Shown here in pieces: positions 1 through 64,000 of a stretch of 64,000 nucleotides of DNA. The stretch spans positions 372,001-436,000 of the forward strand of contig CAJFCJ010000027.1 in NCBI GenBank assembly GCA_904063045.1, given 5' to 3'. Under the pieces are notes generated by a model that worked only from the letters and a program-made list of their open reading frames with translations, searched no databases and had not been told where the DNA came from. The stretch is from Dimorphilus gyrociliatus. Taxonomy: Eukaryota; Animalia; Annelida. Numbering within the stretch: the stretch's first letter is position 1; the number at the start of each line of letters is the position of its first letter. The translations under genes were made by a program, and so were the position numbers.

Positions 1-35
1 CATTAAATATCTCATAATCTGATCTTTCCTGTCAG

Positions 36-140
36 GAATACGCCTATAGGGAATATAGTCGGAAAAAAAACCAATTTCTCTACTCCACAAAGGAGGTTAC
101 CAAAACGTATTACTCAAAAAAGAAACCATTCTCTAGTTAA
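36..140 (+). CDS. possible terminal exon of a gene lying upstream of the window
   Basis: Pyrimidine-rich acceptor tctttcctgtcag|36 followed by an open phase-0 frame (EYAYREYSRKKNQFLYSTKEVTKTYYSKKKPFSS*). A second frame is also open. No recognisable motif. Confidence 0.2.
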   Translation, partial: EYAYREYSRKKNQFLYSTKEVTKTYYSKKKPFSS

Positions 141-3100
141 TGTTATATAACGACGTAAATAATTCATACGCATCACATAAACAGTGATTAATAGGTATAG
201 TTGATACAAAAGTACATCTTAACGAAAATGCAAAATAGACTGAAGCGATTAACATACAAATAAAATATAATAATAGAATAAGGAGCGTTCAAAAGATTGT
301 TAAATGGTGTGAAGAATAGATATTAACTTATCTTTCAACAAAGGAATCATTAATATAATTCTAATTCCGATTTTAGTAGTTTGTACGTTAAAATAAGGGA
401 CAATTTGCCCCTTTATATAAAATATATACTATATATATATATATATATATTCATATAACTATATAAGTAAATATTTACATATATACATATTGTATATGCA
501 TATATACTGCTTATTGTATTCTAATGATTCTAGAGTAGAAATAAATGTCTATACATCTCTACCTGAACCTCTCTCTTATAAGTTATACTGTATAAGACAA
601 CATAATTATATATTAACTTATAAAATATAAATGAGGTTAAGCGACTTCCAAGAGTAATAGTTTTTCTAATATATTAAAGAAAATAATCGATCGGCAGGTG
701 TCTCTGCCTACACTGTTTGGTGCTTTTTTTTTCAAATATATATTCAAACAAGACGCATCTGCTACCAAGCTAAACCGATTTTCGTTTACGAGAAAACTTG
801 TTGGTTTGTATAAAAATATACTATATAATCTTTTATTAGTAAAATTTATGTTTTCGTTTTCATTCTCTTTCCAAGTCAATATTTGTCATAGAATAGAAAC
901 ATCCGCAATGATGTTCCTCCGTTTTGTTAATCTTATTGAAAGGCTTTTATTTATTCGTTTACAAATGCAATTATTGAAAAACTGTAAAAGTTTCAATGAA
1001 ATTTCTAAAATATAGGACATTTCGAAAGACAGAGACAATAAAAAATTTATTGCGAATAGATAATGAACAAGAGAGAAAGAAGAAGGAGAAGGAATGCAAA
1101 AGTTATTTACATGTAAAGATATAGGAAAAAAGGTGAAAATCTAAAGAAACTTTCTAATATATATCATTCTTATTAAGAAATTAAGAGGTAAAGTAGAAGA
1201 AATCTCTTTAAAAGAAGATAATTTTAAAAGCTTTTTACTACTAACAAACACTATTATTTTCATTTAAAAAAGTAGAGAGAAAAAAAAATCATTGATTTAA
1301 TTAACAGACTTTCTTAGACGATCTGCGTGACAGGTTTTCGTCTATATCTCATTAACACTTTACTTGTTTCTTGCTGCTTTACTTAGTACAACTCTCTTTC
1401 TCAAATTCCCTTCTTTACTGGAAAATATATAAAAGAAACAATTGTTCTTTATTAAAAACTAATTAACATAGCGACCTTCTCAAAAAAAGAATGTCAAACT
1501 TATTACATAGTTAAATTATAGTGTTACAATGTAATAGTTTTCGCATTTAATTTCTCAATTTGACCTATGTATTATTCATCATTTGATTTCCTGCTAATAT
1601 ATGTATATATTCACCTAGATTAGGAACAATTATTTGGATAAGATTTGAACAAGCTACCAATTAATTTAAATACTGATAAGTAAGCTTTTCCCCCTCAGAT
1701 ATGTTTATTTTCTTCCAATCCTGTTTGTTTTCAACAGAGATAAATTGAGACTCCTAGAAAAAAAACCATTTAAATTCCTACTTTCTTTTTTCTTTTTATA
1801 CTATCCCTTGTATCTTTCTCTCTGTCTGTCGATTTCTTTTTCAATCAATCCTTAGTTCGTTTTTCACAATCCTCTTCTTTAACACTAAAGTATTTCGCAT
1901 ACTTTTTTTTAAGCATGTGTACTGTTTTACCCTTCCCCCTTTTATACACTTATTTAATTATCTCTTAGTTGTTAATTCTTACAATAAGAAAAAACATTTT
2001 AAAAAAGTAAAATTCAAGAAAAACAAAAAATTGAATCTATGTTTGTCTATCAGTCAGAGTTTCTAAATAAAATCAACTATCATAATTTATAACTAAAGTA
2101 TTAATTACGATTATGACAAATATCTCTTTTAACAATAAAATCACCAGTATAATTTGGAAAAAATAAGTATGAATTGTAATTTTCTATTCATATGAATTGA
2201 ATGTACTTCATAAATAATAATATACTTTAGAATGTTTGATAGCATTGTACACAATACATTAACATATACAGTAGGTATAAGAGTAGAAAGGAGAGAATGA
2301 GAAAGAGAAGAGAAAGATAAAATACAGTGTATACTGTATATAGATTAAATGGAAAAATATGTTTGATTGTTAAAAAGAAGCAAAATTCAAAATTATTAAT
2401 GAAATAATTAAGAAAAAAGCATTTCAGTTACGAAAAAAAATATGCTGTAACATCTGTTTCTTGAAAAGAGGAGATATCTTAAAGATTTGTAAATTAATCA
2501 ATTTTCTTTCATCTTTAAAACACATTAAATAAGGATTTGTCCGTATTAGATTGTATTAGGCGGTTAAAGTAATAAAAAAAAACAGATTCAAAATTACAAC
2601 TGGAATTCTGTAGATTCAGCTCTTCTGATTTACAGTCAGATCGCGTGGTAAGCTATTGAAAAGCCTTTTGTGTTTATAACTCTTTATGACTCTTCTGCAT
2701 CGGTGATTAATGACAGTTTGATATTGAATTACTATGAACTTTGATCTTGACTGGATAGAAAAAACGAATCTATATACAAGGGGGGAACATCTTGTTTTTT
2801 TTTTTGAGTATCTGTGCAAGAGTGAAGTGATTATAATCGACAATTTCCGTTTCGATAGTTGTCTTCTTTGTCGAATATATATATATATAAATTTATATAT
2901 ACTGTATACTACATATAGACTAAACATAGTATATAGATTTATATATACTATATGTACTATATATGTATACAGGTATTTATGTATAGTTTCAAAAAGTGTG
3001 TTTTAACAAATCGTACAAATTTCATAGCATATGTCACCATATAAAAATATAAAATTCATATAACTGTGTAGTAAGTGACAAAATAAGTTATAACAATGGC

Positions 3101-3975
3101 CGAATTGTATCGATATATCATAAAAATTTGCTTATTTTTCAGTTTGAGTCTTATATATATATAGTATATACAGTATATATATATATATATATACTGTATA
3201 AATTTATACCATATATATAAACCTTTAATTTTGCCTTTATAACGTATATAAGCCTTTATTTCGAAAGAATTGAATTGAACAATAGACAAAGTGCCACAAG
3301 TTTGATTCAACTTTTAGCAGACAAGTGTACTTGACAATATTAAGAAAGAAATTACTTGTAATTAGTTAGCAAGAGCAAATGAAAGACACTGCAGTAAAAA
3401 TTCCAATATGCTAATGACCTTTTTCTATCTTATAAGTTCGTTTCATCTTTAAATTTTAGAGAAATAAAATATTTTGAACTCATTTATTACCAACAAAGTA
3501 TACAATATTATATTGTAATATATTATCTATACTATAATCTACTATATATAATAGCAATAGTTTAAACTCAATCAGCTAACCTTCTTTTCTAGAACGATTT
3601 TAAATCAATAAGGATTTATAGTATGCGTAATATATACTTACAATAAAGTCTGTAATAGTCTATATACTCTCTAACGGCTCTTTTGAATAGACCACCAATA
3701 AATGAGCGATAAATGTATGTATATATTCTGTATACTTTGAAATTGTGATTATATTACTACTATAATTGTTTTACATATAAGTTATGATAGAGATCGATAT
3801 TTTAGTATATATAAATATGCTTTAAACGCTTCTCTTTTTCCATTAATCCCAAGATTTTCTGTCCTTTTAATAAATGCTTTTAAACTCCTTTAGAGTGTCA
3901 TAAAAGAAAAGACGAATATTGAATTTGTAAAAAATTGACGGAATTACGTAATCAGCTCTTAGAAGAGTAAGTAGA

Positions 3976-6900
3976 ATGAGGAGTACTAATCTGCTTCTTC
4001 AATTACTACTAATAGCAATGACTGCTGATAAAAGTAGAGGTTAGTAAAGTTTGATGAAAATATATTATATTAGGAAAAAGGCGTTTATTGAATTAAATCA
4101 TAAAAAAGAAAATAATACAAATAAACAGGCAGAAAGTTGACGGACGAGGAAGAGCTGCATAAAATATTATTCGCCAGCTATAATCCATCTGGTATTCGAA
4201 AATCGTTTCAGTGAAAATTTTTGTAAAGGGAATTGTTGTATATTCGTAGCACGACCAGTAATCGACTCTTCGAAAACCGTTCAAGTAAATATCCAATTCT
4301 CTCTCATGCATATCAAGGATTTGGTTGGTTAAATTTTTCTTATCTATAAATATTTAATTTGTTTAAGACTTTATCTCTTTCTCTGATAGTTTTATATTTT
4401 CTCTCTCTTTTTTCTTTTAAATTACATTCTAGGACGTTCGTAGTCAAATCTTAACAACGACCGGTTTGCTAATTATGGTAAGTTTAAAAAAGAAGAATAA
4501 CAAATCCATTCTTTCTTTCTTAATGAGAAAAGCTAAAAAAAGAACAATGAAAGAATAAGTATGGCATTGGTTTAAAAAGAGGCGGTTAGAGAGTAGGAGA
4601 GAGATCCCAGTAGAAAATAAAGCAAAGGAAAAAGAGAGAAAGAGAGACAAACATTATTGAATCGACATAAGAATAAAAATAGGTTCAGAATTTCTTAGGT
4701 TTCTTTAATCATAATCCCGTCCAGTTCAGCATTTCTCTTATTGTTCCATGATTGTTATCTCTTTTAAAATTTTTATGCTATTGAAATACGTCATTAGAAA
4801 ACGCCTCCGCAAATAGTCAACTGATAATTTAACGCGTTCTCTCTCTGTCTGCCTCTCTCCCTTCCTTTTCCCCCTCTCTCACTCACTCACTCGCTCACTC
4901 ACTCACTCTCTCTATCACCCACTCATACAAAATATCATATAGGACAAGGCGTTTAGTGGATAGAGTAGACATATTAAATAAAAAATATAAGAAAAATGTT
5001 TTTTTAATAAATATTTACATTACAAATAGAAATGAAACGCCTATCAAAGACGATATCTTATCCGATTTTCTACGTAAATATCTCTTGATATAATAAACAT
5101 AAACATAAATTTTATTAGTATTTATGATTTGATTGCTTTCATTTTTTATTAAATCTATTTTTGAACAACATGTTTTATTATTTCTGGGCTATTTTCATTG
5201 CTATTTTCATGAAAGTATAATGAAGTTGTGGGATGGATTTTATATTTCTATAGAAAACATCCAAATATTTAAATATATAACCTATTCTCTCTCCTTTCCC
5301 TATCACCTCTCTAACTCTTCCAGATTTTTACTATCGCATCAATTTTTCTTACTAGCCTGTCTGTCTGTCTGTCAATCTGTCTTTCTTTCTTTCTTACTTT
5401 CTCTATTTTCAATCACTGCAATCAAAACAATCTGCAAAACTAACAAAAAGAAACAGTATATATTGTAATAGATTTATATAATTTATTTATGGTTTGTTAC
5501 TATTAAATAAATGTAATGTTAAGGAATGGATAGATGAGAGATTAATTTGGGAGGCATCCGAGCATAACAACTTAACAGAATTAATAATTGAGGCAAGAAA
5601 GCTATGGAGACCCGAATTCGCAGTTATCAATGGGTAATTAAGATTTAACAATCAGAGATACTTGTAAAATCTTACCAATTAAAAACTTGTACAATTTATA
5701 ATTAGAGCTGAGAGAATTTACGAAGATTACAACGCATTTCGTGCAGTTATTTCTCATAAAGGTTTCATTCATTGGGAACCGGGAGGAGTTTTTAAGACGA
5801 TGTGCCAAATAGATATTACGTATTATCCTTTCGATGAACAAACTTGCGCTTTAAGTAAGTTTTGCCTTAGCGTTATTAACGATTAAAGAATAATAGTACT
5901 AAATAACATTCTCTTGCTATTTTAAACTCTATTTAACATCTCTTTATTGTCAATTTTCTCATCTCTTGTCCAATGAATATCTTTTCTATTGCGTAGCATT
6001 TGGAGCTTGGTCGTATCATACAGCAAAAATGAATTTGACAACGTCATATGACGTCATAAACATGGATAGCTATAAAACGAATGGAGAGTGGGAAGTAATT
6101 GGCAAAAGGGTAATTTACATTAAAAATTCAATAGACTTAAGGTTATACTGTTATATATTAATATAAAGCTAAGTAACATTCTTAGACTGTAGTGATTATT
6201 CTTTTCTTTATTAACTTGATAATACATGCTTTTCAATGAGTAAAACTTTTAATAGAGTCTATTCAAAACTATAATTATCTGTTTTAAATATATACTATAG
6301 TATTATTGTTATAAAGGTGAAAAGGAACGAATTTGCTTACGAATCGGCTCCTAATGAGAAGTTTTCCAACATCGAATTTATTATTGTTCTTAGGAGAAGA
6401 CATACTTTCTATGTACTTAATGTTATTCTACCAAGTATTATGACCTCAGGTAATTAAATGTTAAATATTATATAATAATATATACAAGTATTTAAAATAC
6501 TTTATATTAATATAACAGTGCTTTTACTCTCCGTGTTCTTTTGTACTCCGGGCCAAAAGGTTAAGTAATCCCTTTTTACAATCGAATTGATAATTATTAA
6601 TAGAATAATTATTAAATATTATTTGTATTTTATCGTTATTAGACAGATTTTAAGTCTTTACCTTTTAAACTTCCATCATCAAAAGCTAATTTAAAGCTTA
6701 ATCTATATTCTAAATTGTCAATAGAGAAAGTAAAATCTCATTAGAAGCTATATTTTATTCACGAATAACTAACTATTAAATGTTTGATTTAATCTATTCT
6801 GATTTGAATTATTTGAAAATTAACCCAGCAATCTAATACAATGAATATTTACTTTTCCTATATTTTTAACATTTTAGCTTTTTACCAATAGTCTATAAAT

Positions 6901-7820
6901 GAAAATTTAAATAGCCAACTGGAGTATAAATCATTAAAATTCAATTGTATATTTGCATCCAAGTAGAAGGATATAAACATTAAAATGTATATTCATTTAT
7001 ACAAGTATTACTATTATTTCCCGAAGATGGCGGCACGCAGAAAGATAACTAGAGCAAAAGCTAGATTATTGAAAAACCTTGCGGGAAACCATATATAGTT
7101 TTATTTACATATACCGAAAGACGGAGATAGGCAGATGAATACTTTTCCTATATTTAATACAATTTCTATTCATTATGTATATTTTTCATTTGTTTAGGTA
7201 CAAATTGGAGTTGTTGTTTTACTGTCCTTTAGAATTTTTCTACTAAATGTGGCCGGAAACATTCCAAAAACGTCGGATCACATACCTCTCTTAGGTAGTT
7301 TCTTTAAAAATTGAAAGGCATAGACTCACTATTAACTTGAATTTATTTTCTTATAGGCGTCTATTTAACGGCTACGATGGCAATAACTACATTGTCTATG
7401 ATTCTAACTGTTTTCGTCTTAAATTTACATTATGTTACCGAGAAGCCGTTATCACCGTTTGTAAAGAGGTTGATGCTAGTATACGTAGCCAGAATGTTGG
7501 GAATGTGCTCAATAGAGAATAAACCATCAATAAATGGTAAATTTAGAAAGAGGAGAATGTCTGTTGACTTTGAAAGTAACAATTTAGTTACAAAGTCTCG
7601 TCAAGTAAGTTCAAAGGTTAGCGAAAGAATTGCTTTGCATTCAAAATCGTCAACAAGCTACGAAAAATACGAGGAAAATGATGATAAAGTTTCAGACTAT
7701 TCCCAAGATTGGAAAAGACTAGCTCAAGTGTTTGATAGACTATTCTTTTACTTATTTCTTTTAGCTATTTTAATTAGCACACTAATTTTATTTCAACCAT
7801 TGACCCGCCGTCCAAATTAG
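3976..7820 (+). CDS. nicotinic acetylcholine receptor-like Cys-loop ligand-gated ion channel subunit, non-alpha type (no vicinal CC), 450 aa
   Basis: 11 phase-consistent GT-AG exons: 3976-4039, 4129-4191, 4250-4323, 4433-4477, 5524-5633, 5706-5854, 5997-6109, 6317-6449, 6519-6559, 7198-7294, 7357-7820. Signal peptide MRSTNLLLQLLLIAMTA; WxDxRLxW and LWRPE motifs; Cys-loop CQIDITYYPFDEQTC; loop B FGAWSY; LRRRHTFYVLNVILP into M1; M2 GQKVQIGVVVLLSFRIFLL; PKTSDHIPLLG; M4 preceded by DWKRLAQVFDRLF. The 45-bp and 110-bp exons are typical of nAChR genes. Confidence 0.95.
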
Positions 7821-9412
7821 ATGTTTTTATTAAAAAAAAAACAAAGAAGAGACAAAAGAAAAAGGAGAGTCTTATCTGTTTCTTTTTGTAAACATAAGAT
7901 CTTATTAAATAATAAACGAAATATACTAATTAATAGTAATTTCTCCCTTTATTCTTATAATACAGTTTGTTATTTCTTTATCATTTTAGGTATTTAGAGG
8001 TTAACTAAGAGTTTATACACAGGTCAAAAATGTCACGAATGTTACCTATAAATATAAAAGGTGTACAAAATTTCCTAATTCGTAATATCTAATTCTTTAA
8101 TAGATAGATATAATTTCTATTTTCTATTATTAATCCATTCTAAATTGGCGTTAATCGTGATGGACTATATTTATTTTTACCTAGAAACATTCCAAACATT
8201 CAATCTAAGAACAATGCTTAAATATACTTCACTATAAATATTCTATATATTTAGTTCTGAAGAACGACAAGTCTGTAATAATCAAAAATCTTCAAACGTA
8301 TTGATGTATAAAGATAAAAGTGAGAAATTGTTTTGCAATGATTCAAATGTCCCTCATTCAACTTATAGGCTTATAGACAGTACTAATTTTTAAATAACGG
8401 TGGCCTATATCAAAGTGATAACAAATGTAGAACGACACGAATATACTTCTTCGTATAAAGAGTTCATTTACTCTTTTAACATCGCAATACGTAATTAGTA
8501 TTTATTTAGCTTATTCCATTCAACTTTCATGATAATAATTCATTGTTAAAATGTTTGTCCAATAAACGTTGAATTTATTTAAGGCGGAAGTCGTAAACCA
8601 AAAAAACATCATTGTCAGCAATTAAAAACAAAGGAGAAAATGACTAAGCAAGGCAACGAATTAGAAAAAAAGGCACATCCTTACAAAAAATAGTCAAAAG
8701 TCAATGAAATAACGTTTTTGAAATAGAAAACTATAACATAAATTAAAATGTAAGCAGAAAATATTCAAAAAGAATAAAACAACAGTTCTATTATTTGTTG
8801 GGTTTCTTTCAATATTTGATTGCAGTTGTTTGCTAAAAAGAAATAAAAATGTCTGAAAGCACTTTTAGTAGAAAACCTTTGAACGACTTCGAGATAAAGA
8901 AACTATGTTTTTTAACTTTTGCTATCTCCTACACAAAAATTAATCATCTTCTAAACGGGAAAAACCTATTGTTTAAGATTCTAAACAACACGTATTATAT
9001 CGAGTTTATATAGAATAATAGAGAAATGAAAGAATACATTAAATAGGTATATAGTTCATCATATTCATCTATTTTTTGAATATATTTTTAACCATTTACA
9101 AGGCTTATAAAAAATGTATTACCACAGAAAATATGAATCACAAAGCAACCGTCAAATTACGTCATAAAGACGGAAGTAAACTACTTTTTTCAAGTTTATT
9201 TGAAACAAACTACTTTTACAACTATATTCAATTAAATTCTTGTCAACGTAATGATTAATAACCTCTTATAAAATTTTTTTATATATCTGATGCATGAAAA
9301 CTCGTAGAAAATATGCAAAGATAATATATTAGCATATTAAAGGTGTGGCGCTTATGATATCTTATCAAAACTTTACTAATTTCTATAGGCTAGCTGCGCT
9401 CTCATCTAAGTG

Positions 9413-9419
9413 TATAAAA
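9413..9419 (+). promoter_or_regulatory. candidate TATA box of Cys-rich gene 1 (same motif at 17012-17018 for gene 2)
   Basis: TATAAAA about 60 bp upstream of ATG 9474. Position is compatible with a core promoter but there is no TSS data, and the sequence is AT-rich. Confidence 0.4.
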
Positions 9420-9473
9420 AGGCAGCAGACTGCATTAGAACACATATCAACTCGAGGAACACTCATATCAACA

Positions 9474-10824
9474 ATGGTCGCAATCAAACTTTTAATACTA
9501 TGCTCAGCTGTTGCTGTAGCTTTAGGTAAAAGAATATCTTCTTTATGTTTTCTTTAACTTCTACTCTATTCTCTTTACTTGCATCTTTCATTCTTCTCTT
9601 TCTTTATAGCAAAAATTGACAATGGTAAAACGTGTCTTCGAATGAAAAGTTATTGTGTTGAGAACGCCGAATGCAAAGGGTAACTTTAGTATTTTTAACT
9701 ATCATTTATACATATGTATACTAGTATACTAATATACTATATACATTCAAACAATGTTCTTTTACGGTTATTAGCAATATCTTTATTCTATTATATTTTT
9801 TTAGAACTGAAGATTCAAAATGGAACTGTTTATTAGGAACATGCGAATGTAAGAATGGTTACTTTCCAAAGTCACCTACAGAATGCGCTAAATATAGTAT
9901 GTCATCATTGTTATAAAAAAAACACGTTCATTTTAATTAATAATATATCCTATAGAGGACTTTGGTGAAACATGTACCGGTAATGGAGATAGGTGTAATA
10001 CTAAAAATTTGATTTGCGATACTACTTGTAAATGTAAAGACGATAAATTTGAAATAGACGGTACTGGATGTAAACTTAAAAAAAATGAAGAGAAAGAACT
10101 TAAAGATGCCTGCACAGAAGATTTGCAATGTGTTAAAGGTAATGAATTTGAAGTAAACTTAACGTTATATATTGAAAATTCACTTTGAAAATAATAGGTC
10201 TTGCAAAGGGTTCTGCTAGTTGCCAGGGAGGAACTTGTAAATGTCTTCCGCCTTGGACAACTGTTGGTAAAACGTGTGTAAATCAAGAATATGATAAATC
10301 CTGCAAAGATGCAGATACAGCAAGTGAAAAATGTAGACGAGGAACTGAAAATCTTGAATGTAAGAGCGATAAATGCGTCTGCAAAACCGATTTTAAATAT
10401 AACGCACGAGTAAAGAAGTGCCTGCACAAAGATTGTAAGTTTGAATTATTGATATTAATATTATAAATTAGCAGATTGTATATTTGAATATTGATATATT
10501 TTGCTAATTTGAATAGCTAGAGAGAATAGGAAGGAAGGAGAAACTTGTTCACCTGCAATCATCGCAGACAACACAAAATGGGATATTTGTGAAAATAAAT
10601 TTGTCTGCAGAAAATGTTCAAGTGACACCTCTGCTGATGGATTCTGTGTTGATGGTAAGTGTTGGAAGAATAATTATCAATTTATAACAAATGATTAATA
10701 ATTGTATTATCATTTCTTTTTCTCAGTCAATAAAGTCAATCCGAATAATTGTAATGGATCAGCCAACATTTCTGCAAGCGTTGCACTACTATTGACAGCC
10801 GTTTTAGCTTTTTTGGCTTACTAA
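9474..10824 (+). CDS. Cys-rich EB/EGF-like-module surface protein, GPI-anchored, cluster gene 1 (289 aa)
   Basis: Exons 9474-9525, 9610-9679, 9805-9896, 9956-10138, 10198-10434, 10517-10654, 10727-10824 (intron phases 1,2,1,1,1,1). Signal peptide MVAIKLLILCSAVAVAL; repeated C-x5-8-C-x-C-x4-C-x-C-x8-12-C modules; C-terminus NCNGSANISASVALLLTAVLAFLAY* (small residues, spacer, terminal hydrophobic tail = GPI-signal-like). Confidence 0.92.
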
Positions 10825-11604
10825 TTAAGTAGTAAGAACAATGGTTATAGAATTATAAATGATTGTATTTTTTGTACAATTTCTATGTAAAAGAGAGAAT
10901 TTTGTGTTAATATTTTCTACTGATGTTTAATGAATATGACAAATGCACTTTTGAAATAAAATTTAAGATTGAAGAAGAAGAGTGATATTTTTAAGAAAAT
11001 AGTCAGAGTGCATTTTGATGATTTCATTAAACGATTGAAGTTTAATAATTTAATAAATTATTGTATGAATAAAAAAATAAACAAATGAAAAAGAAATATG
11101 AATCTATATTTAAACTTGATGAAACGAGAGAAATATGTTGTTTTTTAACAAAGATAAGACTTTTATTCGAAATTATCAAGATAATTAAAAACATTCTTTT
11201 CCTTTCACTGAATAGATATATATATATACTATTTAAAGAAATATCGCCTATTATTGGTACTTTTATTCTTTGGTTCTCTATCTCAATTCCTGATTGATTT
11301 TATTCCTAATTTATTGTTTATTCCGAAAAGTACGATCTATTTTAGTGTTCTTCATAGGTATTTCTCGTTTGTTTGTTTTTCTTTGTTTTATACTTAGACT
11401 TGTTGTTCAGGACGAGCTTGGTCAGGTACAAAGACTTTATCAGTAAGATAACAACTAATGGATAAGTTTGAACTTGGAATATATTACAATTTGCGTTGCA
11501 TGAGAATAAGAAAATATATTTCTTTTTTTAAAGCTGTATTATTTGAAAATAGAATTATTCAATTATTACAGTTTTTTTCATAAATAACTAGGCAACAATA
11601 CAAC

Positions 11605-12370
11605 TCAGAAGCAAGGTCGACAAGAGCAAGACTTTGGCCATTTAATTTTTGCCCATTTAATTCTTATTTCCTTCAATTCTTCATCGTAGCATCTTATCAT
11701 TAACTTTTTCGTTTCAATTTTTGTTGGAACGCAACAATTACAATAGCTAGAGAAGAACAAATAATGAAAGAGCATAAGAAATTACAATTTAGAATATGAT
11801 AAAGAACACCAAGCAATTCCTTATATAGCTATTATATATTTCCTATTTTTATTATTCACCTGTCGTAGGTTTTGTTGGCCATGTTCAGTTCCGTATAGGA
11901 TCGACATTTTCCACTACAGGCCGTTAAAAGTGTTTTTTTTATCTAGTTTTATAATAAAACAGCATGGAAAACAAAGAAAAAAACCGATTTTATTAGTCAG
12001 GTTATATTTTTGTTGTACTAAAATGTTTACTTATTGCCACCACCTGTTTGATACTATTAGAGTTCTTATTTTACCTGACATTTGGAGACTTTAATTGTAT
12101 AGATAATCCTTTTTGGTCGGCAAGAGTTGGAGGATTGTCTTTGTCCATCGAGTAAACTCGCGTATAACAATATATAAAATGCATAAAATAGAATTTTCTT
12201 CTGAAAAAAAGTTGTTAAAAGAAATGAAAGAAAAGAAAGGAAAAGAAGAGAAGAATGAAACAGATAAACGAAGCTATTCAATTCTTTTCCTTTTAAATAT
12301 AATATGACAGTAATACCAAAAATGTATATATATATATTTATATAATATATTTAATACTAACTGAGAACAT
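11605..12370 (-). CDS. secreted 11-Cys cystine-knot protein, bursicon-alpha-like (also Norrin/CTCK-like), 119 aa
   Basis: Minus-strand exons 12370-12362 (ATG TTC TCA|gttagt, least certain), 12200-12075, 11942-11860, 11746-11605; phases 0,0,2. Protein MFSKKILFYAFYILLYASLLDGQRQSSNSCRPKRIIYTIKVSKCQIKKTLLTACSGKCRSYTELNMANKTYDSYCNCCVPTKIETKKLMIRCYDEELKEIRIKWAKIKWPKSCSCRPCF*. Cys spacing 13-9-3-16-CxCC-13-20-CxCRPC matches insect bursicon alpha as recalled. Confidence 0.88.
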
Positions 12371-15334
12371 TCTCTTCCTCTTTCGGTTATTAGGTAACTG
12401 AGATAGTGATGTAACAGGTAATATATTCGGTATTTTCGTTAAGCATTTAATAAGTAATAGTAGTTCATTAAGTATTTTGACATTTGTTAAGAAGATAAAC
12501 AAAATGAAAAGTAAAAGTTAATTATATAGTATAACGGATCGAAAGGAGTAGGAAGCAGAAAAATCAAATGTCTCTTCTCTATATATGTAAATGGAGGGGA
12601 GGTTGGTAGAGGTTTACAAAATACGAGATATTTATAGAACAAGAAAGTAGTTCACTTTAAATCATTTCTATATTTTGATTAAACTATTACTCTATCTGGT
12701 ACAGTGTTTTCTTTGTACAAAGTTTATCACTGCGTCAGCTAAATAGGTTGTTTACTAGCATAGTATCACAATCTTGGCATATTTATTCATAAATAAATAA
12801 ATAAATAAATATATATATATATATAAAACTGAACATTTGGCAGAAATAATGACGAAGAATCAGCTTATAAAGTATATTAGTTCTTTCTCTCATGTTATTT
12901 TTGTAAGAAAAAAACATAAGATAATATCATAGTCTTGATGAAACTTTTGATGGCTATCAGATAATTGAAATCAGATTTTTTAGTTTAGTTTGAATTTTAA
13001 CGAAGCTAAAACAAGACCGACTAGACAGATCATACCAATGACATTTAGATAAGATTATAAATTCCTACTTTCTGCAGAAATTTTATTCTGATTGTTGAGT
13101 AAACATTGATTAGATATATATTCGGGCAAGACAAAAGTTACTTGATATACAAAACGTCAATCAGTATTTATCTTTAAAAGAGTAAAACAATAAAAGCTTT
13201 AAAACGAATTTGTATTAGTATATAGATACTTGTTCACTTGTATATAATCTATATATATATATATATATATATATATTGTATAAACAAATTTCCCCTCTTA
13301 AGAAGAAATTTATCTTCTTTACTACTATTACGAAATTTTGATCTGAAAAATGAATATACTTGTCTTTTATTTATGCAGGTGAATCATTCTTCTTATATTT
13401 AATTAAGCCTTATCGTACACTGGTTAATTGTTTAGCAAGGGATAACAAAAGAAAAAAAAAAAGAGAATTTATCACCTTGATAAAAATACTTAATTAAGGC
13501 TTTTGGGCTACAAGTAGCTTATTGTAAACTGATCAATTATCTATATTTTCAAAAGGTACAAATATGAAACAAATATCCTCCTAGGAAACTGCGATAACGC
13601 TACATTTTTATCTTTCTTCTTCCGAATGAATATGTTCGGTTTTCTATAACAAAATCAATCCTATTTCATGAAGACTTTTAATAATACGCAAACATGGCAC
13701 TATCTAATTTATAGGTTATTCCCATCTCTTATTTTATCTTCAAATTTTAGCTTCCGCTCTATGATAAAAAGTTGTAAAATAGAAACTAAAGATTCGTATA
13801 TCAGTTTAGGGGGAATGAAAGTACTATTTTTATCTCAAGAAATTAAGAGATAGTAACAGGAAGAAATAAAAGCAGAATGAAATATGTCTTTTTCCAGCTG
13901 GAATCTAAAAAACTGTAAAATTTAGTCAATCACTTTCACGTTTACTCTTTATAGTGACATCTTGAGGATAATCTTAACATTTTAACTTTTAAACTTCTAG
14001 TGTTCAGCAGTTGTCTACTTGAGTCTTAGCTTAAGATTAACTAAAGCAGGTAAAGATAGTAGACCATTTGGTGAAGAAATATTTTATCGTATTTAATGTA
14101 ATTGTTTTGGATAGAAAGTATCTCAAGGGTCAATTTCTTAACTTTCTATTTTTAGATAGTCAAAGTTCTACAGCATAAATATAAATTGATGAGAAAAGTT
14201 AAATATACCAAAATGAAATTTGTAGGCATACATTAAATGATAAGCTGTACATTCTCTTCAAATAGTTTTCAAGAGAACAAACATCCTACAATCAAAATGG
14301 CTGATTTATAAAATTGAACAGACTTTTTTGGATAATTTCTATAATTTATCTTTCCCATTTTCTCATTGATATACATTAATTCATTTATTATCTTTTACTT
14401 CCTGAGATAATGACTTTTCTAGATTTAACAAACTTATTTGCTAGTATTCCATTTTTTTTATCTAGCTAGATATATTGCCACAGGTTTATTGTAGATAAGA
14501 TTTAGCTACATTTTACACCTGAAACGTTTTTATTTATTCAAAGAATAGTAAAAATGTATATCATATAGAAATGAAGTGAATTCTATTTAAATAATATCTC
14601 TTTATTAAAAATGATATATAGTTGTTGTCACAAGAGTGACATCTATATTATTTTATGAAATTACTATAATTTCATAAAAGAAATTAAATGATTTTGAAAG
14701 ACAACACTTACTTAATTATGTAAATTATATTTTCTCTATTTTCTCTAGTATTAAACAATACAGTATACTAGATATACTAGAATATTATTTCTATTATAAA
14801 TATAGAAGAAACTTCAAAGTAATTATCAATTCAGCGTTATGTTAAATTTTCTATTGTTGATCATTTATTAGTTAAAAGTCGTTGAGAAATAAATGGACAG
14901 GTAGACTACTTTCACTGATCAATATCAAATAGAATACATGGAAATTGAAGTTATTATTGTTTTAAGATCCTTTTCATAAAGAAACAAGAGAAACAATGAC
15001 TGAGGTTGATTGTATCAATTAGTAAATTATTTACTCCATCTACATTCTTTATTAATAATCATATCTTGTCAGGAGTGCAGTATAGAAAAATCTTATATCA
15101 AACTGTTTGCACTATCAATATCGTCAAACATAGTTTTATATTATCTTTTTACTTCCCTGGGCTTGTTAAAGTTTTAATTAGATTAACTGAGGGATCCGAA
15201 CGTTCTTCAAGTATAGCCATTTTTTTTTATTCATCTAATGACAAACTTTTCTGAGTTACAGTTGCTATATCTGGGTATTCCATTGCGACTATTTGTCTCC
15301 CTGCCACCTCTATTTTGTACCTTGGTGCGGTATA

Positions 15335-16171
15335 CAGTAATCCGCATAAATTTTGGAACACCCTAAATTTTGATAGGCCAAATTTAAAATAACGGTCAAA
15401 AATGTTTTTTCCCACGAAAATAGTTGTTTTTGTCTAAATTTATATAGATAAAGAGTAATATTTACGTAATATTGAAAAAAAATTGAGAAAATGATGATAT
15501 TTGGGAATATTATTAGTAAAATATTTTTCATAATTAAGAGCAACAGCAAGGGTTTTGTGGATGGCACCATCATCAATTAGCAATATTCTATGATACAATC
15601 CACCAGAACAGGAGAATAGGGATCGTCCAAAGAGACTTACAGAGAGAGACATAGGCAGGATGAAAGAATAATAAAGAAATTGAAAATAAATAAGGAAAGG
15701 TGATAGCAGGAAAAATTTTTACAGGAATTAAAAGTAGATGTAAGCATAGCAACTATTCAGATGGAGCTGAAAAGACAAAATTTCAAATATGAATGAGTGA
15801 GACAAAGACGTGACCTCACATCCAACAATTGCGAAAAAAGAAAAACATATTGCCTTAAAATGATCAGTGATAATCTAGACTGGTCTAAAGTAATTTTCAC
15901 CAACGAGGCTAGATTCTCACTGAGTGGCCCTGATGACTTCAGAACATGGACAAATCATAGTGAAAAAAACTTCAGGGTGACGAAAAATATGGGCAGAGGT
16001 AGAGTAATGGTTTGGGGACTCATAGCATCTGATGGAATATTTGAGATATGGAGCATAGAGAAAAAACTGAATGCTGACAACTATAGCAGTTTTATTGTTG
16101 AAGATATTCTGCCTGTAATAAAAGATATATCAGCTAAAATGGGGAGGCAGTACATCTTCCAGCAAGACAAT
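15335..16171 (+). mobile_element. Tc1-like DNA transposon remnant (left end plus truncated, inactivated transposase)
   Basis: TA|CAGTAATCCGCATAAATTTTGGAACACCC left TIR at 15335. HTH-like LRATARVLWMAPSSISNIL and DRPKRLTERD (GRPR-like) with stops and frameshifts; WSKVIFTNEARF (first catalytic D changed to N), GRVMVWG, YIFQQDN. Truncated immediately after QQDN; no right TIR found. Confidence 0.9.
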
Positions 16172-16315
16172 GATAAATCCTGCAAAGATTCAGATACACC
16201 AAGTGAAAAATGTAGACGAGGACTTGAAAATCTTGAATGTAAGAATGATAAATGTGCCTGCAAAGCAAACTACTTTTACAACTATATTCAATAAAATTCT
16301 TGTCAACGCAATGAT
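16172..16315 (+). pseudogene. exon-5 remnant of a sixth Cys-rich cluster paralogue, fused in frame to the Tc1 transposase
   Basis: DKSCKDSDTPSEKCRRGLENLECKNDKCACKANYFYNYIQ*NSCQRND aligns with exon 5 of genes 1 and 2 (DKSCKDADTASEKCRRGTENLECKxDKCVCK...C..KD) but differs from both. Contains a premature stop and the splice donor is lost. Confidence 0.85.
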
Positions 16316-16386
16316 TAATAATCTCGTATAAAATTTTTTTATATATCTGAAGCATGAAAACTCATGGAAAATATGCAAAGATAATA

Positions 16387-16923
16387 CAGTACCGATAGCC
16401 TAAATTTGAACACCATTCTTTTTATGAAAATTAATTTTTTTCAACTTTGGCCTAAGCAAGTTGTTTTTTAGAGAAATTAAAATGAAGACAGAATTATCTA
16501 TCTTTACTTGAGAATTATAAAAGCTGTATTTAATACAAACTAGATAAGAAAAATATGTCTTTTCATCAACGAGGTGTTTAAATCGATTTTTCTATATTTT
16601 TTAAAATAAGAATAATGAAGTTGCAAAAGGTAAAAATGAAAATCATTTTGCAACAGTGTTAGATAATTTGTGAAAATTATTCTTGAACATTTATCACTTA
16701 CAACTTTTAATTAATTAACCAATTTAGTCAATTTTTGCATAAATCAATAATTTTCTTATTTCTATTGTGATAAACAAAGATTTTATAAATTTCGCTTAAA
16801 GATAGATAAGCTGTCCTTATTTTAACTTCTCTTTAAAACATTTTGTTTAGGCCAAAAAAAAGAAAAATTCATTTTTGTAAAAAAAAAAAGAAAAAAGTAT
16901 CTAAAAATAGGGTATCTGTACTG
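16387..16923. mobile_element. 537-bp non-autonomous Tc1/mariner-type element (MITE) with TA target-site duplication
   Basis: TA|CAGTACCGATAGCCTAAATTTG ... CTAAAAATAGGGTATCTGTACTG|TA. Imperfect inverted similarity extends about 80 bp (ttggcctaa/ttaggccaa). The paralogous empty site at 9320-9333 (gataaTAtattagc) has a single TA. No coding capacity. Confidence 0.93.
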
Positions 16924-17072
16924 TATATTAGCATATTAAAGGTGTGGCGCTTATGATATCTTATCAAAACTTTACTAATTTCTATAGGCTAGCTGCGCTC
17001 TCATCTAAGTGTATAAAAAGGCAGCAGACTGCATTAGAACACATATCAACTCGAGGAACACTCATATCAACA

Positions 17073-18367
17073 ATGGTCGCAATCAAACTTTTAATACTAT
17101 GCTCAGCTGTTGCTGTAGCTTTAGGTAAAAGAATATCTTCTTTATGTTTTCTTTAACTTCTACTCTATTCTCTTTACTTGAATCTTTCATTCTTCTCTTT
17201 CTTTATAGCAAAAATTGACAATGGTAAAACGTGTCTTCGAATGAAAAGTGATTGTGTTGATAACGCCGAATGCAAAGGGTAACTTTAGTATTTTTAACTA
17301 TCATTTATACATATGTATACTAGTATACTAATATACTATATACATTCAAACAATGTTCTTTTACGGTTATTAGCAATATCTTTATTCTATTATATTTTTT
17401 TAGAACTGAAGATTCAAAATGGAACTGTTTATTAGGAATATGCGGATGTAAGAATGGTTACTTTTCAAAGTCAGCTACAGAATGCGCTAAATATAGTACG
17501 TCATCATTGTTATAAAAAAAAACACGTTCATTTTAATTAATACAGTGTCTTTTAGGGGACTTGGATCAAGATTGTTCTAATACTGCTGGTGACGGAAAAC
17601 TATGCGATCCAGGCAGAAATATGATGTGCTATGCTGCTATTTGTAAATGTAGAAACGATAAATTTGAAAGAGACGGTACTGGATGTAAACTTAAAATTTC
17701 TGAAGAGAAAACACTTAAACAGACCTGCACTGAAGATTTGCAATGTGTTAAAGGTAATGAAATTGAAGTAAACTTAACGTTATATATTGAAAATTCACTT
17801 TGAAAATAATAGGTCTTGCAATGGGTTCTGCTAGTTGCCAGGGAGGAACTTGTAAATGTCTTCCGCCTTGGACAACTGTTGGTAAAACGTGTGTAAATCA
17901 AGAATATGATAAATCCTGCAAAGATGCAGATACAGCAAGTGAAAAATGTAGACGAGGAACTGAAAATCTTGAATGTAAGAACGATAAATGCGTCTGCAAA
18001 ATCGATTTTAATTATAACACACGAGTAAAGAAGTGCCTGCACAAAGATTGTAAGTTTGAATTATTGATATTAATATTATAAATTAGCAGATTGTATATTT
18101 GAATATTGATATATTTTGCTAATTTGAATAGCTAGAGTGAATAGGAAGGAAGGAGAAACTTGTTCACCTATAATCATCGCAGACAACACAAAAAAAGATA
18201 TTTGTGAAAGTAAATTTGTCTGCAGAAAATGTTCAAGTGACACCTCTGCTGATGGATTCTGTGTTGATGGTAAGTGTTGGAAGAATAATTATCAATTTAT
18301 AACAAATGATTAATAATTGTATTATCATTTCTTTTTTTCAGTTAACAAAATCAATTGTAATGGATAA
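17073..18367 (+). CDS. Cys-rich EB/EGF-like-module protein, cluster gene 2 (270 aa); TAA before the GPI tail predicts a secreted form
   Basis: Exons 17073-17124, 17209-17278, 17404-17495, 17556-17753, 17813-18049, 18132-18269, 18342-18367. Ends VNKINCNG* (TAA 18365-18367, TCA in gene 1). The hydrophobic tail remains open to TAA 18428-18430. Confidence 0.88.
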
Positions 18368-19061
18368 ACCATCATTTCTGCAAGCGTTGCACTACTATTG
18401 ACAGTCGTTTTAGCTTTTTTGGCTTACTAATTAAGTAGTGCGAACGATATAAATGAAATGTTGATGCTTATAGTTTATCAGTGAAATTTTATAAAAGTCA
18501 TAAACAGTGTTAATTATAAGATTAAAGAAGGCATAAAAAGATTTACGAAATTGTAAGTTGTTTGTTAATTATTACACGTTAAAGTTGGAAAAGAAACAAA
18601 AGATACGATTCTTTTTCTTCCTACACAGGATTACTATCTGTATCATATTTTTGACGTTTTTTATTTTATTAAACAAGCTTTATCTGAATTTTGTCTTTGT
18701 TAGTATTCACAATTCAACAAAATTACTTTATCTTCAGATAAGGAGGGTTATAGAATAGACAAATAACATCTTTGAACGCTCTAATTGAAAATATATTCGT
18801 ATGAGTCATAAAAAATGTTCTTTATTCGTGAAAAACATCAGAGGAATATAATATAAGAAAAGAAAAACAATCAACATTTACCTATCTAATTTGCGTTAAA
18901 ACAGGAATTCGTGTTCAGAAATGAGTTTAACGACAATAAAATTATCTTTAATTAGTTGTAAAGTTAGCTTAGGAAATTACAAAGCGAATTTATGAATATA
19001 TACTTAATTAAATATTTATAAGAAATAAACTTTTAAATAGATTAATAATTTAATTGTTTAT

Positions 19062-20330
19062 TCAGCAAAACATTCTTCTAATAACCATAAAAATAATAGT
19101 TAGAACTATAAATTCATTAATCACACTGTTTTTTAGGCCTGAGTTTTTCGGAGGTTTTGTGTCATCTTCTAATAAAATAGAATTATTTTCTTGTATATTA
19201 CAAGTACAGTTGGATTGAAATTGAATAAAATCTAACCGTTTACGCAACGATCTTTTAGTTTTGCGTCATCAGAACAACCATAACAAAAGAATTCCGTCTT
19301 ACATAATTGAACAGGGTCTGCTTTACCTTTTGGTACAGGTGTACAAGTTTCCAAATAATCTCTATCAATAACGGCTGTTGAATGATTTTTTTAAAATAAA
19401 TAAAACACTATTAATTGAATATGAAACTCTATAAAACCCACAGCCTTCCTTTAAACACATATTTCTCTTCCATGTAAAAGTTGATTTACACTTGCATACT
19501 TTGTCCTTACACTCCATATTTTTATCTTCAGTTCCTCTACACTTCTCCGACGATTTGCCATCCTGACAAGACTCCCCATAGTTTTGTTTAACGCATTTAT
19601 CACCAACAGTTGTTGCGTCAAAATAACATTTACATTTGTTGTCTTGACAGAAAGCGTTACTTAACCTATCTAAAGTATAGAACTGATAAATCCATTGATT
19701 AGTTTTAAAGACTTTATACTTACCTTTACTACATTCATCGCTATTCTCACAAGTTTCGCCAAGTCCTTTTCTAGCCGAATTCTTTAAAATACATCCTTTC
19801 GGATTTTCTCCATCAGGTTCGTAATTTTCTTTACAAATGCACTTTTCATTCTCACATTGCAGTTTAATAGCTTCATAGCACATTTTTTTAGCATTATCTT
19901 TTTCGCAGTCTTCTCCTAAAGTTTCTATTTAATTGAAATAAGTTTATTGAAATGAATTAAATACTGTACATTCAAAATTATTCATACAAACTTAATTTAT
20001 GACATTGATTTCCATCAATCGAAAAATCGAATTTACAAAGACAAGTTCCATATCTACATATCGAAATAGCATTACCAGTTCTGTGAATATTATTTGAATA
20101 AAATAACATTATTATAAGACAATCTTATATTCAAATTCTAACTGCACACAAGTTGAATTTGGTACTTTACAATCATTTTGTTTTACTTCACATCTATCAT
20201 TTAAATTTTCATTTCCTGAAAAAGATAACCCATTCGTTAAAAGTTTTAGTAAGATATAAATAATTTAATTCCTTTTACCGTAAGCGTAAAATGACATGAT
20301 AAATAGACAAATAACTTTTAGAAGAAACAT
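19062..20330 (-). CDS. Cys-rich EB/EGF-like-module surface protein, cluster gene 3 (295 aa)
   Basis: Minus-strand exons 20330-20279, 20215-20143, 20080-19992, 19924-19724, 19669-19442, 19374-19237, 19168-19062; same phases as gene 1. Signal peptide MFLLKVICLFIMSFYAYG; hydrophobic C-terminus SVINEFIVLTIIFMVIRRMFC*. Confidence 0.9.
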
Positions 20331-21172
20331 AGTCAAAATGAAAATTTTCAATATCTGTAAAAGATATAAAGATATATAAGCTTTATATATTGCTATATTA
20401 ATTTATAGAAAAATGAATAATCCTGTTGTAAAAGAAGGCTATTTTTAAAAAGTGCTAATACAAACTATAAATGTTAATTTTTCAAGTATGCAATATATTT
20501 GGGGTCATCTAGTTCACTGTAACAATCTTATACTATATCTCTTTATTCCCTTTAAGAAGAATAATAAAACTACCTTCGTTCTCTATAGCTCTCAGTTAAA
20601 TCAAAATGATCGACTTAAAGACTAATGAATATAAAATATTCTATCAAACATTAGAATGAATTTGAATAATTAAACTAATGCGCAATAACAAAACGGTAAC
20701 TCACCTATACTCGACGTGCTACAGTAATGATTTATAATACACTTCTTATCTGATAACCAACAGATGATAACAACCAGTAATACGTGAAATAATCATAATT
20801 TTGCGAAAATAGCAAAAACTTGAGCTATATTTATACCTTTTAAAAATAGATATAATAAAAATTAAACAAGAATTATACTATTTAACTCTATTTATATGTA
20901 ATTTCGACCCAAAAAAACCACTTTTTAAAGGTTTATTGGCAATAAAAATATATTTCTTGATAACGAAAGTATATATATATATATACAGTATATACAATAT
21001 GTTGCAAATTTATCTGAATTTTATTCATTCACGTTAGGAAGACGACTTGTACTCAAAAGGGTTAGAAAAGATACTCGTACTATTAATATAAGGAAACATT
21101 TGTTCTAGTTACTAAAAAATAAAGAAATTAATAATTAGCATCTTTAAAAGTTTAACTAAATTATCTTGAAAA

Positions 21173-22445
21173 ATGATCAAATTAATTATATTATTTTTGA
21201 TATACTACTCTCCTTATCTGAATGCATGTAAGATATTATTTAATATAGTTATATAGAAATACAATATAAATGGTTATTAATTCAAAATTATAGCTTCTCA
21301 ATTCAAGATCTATGGAGATTTATGCGAATCTGATAGGAATTGTACAAAAGAATCATCAGTGTGTCTCAAGTATTTACATAATATTCCTTTGTTAAAATTT
21401 TAGTTAACTTATACTATTTATTATTAAATGTTTTAGGCTTGCACAGGATGAGGCGAGACAATGCAAGATAGGATATTGCGCCTGTGCTAATGGTTATTAT
21501 ATGTCGGAGGAAGAATGCAAGAAACAGAGTGGGTACCTTCTATTTTCTAAATACGTTTTATCTTATTTCGTTAAAATATATTTAGAAAGTTATAACGAAA
21601 ATTGCGACAAAGATATAGCTTGTGCCAGAAACTTAGTGTGTGTGAATAATAAATGTGCATGTAGAGATTTATTCGAAAGAGATCCTTCAAACCCTTCTTC
21701 TTGTGTTTTGAAAGAGAATGAAAAAAAAGCACTTGGGGAATCATGTCTTGCTAGCGTACAGTGCGTTAAAAGTAAAGTATTCTATTTATATAAAAATCTT
21801 AATTATCATTAAACATCTTATTTAAAAACTAGATGGATTAAAGCATGCCGCATGTTTCATCTTTCAATGCAAGTGTGCTGTATCTTATACAACAGTTGGT
21901 GACAAGTGTATTGAACAAAAATACGATGATAACTGTAAAGATGGTACTATATCCGAGAAATGTAAAGGACTTGGAGACACCAATATGATGTGCACAGCTA
22001 ATGATATTTGCAAATGTAAAGATGGTTATGAACGTAAAAGAAATGGTTGTTTTAAAATCGGCTGTAAGTTGATAGTAAAAATAGATGATTGTACAACATT
22101 ATCCATATTTTCTACTGTTCTATTCATATTTTGAATGATTCATTTAAGGTAGTGCCATCTCTTGTCTCTCGTGAAGTTTAGAGTGGTAACGATAAAACAG
22201 TGTTTCCAGTTTCCTGAGTAGGAAAACAGATTAAGTCTGTTTGGAGGTGATGAAAGATATGAAGAAATTTGCTATGGCAAAAATGCTACAATCTTAGTCC
22301 AGATGTATTAATTAAAAATCCTAAAAAATTCTATTATAAAAGGCGTTTGAACAAACAGACGTTTATATGGTCGCTCTCTTCAGTTAAAAAACCTAATAGA
22401 AGTAACAAAGAAATGTCATAATTTTAAAAATTGTAGTTTTTAAAC

Positions 22446-22482
<37 letters not shown>

Positions 22483-23097
22483 CACACACACACACACACA
22501 CAGAGAAGAAAAACAATGCTATAAACCAACAATCATGTGTATTTTTCCCATGTTTATAAAAACAGAATTCAAGTATGTCACAACAGACTAAGCATACTAT
22601 TATTTACCGGTTTCTAGTACTAAAATATAAGAGATTTTTACCTAGAAGTCATTATTTTCTATTAATTAAATTACTTAACAATTCTCTTTTTTCCCTACTT
22701 TGCCAAGTAATTATATTATTTATGAAATAATTTTAATATACGTATTTTATTATTACTTATCAGGTAATAATTAAATAACTAGTTCTCTTTTTATGTCATT
22801 TTCCAGCCATTTATGATAGAGATGTTGGTGAAAGTTGTTCTATACACGACATAGGAAATATTAATCGTGTAGCAATGTGCAAAGAGGATTCAGTTTGCCA
22901 GGTTTGCTCACACAAACCTACTAGTCTTCCAAAATGTGTTAGAAGTAAGTTAATCGAAAGAGCAAAGTGTATGAAACTAAAAATTTTTCTTTTTTAAATC
23001 CACTGTAGAAAATGAATCAGAAAATTCAAGTGAATTAGTACTACCAAACATTGGAACAATTCTATTTTCTGGATTATTTTATCTGTTTAGACTATGA
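21173..23097 (+). CDS. Cys-rich EB/EGF-like-module surface protein, cluster gene 4 (288 aa)
   Basis: Exons 21173-21227, 21294-21369, 21437-21528, 21586-21771, 21833-22063, 22807-22944, 23009-23097; same phases. Signal peptide MIKLIILFLIYYSPYLNA; tail NSSELVLPNIGTILFSGLFYLFRL*. Confidence 0.9.
22446..22502. repeat. compound (AG)n(AC)n microsatellite in intron 5 of cluster gene 4
   Basis: Read directly. Other long dinucleotide tracts include (TC)n 26109-26142 and (TA)n 46146-46177. Confidence 0.95.
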
Positions 23098-23752
23098 TTT
23101 ATCAATTCTGTTTCTTTTCATCAATTATTCTAATAAAGAGAAAGTTTCTTTTATTTCATTACATTTAAAATTTAAAGTAGTTTAATTATAAAAATAATCA
23201 ATAGAGCAAATAGTCAACGGTGTATGTAGTGACTTATTTAGCTTGTTGTTTATAGGAAAACAGTGAGGTGAATGACCATTAGATTATCATCTATTTGCAT
23301 AATTTCCAAATAGATTTCATCACTGTCCTTTTTATAAGGGAAAATCGTATAATCATTAAAGACATGTATAAAGACAATAAATCTCTCTTTCTATTAGACT
23401 ATTGATTAGTTCTGATCAAAATTTAAGTTTTAGTTTCCCCTTAATGGAGCGTTAATATTTTTTATTCACTGTTCTGATAAGAAGCTATATTTACTGTCAA
23501 AAATGGACTAATGTTAATGTTACAATCAATTTAGTACTTGACATTATCACTATTCACTAATGAATATCATTTTTTTCATATATATACTGTGTATATCATA
23601 AAGGATAGTAAACTTTAAATGGAAATCTACTAGCAAAACTAAGGCAACGAGATTTGGAAAAGAACGTAATAAAACTTACTTTTATTGATATAAATATTTA
23701 ACAAGTAACATCTTACGCTTTTCAGATTAATATTTAATTGACTATTTAGAGA

Positions 23753-25047
23753 ATGATGGTTTATTTCTCTATATATATCTTTTTGAGTACAGTGTCAATT
23801 GTTATAGGTTAGCTTGAAGGGGAAAATGTATATTTTCTTGTAATTCGTAGACTATTTAAATATTTTATTATTTTTTAAGCAAAAAGTCATCTTGGAGAAG
23901 TTTGCAATCTGCAGATTGGTTGTGCTGATGGTAGTGGATCTTGTAACCAGTAAATAAGGAGTTAATTCTAGTTTAAAATTATTACTAATAGCTTAAAATG
24001 AATTATAATAATTTGTTTATGAATAGATATGGTTCGGATTACACTAACAAGTGTAAATACGGTGTATGTACATGCGGCAGCTTTAGTAATCAGGTTGATG
24101 ATAAATGCTACTCAACTAGTATATACTTATATAAAATTACATCTACAGTATACCTATTATATCTTTGTCATATTTAGAGACTTTTAATCAGAGTTGCGAG
24201 TTGGATAATCCTAAAAATGAATGTAGGAAAGAATATCATCTATTCTGTAATGATAGTATATGTATTTGCGATAAGGGATACGAACAAAATATGATAAATA
24301 TGAGAAAATGTTATATAAAATCAAGTCAAGCGAAACGTTTAGGTGAAAAATGTAAGCATGCGGATGAATGTGTTAAAGGTAAAGAAGTAATTTAAGGTAT
24401 TTGCCTATAGGAATTTATCAACTAAGAATGTTTTACAGGCAGACTACGAAATGCAACCTGTAAAGACGGAAGATGCGTTTGTAAAGCGCAATACACAACA
24501 CACGGCTTTAGATGTATAAAACAAGAACACGGCCAATCTTGTAAACATGGTAGAGAGGGAGAAAAATGTAGAGGAACACTCGATAAAAATTTATTATGTA
24601 CGAATAATATTTGTTTATGCAAAATGGATTATATATGGATACTAGGATTATGTTTAAAAAAAGACTGTTAGTACATAAAGTTTTAATCAATTTCATTCAC
24701 TTTTCTTTAATTGTTATATAAAAAAATCCTTTTTCCACTAGCTGTCTTTAACAGAACGTTTAGTCAAAGTTGTACAGCAAAACCGAAAGGCAGAAGCAAA
24801 CCTGTTCAAATATGTAAATCTGGGTTACTTTGTCAAAAGTGTAACTATTCCCCCCTAAGACCCCGCTGTGTAAGAAGTAAGTTATTATTCTATAAAACAC
24901 GATAGATGAACTATAGATAATCTCTATACAACAATTTTTATAGCCGATGAATCAATCTCGTCCTATTCAGAAAATTTGAAAGCAGCAGCAAGCGATACTT
25001 TAAATATTTTTCAAATTGGAATGATTTATTATTTCATATTTATTTAA
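23753..25047 (+). CDS. Cys-rich EB/EGF-like-module surface protein, cluster gene 5 (294 aa)
   Basis: Exons 23753-23807, 23880-23949, 24027-24118, 24178-24378, 24439-24666, 24742-24876, 24944-25047; same phases. Signal peptide MMVYFSIYIFLSTVSIVIA; tail AAASDTLNIFQIGMIYYFIFI*. Confidence 0.9.
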
Positions 25048-26104
25048 ATACCTTTAAAGTCTTTAATAGTTTGTAACAGTTGATTATTACACAATTACAT
25101 ACTGTATATATATACTGTATATATTTATATACGGTATATTAGTATATATGTTGTTTATACTGTTTTTTTTAATGTGTATATGATGTAATTAGTGCAAAAT
25201 ACATTACTCTAATAAGATCATATTACTTAAGAAAGTCTATCCTGATGTTCTTGATTATTAGTAGCTTGATAATAATGCCTAATTAAAATAATATCAAGAA
25301 AAAGACCTTGTCCTATAACCCAGCTTCTTCCACAGCAAACATATTTAAGGAGAAAATCTACACCGTAAGCTTTAATAGTGGTACGTTTTTTATTTGTTAT
25401 ATAGATGTATATTTACAGTTTTACAGTTTTATAGAAAAACAACACCATTCACTCGTTATTGTTAATATATAAAATAATTTGTATAAACTTAATTATCATT
25501 CACTTAAAGGAATAATAGAAAAAGAGAGAGAAATATAATAAACTCTTCAGTGTAAGAGAAGTTATATTCTTCCCTATTTTACAGCATCTCAAAAATATTT
25601 ATTACTATAACATTTCATGAAAGATTAAAGCAGGAAACAATGTATTTTCTATTAAATAGCTAACTAACTAAATTAAAGGTGTACCATAATTTTTTTTAAA
25701 AAAAACACCAATTAGAATGTTTAATATTTACGGTAAAAGGTATTTATTAAAGGTAAAAATCTATTTTCGTCAATTGACAATTATTCTTTTTGAATAAGGA
25801 ATAATAGAAAATTTTCTAATTCGCTTTAAGTTGTTTAATAATTGTTAGGGAAAAAGAAACAAAACAACCAATTATTGAAAAACATGAACAGAAGACTTTT
25901 TATTATAAAGAAAAGTCAAAATTTATTAAAAAATTGATATAATTATTGAAAAGAAGAAACTTGAATAATATCTCTGGTAATAAAGACAAACTGAAATATA
26001 AAAATAGCTATTATTAAAGATTAGTAATAATTTAAAGTTTTCAACTTCAAACAGCTGTATACATCACGCCTTGAGGAGAAAGGAAAATTTTTCCATTTTG
26101 TCTG

Positions 26105-26146
<42 letters not shown>

Positions 26147-26696
26147 CAATTAGAATTCATTATTTTTGCATTGAAATTACTATTTTATTAAAAAATTTGA
26201 CTAAAGGAAGAAAAAGGCAAGTTATTTATAGGAGTGTCACTTGGTAGTTTTACTTCCTAAAACTAAACATATACACTTTTTAGTTAAACAAACTGAGAAT
26301 ATAATAAAAATGACAATTTTTTTTCAGCCTAACTAGATGTTTATTCTGAATTGTTTTGTTTACATTAAATAAAGAATGATTAATTGTTTGAACATTTTAA
26401 GCTGTCGAACTGGCGATGGTTTTTTGTATGTGTGTAGAAAAAACAGAGTAAGAGATTACGATAGAAAACTGATTTTTCTCATTTAGATTTCGCAATATAG
26501 AATTCAATACAATAAAAAAGTAATTGTATGATCAATATACACTACATAATCGAAACGGAAATCCTGTTATAAGGTAGAAAAAAGACTTCTTATCGTATGC
26601 AAATATTAATAAGTTTAAGTGGTCTTTCTTTCTCTAACTAGGAATATTGTACCTTTATAGATGGATATCTAAGTGTTGATGTCTTAAAACGTAGCA

Positions 26697-26741
<45 letters not shown>

Positions 26742-27049
26742 CTTTACAGAGTTAAAAACAAATAAACAAAGTAAAAAAAACATCGATAATAAAAAAAAAA
26801 TTTGCATTTTTATTTAAATGATTTAAAACCTCATCAATAAACTTTAAAATATTAAGTGCAGATGGCGCAATATTTATTAAGGATTACAGGACAATTTATA
26901 GCGCCGTCTATAAATGACCAGTTCTAAATACGGAAATTGGCGTCAATTAAACTATGCTTGAAGTCGTTATTTCTTATTGCAATTAGGCGGATTGTATTGT
27001 CTATTAACACAACTTCGTATTGATAAAGCAAATTAACGTAATCATCGCT

Positions 27050-27440
27050 ATGCCACCCAAAAGTAAGTATTTAAAATCAATGTTTTTTTTCGAAGGTAAC
27101 TATTGTTATCGATATACGAAAGTACGTGACACCTTACACACAAACTGCTATTATCGCCCAAGTATTCGTCAATGCATTCTTTAGACAACGATTTTCGATG
27201 TATATAGTATTGTTATTAGTTAGATGGAAAATCACTAGTCATTTACATTTAGTATAAACGATAAATTTTCATACCAAAAAACAAAAAATAAATCGAAGAG
27301 TAATGCAAAAAAATAGATTAAACTAGGCCTAACGCTTTTATTAGGCCGGTTTATTGAACGAATTTTTTTTTTTACAAGAACTTTTCATAAGCGCTTTATA
27401 CTTGATTGACGACGGACCCAGCTATCTCTCTCCTTCCCTC

Positions 27441-27473
<33 letters not shown>

Positions 27474-28800
27474 TTAAACTGGCATTTAACTTGAAAGAAA
27501 TTGTTTGAGAAAGAAATATTAATTATATTTCTTTCAGTGTCTCTTCTTCAACTTTGAAGTATTTACTCCTATCATCGACGTCCGATAAAATTTTTTATCC
27601 TACAATTCAAACCTTAGCTATTAAAAAATTTAGTCTTGAAAATTTAATTTGTGAATAAGAGAATTCATTGAAAAAATCAAAAAAAGTCGGAAACGTTATG
27701 GCTCTAAATACGGGTTTTAAAGTAAATTTATCAGCAACTGGCTTTTCTGAACATAGAAGGAGAACGGCAAAGAGTGCTAAATCTGGTAGATATTTATTAT
27801 TATTATTATTATTATTATTGTATTTTTGTATTAATAATAGTAGTATTTTACGTTCAAAATCTATTTAATCGCCATAAAAAATTATATATATATGTATATA
27901 TGAAGACAGAGATTAGATAGAACTTATTAAAAGCAAGAGATATTCAAGAGACCCCGTTAATGGCATTATGCAATAATATCAAATAGTTCTAGAATTATCT
28001 TTCAATCCCGTTCAATCTACTGAGAATATCTGCCGATAAAATATTAAATTATATATCTACATTTTCCATGAAATAACCACATTAGACATCAATAGGAATC
28101 TATTAAATTTATTAACTAAAAGAGTTACAATATACATATTTATACAGTAGGTTAAATTCTGGTTCACTAATTTATTCTAGATGACGTAATTAATATAGGA
28201 TTCGGCTTAAAATGTTCTATATTAAGGATTCTATTAAAAATTAACAGTAAAAAATAGTAAAAACATGAAAGAAAATAGGTAAATGTACATTCTTAATTAG
28301 TATTATTACGTTTAAAGATAGAAAGAATTGATCTTTCAACATAGTTTTCCTCTTTATTCTTGTTTAAACAATAAACGCTTTAGCACACAATGCAGTAGAA
28401 ATGTTATATATATATATATGTAAATATAACCCTATAATCAAACTTATATATGTATATACTGTATATATATATATATATATATATTCATCTACGACGTTAA
28501 TTGGTTACTTATTTGCAAAACAATCAAATAACAGTAATATATCGTATATTATTTCTATGCTCAATCAATGAACAGCTTAAACGTTCATATTTTTATATTA
28601 GCGATAAATAAATAAATAACAGTCTATATAAAAAATATTAAAGTGTATATATAGAATTAATAAATAAATGTAATTTATTACGAATTATGTAATGTAACTC
28701 AACTGTTCATTTTTCTTTCGATTCTACTCTATTCAATTTAATATGATATTTTATAACTTTCTGTTATTTCTCTTTACTTGCTCATTCACTCATTCAGCCA

Positions 28801-28843
<43 letters not shown>

Positions 28844-31800
28844 AAAGAGAAATAAAAATCATTAGCGAATAGAAAAATAGAAAACTTCCGCTGAAAATTC
28901 TTTTTCAATATCACATGAATATCTGTTAATAACAATTACTAATTTAAATAATTAATTGGTCTAATTTTCTCATAAAATGGATAAATAATGAGAAAAGAAA
29001 TTTATGAAGTGTTCCTCTTTCTTTTTTTATCAAGTATCGATTTATTAGAGGAAGAGAATGCCTTAGAATACACTTTTACTATTTTTTTATTTACACACTT
29101 CTCCTTTAAGAACTTTGTTATATTCTTCTTCCAGGAAATTTTCAATACCTTAATAGCTTTTTTATGCCATAAAATCGTGTTAATAAGAAGTGATAAAATA
29201 ATGAAAAGGACTTGTGAAATTGACATAATAAGTAAAAAATAAAGAAAGGAGACACTCTTATCTTCTTGCTTTTCTATGAGAAAGCATTTTATTTTCTATG
29301 GGAAAATTGGAAATTTTTCTCGTTCTAATCTTTTTTGCTTGAATAATTCATTCAAACATTCAAGTGCGAAATCCGTAAAGAAACTTAACATAAAAATTAA
29401 AATACTTATTAACGCTTCATTTAGAAAATACGTAAGAATAATCTCAATTATTCGCCTTATTGTCCTATATTTTTTAACTTTTCAACAATAATAAATACTT
29501 AACCTCCTATTCTTACTCATTTCTAGAAAAACAACCACCGGAGAGGCCATCTGCACCAGTCGAATTGAAAGTTACCCACTATAATATCGAAATTAGTTGG
29601 GAAGATGCTCTAGAAAAGCAGCAATCAAAAAGTCAAAAGGGAGACGAAAGAATTACAGTTCAATTACAAAGTATGGATAAGAATGGCGAGTTTCAAAACA
29701 TTTACAAGTAAGAAAAGTATTTTTAATCATCTTTTATCTCCTTTTATTATTATTATTATTATTCCAATAGCCTTTTGGCTAAATTTGTCCTATAATCTAA
29801 TCCAAAAAGTGTTCAAAGAGAGAAAGTTCACTTCTCTCTCACCTCTCTCATATTTATGTTAAAAATTACAATTTAACAAATTGTTACCCCACCAATAGGT
29901 TATTTAGAATACAAAGTCAAAAAAAAGAAAACACCAAATTCATTCATTCCTTCTCAAATTCCGGCTTAAGCTGTTTAGTAAAGAAAATTGACCTAATTCT
30001 GTAATTTTTCTATTCTATCGCTTAGCACTTTCTGGTAACGGGTTTTACACGTATTTGTCGACTGAAAAGAAAAATAGACTCTTATTCTGTTCAAACTCTT
30101 TATTCACAGCTGATCAAACTGACGAGAGATCTGCGAAAAAATTAATAAGGCCTATAGCGTAATCTATAGACAAAATATTTATCCATTGATTATTTTCCTT
30201 CTAGGTTAATTTTAAAATTTGTTATAAAGGTAAAGAAAATATAATTAAAATAATCAATGATTTATCCATTTTGTTCTAATGATTAATATATTAAATTTGA
30301 AGTTTAGAGTGCACGTCTCGAACCATTTAAAAACTATAAAAGAACATGATATTCACATATAAACAATATTGATGGAATATGTTGAGATAATGCAATATAT
30401 GTTAAATATTTATCATTATTAATTTATTATTATATCTCTGTCATTCCTGTATTAATTAACTAATTTGACAAAAGATAGAGGATATATAGAAGAAAGTAGA
30501 AAACTGTAAAAGGATAAAATAGAGGAAATACTCTTCTTCTGGTCTATAAATTGAAGATTTAAAAACAGAATAAGAATAGAAATATCAAAATCGATATTAT
30601 CTCTTGAAAAGGGAAAGTTATCAATTATTCATTAACAACTCTTCATCTAATACATTTAACTAGTATTCTTCATTAATTTCTCTTGTTATTTTACAAAGTT
30701 ATTCTACTGTTTATCCTTCTTTAGCCTTATTAAAAAAGACGCTTTATTTTAATATTAATAATCTTTCAAACGCCCACTCCTTCAGAATAACACCTTTTAT
30801 ATTTTCCTCCACTCCCATTTCCTCCCCGCTCTCTTTCTTTTATTTAAATCCTTTTAGAAACACACTCCATTGTAGTTATATCCTTCTATTTTGCTTATTA
30901 TATCAATTGTATTGTTCTGAAAAGAAAATAACACTTTCGATAGATACAACCCTAGTAAATAATGTAGGCAACGAGGTCAAGTGATCAGTCGTTAAACATT
31001 TATCATTTTGAAAGAAGAGATGGATTGCTTAACAGAAAATTACTATTGATTAGTCGAGCTTTAATCCGTGATTGTTTGCAACCGGAAAACGAATGGTTTG
31101 CGAGAACTAACAACCTTTTAATTATTCAATTATAGTTATGTGACGTCACAAGAGTCTCTTACAGGTGAATACTTTCGATAGTTATGTTCAATTCCTAAAA
31201 GGTTATATTCGTAAGCGACTCGTATTATGTAATACCCTTAAAGAAGCTTTGGTGAAAAGGAAATTATTGAAGAAGATCAATAAAATCAATTTGAAAGTTG
31301 ATCCTATGGCGCTGCTTGAGCTAATCCGTCGATAATCTTTTACAAAGTAGTGTAATTGAGATTTGTATGAACAAGCCAGCTGAAAATTGATAGGATGCCT
31401 AAGTGCCACTTTGTCAGAGCTATCTGGCGGCTAAAACATGAACAAAACATCCCATAATTATACGTTATAGATTTAAATTTCTAATAATAGATAACTTTTA
31501 CGTCATTAATATTTTTTATGTTCTATCTTTGTTATTAAGGAAGCAAATAGTAATTAAAAAACAGAGGTAGAGAGAAAGAAAGAGAGAGAGGGAGAGAGAG
31601 AGAGATTTATTTTTAGATCTTTCTATAAAGGAGTTGAATGTTCACAAATTTTGAACAAAAGTTTTAAAAGAGGGAAAATTACTTTAAAGAGTAATTTCCG
31701 TAATTTTTCTAATCCATTCAATTTCAATGCTAAATTTAATTCTTTTAGCGTTTTGTCGTTTCACTTTTCACTTTAGTTAAAGAGAATAACTCGCACATTT

Positions 31801-34800
31801 ATATATAAAAATATTGATATATTAACATTCTAATCCCTTATAAGATTATTAAAATGGATTCTAATCCTTTAATGTAAATATTATATAATAGTTGTTAAAT
31901 CTACTGGACGCGTAATTTATCATATTCGTATGGAAGCGTATTACTCGAAGAATATCCTCTCTTTCTCCCTCTTTCTTTCTCCTCTTCCAACTCATTTCTT
32001 CCCCCCTCCCACTACCTTTCCTTCCTCTTCTTACTCTATATTGTTTAAAAGCAAAGTATAACTTAACTAATAAAATAAAAAAGAAATCAATATAATAAAA
32101 AAGAAACGAAAGAATTAAACAAAAGAGAATAAAAGACAGATTCAATAACCTTTAAAGTTCAAGTAGGAGAATGAAATAATCCATTTTATCTTAAATATAT
32201 CTAAAATATTATTGATCTGAATGATAAAAACAACTGGTTTTAAGAGCAAAATAATGGAATAAATTGAATTATACTCTTTTAAAACTAACTAACAACACTA
32301 ATTAAAAGCTATAAAAGAAGAGTGGTTGAATAAAAGAATTTGTCTCTCCCATTACGTTCAAGTGAAAAGAAATACTTGAAAAAATATATTTTTTATAATA
32401 AAAGGTCACTTCCGGTATAGAGACCTAGTTTTTTTTCTTTTGATTTTTCCATAGAAAAGATTGATCTAAAGATTTTTATTACGAAACTAAATCTTTAACT
32501 TCGTATTTAAATACTAGACTAAATGGAATTTTTCCAATCAATTCCATTGACTTTGATAAGTAATAGTAGTTTGATAGTTATTTATGATTTTGATAACAAA
32601 AAAGAGACAAAACTATGCTCCACTTTTGTTACAATAATATAAATCTATAAAGTAATTTGATTGCAATAAGGCATACTAGAAAACGTCAAAAAAATTCTTC
32701 TTTTTCCTTTATGAATACAAACGCCAATCTACTTTTAGCTTTTGTGCCGAAAAAAAAGAGCTATTCCCTTAATCCTTAATAATAGAAAAGAAAAAAAACA
32801 CTACCTGAATATTTTGAATATTGATTGTGAATTCCATTAAAAAAATCATTTATATCCCAATTTTATTTCAACTTTTTTTTTTACAAAATATTTATATTCT
32901 TTTGAGCGATAATAAGACAACATTGTTTATTTTTAATTAAAATTGCTATTTAAGTTTATTATTCTAATTGAGTTTTGTTATTGTTTTGATTTTTAGAGGT
33001 TATGCAAAATGTACCGTTGTAAATGACCTCGAAGCCTGGACACAATATCGATTTCGTGTCAGATTCCAGAATGATTTTGGAGTTTCGGACTGGAGTCCGG
33101 AAGTTTGTATATCGACCAAGAGTACGTTATTTCTTTACTGATTATACCTATTCGTTTCTTATAGTGTTCGAATAATACTATTCAAGTTCTTTGCCTAGTT
33201 ATTTCTTTCTATTTTCTTTTTTTAAATATTAAACAGAGGAACCTTTAACTGGAGATAATCTGCATAGGGCAATCGCTTTGGACGATTTTGGAGCTTTAGA
33301 AAGGGTTATTGAAAGCGGGTAACTATTGAATTAAGATTATTAAGCGCTAATCAAACTGTATGTATTTACTTGAATACGCTTATAAAATTGTTTACCAAAT
33401 CGGTGTTGTACTTAAAAAAGCGAAAACTATTACATAATAGTTATATATATACTGTATATACATATATAAATTTTACACATATTCAATAAATTCAATATAT
33501 TTGGCTAATTGTTCAATATAATGAGAAATTTCGTAGAAAATATCACGATCTTATTATCTTACTTTTATTTTATCAATGTAAATTTCAATATTTATTCATC
33601 GATATTTCTTTCATAAATCAATCGACAAATCTTATATTTGATTTATTGACCAGAAATAAAAGAATTCCCTTAGTTTATTTTATATTTTATTACATCCCTT
33701 ATTATTTATAAACAATTGTTGTTTTTAACAGAGACGTTCATATTGATACACCCGATAAGTATGGATTTAGTCCACTAATGCAGGCCTCTCAAAAAGGTTT
33801 AAGACCAGAGTAAGTGTGTTTACAAAATGTACCATTTTCAACTCCTCTTTTCCATTCATCCATTCCATCCATCTTTGTTTCTTCCAAACAAACAAAAAAG
33901 TAGTAATTTTATTTAAATCTTAAATCTCCATTCACATGAACTATCACGAATATTATATATTAAATGTAAGTGAACGTGCCAACTTTTGAATGGCTGTAAT
34001 ATCAGATCAAAACCAGAAGATAATAAAGAGGAATGGAAAATTAAATGTATATTTGATTATGTTATATATATATATATTTTTTTTTAAATCAATTTATGCT
34101 TTCCTTTAATCTTATTGGTTCAAATTTTTGCATAATCTTTATTAAAATTACGTTATTAATAATAGAAACAATCTCCTTTTCTTTTTGATATTTTAGAATC
34201 TTGGAAAAGTTAATAGAATCTGGAGCGGATGTCAATCTGCAAAATGAAGCTGGTAAAACTTCCCTTATGTTGGCAGCTTTCGCTGGAAAATTGATTAGTG
34301 TGAAAGAATTAAAACATCACGGAGCTAGATTTGATCTCAAAGATAAGGGTGGTTCCACTGCTTTACATTGGGCTGTTGATGGTGGTAATGTCGAGATTAT
34401 TGAATTTATGGTAAAGCAAGGAGGTGATGTTAATTGGAAAGATGATCAGAATAATTGGACTCCTCTGTTAAGATTAGGTAACAAGATTTTGTTGTTTATA
34501 GAGATAAATATTATAATTAATCGATAATATTCTAATATATGTAGACTGTATATATTCTATTTCAGCTTCTGTTAGTGGAAAAGTAAACGTTGGTCGAAAA
34601 CTTTTAGAGTTAGGAGCAGACCTAAATGCAAAAGATAAAGATGGTAAAACTGCTTTAATGATAGCAGTGATAAATGGTCATAACGAGTTGGTTGAACTGC
34701 TACTGGACAGCAATTGCGATCTGACGATAAGAAACGATGTAATTGTTTTATTACTTGTTAACTTATTAATATAAATTATTAATAGCCACTATGTTTTTCT

Positions 34801-35003
34801 TTATATATTCTATTTTTTTATCTAGTACGGTAAAACTGCTTTAGAAATGGCTCAAGCAATGGAAAAGAGGGTGAGATTTTTTTTAATTAACCAATTAATG
34901 ACAATTGCTGTTGACCATTTGTTTTTCATCTAAAATTTAGAGAGTTCTTCGAACAATTGAAGACTTTATGGAAAGAAAAAAAGGCGAAAATGGAACCAAT
35001 TAG
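27050..35003 (+). CDS. FANK1: fibronectin type III and ankyrin repeat domain protein 1 (346 aa)
   Basis: Exons 27050-27062, 29527-29707, 32997-33121, 33237-33318, 33732-33809, 34197-34477, 34566-34738, 34826-34870, 34941-35003, phase-consistent. N-terminal FN3 (KVTHYNIEISW...GYAK..LEAWTQYRFRV..WSP), then EPLTGDNLHRAI and ankyrin repeats (GFSPLMQASQKG, GKTSLMLAAFAG, GSTALHWAVDGG, NWTPLLRLASVSG, GKTALMIAVING). Architecture and length match vertebrate FANK1 as recalled. The 13-nt first exon is the least certain. Confidence 0.93.
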
Positions 35004-36164
35004 GGGAGAAAATTCTTAAATACGTTTTCGATTAGCTAACATATTAGGAATGTCACTTGATCAACGCTTCTCAATGAACAATCTCTCCTCTCTCCCCCTG
35101 CCCTTCCTTTAGAAAATGAAATATCTCTATAATATCAATATCAAGAATAATAATAATAATAATTAGGCATAGAATTGTAAACGCTTTTCTCTCTTTGTCT
35201 TATATTTTATGTGTTCCAGATGAAAAACAAATTATTTACCTTCCTTCGTTAGAAAACAAAACTAAAAAAAAGGTGCTTCCTGTTTACCTTTTTTTATCTA
35301 GTTTTTATATCAAATGACTAGCTAAATATATATATATATATATATATATTTCCTGCTTCGTAAATTATCCGTCCGTTTATTAATCAGCTTATGCAAAACA
35401 AAGGGGAAAACAAACCAAATTTGTACTTGTCTTTCGACCTTATCAAGTAGTGCTGCCATCTTTAGCATTATTATTGTGTGGAAATATAGTTCATATTTAA
35501 CATATCCTGTTTTTGTTTCAATTCCTTAATTTATTAATAGAAATAGGCTTATAAAATTATTTTCACGCATGAATCATCAATAAATAAAAAGAGATAAAAA
35601 AGAGGGGTCAAGTGATCAACTTAACTCTATCACAAAACAAAATTTATAGGTACCTTCTTTACAATAAACAAAATTATTTAAATTCATCTTTCTTCCTCTC
35701 TCTCGCTGTGTTTTCCTTATTCCTTTGATTATTTTAATATCTCTTTCTATAATTAAAAAAGAGAAAGGTATCGGTATCAAAATCGAGTAAAAAAAAAAGT
35801 ATAAAAAAAGAAAAGTTCAGATATAAAAAGTAAAACAAAAAGACAAAAAAAAACGCACTAGACTAAATTAGAAAGAAAAGGGGATAAATAAATTAAGAGT
35901 AAAGCATTTTATACTCTTTATATACAGTATATACAATATTATATATATATACTGTATATACTTTTTACCATGTATGCTACACGAGTTGACTTTTTTATGC
36001 TGATCCTTAATGGAAAGATATCAATATCTTTAACAAAGGTCACAAAATTAATTGTGAATTTTAACAAAAGTAAAAGGAAGCGTTGAAATTATAAGTCCAA
36101 TACAAAAAAAATGATGTTTAAGTAATGAGTTAAATAGATACTACACAATGATTTATGAAGGATT

Positions 36165-36734
36165 TTATTTTGTTTCGGCGCAATATCCGATATAAGTATT
36201 CCAGGCTAAACCAACAATGTTTATCAAGAAAATTCTGTACTTTAGAGGAACGTAGTGAAAGTTTAATATTTGAACCACCGGCCAAATTTGATAGCTGTTG
36301 ATAAGGAGAGGGCTAAAATCTCTTGTAATTTTTTCATTGATTTCCTTAAATTTTTCATTTCTCAAAGCTCCCATAACACCAATATAACCTCCTAAATAGA
36401 CTGGTAGAAAAACTAATTGATCTAATAGAGTCTTTTTTGTAGCTGCTTTGAGACATTTCTTTGGTGTTATGATAACTTTATCCAACCATCTATACCAATA
36501 GTGCATACTAGGTCCAGCTATAAATAAACCTACAAATCCAAACCGAATAGTTCTCTGTGCGTCATAGTCTTTAAAAGATTTTTTTTCTATAAAGATCTGT
36601 GCTATTAGATCACCTGCACTCATTAAAACGCAAGTATTTAAAGCTGTTTTCGTGCAACCAGAGGTTTTTTCGTAAGAAATGACTATCCTTCGTCCTGTCA
36701 GTGGAAAAAACCTTTCGAAAGCTCTTAATAGCAT
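36165..36734 (-). CDS. MPV17: Mpv17/PMP22 family mitochondrial inner membrane protein, single exon (189 aa)
   Basis: Motifs LMSAGDLIAQ, YDAQRTIRF, GPSMHYWYRWLD, KTLLDQLVF, YQIWPVVQILNFHYVPLKYR..N.V..WNTY. Assignment to MPV17 rather than MPV17L2 or PXMP2 rests on recalled motif similarity. Confidence 0.9.
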   Translation of the reverse strand: MLLRAFERFFPLTGRRIVISYEKTSGCTKTALNTCVLMSAGDLIAQIFIEKKSFKDYDAQRTIRFGFVGLFIAGPSMHYWYRWLDKVIITPKKCLKAATKKTLLDQLVFLPVYLGGYIGVMGALRNEKFKEINEKITRDFSPLLINSYQIWPVVQILNFHYVPLKYRIFLINIVGLAWNTYIGYCAETK

Positions 36735-39700
36735 TATTCTATAATGAGAGTATCAAAAAAATGTTCAAGTTTAATTAGGAATAATTTCACTTGTCTACCT
36801 TTTAGCAAGTTTGAAGTATTCAAGTACCTTTTAATTGTTGAATATAAGTATATGTGAAAAGACAGGAAGAGAGACATATAAACTGTATGTTTATATATAT
36901 ATATATATATATATAAAATATTTATACATCCGTTAAGAAGTCACTGTTTTTATTTTTTATCAATACTATTGGCGCCATCTAGGTTCATTTTTAGATTACT
37001 TTCACAATAAAAGTTCATTATACATGAAACCCACAAAGAAAGATACAACATTAAGTTATTTAAAAGTATTGGAATGTTTAAACTCATTTGAACGAATAAA
37101 AGACTCTTTGTTTTTGAAACTTTTGCTTTATATCTATACAAAAAAGAAAAACAAGTAAAGCCAGGTTTAGGTCATTAAAAGTTCATTCGTTAACATATGT
37201 ATTGATCAGACCTGTACTGTTTTCTCATCGTTTTCATTCTCTCTTTCTTTCTCTCTCTCTCTCTTTCTCTCTATGCATAAACAGTATATATATATACTCT
37301 CTCCTTGCTTACATTTTCCCTATCTAACTATCCCTAACCAGTTATTACTTTTTATCTCTATTTTAAGTACTTACTTTTCACTAGAAATTTTAATAATAAT
37401 CAGATAATCGATATTTATCTAACAACAAAATATGCTAGTTGAAAAGAAATCATAAAGTAAAAGAGTCTAAAGATAATAGCATATAAATAATTTGCTTTAA
37501 TATTAAATAAACAATTCTTTACACTCGTTGAAATATTGAACAAATTTCTTTTTTCTATTAATAGATAAAGTTGTACTTAATCATTCATTAAGTTGCGTAG
37601 TTCCTTCTCTTTAGGCTATATATAGTAGTATTCTTTCATTTGTCTATTATCTTTCCTTTGGTGTGTGTGTGTGTGTGTGAGTGAGTGTGTATCTCTTCCT
37701 TTTCCCCCCATCCCTCTCTCATCGCTCCCCCTTTCTGCATCTCTGTTTGTATACACTGTATACACATGTATAAATAATATAAATAAATACTTGCTCTACA
37801 CACAGTGTAGTCGTTATTTTATTTTATCTATCTAAATATTATGTTTTTTAATATCTGTTATTATTAGCATATACGTTTATAGAGTTAGTAAGAGAGAATG
37901 ACTTCTATTCGTATATTCGCAGTAGACGAGTATCTCGTAATTCCATCTGCTCTTATGTTCATGCACTCGTTACTTACCCCTCAATCTCTATCTCTATATT
38001 TAACTTTCGTTTTTACTAACTCAACATATTATATTTCATGTAAGGAATACGCCTTCAAATAGTTGAATTTTGACGAGTTGTGATTTTTACAAAGCTTTAA
38101 TTAATGATAATATTTAATTAACTAATAAAGTCTCTGAAGAAATTTGTTTGTCGTTAAGTTCTCATCGAAAAGATGAAAGAACTGAGAAAAACTCACATCA
38201 GGTTAAATAATTCCATTTCCTATTTCTTCAATTTGCTTGATAAAAATATTTACGCTTTGTTAGATTTATTAATAAAAAAACCTGCTAATTATACATAAAA
38301 TACAAATAACAAAGAATTGAAAAACAGAGAATTTGCCAGAAATAGACGATAATTTTTTGGGAGTGATACCATAATTCATATGTAAATCCTTTTGTCTCAT
38401 GTAAAGAAAAGATAATTATCATTCATCTACATCAATTAGTATAGCTTTTTAAAGTAAACCCTCCTTTAATTCTTACTAAATTTATCATACTCTAATTTTC
38501 TTTGTTCAGATTGGTTAGTATAATAGGTTTTCCTTTTTGTTAATTATCGATTTTTACTAATTTTCATCTCCTGCCACCTCTTTATTCTAGATATTTCACC
38601 TGGAAACAATAGAGTAGTGCATATTATTTCTCCAGTTCATTTTCTGATAGAATTATTGCCAATTTATTTGCAAGCAGTTTTCATGAATGAAATTGAGACA
38701 TGTATGAAGAAATGATCGCATAATAAAGCTTAATTATATTAAAACTCTAAATTCTTTTAATGAAAAAAGATAATAGATCTCTGAGAAAAGTGAAAATAAT
38801 AAATCTATTTCATATTTCTTATAGAAAGTGACAGAGAAAGCGTAAAGGGACATATTGGAATTTATTACTGTTATAAAATATATAGAATATAAATAATTCT
38901 ATTTTTCAATAAAATGATATTAAGTTTATTATAGAATAAATTAAATAATTAGGTTCTTTTCAATCTGAATACTATATGCAGTATTATTAATGTTTATACT
39001 GTTTATACATCTACGAAAACAACTCTTTTCAATCTAGCTATTCCATTGGTTTTTGTTGGAATTTTTTTTTATTCTTTGATTAGGTAAAACCTCAATAAAT
39101 ATTTAAATAAACCTAATTATGACAACAAATAGTAGTTTTATCAAGTTTTTCTTTGATTTTCTCTTCCATTCTTTCTACTTTTAATACTGTTAATGAACAA
39201 TGTAAACACTAAAACATATTCAACCTCTTTGCAATTCACATCAATAGACTAAAAATATAATTAATAAAAAGAATTAGGTTCATCATTTTTATTTAATTCA
39301 TATCATATGTAATAGAAACAATCTATTTATAGACGCAGCTGGCAAAAACAGAGGATTACTGAAGAGATATACTTCATATTTCTTTAAAACATTTAAAGGT
39401 AAAATACGTTTTCTATCCATGATATTCGAGTTGAAGAATGCCTCTTTCTTCCTTCTATCAAAAAGAGATGGATATCAAAAGTTTACAAATATTAACTTTA
39501 GGGGAACGAGCATGTAGAATTAAATTACAGTGGAGAGTTGGCTTTCAGTATATTATCAAACAATAGAAATAGATAATTTTGAGGAAATATTTTGCATTGT
39601 TTAATTATCTAGAATAGTATCTTTTACATAAATAGTAGACCATTAATGGCACAGAGATACCTTTTTACTCTTGAAGAAAATATTGGATAAACAAACGAAT

Positions 39701-40091
39701 TAATGAATCAATGAACGACTCATTGATTCGTTGAACGCAGGAGTAAAGAAAATAATGAATGAAGAAATCTTTTTACAATAACTTGGAATGCCGATTTGGA
39801 AATGAAAGCCTATAACATTGTCATTCCTTCATCAGTTTTTGAATTAATATTAAACTAATTATTTAAAGAATAAACATGTTTATTCGGTTGAAAAATCATC
39901 AATATTCATTATCTGTTTTATTCATTTGTTTCAAAAGACAATATATGAAATAAAGAGAAAGAAAATTTTACTTATAGAATCAATTTGAAGCATCTCACAT
40001 AGAGGAGATTATTGAATTATTCAAAAATTAAAGAAATTGCAATAAAGCTATTTTCTTTCTTTCATCTTTCTCCCTAGATATTTTTTTTTAA

Positions 40092-42701
40092 TCAAGTTAA
40101 ACGTATTAAAACTTTTCCAATACTTTTTCTATTTGCTAAATATTCGTATGCTTCATTTGCCTTAAATATAACAAGAATATTATAGAAATAATAACTCAAA
40201 CTAGTACAACTTACATTTTCAAGTTGAAATTGATCTGTATAAACTGGCGAAATTTTACCTTCCTCCATATATTTTAAAGTAGCATCTATCGACTCTTTAA
40301 AGAGTATTGGATTTTTAAAAGCATAGCCTCCCCAATAAATTCCTTTCACCGAACAAGACTTTAGTAATAATAAATTTGCAGGAACTTTTGGAATAGTTCC
40401 ACCAGCGTAACCTATGGTAACTAAGATTCCCTCAAAAGCTAAGCTAATAGAAGAAGAAAAAAACGAGTTATATTAACATGATAGCATAACGATTTGAAGA
40501 AAATTGTAAATTGTTTATTTTACCTTTTCAAGCAGTCGATAAATATATCGCCTCCTACCGAGTCGAGAGCGATATCAACACCTTTTCCTTCCGTAAGTTC
40601 CTTTACCTTGTCTCTGGTCGATAATGATTAAAAGTGTAAATGATTGATTGAAATTAATTCTTCCATTTGTTTTATTGAATTTTTTTCAGATTAATCTTTC
40701 TCTTTTTTCTTTAACAAACCTAATATTTTCATTTGTATAATTAACAACGTGTTTAGCACCCTTTTCTAGGACAATTTTTGCTTTAGCATCCGAACCAACA
40801 GCTCCTATAACCTGTTTTAATATACAGTATGTTAACATATATTTGTCTGATATTTTTATTGGTATTTGGGATAGAATAAAATAATAAGAGAATGCTCATA
40901 CGTTACATCCAAAGATATTAGCCGCTAAATCAACCAATGCTAAACCTACAGCACCTGCAGCAGCGCTAACAAACACAGTTTGTCTGTCATGAGGAGATAG
41001 AATATAATCAGATTTTTACATGTTATACGAGATTATTTACCCTTCTTGAATATTTGCCGTTCTCTTTAGAGCCAACCACGCTGTTCCATAGGATGTAAGC
41101 GAAGCTGCTCCATATTGCAGAGGAACACTTTTCGGAATTTTGAAGATTGTCTAAGAATAAAAAGTCGAAATTATTATATATGTTTTTATTTTATTTTCTA
41201 AAATAAGTAGTAAATCTTATAGTATTATACTTAACTCCTTTTGGCACACAGGCTTCTTCGGCGAGAGCGCACGGTTTAAGAGATATAGCTGCTACATGAT
41301 CTCCTACTTCAAAGTCCTCTTCACCTTTTGATACCTGAGTAATCTTTCCGCTAAATTCTGCCCCTAAAATACAATTGCAAGAGATATAAGATAAAAAATT
41401 TTTCAATACAAGAATACAATTAAAGACTAATTAAAAAATGAAAGGTAAAAGAAAAAAGAAAGATCTTCAATACCAGGAACAAAGGGCAATCGAGGTTTTT
41501 CCTGGTACTTTCCTTGAATTTGTAAAACATCACCAAAATTTACTGCAGCATAATGCACTCCGATTCTCACCTTTGAATGACAGAGATGCAATATGAAATA
41601 AAAATTAATACATATCTATATATATATATATATAAAATTTAGAACAAACACAAAATTAGATACGATATTTGATTTGATTGTTTCTTTGTCTAGCGTTTTT
41701 CATTTCTTTCAAAAAGAACAAAAAAATTATTCATGCAATACTCTTTCTAGCTTTCTTTTAGCTTGTTGTATGCTATTTATAGATAAGAAAACATACAGAG
41801 TCGTTAAAATGGATGTATGTCAAGATATATTGATTTACTTTTATTCCCATCTTTCTCGATAAAAAGAGAATCTACATCATAGAAAAAAAAACATAATAGA
41901 AGAGATGAGGAAGAAGAACAACAAGGATATTTTAACATTCTTTTAGGGGCGTAGTATTTATGAAACTATGTTTATTGTTTATTGTAATGTTGAGTTAGAC
42001 TAATTTTCAAATTTTTGCCTATCTTCTGAATACTTTCTGCTAAGATGCTTTTAAAGTAATCTTTGTCTTTCCTTTCATCTTGCCATGTCTTTAAAATTGT
42101 TCATTTTTGAGTTTTATGTAAATATTTACATATACAATATACATATAATAGAATAAATACAGTATATAAATTTATAGTCTATATACTTTATTATAATCCC
42201 ATGAACACTTCAAATGTGAGAGATATTTAAATATGTGTCAATTTAATCCACTCTCCAGTCTTCTATTAAACTAACAGCAATCTATATTTATTTCCTAGAT
42301 TGCTAAATTATTGAAGAATCTTAGAAACTTAATTAGTTACAGTATAAGACAACTCAATAAGGAAACTAATAGCTGAGGGATTACATAGCGATTTTGATTA
42401 GAAAAATGTGCTAGCATATGCTTTCTTTCTTAAGAGGAGGCTAGCCGTTTAAAAAGGAAAGATAAAAAAAATATGAAAATGCCTTTATTTAATCTTCAGT
42501 TACACTTTACCTTTAACTTATTTATCTGATTTTATAAAGAAAATCAATCAATAAATAAAAATATAAACAGAAAGTACAACCTCATGTTCCTCCATTGATG
42601 GTCTTGGTAAGGTCTTTATTTTTAAAGGTTTTCCTAATTCTTCGCAAACGGCGGCTTTTATTCCATCATTTCTCGAATTGGAACAAGTTGTTTGGCTAAG
42701 T
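40092..42701 (-). CDS. zeta-crystallin/quinone oxidoreductase-like (MDR family; QOR-like protein 2 type), 5' end incomplete
   Basis: Minus-strand exons 42701-42581, 41570-41474, 41363-41236, 41150-41041, 40983-40902, 40811-40720, 40613-40524, 40443-40215, 40160-40092, phase-consistent. Motifs VNFGDVLQIQGKYQEKPRLPFVPGAEFSG, SYGTAWLAL, VSAAAGAVG (NADPH binding), GVDIALDSVGG, IGYAGG, RKSIGKVLI. The ATG-bearing exon (must end in phase 2) was not found. Confidence 0.92.
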
Positions 42702-45700
42702 CTGTAGGTCGTAAATTAGATAACAAAAAAAGTTGAAAAATATAAACGACATCGAAAATATATGCTATATATAATTAAAACAGTTTTACTCTATATAAAC
42801 GTTGTTTTTATAGTAAACAAGCAAATATAAAATTCTATAATCATCAGCAGTTACACAATTGTATTGTATGCCTAGTGCATTTATAGTATAGAGTATATTC
42901 TATAGATTTTATTCTACTTTTAAAATTGACGAGCTAATTAAAAAAATGGTAAAAATAAGAAAATTCAACAGCTGAGTTAAAAGAGGAAAGGAAATACTCT
43001 ATTAATCAAGTGAAAAATTATTTTAAGCTTCGGAAGAAAGGAGCTTTTTACTTCCTTTTGCTTCTTGTTTTTCGAATTATCCCATATCATGAAAAAGGTA
43101 TATACATCATATGTACTGTATATAAATATAAAGTATATATATTATATATATAAAGCTTTTCTTCTAATACGTTTCTCCTACTCTTTAGGTATTGCTGGTT
43201 ATCGTATTAAAAATTAAAAGTGATTTTAATAAGCCAAAACTGTATTTCTGGGCATTAATGATATAGTATGTATATGTATTGTTAAGCAGCAAAGTTGTAT
43301 TTTTCTTACCGCTGTTAATACAGTTTTTAGCTTTTGAGAAGTAGGAAATAATTCATCAGAATCACGCTATGTGTTACTTTTTAAGTCACGAAAAAAAACA
43401 TCGTTTCTATAATCATGACAGCACGTTGACGTGATTGAACATTAGCGAAATGGTAAGGGATAGTCAGAGATTTTGTGATAATTATTGTTTTAGATTGAAT
43501 TTTTCTTTAATAATATTAAAAGAGCAACGACGAGATGAAAAGAGAAAATTCCTTTATAGAATTCGATAATAAACACCAATTCATTATGCTAAGGAAGAAT
43601 AGAGTAAATAACAGATATTTTGTATTCAAAAGACTATTCTAATGTAATAATATTTACAAAAGAAGAAGTTAAAACTGTCGGAACAGATTTATAGCCATGA
43701 AGCGAAGTTAATGTAACTAATCATAATGTCTAACAATAAGAATAACAGTAGTAACTACAAATAAGGAGGAAAAATTAGATAGTTGAAAAGTATAGATTAA
43801 GAAGAACAAATAAGACATATATATATATATATATATAAATAACAAAAAAATAACGAAGTAGAAATATGGACAATTACGATATTTGAAACAAAATTATTTT
43901 GTAAGCTAGTTAAGCAAACCGGTTTTTTTTTTTTGTTTTCTTTCTCTTTTATTATTGTTATATAAAAAAAATCTTTTTTGTTGTCTCTAAGCGTTTCTCT
44001 TTCGAGTGTAACAGCGAGAGAAAGAATGAAATAACGAAATGTTATTAGATCTTAACGATGACAAGAATTAGCGAAGAAATTTTAAGGCAGAGGGAAAAAG
44101 CATTTCTAAAAGCCTCCTATAAACATTTATATATTAATATATATATATATATATAGAGCATATATGCATGTATAACAGAATATTTTTAGACTTAGCGGTT
44201 TGTGAGGTTTTTAATCTACAGAGAGACTTTGTTTCCTAGATGTTTTACAGTATAAATACTCAACAATTTCTATATTCTCTAAACCACAAGGTATAGAAAA
44301 TGGAAAAGAAACAATTTTAATATATAATGATATACTTATAGTGTATATTATATATATATGTTGACTTTACAATTAACATGGGACATCTTTAGTCAATAGA
44401 TTATTTCATAATAATTAAATATCTACAATATTATCGGCTGCGCTTACAGATAAATATAGAATTGCTTGAATATTCTATATATTCTACTTAAACGATATTT
44501 AACGTTTATTGTAAATATTGAATTTGTACAGTTTTCTTTGAAGTCTCTAGCGATTTCTGCTGAAATAAATAAATAAATATTCGTACTTTACGTAGTTCCT
44601 CAACATTCTCTCTGGAGGGAAAGAGCTTTGTAAAAATTTCTTGATTCTTCCATTAAGTTGAGACATTCTAGGAAATGATGGAAAGTTCTCTTTATTCCTG
44701 CTAATTTGACTTTTACAATACTAGTCTTAATTCTAAATCTGAAAAATATTTGATCAACACGAGTTAGTGTATTAAAATAGGACTTTAAACAACATAATAC
44801 TTCAAGGCCTACATTTTAATACTAATTTCATATTGAAAAGAGAACGATAACAATTAGCTGCTACGCCCTAGTAAAAATTTTACCTTGACAAGAAAGTAGA
44901 AGTAACATATCTTGATGATTTTCTTTTTAAGGTAATAATTTTTTTTTATTAAAGCAAATTCATAAAGCTTCTAAAGAGATACACAGGTTTCCAGACTGAA
45001 AGTGTTCAACTTACTGTTAAGCAAAGAGCAAAAGAACAAGATAGACATTGATATCGACTTGAAAAATGTTACTTCATTGCAATACAAACTGCTTACTTCC
45101 TTTATAAAAATCTTTTCTTTTACTTGCTTTCCCATTCGTCTTCCAATGGGAAAAACAGCACGAAATGCCTCATAATGTCTTTCTTTGTTTTTACTTTTCC
45201 AAGTAATAACAACTAGGAGAAAAAGAGATATAGAATCCGTTTCCCCTAATATTAATATACTAGTAAGATGCTAGTATCTTACCATAGAATTTTTATTAGC
45301 ATTTTTACAGTTTTATAAACCACGGTGGGCAAGAGTGACAATTTTGTCGAGAAAGAAGAGACTCCAGGGTCGCGTATACTATTTAAATACAATACTTATG
45401 TTATATAATTACATAATTAAGATGTATTTGTCTATTTATCATTATGTTTGGAGGCAACATCTGTTTTTATATAAAAAAAGAGCACCTAAGTATGTATAAA
45501 TTATGTACAGTAAAGTAATATTATTGCTGTAACAAGTATGTTGTTAGAATATTAACTGTTTTGATATACAAGAGTATTTACTCTTTCATAAATGCTAATA
45601 GTTTGACTAGCCCTAAATTGCTTTTAATTATTGTTTTACAAGCTTTTAGCTGATAGACATAAACACTCCTAAATATTTCTTTAATCTATAAGTTTAAAAG

Positions 45701-46142
45701 AAAACTTTTAGGAGAGGATATTTCATAAGATATTTACAGGATATGCTTGATATATCATTTACAGATCATTTTCTCCTAGATACAGTTTATACTACTGTAC
45801 TATTATTTTGAGTCTGTTGTTAACGCCCTTGAATACCTATTTAATTATCTCTAATTAATTGTTAAAAAACTCATTCAACTTAGGTTTAGCCTTGGATAAT
45901 CATAAAGTTATTATTATTATTAGTAATTAATTTCTATATTTTATATACAAATTTAAGACACGAAAATCTGGTGTAAATGATGACTGTTGTTTTTGCACCT
46001 AACTAACACGTTTTCATTCAAATAAACGCTTCTTTTGTTAGTTAATTAACATATAACATGGTTTCAACATATAAATTTAATAGATATATAGAGTTTTTCC
46101 TCATTTGTCTAACCTAACTAATCCATATTTAAATAGCTTATA

Positions 46143-46180
<38 letters not shown>

Positions 46181-46302
46181 TATATTTATACCGTATCTGA
46201 TTTGTATATTGCTAGAATATTTTGGTTTTATTCTCCTTCTTATTATTTTTTAATAGAACAAAGCGAAATAAAAATAGCAAAGAGTAAAAGTACATGTTTT
46301 GT

Positions 46303-47992
46303 TCACATAAGACTTTCCATGGTTTCCCATGAATAAATATATTTGTCACCTTTATATCTCGCAACGAGAACTTGCCTTTTCTTTGTTTTTCTTCGTTTCA
46401 ATGAGAAATCTTGGCTCTTATTTAGGAAATCAGTCCTTTTTAAGCACGAAATATTTGAACATATATTATTTTTGAACATTTTAAGTATTGTTCGTCGAAA
46501 GACGGCGTTTACAGAAATATAGAGAATGAAGCTGCAGCTGTAGTTGATTGTTGTTAAAAAGTTTAAGAAAGCAGTTGTTAAATGATATCCATCCGCCGGT
46601 CCTGATATTTCTAGATAGAAATTGAATATTTCAGAGGGTGAAATTAGTGTAACGTTCATTATTATTAATATGATGAAAGTCACAGTAAGAATAACCGAGT
46701 TATCTTTTTGTTGCGTTTGCACATATCTTGAGGAGATTCTTGCGGCCTGCTTCCTAAATGCCATACTTTTCCTAACGGCTTTAATCAATTGTATGTTGAA
46801 AAATGCCAAAAGACCAATAGGTATAAAGAATCCGAAAATTGTCCATAAATAAATGAAAGGCAAACGAAAATTATGCTTTAATATAAAATCTCCTGCTTTA
46901 ACGTCTATTTCTTCCACGAGAACTTGATTTTTACAAACAATCTACAAGATTGAGCATAAAAGAAAATAAACGCATTGATTGATTCAACTCCTTTAAGAAT
47001 GCATTTGTTCCCCAAAGAGAAGTAAGATGATAGTTTGTCAAGCTAAGTAATATTGAACAATGGAGCAATTAAAAACTTTGAATGATAACATAATATTACT
47101 CAAGCATGATTAATCTATTCATTAATTTCTGACTAATAAGACATCATTTATGGAAATAAAACTTGTAAAAATAAATAGTTTCAAGAGTTGAAATAATTTA
47201 AAAGAAAGTACTTTTTTTCTTATTGAATTACACTTAAAACATGAATTTCTAGTGAATTTCAATGTAAAAATCTTTAAAAGTCTTTTTATTGAGTTATTCA
47301 AGTTAAAAAAGAGGAAAATCAATGAATATACTTTTGAATAAAGAATCTTGAACATTTTGTTCATATTAATTTTTGAATGAAAGTGACGAGAAATGGTTTT
47401 TAGATAAACATTTATCAATGCATTTTTTTTCATTTAGCACCTTTTTTTCATCCCTGACTGAATAAGTTACTGGAATTAGAAATATTGACCAAATAATTGG
47501 TATGCAAATCATTTGCAATTTAATTGAAATTCTAGACAATAGAAAGGAAGCTCTTAAGGGATGGCAAATTGCCAAATACCTTGTTCCTGCCACTACAACC
47601 GTTAGCCATGTTGAACTTTTTAGCCAAACTTCGTTGTAGTAAGGACCCAAGTAAGTTGACCAATAGAAGTAAAAATTTTTACTATGAAATGGATATTTTG
47701 GACCTTCCCATCTGAAAGCGGGTAGCGTACCTGCGCAGAATAACATATCGGCTATTGCTAAGCCGATTAATCCACAAATAGCTCTTCTCTCTAAACTTTC
47801 ACTCTGTGTCAATTTTAGACGTTTGGCAAGCATAAAGAGATTAAGACAATTTCCTAAAATACCAATCATTCCTGTTATTGGAATAACGTATGAATAGAGA
47901 ATTTCACCAGCAATTTGAGATTTAGTAGTTGTAACATTGAAGAGCGATGGAAAGGAAAAGTTAGTTTCAATTGTTGTATTACAGATTATCAT
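46303..47992 (-). CDS. rhodopsin-class peptide GPCR, FMRFamide/sex-peptide-receptor-like (396 aa)
   Basis: Exons 47992-47441 (donor aag|gtgcta) and 46941-46303 (acceptor cttgtag). Seven hydrophobic segments; GILGNCLN (TM1), LAIAD (TM2), TRYLAICHPL (TM3 end), FFIP..LL.FFN (TM5), NYSCSFILY (TM7). N-terminal NxT/NxS sites. Confidence 0.9.
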
Positions 47993-49480
47993 TTCAAGAT
48001 ATTTTTAGCTTATTTTCCTTTTTTTCTTTTGCAATGAACGCTAAACTACAAGGTATTCTGCTTCTATAAAAAATCTTCACTTAATTTTCTCAGTTTCCTC
48101 TATCAATTTTCTCTTTGCGAATGACTTGAAAAGGAAAAAAGAATTTTAGAATTTATTAATATTCATTAACAATATAAAATATCGTATATTTATATTAATA
48201 ACGATTATTTTCTGCTTGACAATTGAAAATTAATGTTAAAAAATTGTCAAGTAAAAAGCTAATTTTATCTCTTCAGGCTCTCAGTTGCGGAAAAGAAAAT
48301 TTCCTTTTAAATAGTACTTCCTATCCCACTCGCAAAACCAGCAGAAGCCTATACAACTAAACAATCTACTGATGGTTTTTCTTTAGCCAAATAGCTCTTA
48401 GTCTTTTCTCCAGCATGGACAAAAAACATGTAGATTTATCCATTTATTAAAGCTGATTTACTGATAATACTACTTAAACTAGCATTTATGCTTCCTACAA
48501 TGATTCAGAATAGCCTTAATAAAGAATTAATAATCAACAATGTACTAAAATCAAGGTATTTCTAATGGAATAATGTTTCGAAATGTATATTTATAATAAA
48601 ATAATAAATAGTAATTCTTGATAAATTATGTTGTTAATAGAAATATCATTAATAATTAAAGACGACTTTTCTTGGAAAGCAAAAAGAAACCAGCGCCATA
48701 GCTTTGTTTGTATAAGAAATATAGGGATATTAATGTTTGAATAGAATAACAATGTCTAATCTATTCATTATATATAACTCTTGTTCTACTTAATATAAAT
48801 TGCCATTATTTAATATACTACATATTCTTTTGAATAAAAATTGAATAATAACGTTCTGTTTAAAAATATTCCTCTAACAGTCTATCAAAATTTAATTGAG
48901 TTCATTTATATAAATTTAATATATCTAATTATATTCGGTCAACCTACTTTCTAATAAATTAATAACATGTTTAATGCATTTTTATTTTCTACCTTTCATA
49001 TTCTTTTATAAATTATACGCGTCTTTCGGTTTGTTATTCCATTGGTTTTGTTTTGCAATTCAATACATATTTTGTGCATTCAAGTTAAAATTGCTATAAG
49101 TTTGCAGCTGTATTATATCTATTTAATGTTTCATTTTTTATACTCTCTTGTTTATAGCTTGACAAACTTGTAGAGAAGATCTGCACAAACATTTATCCTA
49201 CAGCTGGCACAGAATGTCTTCTATACGTTTTATCTTTCATGATCTTCATAACTCTGCTTCTATTGCTAATAGTGAAAGAATCTAGAATAGTATTTGTACT
49301 AGAGTTAGTTTAGATTTGCGACGTCTTTAATGCCTATCCAAATAAATAATCAAAACGATATATACCTCTTAAACTTGCAGTGAACAATTTAGAGTAACGT
49401 TTCTAGTTGAATATCTCAGAGAACAATGAGGAAATATCATTCACTAGACGGCGCATAGAGTCACTTATTCGATTCTACAA

Positions 49481-49826
49481 AATAAGCTGATGGCAAGTTT
49501 TTAAGAAATTGAAAGAATACCTTGTTAGAGCAAAGAATGCTGCTAATTCAATATATTTATAATAAAACATCACATTTTTACACTTCTACAGTTTTTTTTG
49601 AATGTAGAAAATACACTTGGAACAGTTTCATCAGATATTGTATTAATACAATATAATAAGCTAATGGTAAGTTTTTAAGAAATTGAAATTACACCTTGTT
49701 AGAGAAAGAATGCTGCCAATTCAATATGTTTATAATAGAACATCACATTTTTACACTTCTACAATTTTGTTTAAATGGAGAAAATACACTTGGAATAGTT
49801 TCATCAGATATTGTATTAATACAGTA
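49481..49826. repeat. tandem duplication of a ~174-bp non-coding unit (2 copies)
   Basis: 49481-49654 and 49655-49826 share aataagct.atgg.aagtttttaagaaattgaaa...catcacatttttacacttctaca...tttcatcagatattgtattaataca, with scattered substitutions. Confidence 0.9.
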
Positions 49827-50349
49827 ATAGGAATAATACAGTAGTTTAATTTTAATTTATTAAATCTTATAACAGATCGTTGCTCCAATGAATTGATATC
49901 TGTACGTTTATTGCATCTTGTATATCAATTAATTAACGATTTTTTACACTTTGATAAGAGGAAAGATAAGGTTGTAGGAAAAAAAACTGGATAAATATCG
50001 GATTGAGAAAGAGAAAAGAAAAATGATAAAAACTCTTTCGGTGGTTAAGCTGATATTGTAGAATTTAGACAAGAAGAAAATGTTATTATAAGGAAAAGAG
50101 AGTGTAATTTTACAGAAAAAATTAAGACTCTACTTGAGATTTAGTATAAATAATTATCTTTAATAATTAAAAACGTATACCTTGAAGCTATTCTCTAGAA
50201 CAGTCAATAGCTATTGTTCTATAATTTAATAATCTAATGCTTCTATAACGAACAATCAGATTTCCTGTATTACACGCGGTGGGCTAACGATAAAATAGTT
50301 GTTTCTAAATAAATTCTTATCGGTTATTTTCTTTATTTAAGACTATTCA

Positions 50350-50825
50350 ACTAGGGCTGTTTCCACCAAACATTCAAGTAACAAGTTCACTTCCTCCACC
50401 TTCCTTAGACTAAACAATTGAAAAAGATAGAAAATAGTTTCTTATTTCACACCTAGATTTTTAACAGCCACTATATAAACAAAAGTGTTTTTCGTTTTCC
50501 TTGAATAACTGTACCTTAAAATTGTGCCAACCATTGTAAAAACCCGACACTTATCAGTTATTACTACAGATTTCCAGTCTATACTCTCTAAACTATTCAC
50601 TCAGAGTGTATTTCCGTTTTTCTAACAAAAGAGGACGTTGTTTGATATTGTAAAGTTCCCCTTCTCAATACTTTTCAAAGTTCTTTGTGAAGTCTTCTCC
50701 AATGTTTCTTTCTCGGTCAATTACTATCAATAATTTTGTCAGTGTAACCTTCTGCCTCATCTAACTAATCCCTCTTTTCATCTGTAATTTTGCATTCATC
50801 TACAATTTTCGTTGTCTTCCTCTAT
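50350..50825 (-). mobile_element. heavily decayed Tc1/mariner transposase fossil
   Basis: On the minus strand, in the expected order and across frameshifts and stops: GRQRKL (50820-50803), RPLLLEKRK, IDWKSVVITDKCRVF (about 50585-50540, equivalent to W..VIFTDE..F), KEGGGSELVT*MFG (about 50406-50365, equivalent to GGGSVMVWG.F). No TIRs recognised. Confidence 0.5.
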
Positions 50826-53800
50826 ATTTTTCTTTCATACTTCTTAATTTTGACTATTACAGTATTTTGTAATGCGGTTTTTAATTATTCTACTTTGCAA
50901 ATAGTATGATTTAGATGCTATATTGTCTAAAAATAAATTTCTATCTTGAAAATGAAACATATTTTAGTACCTGGATGGAGAATCCGAAAAATTTCAATAT
51001 CAATTCCCACACTTTTCTCTTTCTTAGAATGGTTATTCTATGAAATTTCTCTATTTTCTCTAATATAGACATAGAAAATGAAGAAAATAAGAGAGAAAAA
51101 AATGCTGCATTAAATATAATAGATTATGTTAGCTCTAATATACTTATATAATTTTCTACTTACTCTCTCTGTCTCTCTCTTTTTCATTTACTCACTGATT
51201 CCATAAAAGAAATTGCCTGCAAACAGAATTGACATGACTAATCCTGAAAATAACCTTCGTATTCTGAATTCAAATTGTGAACATGATTGCAATATAATTT
51301 AATGTAGATGCTAGTTTAGCGAGAGAGTTGAAAGCGTAAAGAAATTTTTGCTAGATTCTTTGAAATTGAAATGTTTCTTATAAAGCATCGTATGTAATGG
51401 AGAGGGCGTAGAGCGTAAAATTCTCTTTCAAAGGTTGATGATAAACTGGGCAAGCTTTCTTTAATTGGCATCTAGAATATGAAATTCAATTTCCGCTTAA
51501 TTCAAATTAAGCCAATTGCAAAATAAAACTACTATAAAATAGAGCTAAAAAATATTCAGCGGTATTAGTCCTTATTCACAAGTGTAGAGCTTTTCGTTGC
51601 ATCTGTTTTATTACAGCATTACAAGTTTATTCCAAAAGAGAGCTCTTTAAAACGCAGTGCTTGCACAACTACAAAGATATAAATATAATAGAAAGATAAA
51701 TAATAAATGGAATAATAAATGATCATTAAAATAAGGTGAACATGCAAAATTGACAGTTGTATTTGGTCATGCTGCTATTGTTTCAATAGAAACAAACTAG
51801 GCTTACCTTTTACATGAAATATAAGTTTCTTGTAAAAGATATTATAACATATTTCTGTGAGAAAAATCTTTAAGAGAATTTACATAATACTGTGTACAAG
51901 TTTGTATAATAATATTCAATATCTTTATCTTACTTTTCCTTTTTCTAAGCATAGTAAACATTGTAGAAAATGAAATAGAAATTTCAATGAAACATATGGA
52001 ATTATAAATTTATTCTTTTAAAGTCATTACTACAATAACTTATATGCAATTTGTTTGATTATCATTTGAAATTGTGCTATTATGTAAGCTTTTAATTTAT
52101 ATTCTACAGTATAATTTTGTTGAAAATTATTAGAAAAAGAATCATTTCATTGACTTTTACAGAATTAAATAGAATGAAAAATTAGCAGTGAAATGAGAAC
52201 GTCTAAATGATTTTTAAAAGACTATAAATACAAACATAAGACAATTGTATGTATAATTTATAGTATATATTTATTATAGTTTGAAAAGATTCTACGAAAA
52301 TGCCGAAATAAACTAAATAGGAGAAAATCCTTTTGAATATAAAAATACTAGATTTCAGTATATGTTGCATATTACTAATCTTTACTAAATCGTACTGTTA
52401 ATCTCTTAACATATAGTGAATGAAACAATCTATTCATGCTTCATCTCTATATGCTGTATACGGTCTATTTTCACATATATACTGTAGATACAGTATTTAT
52501 TAGTATAATAGACAATATATACAGACCATGTACGTATTGTCTGCTTTAGACATATTTTCCGCATACATTATACTGTATAATACATATCTTCCTACTTTCT
52601 CTCTCTCTCTCCCCCCTCTCTCTCTCTCTCTCTCTTTACTTTGAATTGATTATGATAAATAAACAATAGATCGTTCGAGAAGATATTCTCCAAGGATATG
52701 GTACTTGTAATCGCAGAACCATATAATAAATGATGTGTACACGTACTTGTTATATTGTACATATATTCTTTTCGAGATCATGATGAATCGATGTTGTTTT
52801 ATCAATTAAACATGAAAGTTTTACCTAATCATTCATTTTTAGCAATTCCGATAGATAGAATTTTACGCTTAAATGCCCGAATAATTCAGTATTTCACAGT
52901 TGAAAGTATATCTATATAATTATATTTTTTCTATCCGGAAGTTAAACTTATATATATATATAAATATATTTAATGGTATATTAGAAAAGAAACAATAGTG
53001 CTCAGAAATGATTGTATTATTAATATTGTAAATAGGAGATATTTAATAAATTTTCTCTTTCAAAATTGGAAGCGAATGAAAAACATTGTTAGTCAGTCAA
53101 TTAGCTCTGGTGGTATGATAACTATTTACATCTCAAATTTGTTGTGATTGTTACAATAGAAAATCTAGATTATCGTTATTTTCTTCATGATATATTTCAT
53201 TATCTCTTCTAATTTGTAATTATCACTTTTAAAATCAATTAGCGCTGCTCTGTATATCTGTCATAAAGCAAAAGAATAATCAGTTGATAATTAACTGAAA
53301 GTAACAAGTATGATAGAGGTGAAAGGATAGAGATTTTTTTCAGGACAGAAGTCGGTAGATCATAACAATCCTTTGACGCCTTTTAGTAAACATATTTATA
53401 TAGATTGAATTTATAGTAATTCATTGAATTATTCAAGATGGTATTTATATTTTTACAATTGTAACAAATGAACAATATGTGACATAAACAGGTAATATAC
53501 TTTTTAGTATTATTACTACATTCTATGAGATAAAATAAAGCTGCTACTTAAAAACATATGCCAAAACAAAAACAGCAACCATAGTTAAATAGATATCTCT
53601 TTTTAATACGTTAAATACCCGTACAAACATATTCTATATCAGTAGTAAAACACTACTTTGCTAAAATATAAACATGTTCCTATAAAAAATACAGAGTAAA
53701 GAGATAAAAAGACATGTTAAGATCAGCCATAACGCCATTCCGACTTTCGAACAGATAACTGCATAATCCCTCTTCATCACGAAATGTTAACTTTATATAC

Positions 53801-56800
53801 ATTTATTAAAAATTTGCTTTGTAATATATCAGCAGAGGAAGATATTTCTAATATACAACATTTATTAACCTTAGCGGATTATTTTATTAATGTTAATAAC
53901 GGTAGTAGATCAGTTTATCTACGTTAATTTTTGATGATATCGCTTGCTTGGCATTCATCGTTCTTATAACAGAATTATTGAGACTTAAAGTTTTTATATT
54001 TCCTGTTTTCCTTTCGCCATCTTATCGGATAATGGCTTACAATGAAAAAAACCTCGTCATACTGAAAATATATATAAATTTATACCATATTAATTTTATA
54101 TAGCAAGTTCAAGGAATTATAAAGCAACTTATTTGATAATAAGACTGATGAAGACTTATTTAATTGAGAAATAGGAGAAGAATAGCATAATAACAGATAT
54201 CGAATAAAAAGAAAAATCTTTGTTAAAGACTTAAAGAGGTATTTTCTCTTAGCTGAATTATTTTTCATCATATTAAGGAAAGTATTCTAGGATTTAATAA
54301 AGTATGTACTATGTGGGTTCCCTTAATACTTAAGCTTTGATACATATACTGTATATATATATATATGTATCAAGCCAAAAAATATAGTTCAAAGTCTTGT
54401 TTTGTTAATTGGTGGGTATCTAAAGCTAAAATTTAAATATCCAAGAATATGTTTGTAAAATGAATGAAGGAGAAAACTCGTGCTAAAAAATACGTACAAA
54501 GAGGGAACAGTAAATGAAAAGTTATTGTGACTTGTCTTTTTTTTTGACAATGAATACAATATTCATAATAACCATAAGAAAAGAAGGAGATGAATTAACA
54601 AAGGAACTTATCGTGAGTTATTTACTAAAAAGCTCCAATAGTCTATAAAGAGCGATATTTTCGTTAAAGAGAGTGGCTTATCTTTAGGGTTAGCATGTTT
54701 GTACTATTTTTATCTAATATTCAAACTGGTTATAAAAGTTTCAATAAATATATAAAGATTTAAAAGGGGATTAGATCATCAAAAATGATCAAAACTTGGC
54801 TGTCTAGTCATGAGGAAATTTTCATTTTAAGAGTAGCGAGGAAATAGAAAGAAGATGAGGATAATGTATTTATACGTTGAAAGGGGATAAGAAATAGAGA
54901 AAAGAGGAATTATATCGAAGATTAACCTATAAACTATTTTCAATAATGGACAGTGATCATATTTAAATAAGCCTTTCTTAATTCTATTTGATCATTTTAT
55001 GTAAGTATTTAAATGGCACATTTAGTAGCCATGAAAAATTACGATTGGCATAATCAAAATCTTCGCATTACCTTAGAAGTTGATACATGATACTTGTATA
55101 AAAGAAGACACTCCAAGTAATTTATGTATAGTATTGCAATTGGAAATTTGGAGAGAGATTGTGTAATGTTGTTTTCTAGAGTTAAATATTAGGTTTTATA
55201 GATAAGGATATAATATTAGCAGTAACTTTTACCATTTATAATTAAACAACTAATACCATATTACAAAATTGCTTACGTTTTATATTATATTACAAATATG
55301 ATATTTTAACAATCCAAATTGTTAAAAAGAGTATGGATGAACTTGATTGTTATTTTAAGCAATATATAGAAATACACACGCCGCAGTAGATTTATATTAT
55401 AAACTACTTATTGAAAATTTCGTTGATTTGGATTCAGACGCTTGATTTTTTTCAAAGAGAGATGTATGCCTATCAAAAAAAACTGACAGGTAGAGGAAGG
55501 TAGGATAACAAAGGGGCAAAATATCAATCTATTTATAGGTATATTGCTCGGGGGAGATAGTTCCTCTCCAACTGAAAATAACGGATGCTACTAGCAGAAT
55601 AACTCAACTAATCATTCTATGTACATGAGTTATTATATTAAATCTATTTCCCATTTAGCAGTAAACTTTTTTTCGCAATATCAATGTTTATATCATTACA
55701 CTATCTAATATAAACATTACATTTTTTGCATGAAAAAGGATAGGAATGCTAAGTTTTATTAGGAGATGCTTTGGCTTTTTCCAGAAAATTATTATATTCA
55801 TGTTTGGAAGAGACCGAACAAAACAAGAATTTTTCTGAACAAGAAAAAGAAACTCTTATTCAGAATAGTCTTTAGCTCTTCTTAGATATGAAACCATATA
55901 TAATTACCAGTTTGTATTCCTTATGTCAATTATGTTTAGATTTAGTTTTGAGCTAAAATAAGGACAGATCAAGAAATTACAAAACATTCGTGTAATCACC
56001 AAATAACACGATAGGTGGAGAGATGTATGAGTTTCCTTTTTACAAAGCACCATCTAGTATAGGGATTAAACAACTAATAATTATGTTAAATTATGCACAT
56101 ACATATATTTAATATATATATATATATAAATCTATAAAAAACTTGTTCTCTTGGCAGTCTGTTTATGGTCCTTTCGCTTGAATTTAGTAAAGTAAGTAGA
56201 ATAATATTTTCTTTTTGACTGTGTATTCGTTACATAGAAGAACATTAGACAAAGACATGAAAGTTTCAAGTGTAATTTGTTTATAATTGAAGAAAGGAAA
56301 CTATAGATTATACCGTATATATATATACATATATACTGTATATATTGGTTTTATTTTAAATTGTTTAGTATTTTCAATTACAGATTCCAGAGGAGTGATC
56401 TTTACCCTCTTATCTTATACGTATTATATGTATAATACTATATACTGTATATATACTGTATATATATATATATATATAAAAGTATCTCATAGACAGACTA
56501 AGACAACTGTTTAGACTAAGACAACTGTTTTTCATTTGGGATTGGCTAATAAACGAAAGGGTAACATTTTATCAATAACTATTTATAAATTTTAGTGTTT
56601 TAAGAGAAATATTAACAGATCTCTCTTTATAATAAACATACAATTGGAGATAGAATATATACGACTGAACAAAGTTTTTCATTACATTGACGCGCTTTTC
56701 TTCAATTAATTAAACATTTTCTTCTCTTCCCCATTTTGTAATACGTACTACTTTATTATTATCATTATTATTATTATTATTATTGCTATTATTCTTAATG

Positions 56801-57739
56801 GTGTGTTTTAAAATATCTAAAATATTTATACTTTTAGCCTTTCACTATTAAAGGATTTTCCATTTTGAGAAAAGAAGATCAAGTTTATGAGGAATTACAT
56901 AGAAAGATTTAAAATATAATGATTATAACAGTGTCTTATACATGCTTGATTTCATATCAGCGACCATGAATAGGTAGAACACTTCTTGTTCGTAAATTAT
57001 TAACGGCGAAAAATGCATTAACACTTTTTGCTTTTCATTCTAACCAAATCATGTATGTTTACATGATCAAATACTGTGTCCATAAACAGCTTTCGTTAAA
57101 CGAAGTAATGGTTGCTAAAGCAAATGAAAGTGGGCTTAACTTATTATTTATTATTCCTATTTTTGTTCTTTTTAAAAGCGCATAGGTTTGTACCAATATT
57201 TAAAATTTTATTTCTTTAGACTAGTACTCTCAATTCTAATTATATAACTTTAATTATGTATAAAGAAAAATTAAGGGAGACATTATTTTCTGTATTCATT
57301 TATTTAGCGTATTTGTAGAGAAATAGACAAGAAAAGTTTACATAAGATCAGAAAACTTTTATAATAGTTACAAGTCATATAGGAATATCTAGTATTTGCG
57401 TGAATGCTCGTTTTTTAACGTTTCATTAATGTTTTCCTCCATCTAAGTGTCTTTTATATCCTCTATCTTTTTTTATGATCTTACTGATCACCTTATTCAC
57501 TTTAAAAAACCAAAACAAATAGATTAAAGGATAAGAAATAACTTTGAAATTGCTACCCGAAAATCCTATTCTGTTGTTTAAATAGTAGCGAGTCTTTAAG
57601 TTATATAAACTATAACTTAAGGGTGTAAATTGACAACTTGTGTTGTATAATTGTCTTGGATATTACTTAAAAGTTATCTGTTTATTTAAATAACTTTCTT
57701 TTTGAATGTTATTTATATATAATCAGATTTCAGAACGAA

Positions 57740-58464
57740 ATGAACAAGCTTCGAGCGAAGGCTTTATTTTTGGTTTTATTACAAGCTTCCATAACGTCAA
57801 CGTGTTTTATTAGAGATTGCCCACCAGGGGGTAAAAGAAATTTCAATATTCCTCAAGAGAATAACCAGGTGTGTAGAAATATTTTTAAAGTTTTTGGAAA
57901 ATTAACTTTTTTTTTCTCTCTGCTCTCCCTCTCCCCACCTCCTTTCCCCTTTCTGTCTCTCTTTCTCTTTGTACTCATTTGCTTTTCCCATCCGCTTTCC
58001 TTCCATTCCTCAATTCAATTCTAGTGCTCAAGATGCGGACCAAGAGATGAAGGACAATGTATTGCTCGTAATATTTGCTGCGGCTTTAGCATAGGTTGTT
58101 TAGTGCATAATGACTATGAGGAAGTTTGTTCAACTACAAATGAAAATTGCGAAATTAAAGGGGAAACTTGCGAAGCTGTTAATGGTGGAAAGTGTGTTAC
58201 TGATGGAATTTGTTGTAAACACGGTAAATCTCATAAAAATCGAATATTAAAAGAGAATTTAATTAATAAGATTTATAATTTCTTTTGTATTTTAAACTCT
58301 ATACATCTATATATATATATATACATGTAACAGGGAGATGTATGTTCGATATAAAATGTAAGGAAAGGAACTTAAAAATGGCCCGAAACAATAAAAATTT
58401 GATATTAAACCATTTAACGAGAGCACTGCTGCCTGAAAAAGAATTGGAATCTAATTTAGGATAG
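57740..58464 (+). CDS. vasotocin/conopressin-neurophysin precursor (152 aa); mature peptide CFIRDCPPG-NH2
   Basis: Exons 57740-57868, 58025-58223, 58334-58464 (phases 0,1, the canonical three-exon OT/VP layout). Signal peptide of 21 aa, nonapeptide 57803-57829, GKR amidation/cleavage site, 14-Cys neurophysin (CSRCGPRDEGQCIARNICCGFSIGC...CVTDGICCKHGRCMFDIKC), C-terminal extension. Confidence 0.96.
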
Positions 58465-61400
58465 AAGATAACCATGGAGAATTTCAAAATATCCGAATAA
58501 AAGAATTATTAATATATTAATAATTATACTTTTCGTATTCGTTGATTTGTTTTCTTTATGTTTCACTGTAAAAAAACAAATACAGTAAAATTGAAAGGGC
58601 TGCTATTTTTGCATATTTCTTAGAGTTGAATTTTAGACAAAACTTGAACTTGGCGGTTATCATGAATAGAAAGTAAAAAAGCTAGTATATATATAAATTT
58701 ATATAGTATATATAGACGTCTAAGAAACATCTCATACATTCTTTATAATAGCTTTTGTTAATCCCCGAAAGAATTAAATAAAGAGGACACTAACCTTGAA
58801 GCTGATATTATACTGTAACACTAACATATTAAAATGTTTATTTAGAGTAAACGATATCATATATACTGTATAAAAATATATTTATATATTTATATATAGA
58901 AAAAAAAAGGGAAAAGTTCTTGTTACTTAGAAAATCGATATATAAATGTATAGCTACCATAAACCATTTAAAAATAAAGAGAAACTATGGTTCTGTTCCA
59001 GGGTATTCTGAACAAATACAATAAATCTATTCATATATTTATAAAATCATCTTTAATAAACTATTCTTTAAACTTTTAATCAATTGATTATATGATCGAT
59101 CTTTTGTTCTTTTTAAATATATTTTATATTCTATGTATAACATTGGTGTATTGCTGAATGGGCACAATTAGTTTCATTCATTAACAATTGTTTATTTAAT
59201 TAATATAATATCTTGATGAATATGGATTGGTATCGTAGGTGAAAAATTAGAGACACAGATTTTGTGTAGGTGAAATGAAAAAATAAAGGCAAGCAATTTA
59301 TTTACTAATTACTCATACAAAAGAGTATTTTTAACTTATATGGTCTTTCTTATTAGATTTACTACATTTGCCATTAAAAACAACCATCTTAACAACTTAT
59401 AATGGATTAATATAAAATATTTTTACACAAAACTTATCTTCATTTTAATAGGTTGATTCCTGTGTTCAGTCAATACAGTATAGAAACGGAACTACACAGC
59501 TTGAAACTTGTGTTACTTTAGAACTATCTTATAGTTTCTAAGTGATTTTTATTTTTTTTGGAGTCTTTTCTTTTTATCTCTACTATTTTTAATTTTCTTA
59601 TAGTATCTTCTCTTTAAAGACGAGTAAATTGTCTTTATAAACACTAGAAAAAACTAAAAAGCTTGCTCATCATAAAAGTATTTCATTGTATCTTCGTATT
59701 GCTGCAATTTCTTTTTTCATTAGAAAGGGTTTTAATAATTTTATCGATCTTCATTTCAATCATATTTTGAATTACGGAAAAAAAAGAGAAATTATCTATT
59801 CTATTCAAGAAAATGTTTGACGTTTCTAACTTCTTGTTAGGAAAGAGAATTAGTTGTTGGCTAGCGACATCTGTCTTTACTCTTCAAGATTAAAAATAAA
59901 ACAAAGGGAAAAGAAACAGTTTATAAAAGAAAGCATATTTGAGGTACTAATTTAAATATTAACTAAATAGATGAATTAAAAAAAGAAAGATTGCACAGTA
60001 TATATGTCTATATGTATCTATATAAATCGTAATTAGTGAGAGGAGTGAGAGAGAGAGAAACAGAGAGAGAGATGGCGACAGAGAGAAAGAGAAAAAGAGA
60101 AAGAGAGTATAAACAAACTTATTATTTCTAAATTAGAGTAAACAGTAACTAATGATAACAGTTATATTATGTTCTTTTTTCTCTTCCCTTCCTCTCTACA
60201 CTTTTGAAATAAGATATAATAGAAAATTAAGCAATGTAACTATATACACGATGAGACTTATATCCACTTTAAGCACAAGAATACTTTAAAAGGAATCATC
60301 TTTCTACCAAAGGTGAAAGCCAAAGTTAAACTAATTATTTTCATACGATATTTTTTATTATTGGAAATATTATTATATAAAGAAAACATAAAATGGAATA
60401 AAGTGGAAGTAGGACAATATATTCTATATTTTCATTCATTTAATAGGATTTTATTAACAAATAATAAAATATATACAGTATATTTAACACATATTTGCCT
60501 ACTTTTTCAAAATTACGAAACATAAAAGTATTAATTTTCTTTGTACAAAATTTAAATATCATATTCTAAGTTAATTTCAATATAATCTAATTGTATCTTT
60601 GCTTTTCCCTATATTCTATATTCTTTTATTAGTGATACTTAAAAAATTCAGCCAGTTTTTGCTCGAAATCTTGTTATATATCACCGTCAACAGAAAGAGC
60701 AGTAGTTTCCTTCCATATCTCTAAATTAACCTAAACGTTTAAATTAATAAATTACTCTATTGAAAAATGTTGTTGAATACGTATTCAAACATGTATCTCA
60801 TTACACGAGTAATTGAGTATTTAAGAAAGCTTGCTAACTTTCAAATTCTATCTATTTAACATATTTTCTTCAATGAATAAATGAAAGAATTTTCTTATCC
60901 AACTCTTTAATAAGCTAATGTACATTTTACAAATATAGTACATATAAATACATTAATTTATAAATGTTTATTATACCTATTTCTTTGAAAAAGAAAATGA
61001 ACAGAGTATGTCTATCTCCGTGTGTAGAGTAGATACACAAAACTTCTCTATAAGAGGACTCTATTGAAGCTATTTTCATTATGATCCCAACATTTTCACT
61101 CACTCGTGATGGAAATAAGATAGAATAAGTCAAAAATTTACAAATACATTTGTATAAAAATATTATAAAGTGATAAAGAAAATAAATGTATAGGAATCAA
61201 AGAGAGTAAGAAAGAAATATTTAATAACTGCTTTTAGTAACAAACGCCTTTAAATTTAAATCAATATATGTTAAGATATTAATCTATATATAAAATTTAC
61301 TGTATATAGTATAGATAAACAAAAATACTTGCTGATTCTATCACTTGTAATTTATAAGTAATAAAATCCATGATATAAGCAGTTTTCTCTTTAATTATAT

Positions 61401-64000
61401 ATATAAATTAGTATTTGTTTATAGCAGATTAACACCATATTCCATGGTATTCTTGATAATTAGAAATTACTTGCAGAGCATAAAAATTAGTATATTAGGT
61501 TTTATATATGCTGGCGTCAAAGTATTTAACATTTCGCGATGCCTAAGTAATCAAGCTGTTACCTAATCATAGGCAAATCTGTCCAGCCGATACGATTATA
61601 ATATCTAGACTGTGCATAAAAATGAACTGAACAGTATGCATTATGTATTAAAATGTGTCAATATTGTATATATTAGTATATATACATATCTAATTATATA
61701 TATATATATTTAGAGAGAGGGAGAGAGCGACCACTAGATACAATAACTTTTCGGCTGTGCTTTTTTAACTATATTATATGCAAAAATCCAGAAGAAAGGT
61801 TTGCCAATCTTTCACATCTTCTTAATTAAATGGTTTCCACAGCTTTGATCTCCACCAAGTGACACTCGTCAAAGTATACTATTCCTTCCGTTATGTTTTA
61901 TTGACAATATAATACGCTAATATATATATATATATATATATATCTACATATATAATCCTTACAATTTCATGCTTATGTCATTCTCCAAGGCAAGAAAACT
62001 GGCACTTGTTGGCTTGTTTCTTAACCTTATAAAATTCATATGACTCTTTTAGAATAATAAATACTGCATATACAAAAAGTATAGTAACAAAAATATAATA
62101 TTTATATATAGAATTACGTACAATATATATTGTAGATACAAAAAATCCATTGAGCTTCGTTACGACACGGAATGTTAATTAGCAAAAAGAAAGATTTCAA
62201 GAATGAAATGAAAGAGAGAAAATGAATAGATATATCATTGAGAAATATTTTAATTAAAAGATAGTTCTAATTATTTGAATATTTTCATTTTCTATTTTCT
62301 TCTCTTGCTCTCATTTTCAAGGAATCATTAAGACAGATTTTGTTGATCAAGTATCAACGTTGACGACATGCTACTTGTCTTACATTGTAATGTCTGTGTT
62401 TTATCTTTTTGTGTTATATCTATAGTTGAAAGTTACAGTACTATTTTGTCAATGTATGTAGTATATATATAATGTATATGTAAATGTATGCATGCATGTT
62501 TGTAATCATGTTTTTATGTTTTTAATTAATTAGTTATTATCTTTTAAAAATGTACAGTGCATTTTTTACTTCATTATTTGACATAAAAGGAATTGGAAAG
62601 GAATAAAACATTTAACAGTTTACCCATTACAACTCTTTCCTTACATAGGTTTATAATATTTTCAATTCTTGTTTGTCACCTCAAATTAGATTCTCAGCCT
62701 CATTTTCAAGCGTTTTATCAATACGCTGACGTTTCGCCGTGGCTTGATTATCATGGTCGCGAATTTGAGGAATTTTCTTTGCTGATGTAAAAGTTTTCAA
62801 AGTAAGAGAATGTTCATCGAAAGTTTTCTTCTTCATTCTTTTGCAGAAAAGAATTTTCATATCCATCTAATAATTGTGAATTAAGAAAAGAAATGAAAGA
62901 AATTTTAATAATTGACAGTTTAAGCAATAAATTATTTAAGATTAAACCAATTCATTGTTAATGAAAACCTTGTTACTACAATTTCTTTTATTGTTTTCAC
63001 ATTTACCTTTCAAGTTTAATTGTATAAAGGAATGTATAGGTAAAATAATACACATATAAATTCAATATAAGAAATTGATAACTTACTCGGAATTTTTCGT
63101 TTAGGAAGCTGTATACAATAGGATTCATCCAAGAATTACTCATAGCCAAAAAATGAAAACCCAAATAGCAGTAGATAATCACAGGCTCGTAATTCTATAT
63201 AATTTTTCATTCATAAATTAAGAAGCAAGATAAGAAAATGGGAAAAGTTTAACTTGTTAATAATCATGATTAGTACTTTATAATATTGATGATATAATTA
63301 TAATTATTACTAACACTTCTATATACTTTAACCAAAAAAAGGTATGATTAATAATTAATTAATTAATTAACACTTGGATATTGTTAAGTCAAATGCTTAT
63401 TAATTAATACACAGTTTTGTTAATTAAATAAATATATAAATAGGATTTTCTTAATTATCATTAGTAATATAATAATAAACTTTTTAAGTACATCTGAATG
63501 CTTTTAAAAGAGGAAACAAGGCAAGTGTATAACTAATAAATGTACTAAACATACGATAAAATACACCTAAGAAATGTGATATGGAGGTTTCTTTTCGAAT
63601 GTTATAAATATACTTGCCTTTGTAGTATCGTATTTACAAACCTTGCCCTACTCAAATCACTCTTTATTCAGTCTTATTACCTAGTTTTTTCCAAACTGAA
63701 AATAATACTGAAGAAGAGACTTCCCAACTATATAAATTGTCATAATGACAATAACTGAAAATATTCTTAATTCATTGTAATTTCTAGACAAAAGTATAAA
63801 GAAAATATAAAAAAAGTCTATAAATATTTTGTTTCTTTTTCCTATTAGAAACAATATTTGAGTACCATTAAAATATTAATTATACACTACTTCAGTATAA
63901 AGATACGTTATAAATTTAACTTGTTCAATTCTATTGAATAATGGAAAGAAAATGTAATAATGCGCATCGTCAAGATTAATAATAATTATTTTATGAAGAG

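Follow-up and report, generated by a model that had tools for sequence, protein, structure and literature searches.

Gene organisation and expression

Two tandem genes, hereafter gene 1 and gene 2, lie on the forward strand of the window, i.e., the whole 64-kb stretch of DNA of the annelid Dimorphilus gyrociliatus that was analysed, and correspond to the already annotated DgyrCDS13726 and DgyrCDS13727, respectively (Table 1). Both gene models were derived from the nucleotide sequence and exhibit GT..AG at every intron. The product of gene 1 is identical to the database protein P0001 (DgyrCDS13726, 289 aa) and the product of gene 2 corresponds to residues 41-310 of P0007 (DgyrCDS13727). Both genes are transcribed and spliced as predicted, gene 1 being represented by a 965-nt contig of run X2 with all six introns removed and with the gene 1 nucleotide at each variant site, and gene 2 by spliced gene-2-type contigs of run X3 (joints 17495/17556 and 18268/18341). 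As a gene-1-type contig is present in X2 and gene-2-type contigs in X3, the exonic variants discriminating the two genes are real. Respective to expression level, gene 2 is apparently expressed below gene 1 as judged from contig depths, which are a poor measure of expression. The RNA run X6 contained no contig matching the stretch, neither gene is mentioned in the genome paper and its supplements, and a literature search on the neighbouring neuropeptide motif returned no match.

Table 1. Coordinates of the two genes and of the associated features, numbered from the first nucleotide of the window.
Feature	Position	Strand	Description
Gene 1 (DgyrCDS13726)	9474..10824	+	7 exons; model built from sequence
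Gene 1 exons	9474-9525, 9610-9679, 9805-9896, 9956-10138, 10198-10434, 10517-10654, 10727-10824	+	
Gene 2 (DgyrCDS13727)	17073..18430	+	7 exons; model built from sequence
Gene 2 exons	17073-17124, 17209-17278, 17404-17495, 17556-17753, 17813-18049, 18132-18269, 18342-18430	+	
In-frame TAA, exon 7 of gene 2	18365..18367	+	From translation; annotated P0007 ends here
5' flank U of the duplicated unit	9203..9326	+	Partner U' at 16263-16386; 8/124 sites differ (6.5%)
Promoter and 5'UTR block	9325..9473	+	TATAAAA at 9413-9419; 100% identical to 16924-17072
Diverged patch	9943..10030	+	3'-terminal 13 nt of intron 3 plus exon 4a; gene 2 partner about 17543-17645; three codon indels
Third-copy remnant, part of exon 5	16163..16264	+	About 90% identical to both genes; fused directly to U'
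MITE, 537 nt	16387..16923	+	Terminal inverted repeats, TA target duplication; between U' and gene 2 promoter

Protein family and predicted products

In the product of gene 1, a putative signal peptide is followed by EB/EGF-like modules with 31 Cys and by a hydrophobic tail at the C-terminus. Each of the two proteins contains 32 Cys, every one of which is aligned (32/32), and the first-pass annotation was thus right that no Cys is affected by the differences between the copies. Against the Pfam EB module (PF01683, threshold 24.3 bits), gene 1 scored 24.2 bits and gene 2 21.8 bits, both just below the threshold, while two paralogues of the cluster exceeded it, namely P0006 (26.1 bits) and P0004 (44.3 bits). 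Single exons searched against Pfam gave weak matches only, and the nearest Atlas clusters were all EB proteins (score 0.94). Sequence relatives amounted to five representatives only among 1.84 billion proteins, no family member was found in the genome outside the 64-kb window, and the nearest relative, P0002, is 39% identical. From these sequence comparisons, the family appears to consist of cysteine-rich secreted or surface proteins with EB modules and to be restricted to dinophilids. While the EB-module proteins of arthropods and nematodes ("pqn-25-like") exhibit the same type of Cys-rich module, gene 1 differs from them in falling 0.1 bit under the cut-off and in belonging to an apparently dinophilid-only family.

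A Foldseek comparison of the AF2 model with the PDB returned only non-significant matches to EGF arrays. The weak best matches in Foldseek and in the Atlas were GPI-anchored EGF arrays such as Pfs25/P28 of Plasmodium, whose overall architecture resembles that of gene 1, with small disulfide-rich modules strung together between a signal peptide and a hydrophobic signal at the C-terminus. None of these matches reaches significance (E of 0.05 or worse, TM below 0.3), and they imply neither homology nor shared function. In P0001, a signal peptide and a C-terminal hydrophobic stretch with preceding small residues (omega site) were seen by eye, and the AF2 model (pLDDT 73) exhibits terminal helices at 2-16 and 274-288; the tail of gene 1 is a putative GPI or membrane anchor. 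In exon 7, the genomic sequence of gene 2 has an in-frame TAA, omitted from the first-pass annotation, where gene 1 has TCA; this stop codon sits in the last exon and precedes the hydrophobic tail, which is thereby removed. The pair would then comprise an anchored form, which appears abundant, and a soluble form, which appears much less expressed.

Differences between the two copies

Over exons 1, 2, 3, 5, and 6, the two genes differ at 18 of 589 nt, distributed in 15 codons which all change the amino acid (Y>D, E>D, T>I, E>G, P>S, P>A, K>M, S>N, T>I, K>N, A>T, E>V, A>I, W>K, and N>S), and no codon differs silently, although path counting according to Nei-Gojobori assigns one silent step within TGG>AAA. 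This is exactly the list of replacements initially reported. The pS in these exons is 0-0.008. In exon 4b (37 codons), eight replacement codons stand against one silent (pN 12.5%, pS 0.078), which is the count first given for the alignable half of exon 4; pS is 0.094 in exon 7, and pS and pN are 0.43 and 0.35 in exon 4a. When polarised with P0002 and other paralogues, the derived states at the variant sites are found in both copies. The differences are clustered and two of them are multi-nucleotide codon changes, so that they represent few independent events.

As for noncoding sequences, the introns 1 to 6 exhibit 1, 0, 1, 1, 0, and 1 substitutions, respectively, to which one indel and six substitutions in the last 13 nt have to be added for intron 3. 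The introns are thus near-identical except at the end of intron 3, as noticed at first pass. Inner noncoding differences amount to 4/617 sites, three of these four substitutions (9900, 10147, 10722) being located at the edges of unconverted zones, and the 149 nt 5' of the ATG are identical between the two genes. The flank U, whose sequence occurs at two places only in the genome (U and U'), is significantly more diverged (8/124 vs. 4/617; Fisher p = 1.4e-4).

A gene-conversion mosaic of old paralogues

The MITE is 92.5% identical (7.5% diverged) to its active relatives, namely six mutually 100% identical copies, which indicates that its insertion is old and hence that the duplication is old. 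Exactly at this element, silent divergence steps from 6.5% (flank) to 0% (promoter). Within the duplicated unit, both ends and exon 4b have a silent divergence of about 6.5-9%, compared with 0-0.65% inside. Two hallmarks of gene conversion are therefore found at the locus, i.e., an abrupt change in silent divergence along the alignment and an independent marker, the MITE, indicating that the duplication predates the identical tracts. Genes 1 and 2 are a gene-conversion mosaic with islands of replacement differences, where the introns were homogenised by conversion and the replacements were left over or added. On sequence grounds, the locus is not a young duplicate but a pair of old tandem paralogues with a neutral divergence of roughly 6-9%. 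The description of coding sequence diverging faster than adjacent introns, as originally proposed, is consequently probably the wrong picture, since it is the introns that were homogenised whereas silent divergence outside reaches 6.5-9%.

The third-copy remnant is present in contigs of X1, X2, and X3. Respective to possible donors, the assembly contains none closer to the exon 4a patch, and micro-conversion from other paralogues was rejected as the source of the variants, as 0/30 variant-centred 11-mers occur in genes 3-5 or in the exon 5 fragment.

Tests of selection

None of the tests restricted to coding sequence rejected omega = 1, be it NG86 on exons 1, 2, 3, 5, and 6 (S = 119, N = 466, sd = 1, nd = 17; Fisher p = 0.14), the pairwise GY94 likelihood ratio test (ML omega = 4.5, 2dlnL = 3.1, p = 0.078) or the whole gene (omega about 1.3, p = 0.42). 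Considering noncoding sequence as well, the exons (18/589) differ significantly from the noncoding sites (4/617; p = 0.002), and N sites (17/466) exceed S plus noncoding sites (5/736) by a ratio of about 5.5 (p = 3e-4), where all values are to be read bearing in mind that exons 4 and 7 were left out after the fact and that the pair was chosen out of a scan of the whole genome. Selection-free patchy conversion was simulated, the pattern being scored as no more than 4 noncoding and no more than 1 silent among about 22 differences; it arose in only 0.5-3.5% of runs (p about 0.005-0.035), with at most 0.5% under equal rates for all site classes and 2-3.5% with an old dN of 12.5%. The contrast between exons and introns, initially read as a signature of positive selection, is significant, but by the refuting condition set at first pass, namely formal dN/dS against 1, the coding-only tests are not, and given the probabilities obtained under patchy conversion selection is favoured without being demonstrated.

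Omega is about 0.9-1.6 in exon 4b and below 1 in exon 7. In the exonic islands taken as unconverted, the replacement density is about 13% by hand count, matching the pN of 12.5% in exon 4b. Because these islands are small, only about two silent differences would be expected in them, and seeing zero is weak evidence.

Proposed origin and maintenance of the replacement islands

The explanation we find somewhat better than evenly probable is that of a conversion mosaic of an old pair in which selection favours two products that differ. An old tandem duplication would have given rise to genes 1 and 2, a MITE would then have inserted upstream of gene 2, and gene conversion would have followed, homogenising two blocks, one from the promoter to intron 3 and the other from mid exon 4 to intron 6. 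Conversion would have removed almost all silent and intronic differences, those remaining in the converted blocks being short exonic islands with replacements only and with every Cys kept, while three segments lie outside these blocks, namely exon 4a, which encodes the variable loops of module 2, as well as exons 4b and 7. The most likely reason for the islands would be selection for the two products to differ, acting by purging conversions that erase functional differences and/or by introducing further adaptive ones. That the difference is selected for or maintained is favoured but unproven. That the pattern could be produced by gene 2 as a dead pseudogene was rejected, as neutral decay cannot outpace introns, no Cys has been lost and gene 2 gives rise to spliced transcripts.

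Two alternatives, both of which we deem unlikely though of real weight, have to be considered. The first dispenses with selection altogether, i.e., patchy conversion acted on a loosely constrained pair of old genes that evolve rapidly (omega about 1 or higher), the islands being exonic and without silent difference by chance and the count being inflated by multi-nucleotide mutations. It is consistent with the non-significant coding-only tests, the omega values in exons 4b and 7, the changes TGG>AAA and GCA>ATA, which are candidates for single events, and the simulations with the old dN of 12.5%; the simulations under equal site-class rates nonetheless argue against it, as do the 32 conserved Cys and the splicing and expression of both genes, from which neither copy is freely decaying. 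The second, that of the first-pass annotation, supposes that the genes were duplicated very recently or homogenised completely, after which replacements would have been fixed by positive selection several times faster than neutral. The ratio of about 5.5 and the ML omega of 4.5 point in this direction, together with the presence of derived states in both copies and with other paralogues containing no donor for any variant, but the duplication is not young and the coding-only likelihood ratio test is not significant. Furthermore, once the substitutions at the edges are set aside, a single difference is left in roughly 500 converted noncoding sites, which by hand estimate would need an omega well above 10, implausibly high.

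Finally, it is very improbable that the two copies represent a single gene whose haplotypes were mis-assembled or turned into chimeras by polishing. In favour of such an artefact, DNA contigs of X1 merge the regions common to both copies, with variants picked arbitrarily, and a 2:1 depth of shared vs. copy-specific flanks would equally fit two haplotypes. Against it, homology does not extend beyond 9203-10842 and 16263-18448, the flanks being unrelated and a unique 5.3-kb spacer separating the copies on one gap-free contig; X1 contains both upstream contexts, spliced RNA of either variant set is found in X3 (a run filed under another organism label), and the two genes are separately annotated. 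The question raised at first pass, namely paralogues or mis-assembled alleles, is thus answered in favour of paralogues.

Comparison with known systems and biological significance

In primates, the introns of the X-linked L/M opsin tandem genes are made uniform by gene conversion, whereas selection preserves differences between the exons at the sites of spectral tuning. Genes 1 and 2 resemble these opsin genes as tandem paralogues with introns more alike than exons, sharp tract edges and residual replacements, but differ in that their islands are more numerous, gene 2 has lost the putative membrane tail and the comparison here covers one species. The paralogues of snake-venom PLA2 and of conotoxins, known for their "accelerated evolution", are likewise characterised by exons more diverged than introns, dN > dS and a Cys framework that is kept. 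Genes 1 and 2 have in common with these Cys-rich secreted proteins a conserved Cys scaffold, replacement-biased exons and near-identical introns; in contrast, they show no evidence of a toxin role, their conversion mosaic is demonstrable and their dN/dS is not significantly above 1.

A more elaborate proposal, speculative and rather improbable, is that the pair is a functional anchored/soluble duo of a dinophilid-specific recognition protein, e.g., one recognising microbes, gametes or the cocoon surface, where diversifying selection would preserve the differences in the variable module 2 and in the islands against continual conversion; the five-gene cluster would then serve as a module-exchange reservoir, the exon 4a patch being one such exchange. 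On present evidence, the pair is an ordinary, if tidy, case of two already annotated genes, with moderate statistical support for selection. If selection were confirmed, it would provide a compact and clean example of a balance between conversion and selection in a spiralian with a miniature genome, and this in a lineage-restricted type of surface protein, which appears highly expressed and exhibits a testable anchored/soluble split.

The duplicated locus and its gene models

The window is AT-rich (GC ~27%) and lies on contig C27 of the 77.9-Mb assembly; its self-comparison revealed one duplicated unit, 9325-10842 vs 16924-18448 (93% identity), with an additional upstream match of 124 nt (9203-9326 vs 16263-16386, 93.5%). 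The units contain gene 1 and gene 2, respectively (see table). The model of gene 1 built here is identical to DgyrCDS13726 (P0001), and its product comprises a signal peptide, a mature part with 31 Cys and a hydrophobic tail at the C-terminus. Gene 2 corresponds to DgyrCDS13727 (P0007), whose annotation starts at an upstream ATG and stops at the exon-7 stop; relative to gene 1, it has 15 nt more in exon 4 and 9 nt fewer in exon 7, with an in-frame TAA at 18365-18367, directly ahead of the hydrophobic tail. With a stop in the last exon, exon-junction-dependent decay is not expected, and the gene 2 product would be soluble, i.e., without the tail.

Elsewhere in the window, 57671-58327 (+) encodes a vasopressin/oxytocin-type neuropeptide precursor, in which a neurophysin domain (PF00184, E = 3.5e-14) comes after the nonapeptide motif CFIRDCPPG-GKR; this motif was not found in the literature searched.

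Features of the window and divergence between the gene 1 and gene 2 units
Feature	Position	Strand	Description
Gene 1	9474-10824	+	7 exons, 289 aa, canonical GT..AG introns
Gene 2	17073-18430	+	7 exons, canonical GT..AG introns, structure as gene 1
Flank U vs U' (5' flanks of the units)	9203-9326		divergence 6.5%
Promoter + 5'UTR	adjoining U on right		divergence 0/149
Inner noncoding, all			divergence 0.65%; Fisher vs flank p = 1.4e-4
Patch	last 13 nt of intron 3 + exon 4a		pS 0.43, pN 0.35, three codon indels
Exon 4b			pS 0.078
Exon 7			pS 0.094
3'UTR stub			divergence 3/18
MITE	16387-16923		537 nt, palindromic, terminal inverted repeats, TA target duplication
Cys-loop neurotransmitter-gated channel exon(s)	7341-7817	+	PF02932
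Mpv17/PMP22 family protein exon(s)	36168-36752	-	
Rhodopsin-type/Srw-like GPCR exon(s)	46306-48004	-	

Replacement-only differences and tests of selection

In exons 1, 2, 3, 5 and 6 (589 nt), genes 1 and 2 differ by 18 nt in 15 codons, all of them replacements (15/15) as the first-pass annotation had listed, and all 32 Cys are conserved between the two genes. The introns, reported as near-identical apart from the end of intron 3, indeed carry 1, 0, 1, 1, 0 and 1 substitutions in introns 1-6, with one indel and six substitutions within the last 13 nt of intron 3 in addition, and the 149 nt preceding the ATG are identical. Exon 4 consists of a highly diverged start, exon 4a, and an alignable rest of 37 codons, exon 4b, where the count of one silent and eight replacement codons was recovered.

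From this pattern positive selection had been inferred; the contrast of exons with introns is significant, codon-only dN/dS is not. By the coding sequence alone, omega = 1 is not rejected: NG86 on the five exons (S = 119, N = 466, nd = 17, and sd = 1, stemming from a step inside TGG>AAA) gave a Fisher p = 0.14, pairwise GY94 maximum likelihood gave omega = 4.5 (LRT p = 0.078), with omega ~0.94 for exon 4b only, and NG86 on the whole gene gave omega ~1.3 (p = 0.42). The probability of zero silent among 18 (or 15) changes is 0.002-0.03, depending on kappa. Significance comes from the intron comparison, i.e., 18/589 exon vs 4/617 noncoding sites (p = 0.002, or p = 0.01 when counted as codon events) and N sites vs S sites pooled with noncoding ones (p = 3e-4 to 5e-4).

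A mosaic of divergence and its explanation

Silent divergence between genes 1 and 2 is strongly uneven along the unit (see table). The sequence of flank U occurs at the gene 1 and gene 2 loci only, and the jump from 6.5% to 0% divergence coincides with a 537-nt MITE lying between U' and the gene 2 promoter. This MITE is 92.5% identical to six copies elsewhere, which are located on different contigs and are mutually 100% identical, implying very recent transposition of the latter; the divergence of the window copy from these identical copies therefore indicates an old insertion, hence an old duplication. The patch at exon 4a reaches into the intron and is saturated at third positions, so that it is either an exchange at the DNA level or an ancient stretch, and not the result of protein-level selection alone; no donor was found in the assembly. 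Left of the MITE, within 15797-16386, an open frame that is Tc1/mariner-like by eye and has no Pfam match at 1e-3 leads directly into a 102-nt exon 5 remnant (16163-16264) from a third family copy, which shows low depth in X2 and X3 (sequencing runs) and is joined at ~16263 to U'. This junction, the left limit of gene 1/gene 2 homology, is the footprint of an older rearrangement.

On these data the duplication is old, and gene conversion has since homogenised two blocks, 9325-9942 and ~10113-10726. The best-supported explanation, held with slightly better than even confidence, combines this conversion with selection for difference between the copies; the island differences would be old ones spared by conversion. 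Variable positions cluster within the converted blocks (9651-9662, 9840-9875, 10207, 10366-10404 and 10523-10595), of the four substitutions in noncoding sequence three (9900, 10147 and 10722) are located at edges of unconverted zones, and replacement density in the islands is ~13% (hand count) vs a pN of 12.5% in unconverted exon 4b. Old differences escaping conversion fit this clustering and density better than a burst of new substitutions. Polarised with P0002, the nearest relative protein (39% identical), and genes 3-5, derived states occur on both sides: gene 1 has E35, for example, and gene 2 has I53, the second T>I and W>K; no source of the variants was traceable among other paralogues.

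Positive selection acting de novo on homogenised copies is unlikely, such a burst requiring an omega well above 10 by a rough estimate with the three edge substitutions excluded. Similarly improbable is a chance mosaic without selection: in islands this small only ~2 silent differences are expected, so that their absence is weak evidence against it, but simulations of old divergence and patchy conversion without selection, targeting <=4 noncoding and <=1 silent among ~22 differences, reached this outcome in <=0.5% of runs with equal rates in all site classes and in 2-3.5% with replacements starting at 1.7 times the frequency of silent changes.

Paralogy and transcription of the two copies

In X2, a 965-nt contig is spliced as modelled, without any of the six introns, and has the gene 1 letter wherever the two copies vary. 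X3, filed under another organism label, yields gene-1-type contigs at very high depth as well as gene-2-type spliced contigs (exon 3-4 joint 17495/17556, exon 6, exon 6-7 joint 18268/18341), the latter ~20-50 times less deep, contig depth being a rough guide only. As their contigs lack any intron, both runs are RNA-derived, and as these spliced contigs carry gene 1 and gene 2 letters, sequencing error, which the first-pass annotation had named as a possible refutation, does not account for the variants. Inserted 149 nt ahead of the gene 2 start codon, the MITE may be one cause of the apparently lower gene 2 transcript level.

The same annotation had asked whether the copies are paralogues or alleles. 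They lie 5.3 kb apart on a gap-free contig with a unique spacer, and in X1, a DNA run, the upstream contexts of both were found, the depth of shared parts (318-358) being ~2x that of copy-specific flanks (165-169). Alone, this ratio would fit two haplotypes, too; taken with flanks that are unrelated beyond the unit limits, where homology stops, and with RNA of both variant sets, it identifies paralogues and makes an assembly artefact highly improbable.

Protein family and architecture

Searches used single exons, or full-length proteins as database records, as queries. The HMMER search with exon 5 returned five representatives only from 1.84 billion proteins; the other relatives are three further genes of the cluster and two environmental or Logan sequences, and the Dimorphilus gyrociliatus genome carries the family in this window only. 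Pfam places it at the EB module (24.2 bits for gene 1 vs a cut-off of 24.3, two paralogues being above), and in the ESM Atlas the closest clusters are EB proteins of arthropods. Three more EB-module genes of the family, 26-38% identical to gene 1, occupy 18600-25100; there, the annotated models DgyrCDS13728 and DgyrCDS13729 (minus strand) are alternative forms of one gene, and DgyrCDS13730, annotated as a single 531-aa fusion, comprises two units. The AF2 model (pLDDT 73) shows small beta-hairpin modules arranged in a row, for which Foldseek gave weak, non-significant EGF-array matches and none better. This architecture and the apparent very high abundance of gene 1 transcripts point to a possible coat protein, secreted or at the surface.

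Follow-up and report, generated by a model that had tools for sequence, protein, structure and literature searches.

The window analyzed here is a 64,000-nucleotide stretch of contig 27 (positions 372001-436000) of Dimorphilus gyrociliatus, a tiny marine annelid worm whose assembly totals 77.9 Mb with 27% G+C. This published assembly, of ~78 Mb, was built from PacBio data of pooled animals (PMC7854359). Two tandem genes located ~7.6 kb apart, and publicly annotated as two genes, are the subject of this study. Gene 1 (DgyrCDS13726; 9474-10824, forward strand) encodes a protein of 289 aa, identical to P0001, from seven exons at 9474-9525, 9610-9679, 9805-9896, 9956-10138, 10198-10434, 10517-10654 and 10727-10824. 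Gene 2 (DgyrCDS13727; 17073-18430, forward strand; P0005) was assigned exons at 17073-17124, 17209-17278, 17404-17495, 17556-17753, 17813-18049, 18132-18269 and 18342-18430. The exon borders in the spliced models of both copies are canonical (AG/GT) and their phases match. Database searches were run exon by exon and later with the database proteins returned by the exon search; exons were spliced together locally only, for translation and for counting codon differences.

The gene 1 protein consists of a signal peptide, four EB-like modules, a fifth and different cysteine module, and a hydrophobic C-terminal tail. The gene 2 model agrees with P0005 except at the annotated start, where the difference is an upstream start. 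Gene 2 lacks the hydrophobic tail, which is cut off by an in-frame TAA (18365-18367) in its exon 7; the public P0005 model likewise stops at ...NCNG, before the tail. The gene 2 product may represent a soluble form of a protein that is otherwise anchored. Three older paralogues follow downstream: gene 3 (19235-20124, reverse strand), gene 4 (21408-22994) and gene 5 (23992-24902). The public protein P0003 (531 aa; 21408-24902) merges genes 4 and 5, retains an in-frame intron of gene 4 and omits a portion of gene 5 exon 5; two genes have probably been mis-annotated as one.

The tandemly repeated cysteine framework of the EB module, C-x-C-x-C-x-C-x-C ... C, is present in these proteins, and the cysteines from C49 onward are invariant over the stretch common to all four aligned sequences. 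They resemble EB proteins (PF01683) in having tandem small disulfide modules after a signal peptide and a hydrophobic tail at the end, and differ from them in that genes 1 and 2 score just under the Pfam gathering threshold (24.2 bits for P0001 and 21.8 bits for P0005, against 24.3 bits for the whole protein). The cluster paralogues, genes 3, 4 and 5, lie above it with 29.6, 32.4 and 26.3 bits, respectively. A full HMMER scan of 1.84 billion representative proteins with exon 5 returned four relatives, three of them from the same cluster. The fourth, P0002, is 39% identical, is encoded on an environmental contig of 941 nt and is absent from the D. gyrociliatus genome. A word search of the database with P0001 recovered genes 1 and 2 only, and the metagenome scan a single locus with 32% identity. 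Genes 1 and 2 belong to a lineage-restricted family of small cysteine-rich surface proteins. The best Foldseek matches in the PDB are tandem EGF arrays, at a weak level (E>=1e-3, TM<0.3), and Pfs25/Pvs25, GPI-anchored surface proteins with tandem EGF-like modules, are analogues in architecture.

Self-comparison of the window revealed that genes 1 and 2 are embedded in a shared block of 1.5 kb (9326-10842 for copy 1 and 16925-18448 for copy 2, both on the forward strand). Non-coding sites of this block differ at about 4 of 616 positions, with no difference in the 148 sites of the 5' flank and three in the 422 sites of introns 1, 2, 4, 5 and 6 together. Copy 2 of the block begins exactly at the right edge of a 538-bp MITE (16387-16924), which is flanked by a TA target-site duplication and bounded by terminal inverted repeats. 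The ends of the element are inverted copies of each other (ACAGTACCGATACCC...). The MITE is confined to copy 2, and gene 1 carries the intact empty site. At least ten full-length copies of the family are found in the genome. The element next to gene 2 is 92.5% identical to three copies which are themselves 100% alike; the family was therefore recently active, and the insertion by gene 2 is old because it is 7.5% diverged from these mutually identical copies.

The MITE separates gene 2 from an older upstream flank (16263-16386, forward strand), which is 93.5% identical to 9203-9326 upstream of gene 1. Divergence changes abruptly at the element, from 8 of 124 sites on its left to 0 of 148 on its right, where identity is 100% (Fisher p=0.0016); against the whole non-coding part of the gene body (4/616), the difference of the left flank is stronger still (p=1.4e-4). 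From this step it follows that a copy stood at the gene 2 site before the MITE arrived, and that its gene body was subsequently overwritten. Genes 1 and 2 owe their near-identity to concerted evolution and not to recent duplication. A third copy, now lost, has left a 102-nt relic of its exon 5 (16163-16264, forward strand), 90-91% identical to the same exon in genes 1 and 2. An open reading frame at 15797-16291 (forward strand) fuses a Tc1/mariner transposase remnant (...WSKVIFTNE...GRVMVWG...YIFQQDND) to this relic (KSCKDSDTPSEKC...). Such a fusion, together with the about 10% divergence of the relic exon, indicates an older, eroded array.

Within this homogenized block, one short patch is strongly divergent. 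It occupies 9943-10030 in gene 1 and 17543-17645 in gene 2 (both on the forward strand). In both genes it takes in the final 13 nt of intron 3; from exon 4 it adds the first 75 nt in gene 1 and the first 90 nt in gene 2. The encoded peptides read ...YK DFGETCTGNGDRCNTKNLICDTTC KC... in gene 1 and ...YR DLDQDCSNTAGDGKLCDPGRNMMCYAAIC KC... in gene 2. The identity break, the two patch sequences and their peptides had been described in a first-pass annotation and read exactly so when the sequence was re-read and the spliced exons were translated; the spliced models also bear out that the gene 2 version is five residues longer and retains every cysteine. The patch spans three inter-cysteine loops of EB-like module 2, spaced C-x6-C-x6-C-x3-C in gene 1 and C-x9-C-x7-C-x4-C in gene 2, and falls at positions ~19-50 of the EB profile. 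The AlphaFold model of P0001 has a mean pLDDT of 66, with 75-85 in the patch region, which is modelled as irregular loops running into the first hairpin.

A maximum chi-square scan of the 1513-column alignment of the two genes placed the segment at 9943-10025 of gene 1, the coordinates at which the first-pass annotation had set the patch limits. The segment contains 35 differences in 86 columns, compared with 47 in the 1427 columns elsewhere, and its chi-square of 209 greatly exceeds the values from 300 shuffles (mean 16, maximum 53). The first 46 nt of intron 3 show one mismatch and one indel, and 6 of its last 13 bases differ, against the background of 4/616 (binomial p about 1e-10). Over the whole of exon 4, genes 1 and 2 differ by 39 mismatches and 15 gap columns. 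The flanks of the patch display shoulders of divergence: to its left, each 50 nt contain 2-5 differences, and to its right 4-10.

The two patches had been called unalignable at the DNA level, which is too strong a description. In a codon-aware alignment, 43 of 69 bases (62%) and 14 of 23 third positions (61%) are identical, and the three indels, of 9, 3 and 3 nt, are all in frame. Three of the four cysteine codons in the patch are identical, the second being TGT in one copy and TGC in the other, and so are both cysteine codons of the CKC motif just 3' of the patch. The patches of genes 1 and 2 are 39-51% identical to those of genes 3-5 overall and 28-48% at third positions, and are closer to each other than to these paralogues (binomial p=8e-4 for all positions, p=9e-3 for third positions). 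At the protein level, however, the two patches differ as much as old paralogues do, with 7 of 23 residues identical between genes 1 and 2, compared with about 6 of 23 for the old paralogues.

The Nei-Gojobori method gave a pS of 0.42 and a pN of 0.35 for the patch (pN/pS about 0.8), so that an excess of replacement over silent change is not found inside it; the corresponding Jukes-Cantor estimates are about 0.6 for dS and about 0.47 for dN. In the coding sequence outside the patch, pS is 0.028 and pN is 0.052. The patch has a history separate from that of its flanks, because selection on the protein cannot yield the silent changes together with the 6 of 13 changes in the intron. Mutually exclusive or otherwise alternative exons were rejected as an explanation of the two patch versions, intron 3 being only 59-60 nt long.

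Outside the patch, exon sites differ at 36 of 795 positions and non-coding sites at 4 of 616, which is a ~7-fold excess in the exons (Fisher p=5e-6). Exons 2-6 contain 23 replacement codons and a single silent one (binomial p about 0.03). Neutral decay of gene 2 was rejected, since the introns would have been struck equally. Much of this divergence is gathered in three secondary islands on the forward strand. The island in exon 4 (10081-10116 = 17696-17731) carries AAAAAT>ATTTCT, GAA>ACA, GATGCC>CAGACC and one silent change, and that in exon 6 (10555-10596 = 18170-18211) carries GCA>ATA, TGG>AAA and AAT>AGT. The island at the start of exon 7 (10729-10767 = 18344-18373) combines an indel of 9 nt and the gene 2 TAA with two silent and four replacement changes. 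The three islands look like smaller versions of the patch. Codon changes involving several nucleotides, such as TGG>AAA and AAAAAT>ATTTCT, sit in an otherwise young part of the genes and hint at templated or clustered mutation.

Possible donors of the patch were sought in the genome. The DNA of either patch with short flanks, searched against the whole 78 Mb assembly at E<=10, matched only itself. With exon 4 as a protein query, the hits in the genome were the sister copy, gene 4 and a single contig 6 locus, 35-50% identical, and these were rejected as donors. Searching the patches against the window with blastn-short gave only chance 9-12-mers, such as AATATGATGTGC (exon 5 of gene 4, E=0.29). 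A whole-gene search of the genome yielded the two copies and the exon 5 relic only, with neither a third copy nor a haplotig. The suggestion in the first-pass annotation that the patch was imported from a paralogue by cassette-style diversification is accordingly unsupported, at both the DNA and the protein level, in this assembly. P0002 shares 9 of 22 patch residues with gene 1 and 5 of 24 with gene 2. Of the 41 residues that differ between the two genes, P0002 has the gene 1 state at 11 and the gene 2 state at 5, a difference that is not significant. The comparison gives a weak hint that gene 2 may be the more derived copy.

These analyses show the divergence peak, the gene conversion around it, the absence of a donor from the assembly and the replacement excess outside the patch. 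On the best reading, the patch may well be an old unconverted island within duplicates under concerted evolution, left standing as a peak of divergence. Genes 1 and 2 are read as old tandem duplicates encoding a small secreted or anchored EB-module protein, with interlocus gene conversion keeping them nearly alike. Conversion would have homogenized the stretch between the MITE edge and the patch on one side and that between the patch and roughly intron 6 on the other, while the patch itself would be a segment that conversion tracts did not cross and that retained a much older divergence. We infer an escape of the patch from conversion, not a replacement. Two causes probably combined: the mismatches and three indels of the patch would stop heteroduplex extension, and converted variants were probably selected against, as the two proteins would have diverged in role: the membrane- or GPI-type tail of gene 1 is missing from gene 2. 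It would presumably be selection on binding specificity that maintains the patch.

Selection at the patch is plausible and not proven, since the load of mismatches and indels would by itself halt heteroduplex extension, and the pN/pS of about 0.8, in a comparison that rests on two sequences, is no direct proof of positive selection. The first-pass annotation had proposed that conversion homogenized everything except a selected specificity patch; the conversion stands, on the identity step at the MITE edge and the patch pS of 0.42, whereas a selected specificity goes beyond what the pN/pS ratio can carry. Two further observations weigh against an unconverted island. One is the multi-nucleotide codon changes in the otherwise young part of the genes. 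The other is that silent and intron divergence in the patch reaches ~44% of 27 sites, exceeding the prediction from the upstream flank (6.5%) or from the MITE (7.5% per lineage). Either the patch predates both of these markers or something else happened, and the excess points to long-running conversion around a never-converted segment or to a replacement event.

A replacement event would mean that ~100 nt were copied into gene 2, or else into gene 1, after full homogenization, from a third member of the subfamily whose donor copy was since lost or remains unassembled. We regard this as unlikely, though several features suit it. On the left the patch border falls 13 nt inside the intron, and on the right it coincides with the family-wide TGTAAATGT (CKC) motif, borders to be expected of a short tract whose donor had homologous flanks. 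The exon 5 relic attests at least one further copy in the past; the gene 2 patch is equidistant from all known sequences (5-7 of 22-25 residues identical, mostly cysteines), the outgroup P0002 and the gene 1 patch have 9 of 22 residues in common, and the multi-nucleotide codon replacements elsewhere could be micro-conversions. Import merely shifts the question, however, to how a donor with such similar flanks acquired a patch 40% diverged, and the shoulders of divergence suit an unconverted peak better than a clean insert. The donor is moreover absent from the 78 Mb by DNA or protein, the short-word matches in the window being those of chance. Equally doubtful is rapid divergence in place, whereby the patch was homogenized and then changed fast in one copy, driven by diversifying selection on the loops together with indels or clustered multi-nucleotide mutation. 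Rapid change in place has been proposed for the loops of cone-snail toxins. The roughly sevenfold faster divergence of exons relative to introns and the 23 replacements to one silent change are in keeping with it, as are codons with two or three altered bases in a background otherwise 99.4% identical. The in-frame indels, the identity of most patch cysteine codons and both CKC codons, and the clear common ancestry that the patch nucleotides keep also favour it. Protein selection is nevertheless unable to give 6 of 13 intron changes, or a pS of 0.42, while the introns gained 0.65%, and the local rate would have to rise roughly 60-fold to reach about 35 changes in 86 nt.

It is improbable that the patch and the multi-nucleotide replacements (TGG>AAA, AAAAAT>ATTTCT, GATGCC>CAGACC) are footprints of active diversification, either by templated micro-conversion from unassembled variable copies or by focal error-prone mutation of EB inter-cysteine loops. 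Such a process might act in several cysteine-rich gene families of this genome. Near-identical copies 7.6 kb apart in a PacBio assembly of pooled animals (PMC7854359) also raise the thought of an assembly or polishing artefact, with two alleles or a chimeric consensus set out as two loci. An artefact is very improbable: the surroundings of the copies differ in the MITE, the Tc1 remnant, the relic, a unique 5.4 kb spacer and the 3' flanks; the reading frame, splice site and cysteine framework are intact in both patches; and the genome holds no haplotig copy, the public annotation likewise having two genes.

The unconverted island has counterparts among known systems. A peak of divergence between duplicates under conversion and selection was reportedly treated by Innan in 2003 and by Teshima and Innan in 2008. 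Exon 5 of the human red and green opsins and RHD/RHCE are examples of such a peak (PMC3924837). The worm genes share with them the homogenized tandem copies, introns that are more alike than exons, and a sharp local peak. The peak of the worm is far more extreme, with about 40% divergence and three indels in contrast to a few substitutions, and its protein is an uncharacterized annelid EB-module protein. Snake venom PLA2, conotoxins and mussel MgCRP-I are disulfide-rich secreted proteins with accelerated evolution and conserved non-coding parts (PMC4558851). The conserved cysteine framework and signal region, the hypervariable loops, the greater divergence of exons than introns and, outside the patch, of replacement than silent sites are common to these and to the worm genes. 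The worm, however, has a single pair of close copies instead of a large variant family, and its patch also varies at silent and intron sites, beyond what selection alone would do. Cassette-style segmental gene conversion operates in trypanosome VSG, chicken Ig pseudo-V and Babesia ves1 genes (PMC4066756). There too, genes that are otherwise similar diverge from one another in a short internal segment; in the worm genome, by contrast, we found no donor archive and no mosaic set of variants.

The locus is a clean case of a known pattern and reveals by itself no new mechanism. It offers a sharp, well-bounded spiralian example of gene conversion set against divergence inside one small gene, with the MITE insertion as an internal time marker. 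The module 2 loops and the three islands mark the difference between a predicted anchored protein and its tail-less neighbour, and may tell which residues to swap in a hunt for ligands of the family.

Other features were observed in the window apart from these genes. A cysteine-rich open frame at 11608-11781 (reverse strand) ends with ...CSCRPC and has no Pfam match at E<=0.01. A unit of 173 nt occurs twice, head-to-tail and 91% identical, at 49481-49826. The open frame at 58025-58327 (forward strand) contains a neurophysin domain (PF00184, 53.8 bits), and probably represents exon 2 of a gene for a neuropeptide precursor of the vasopressin/oxytocin type.
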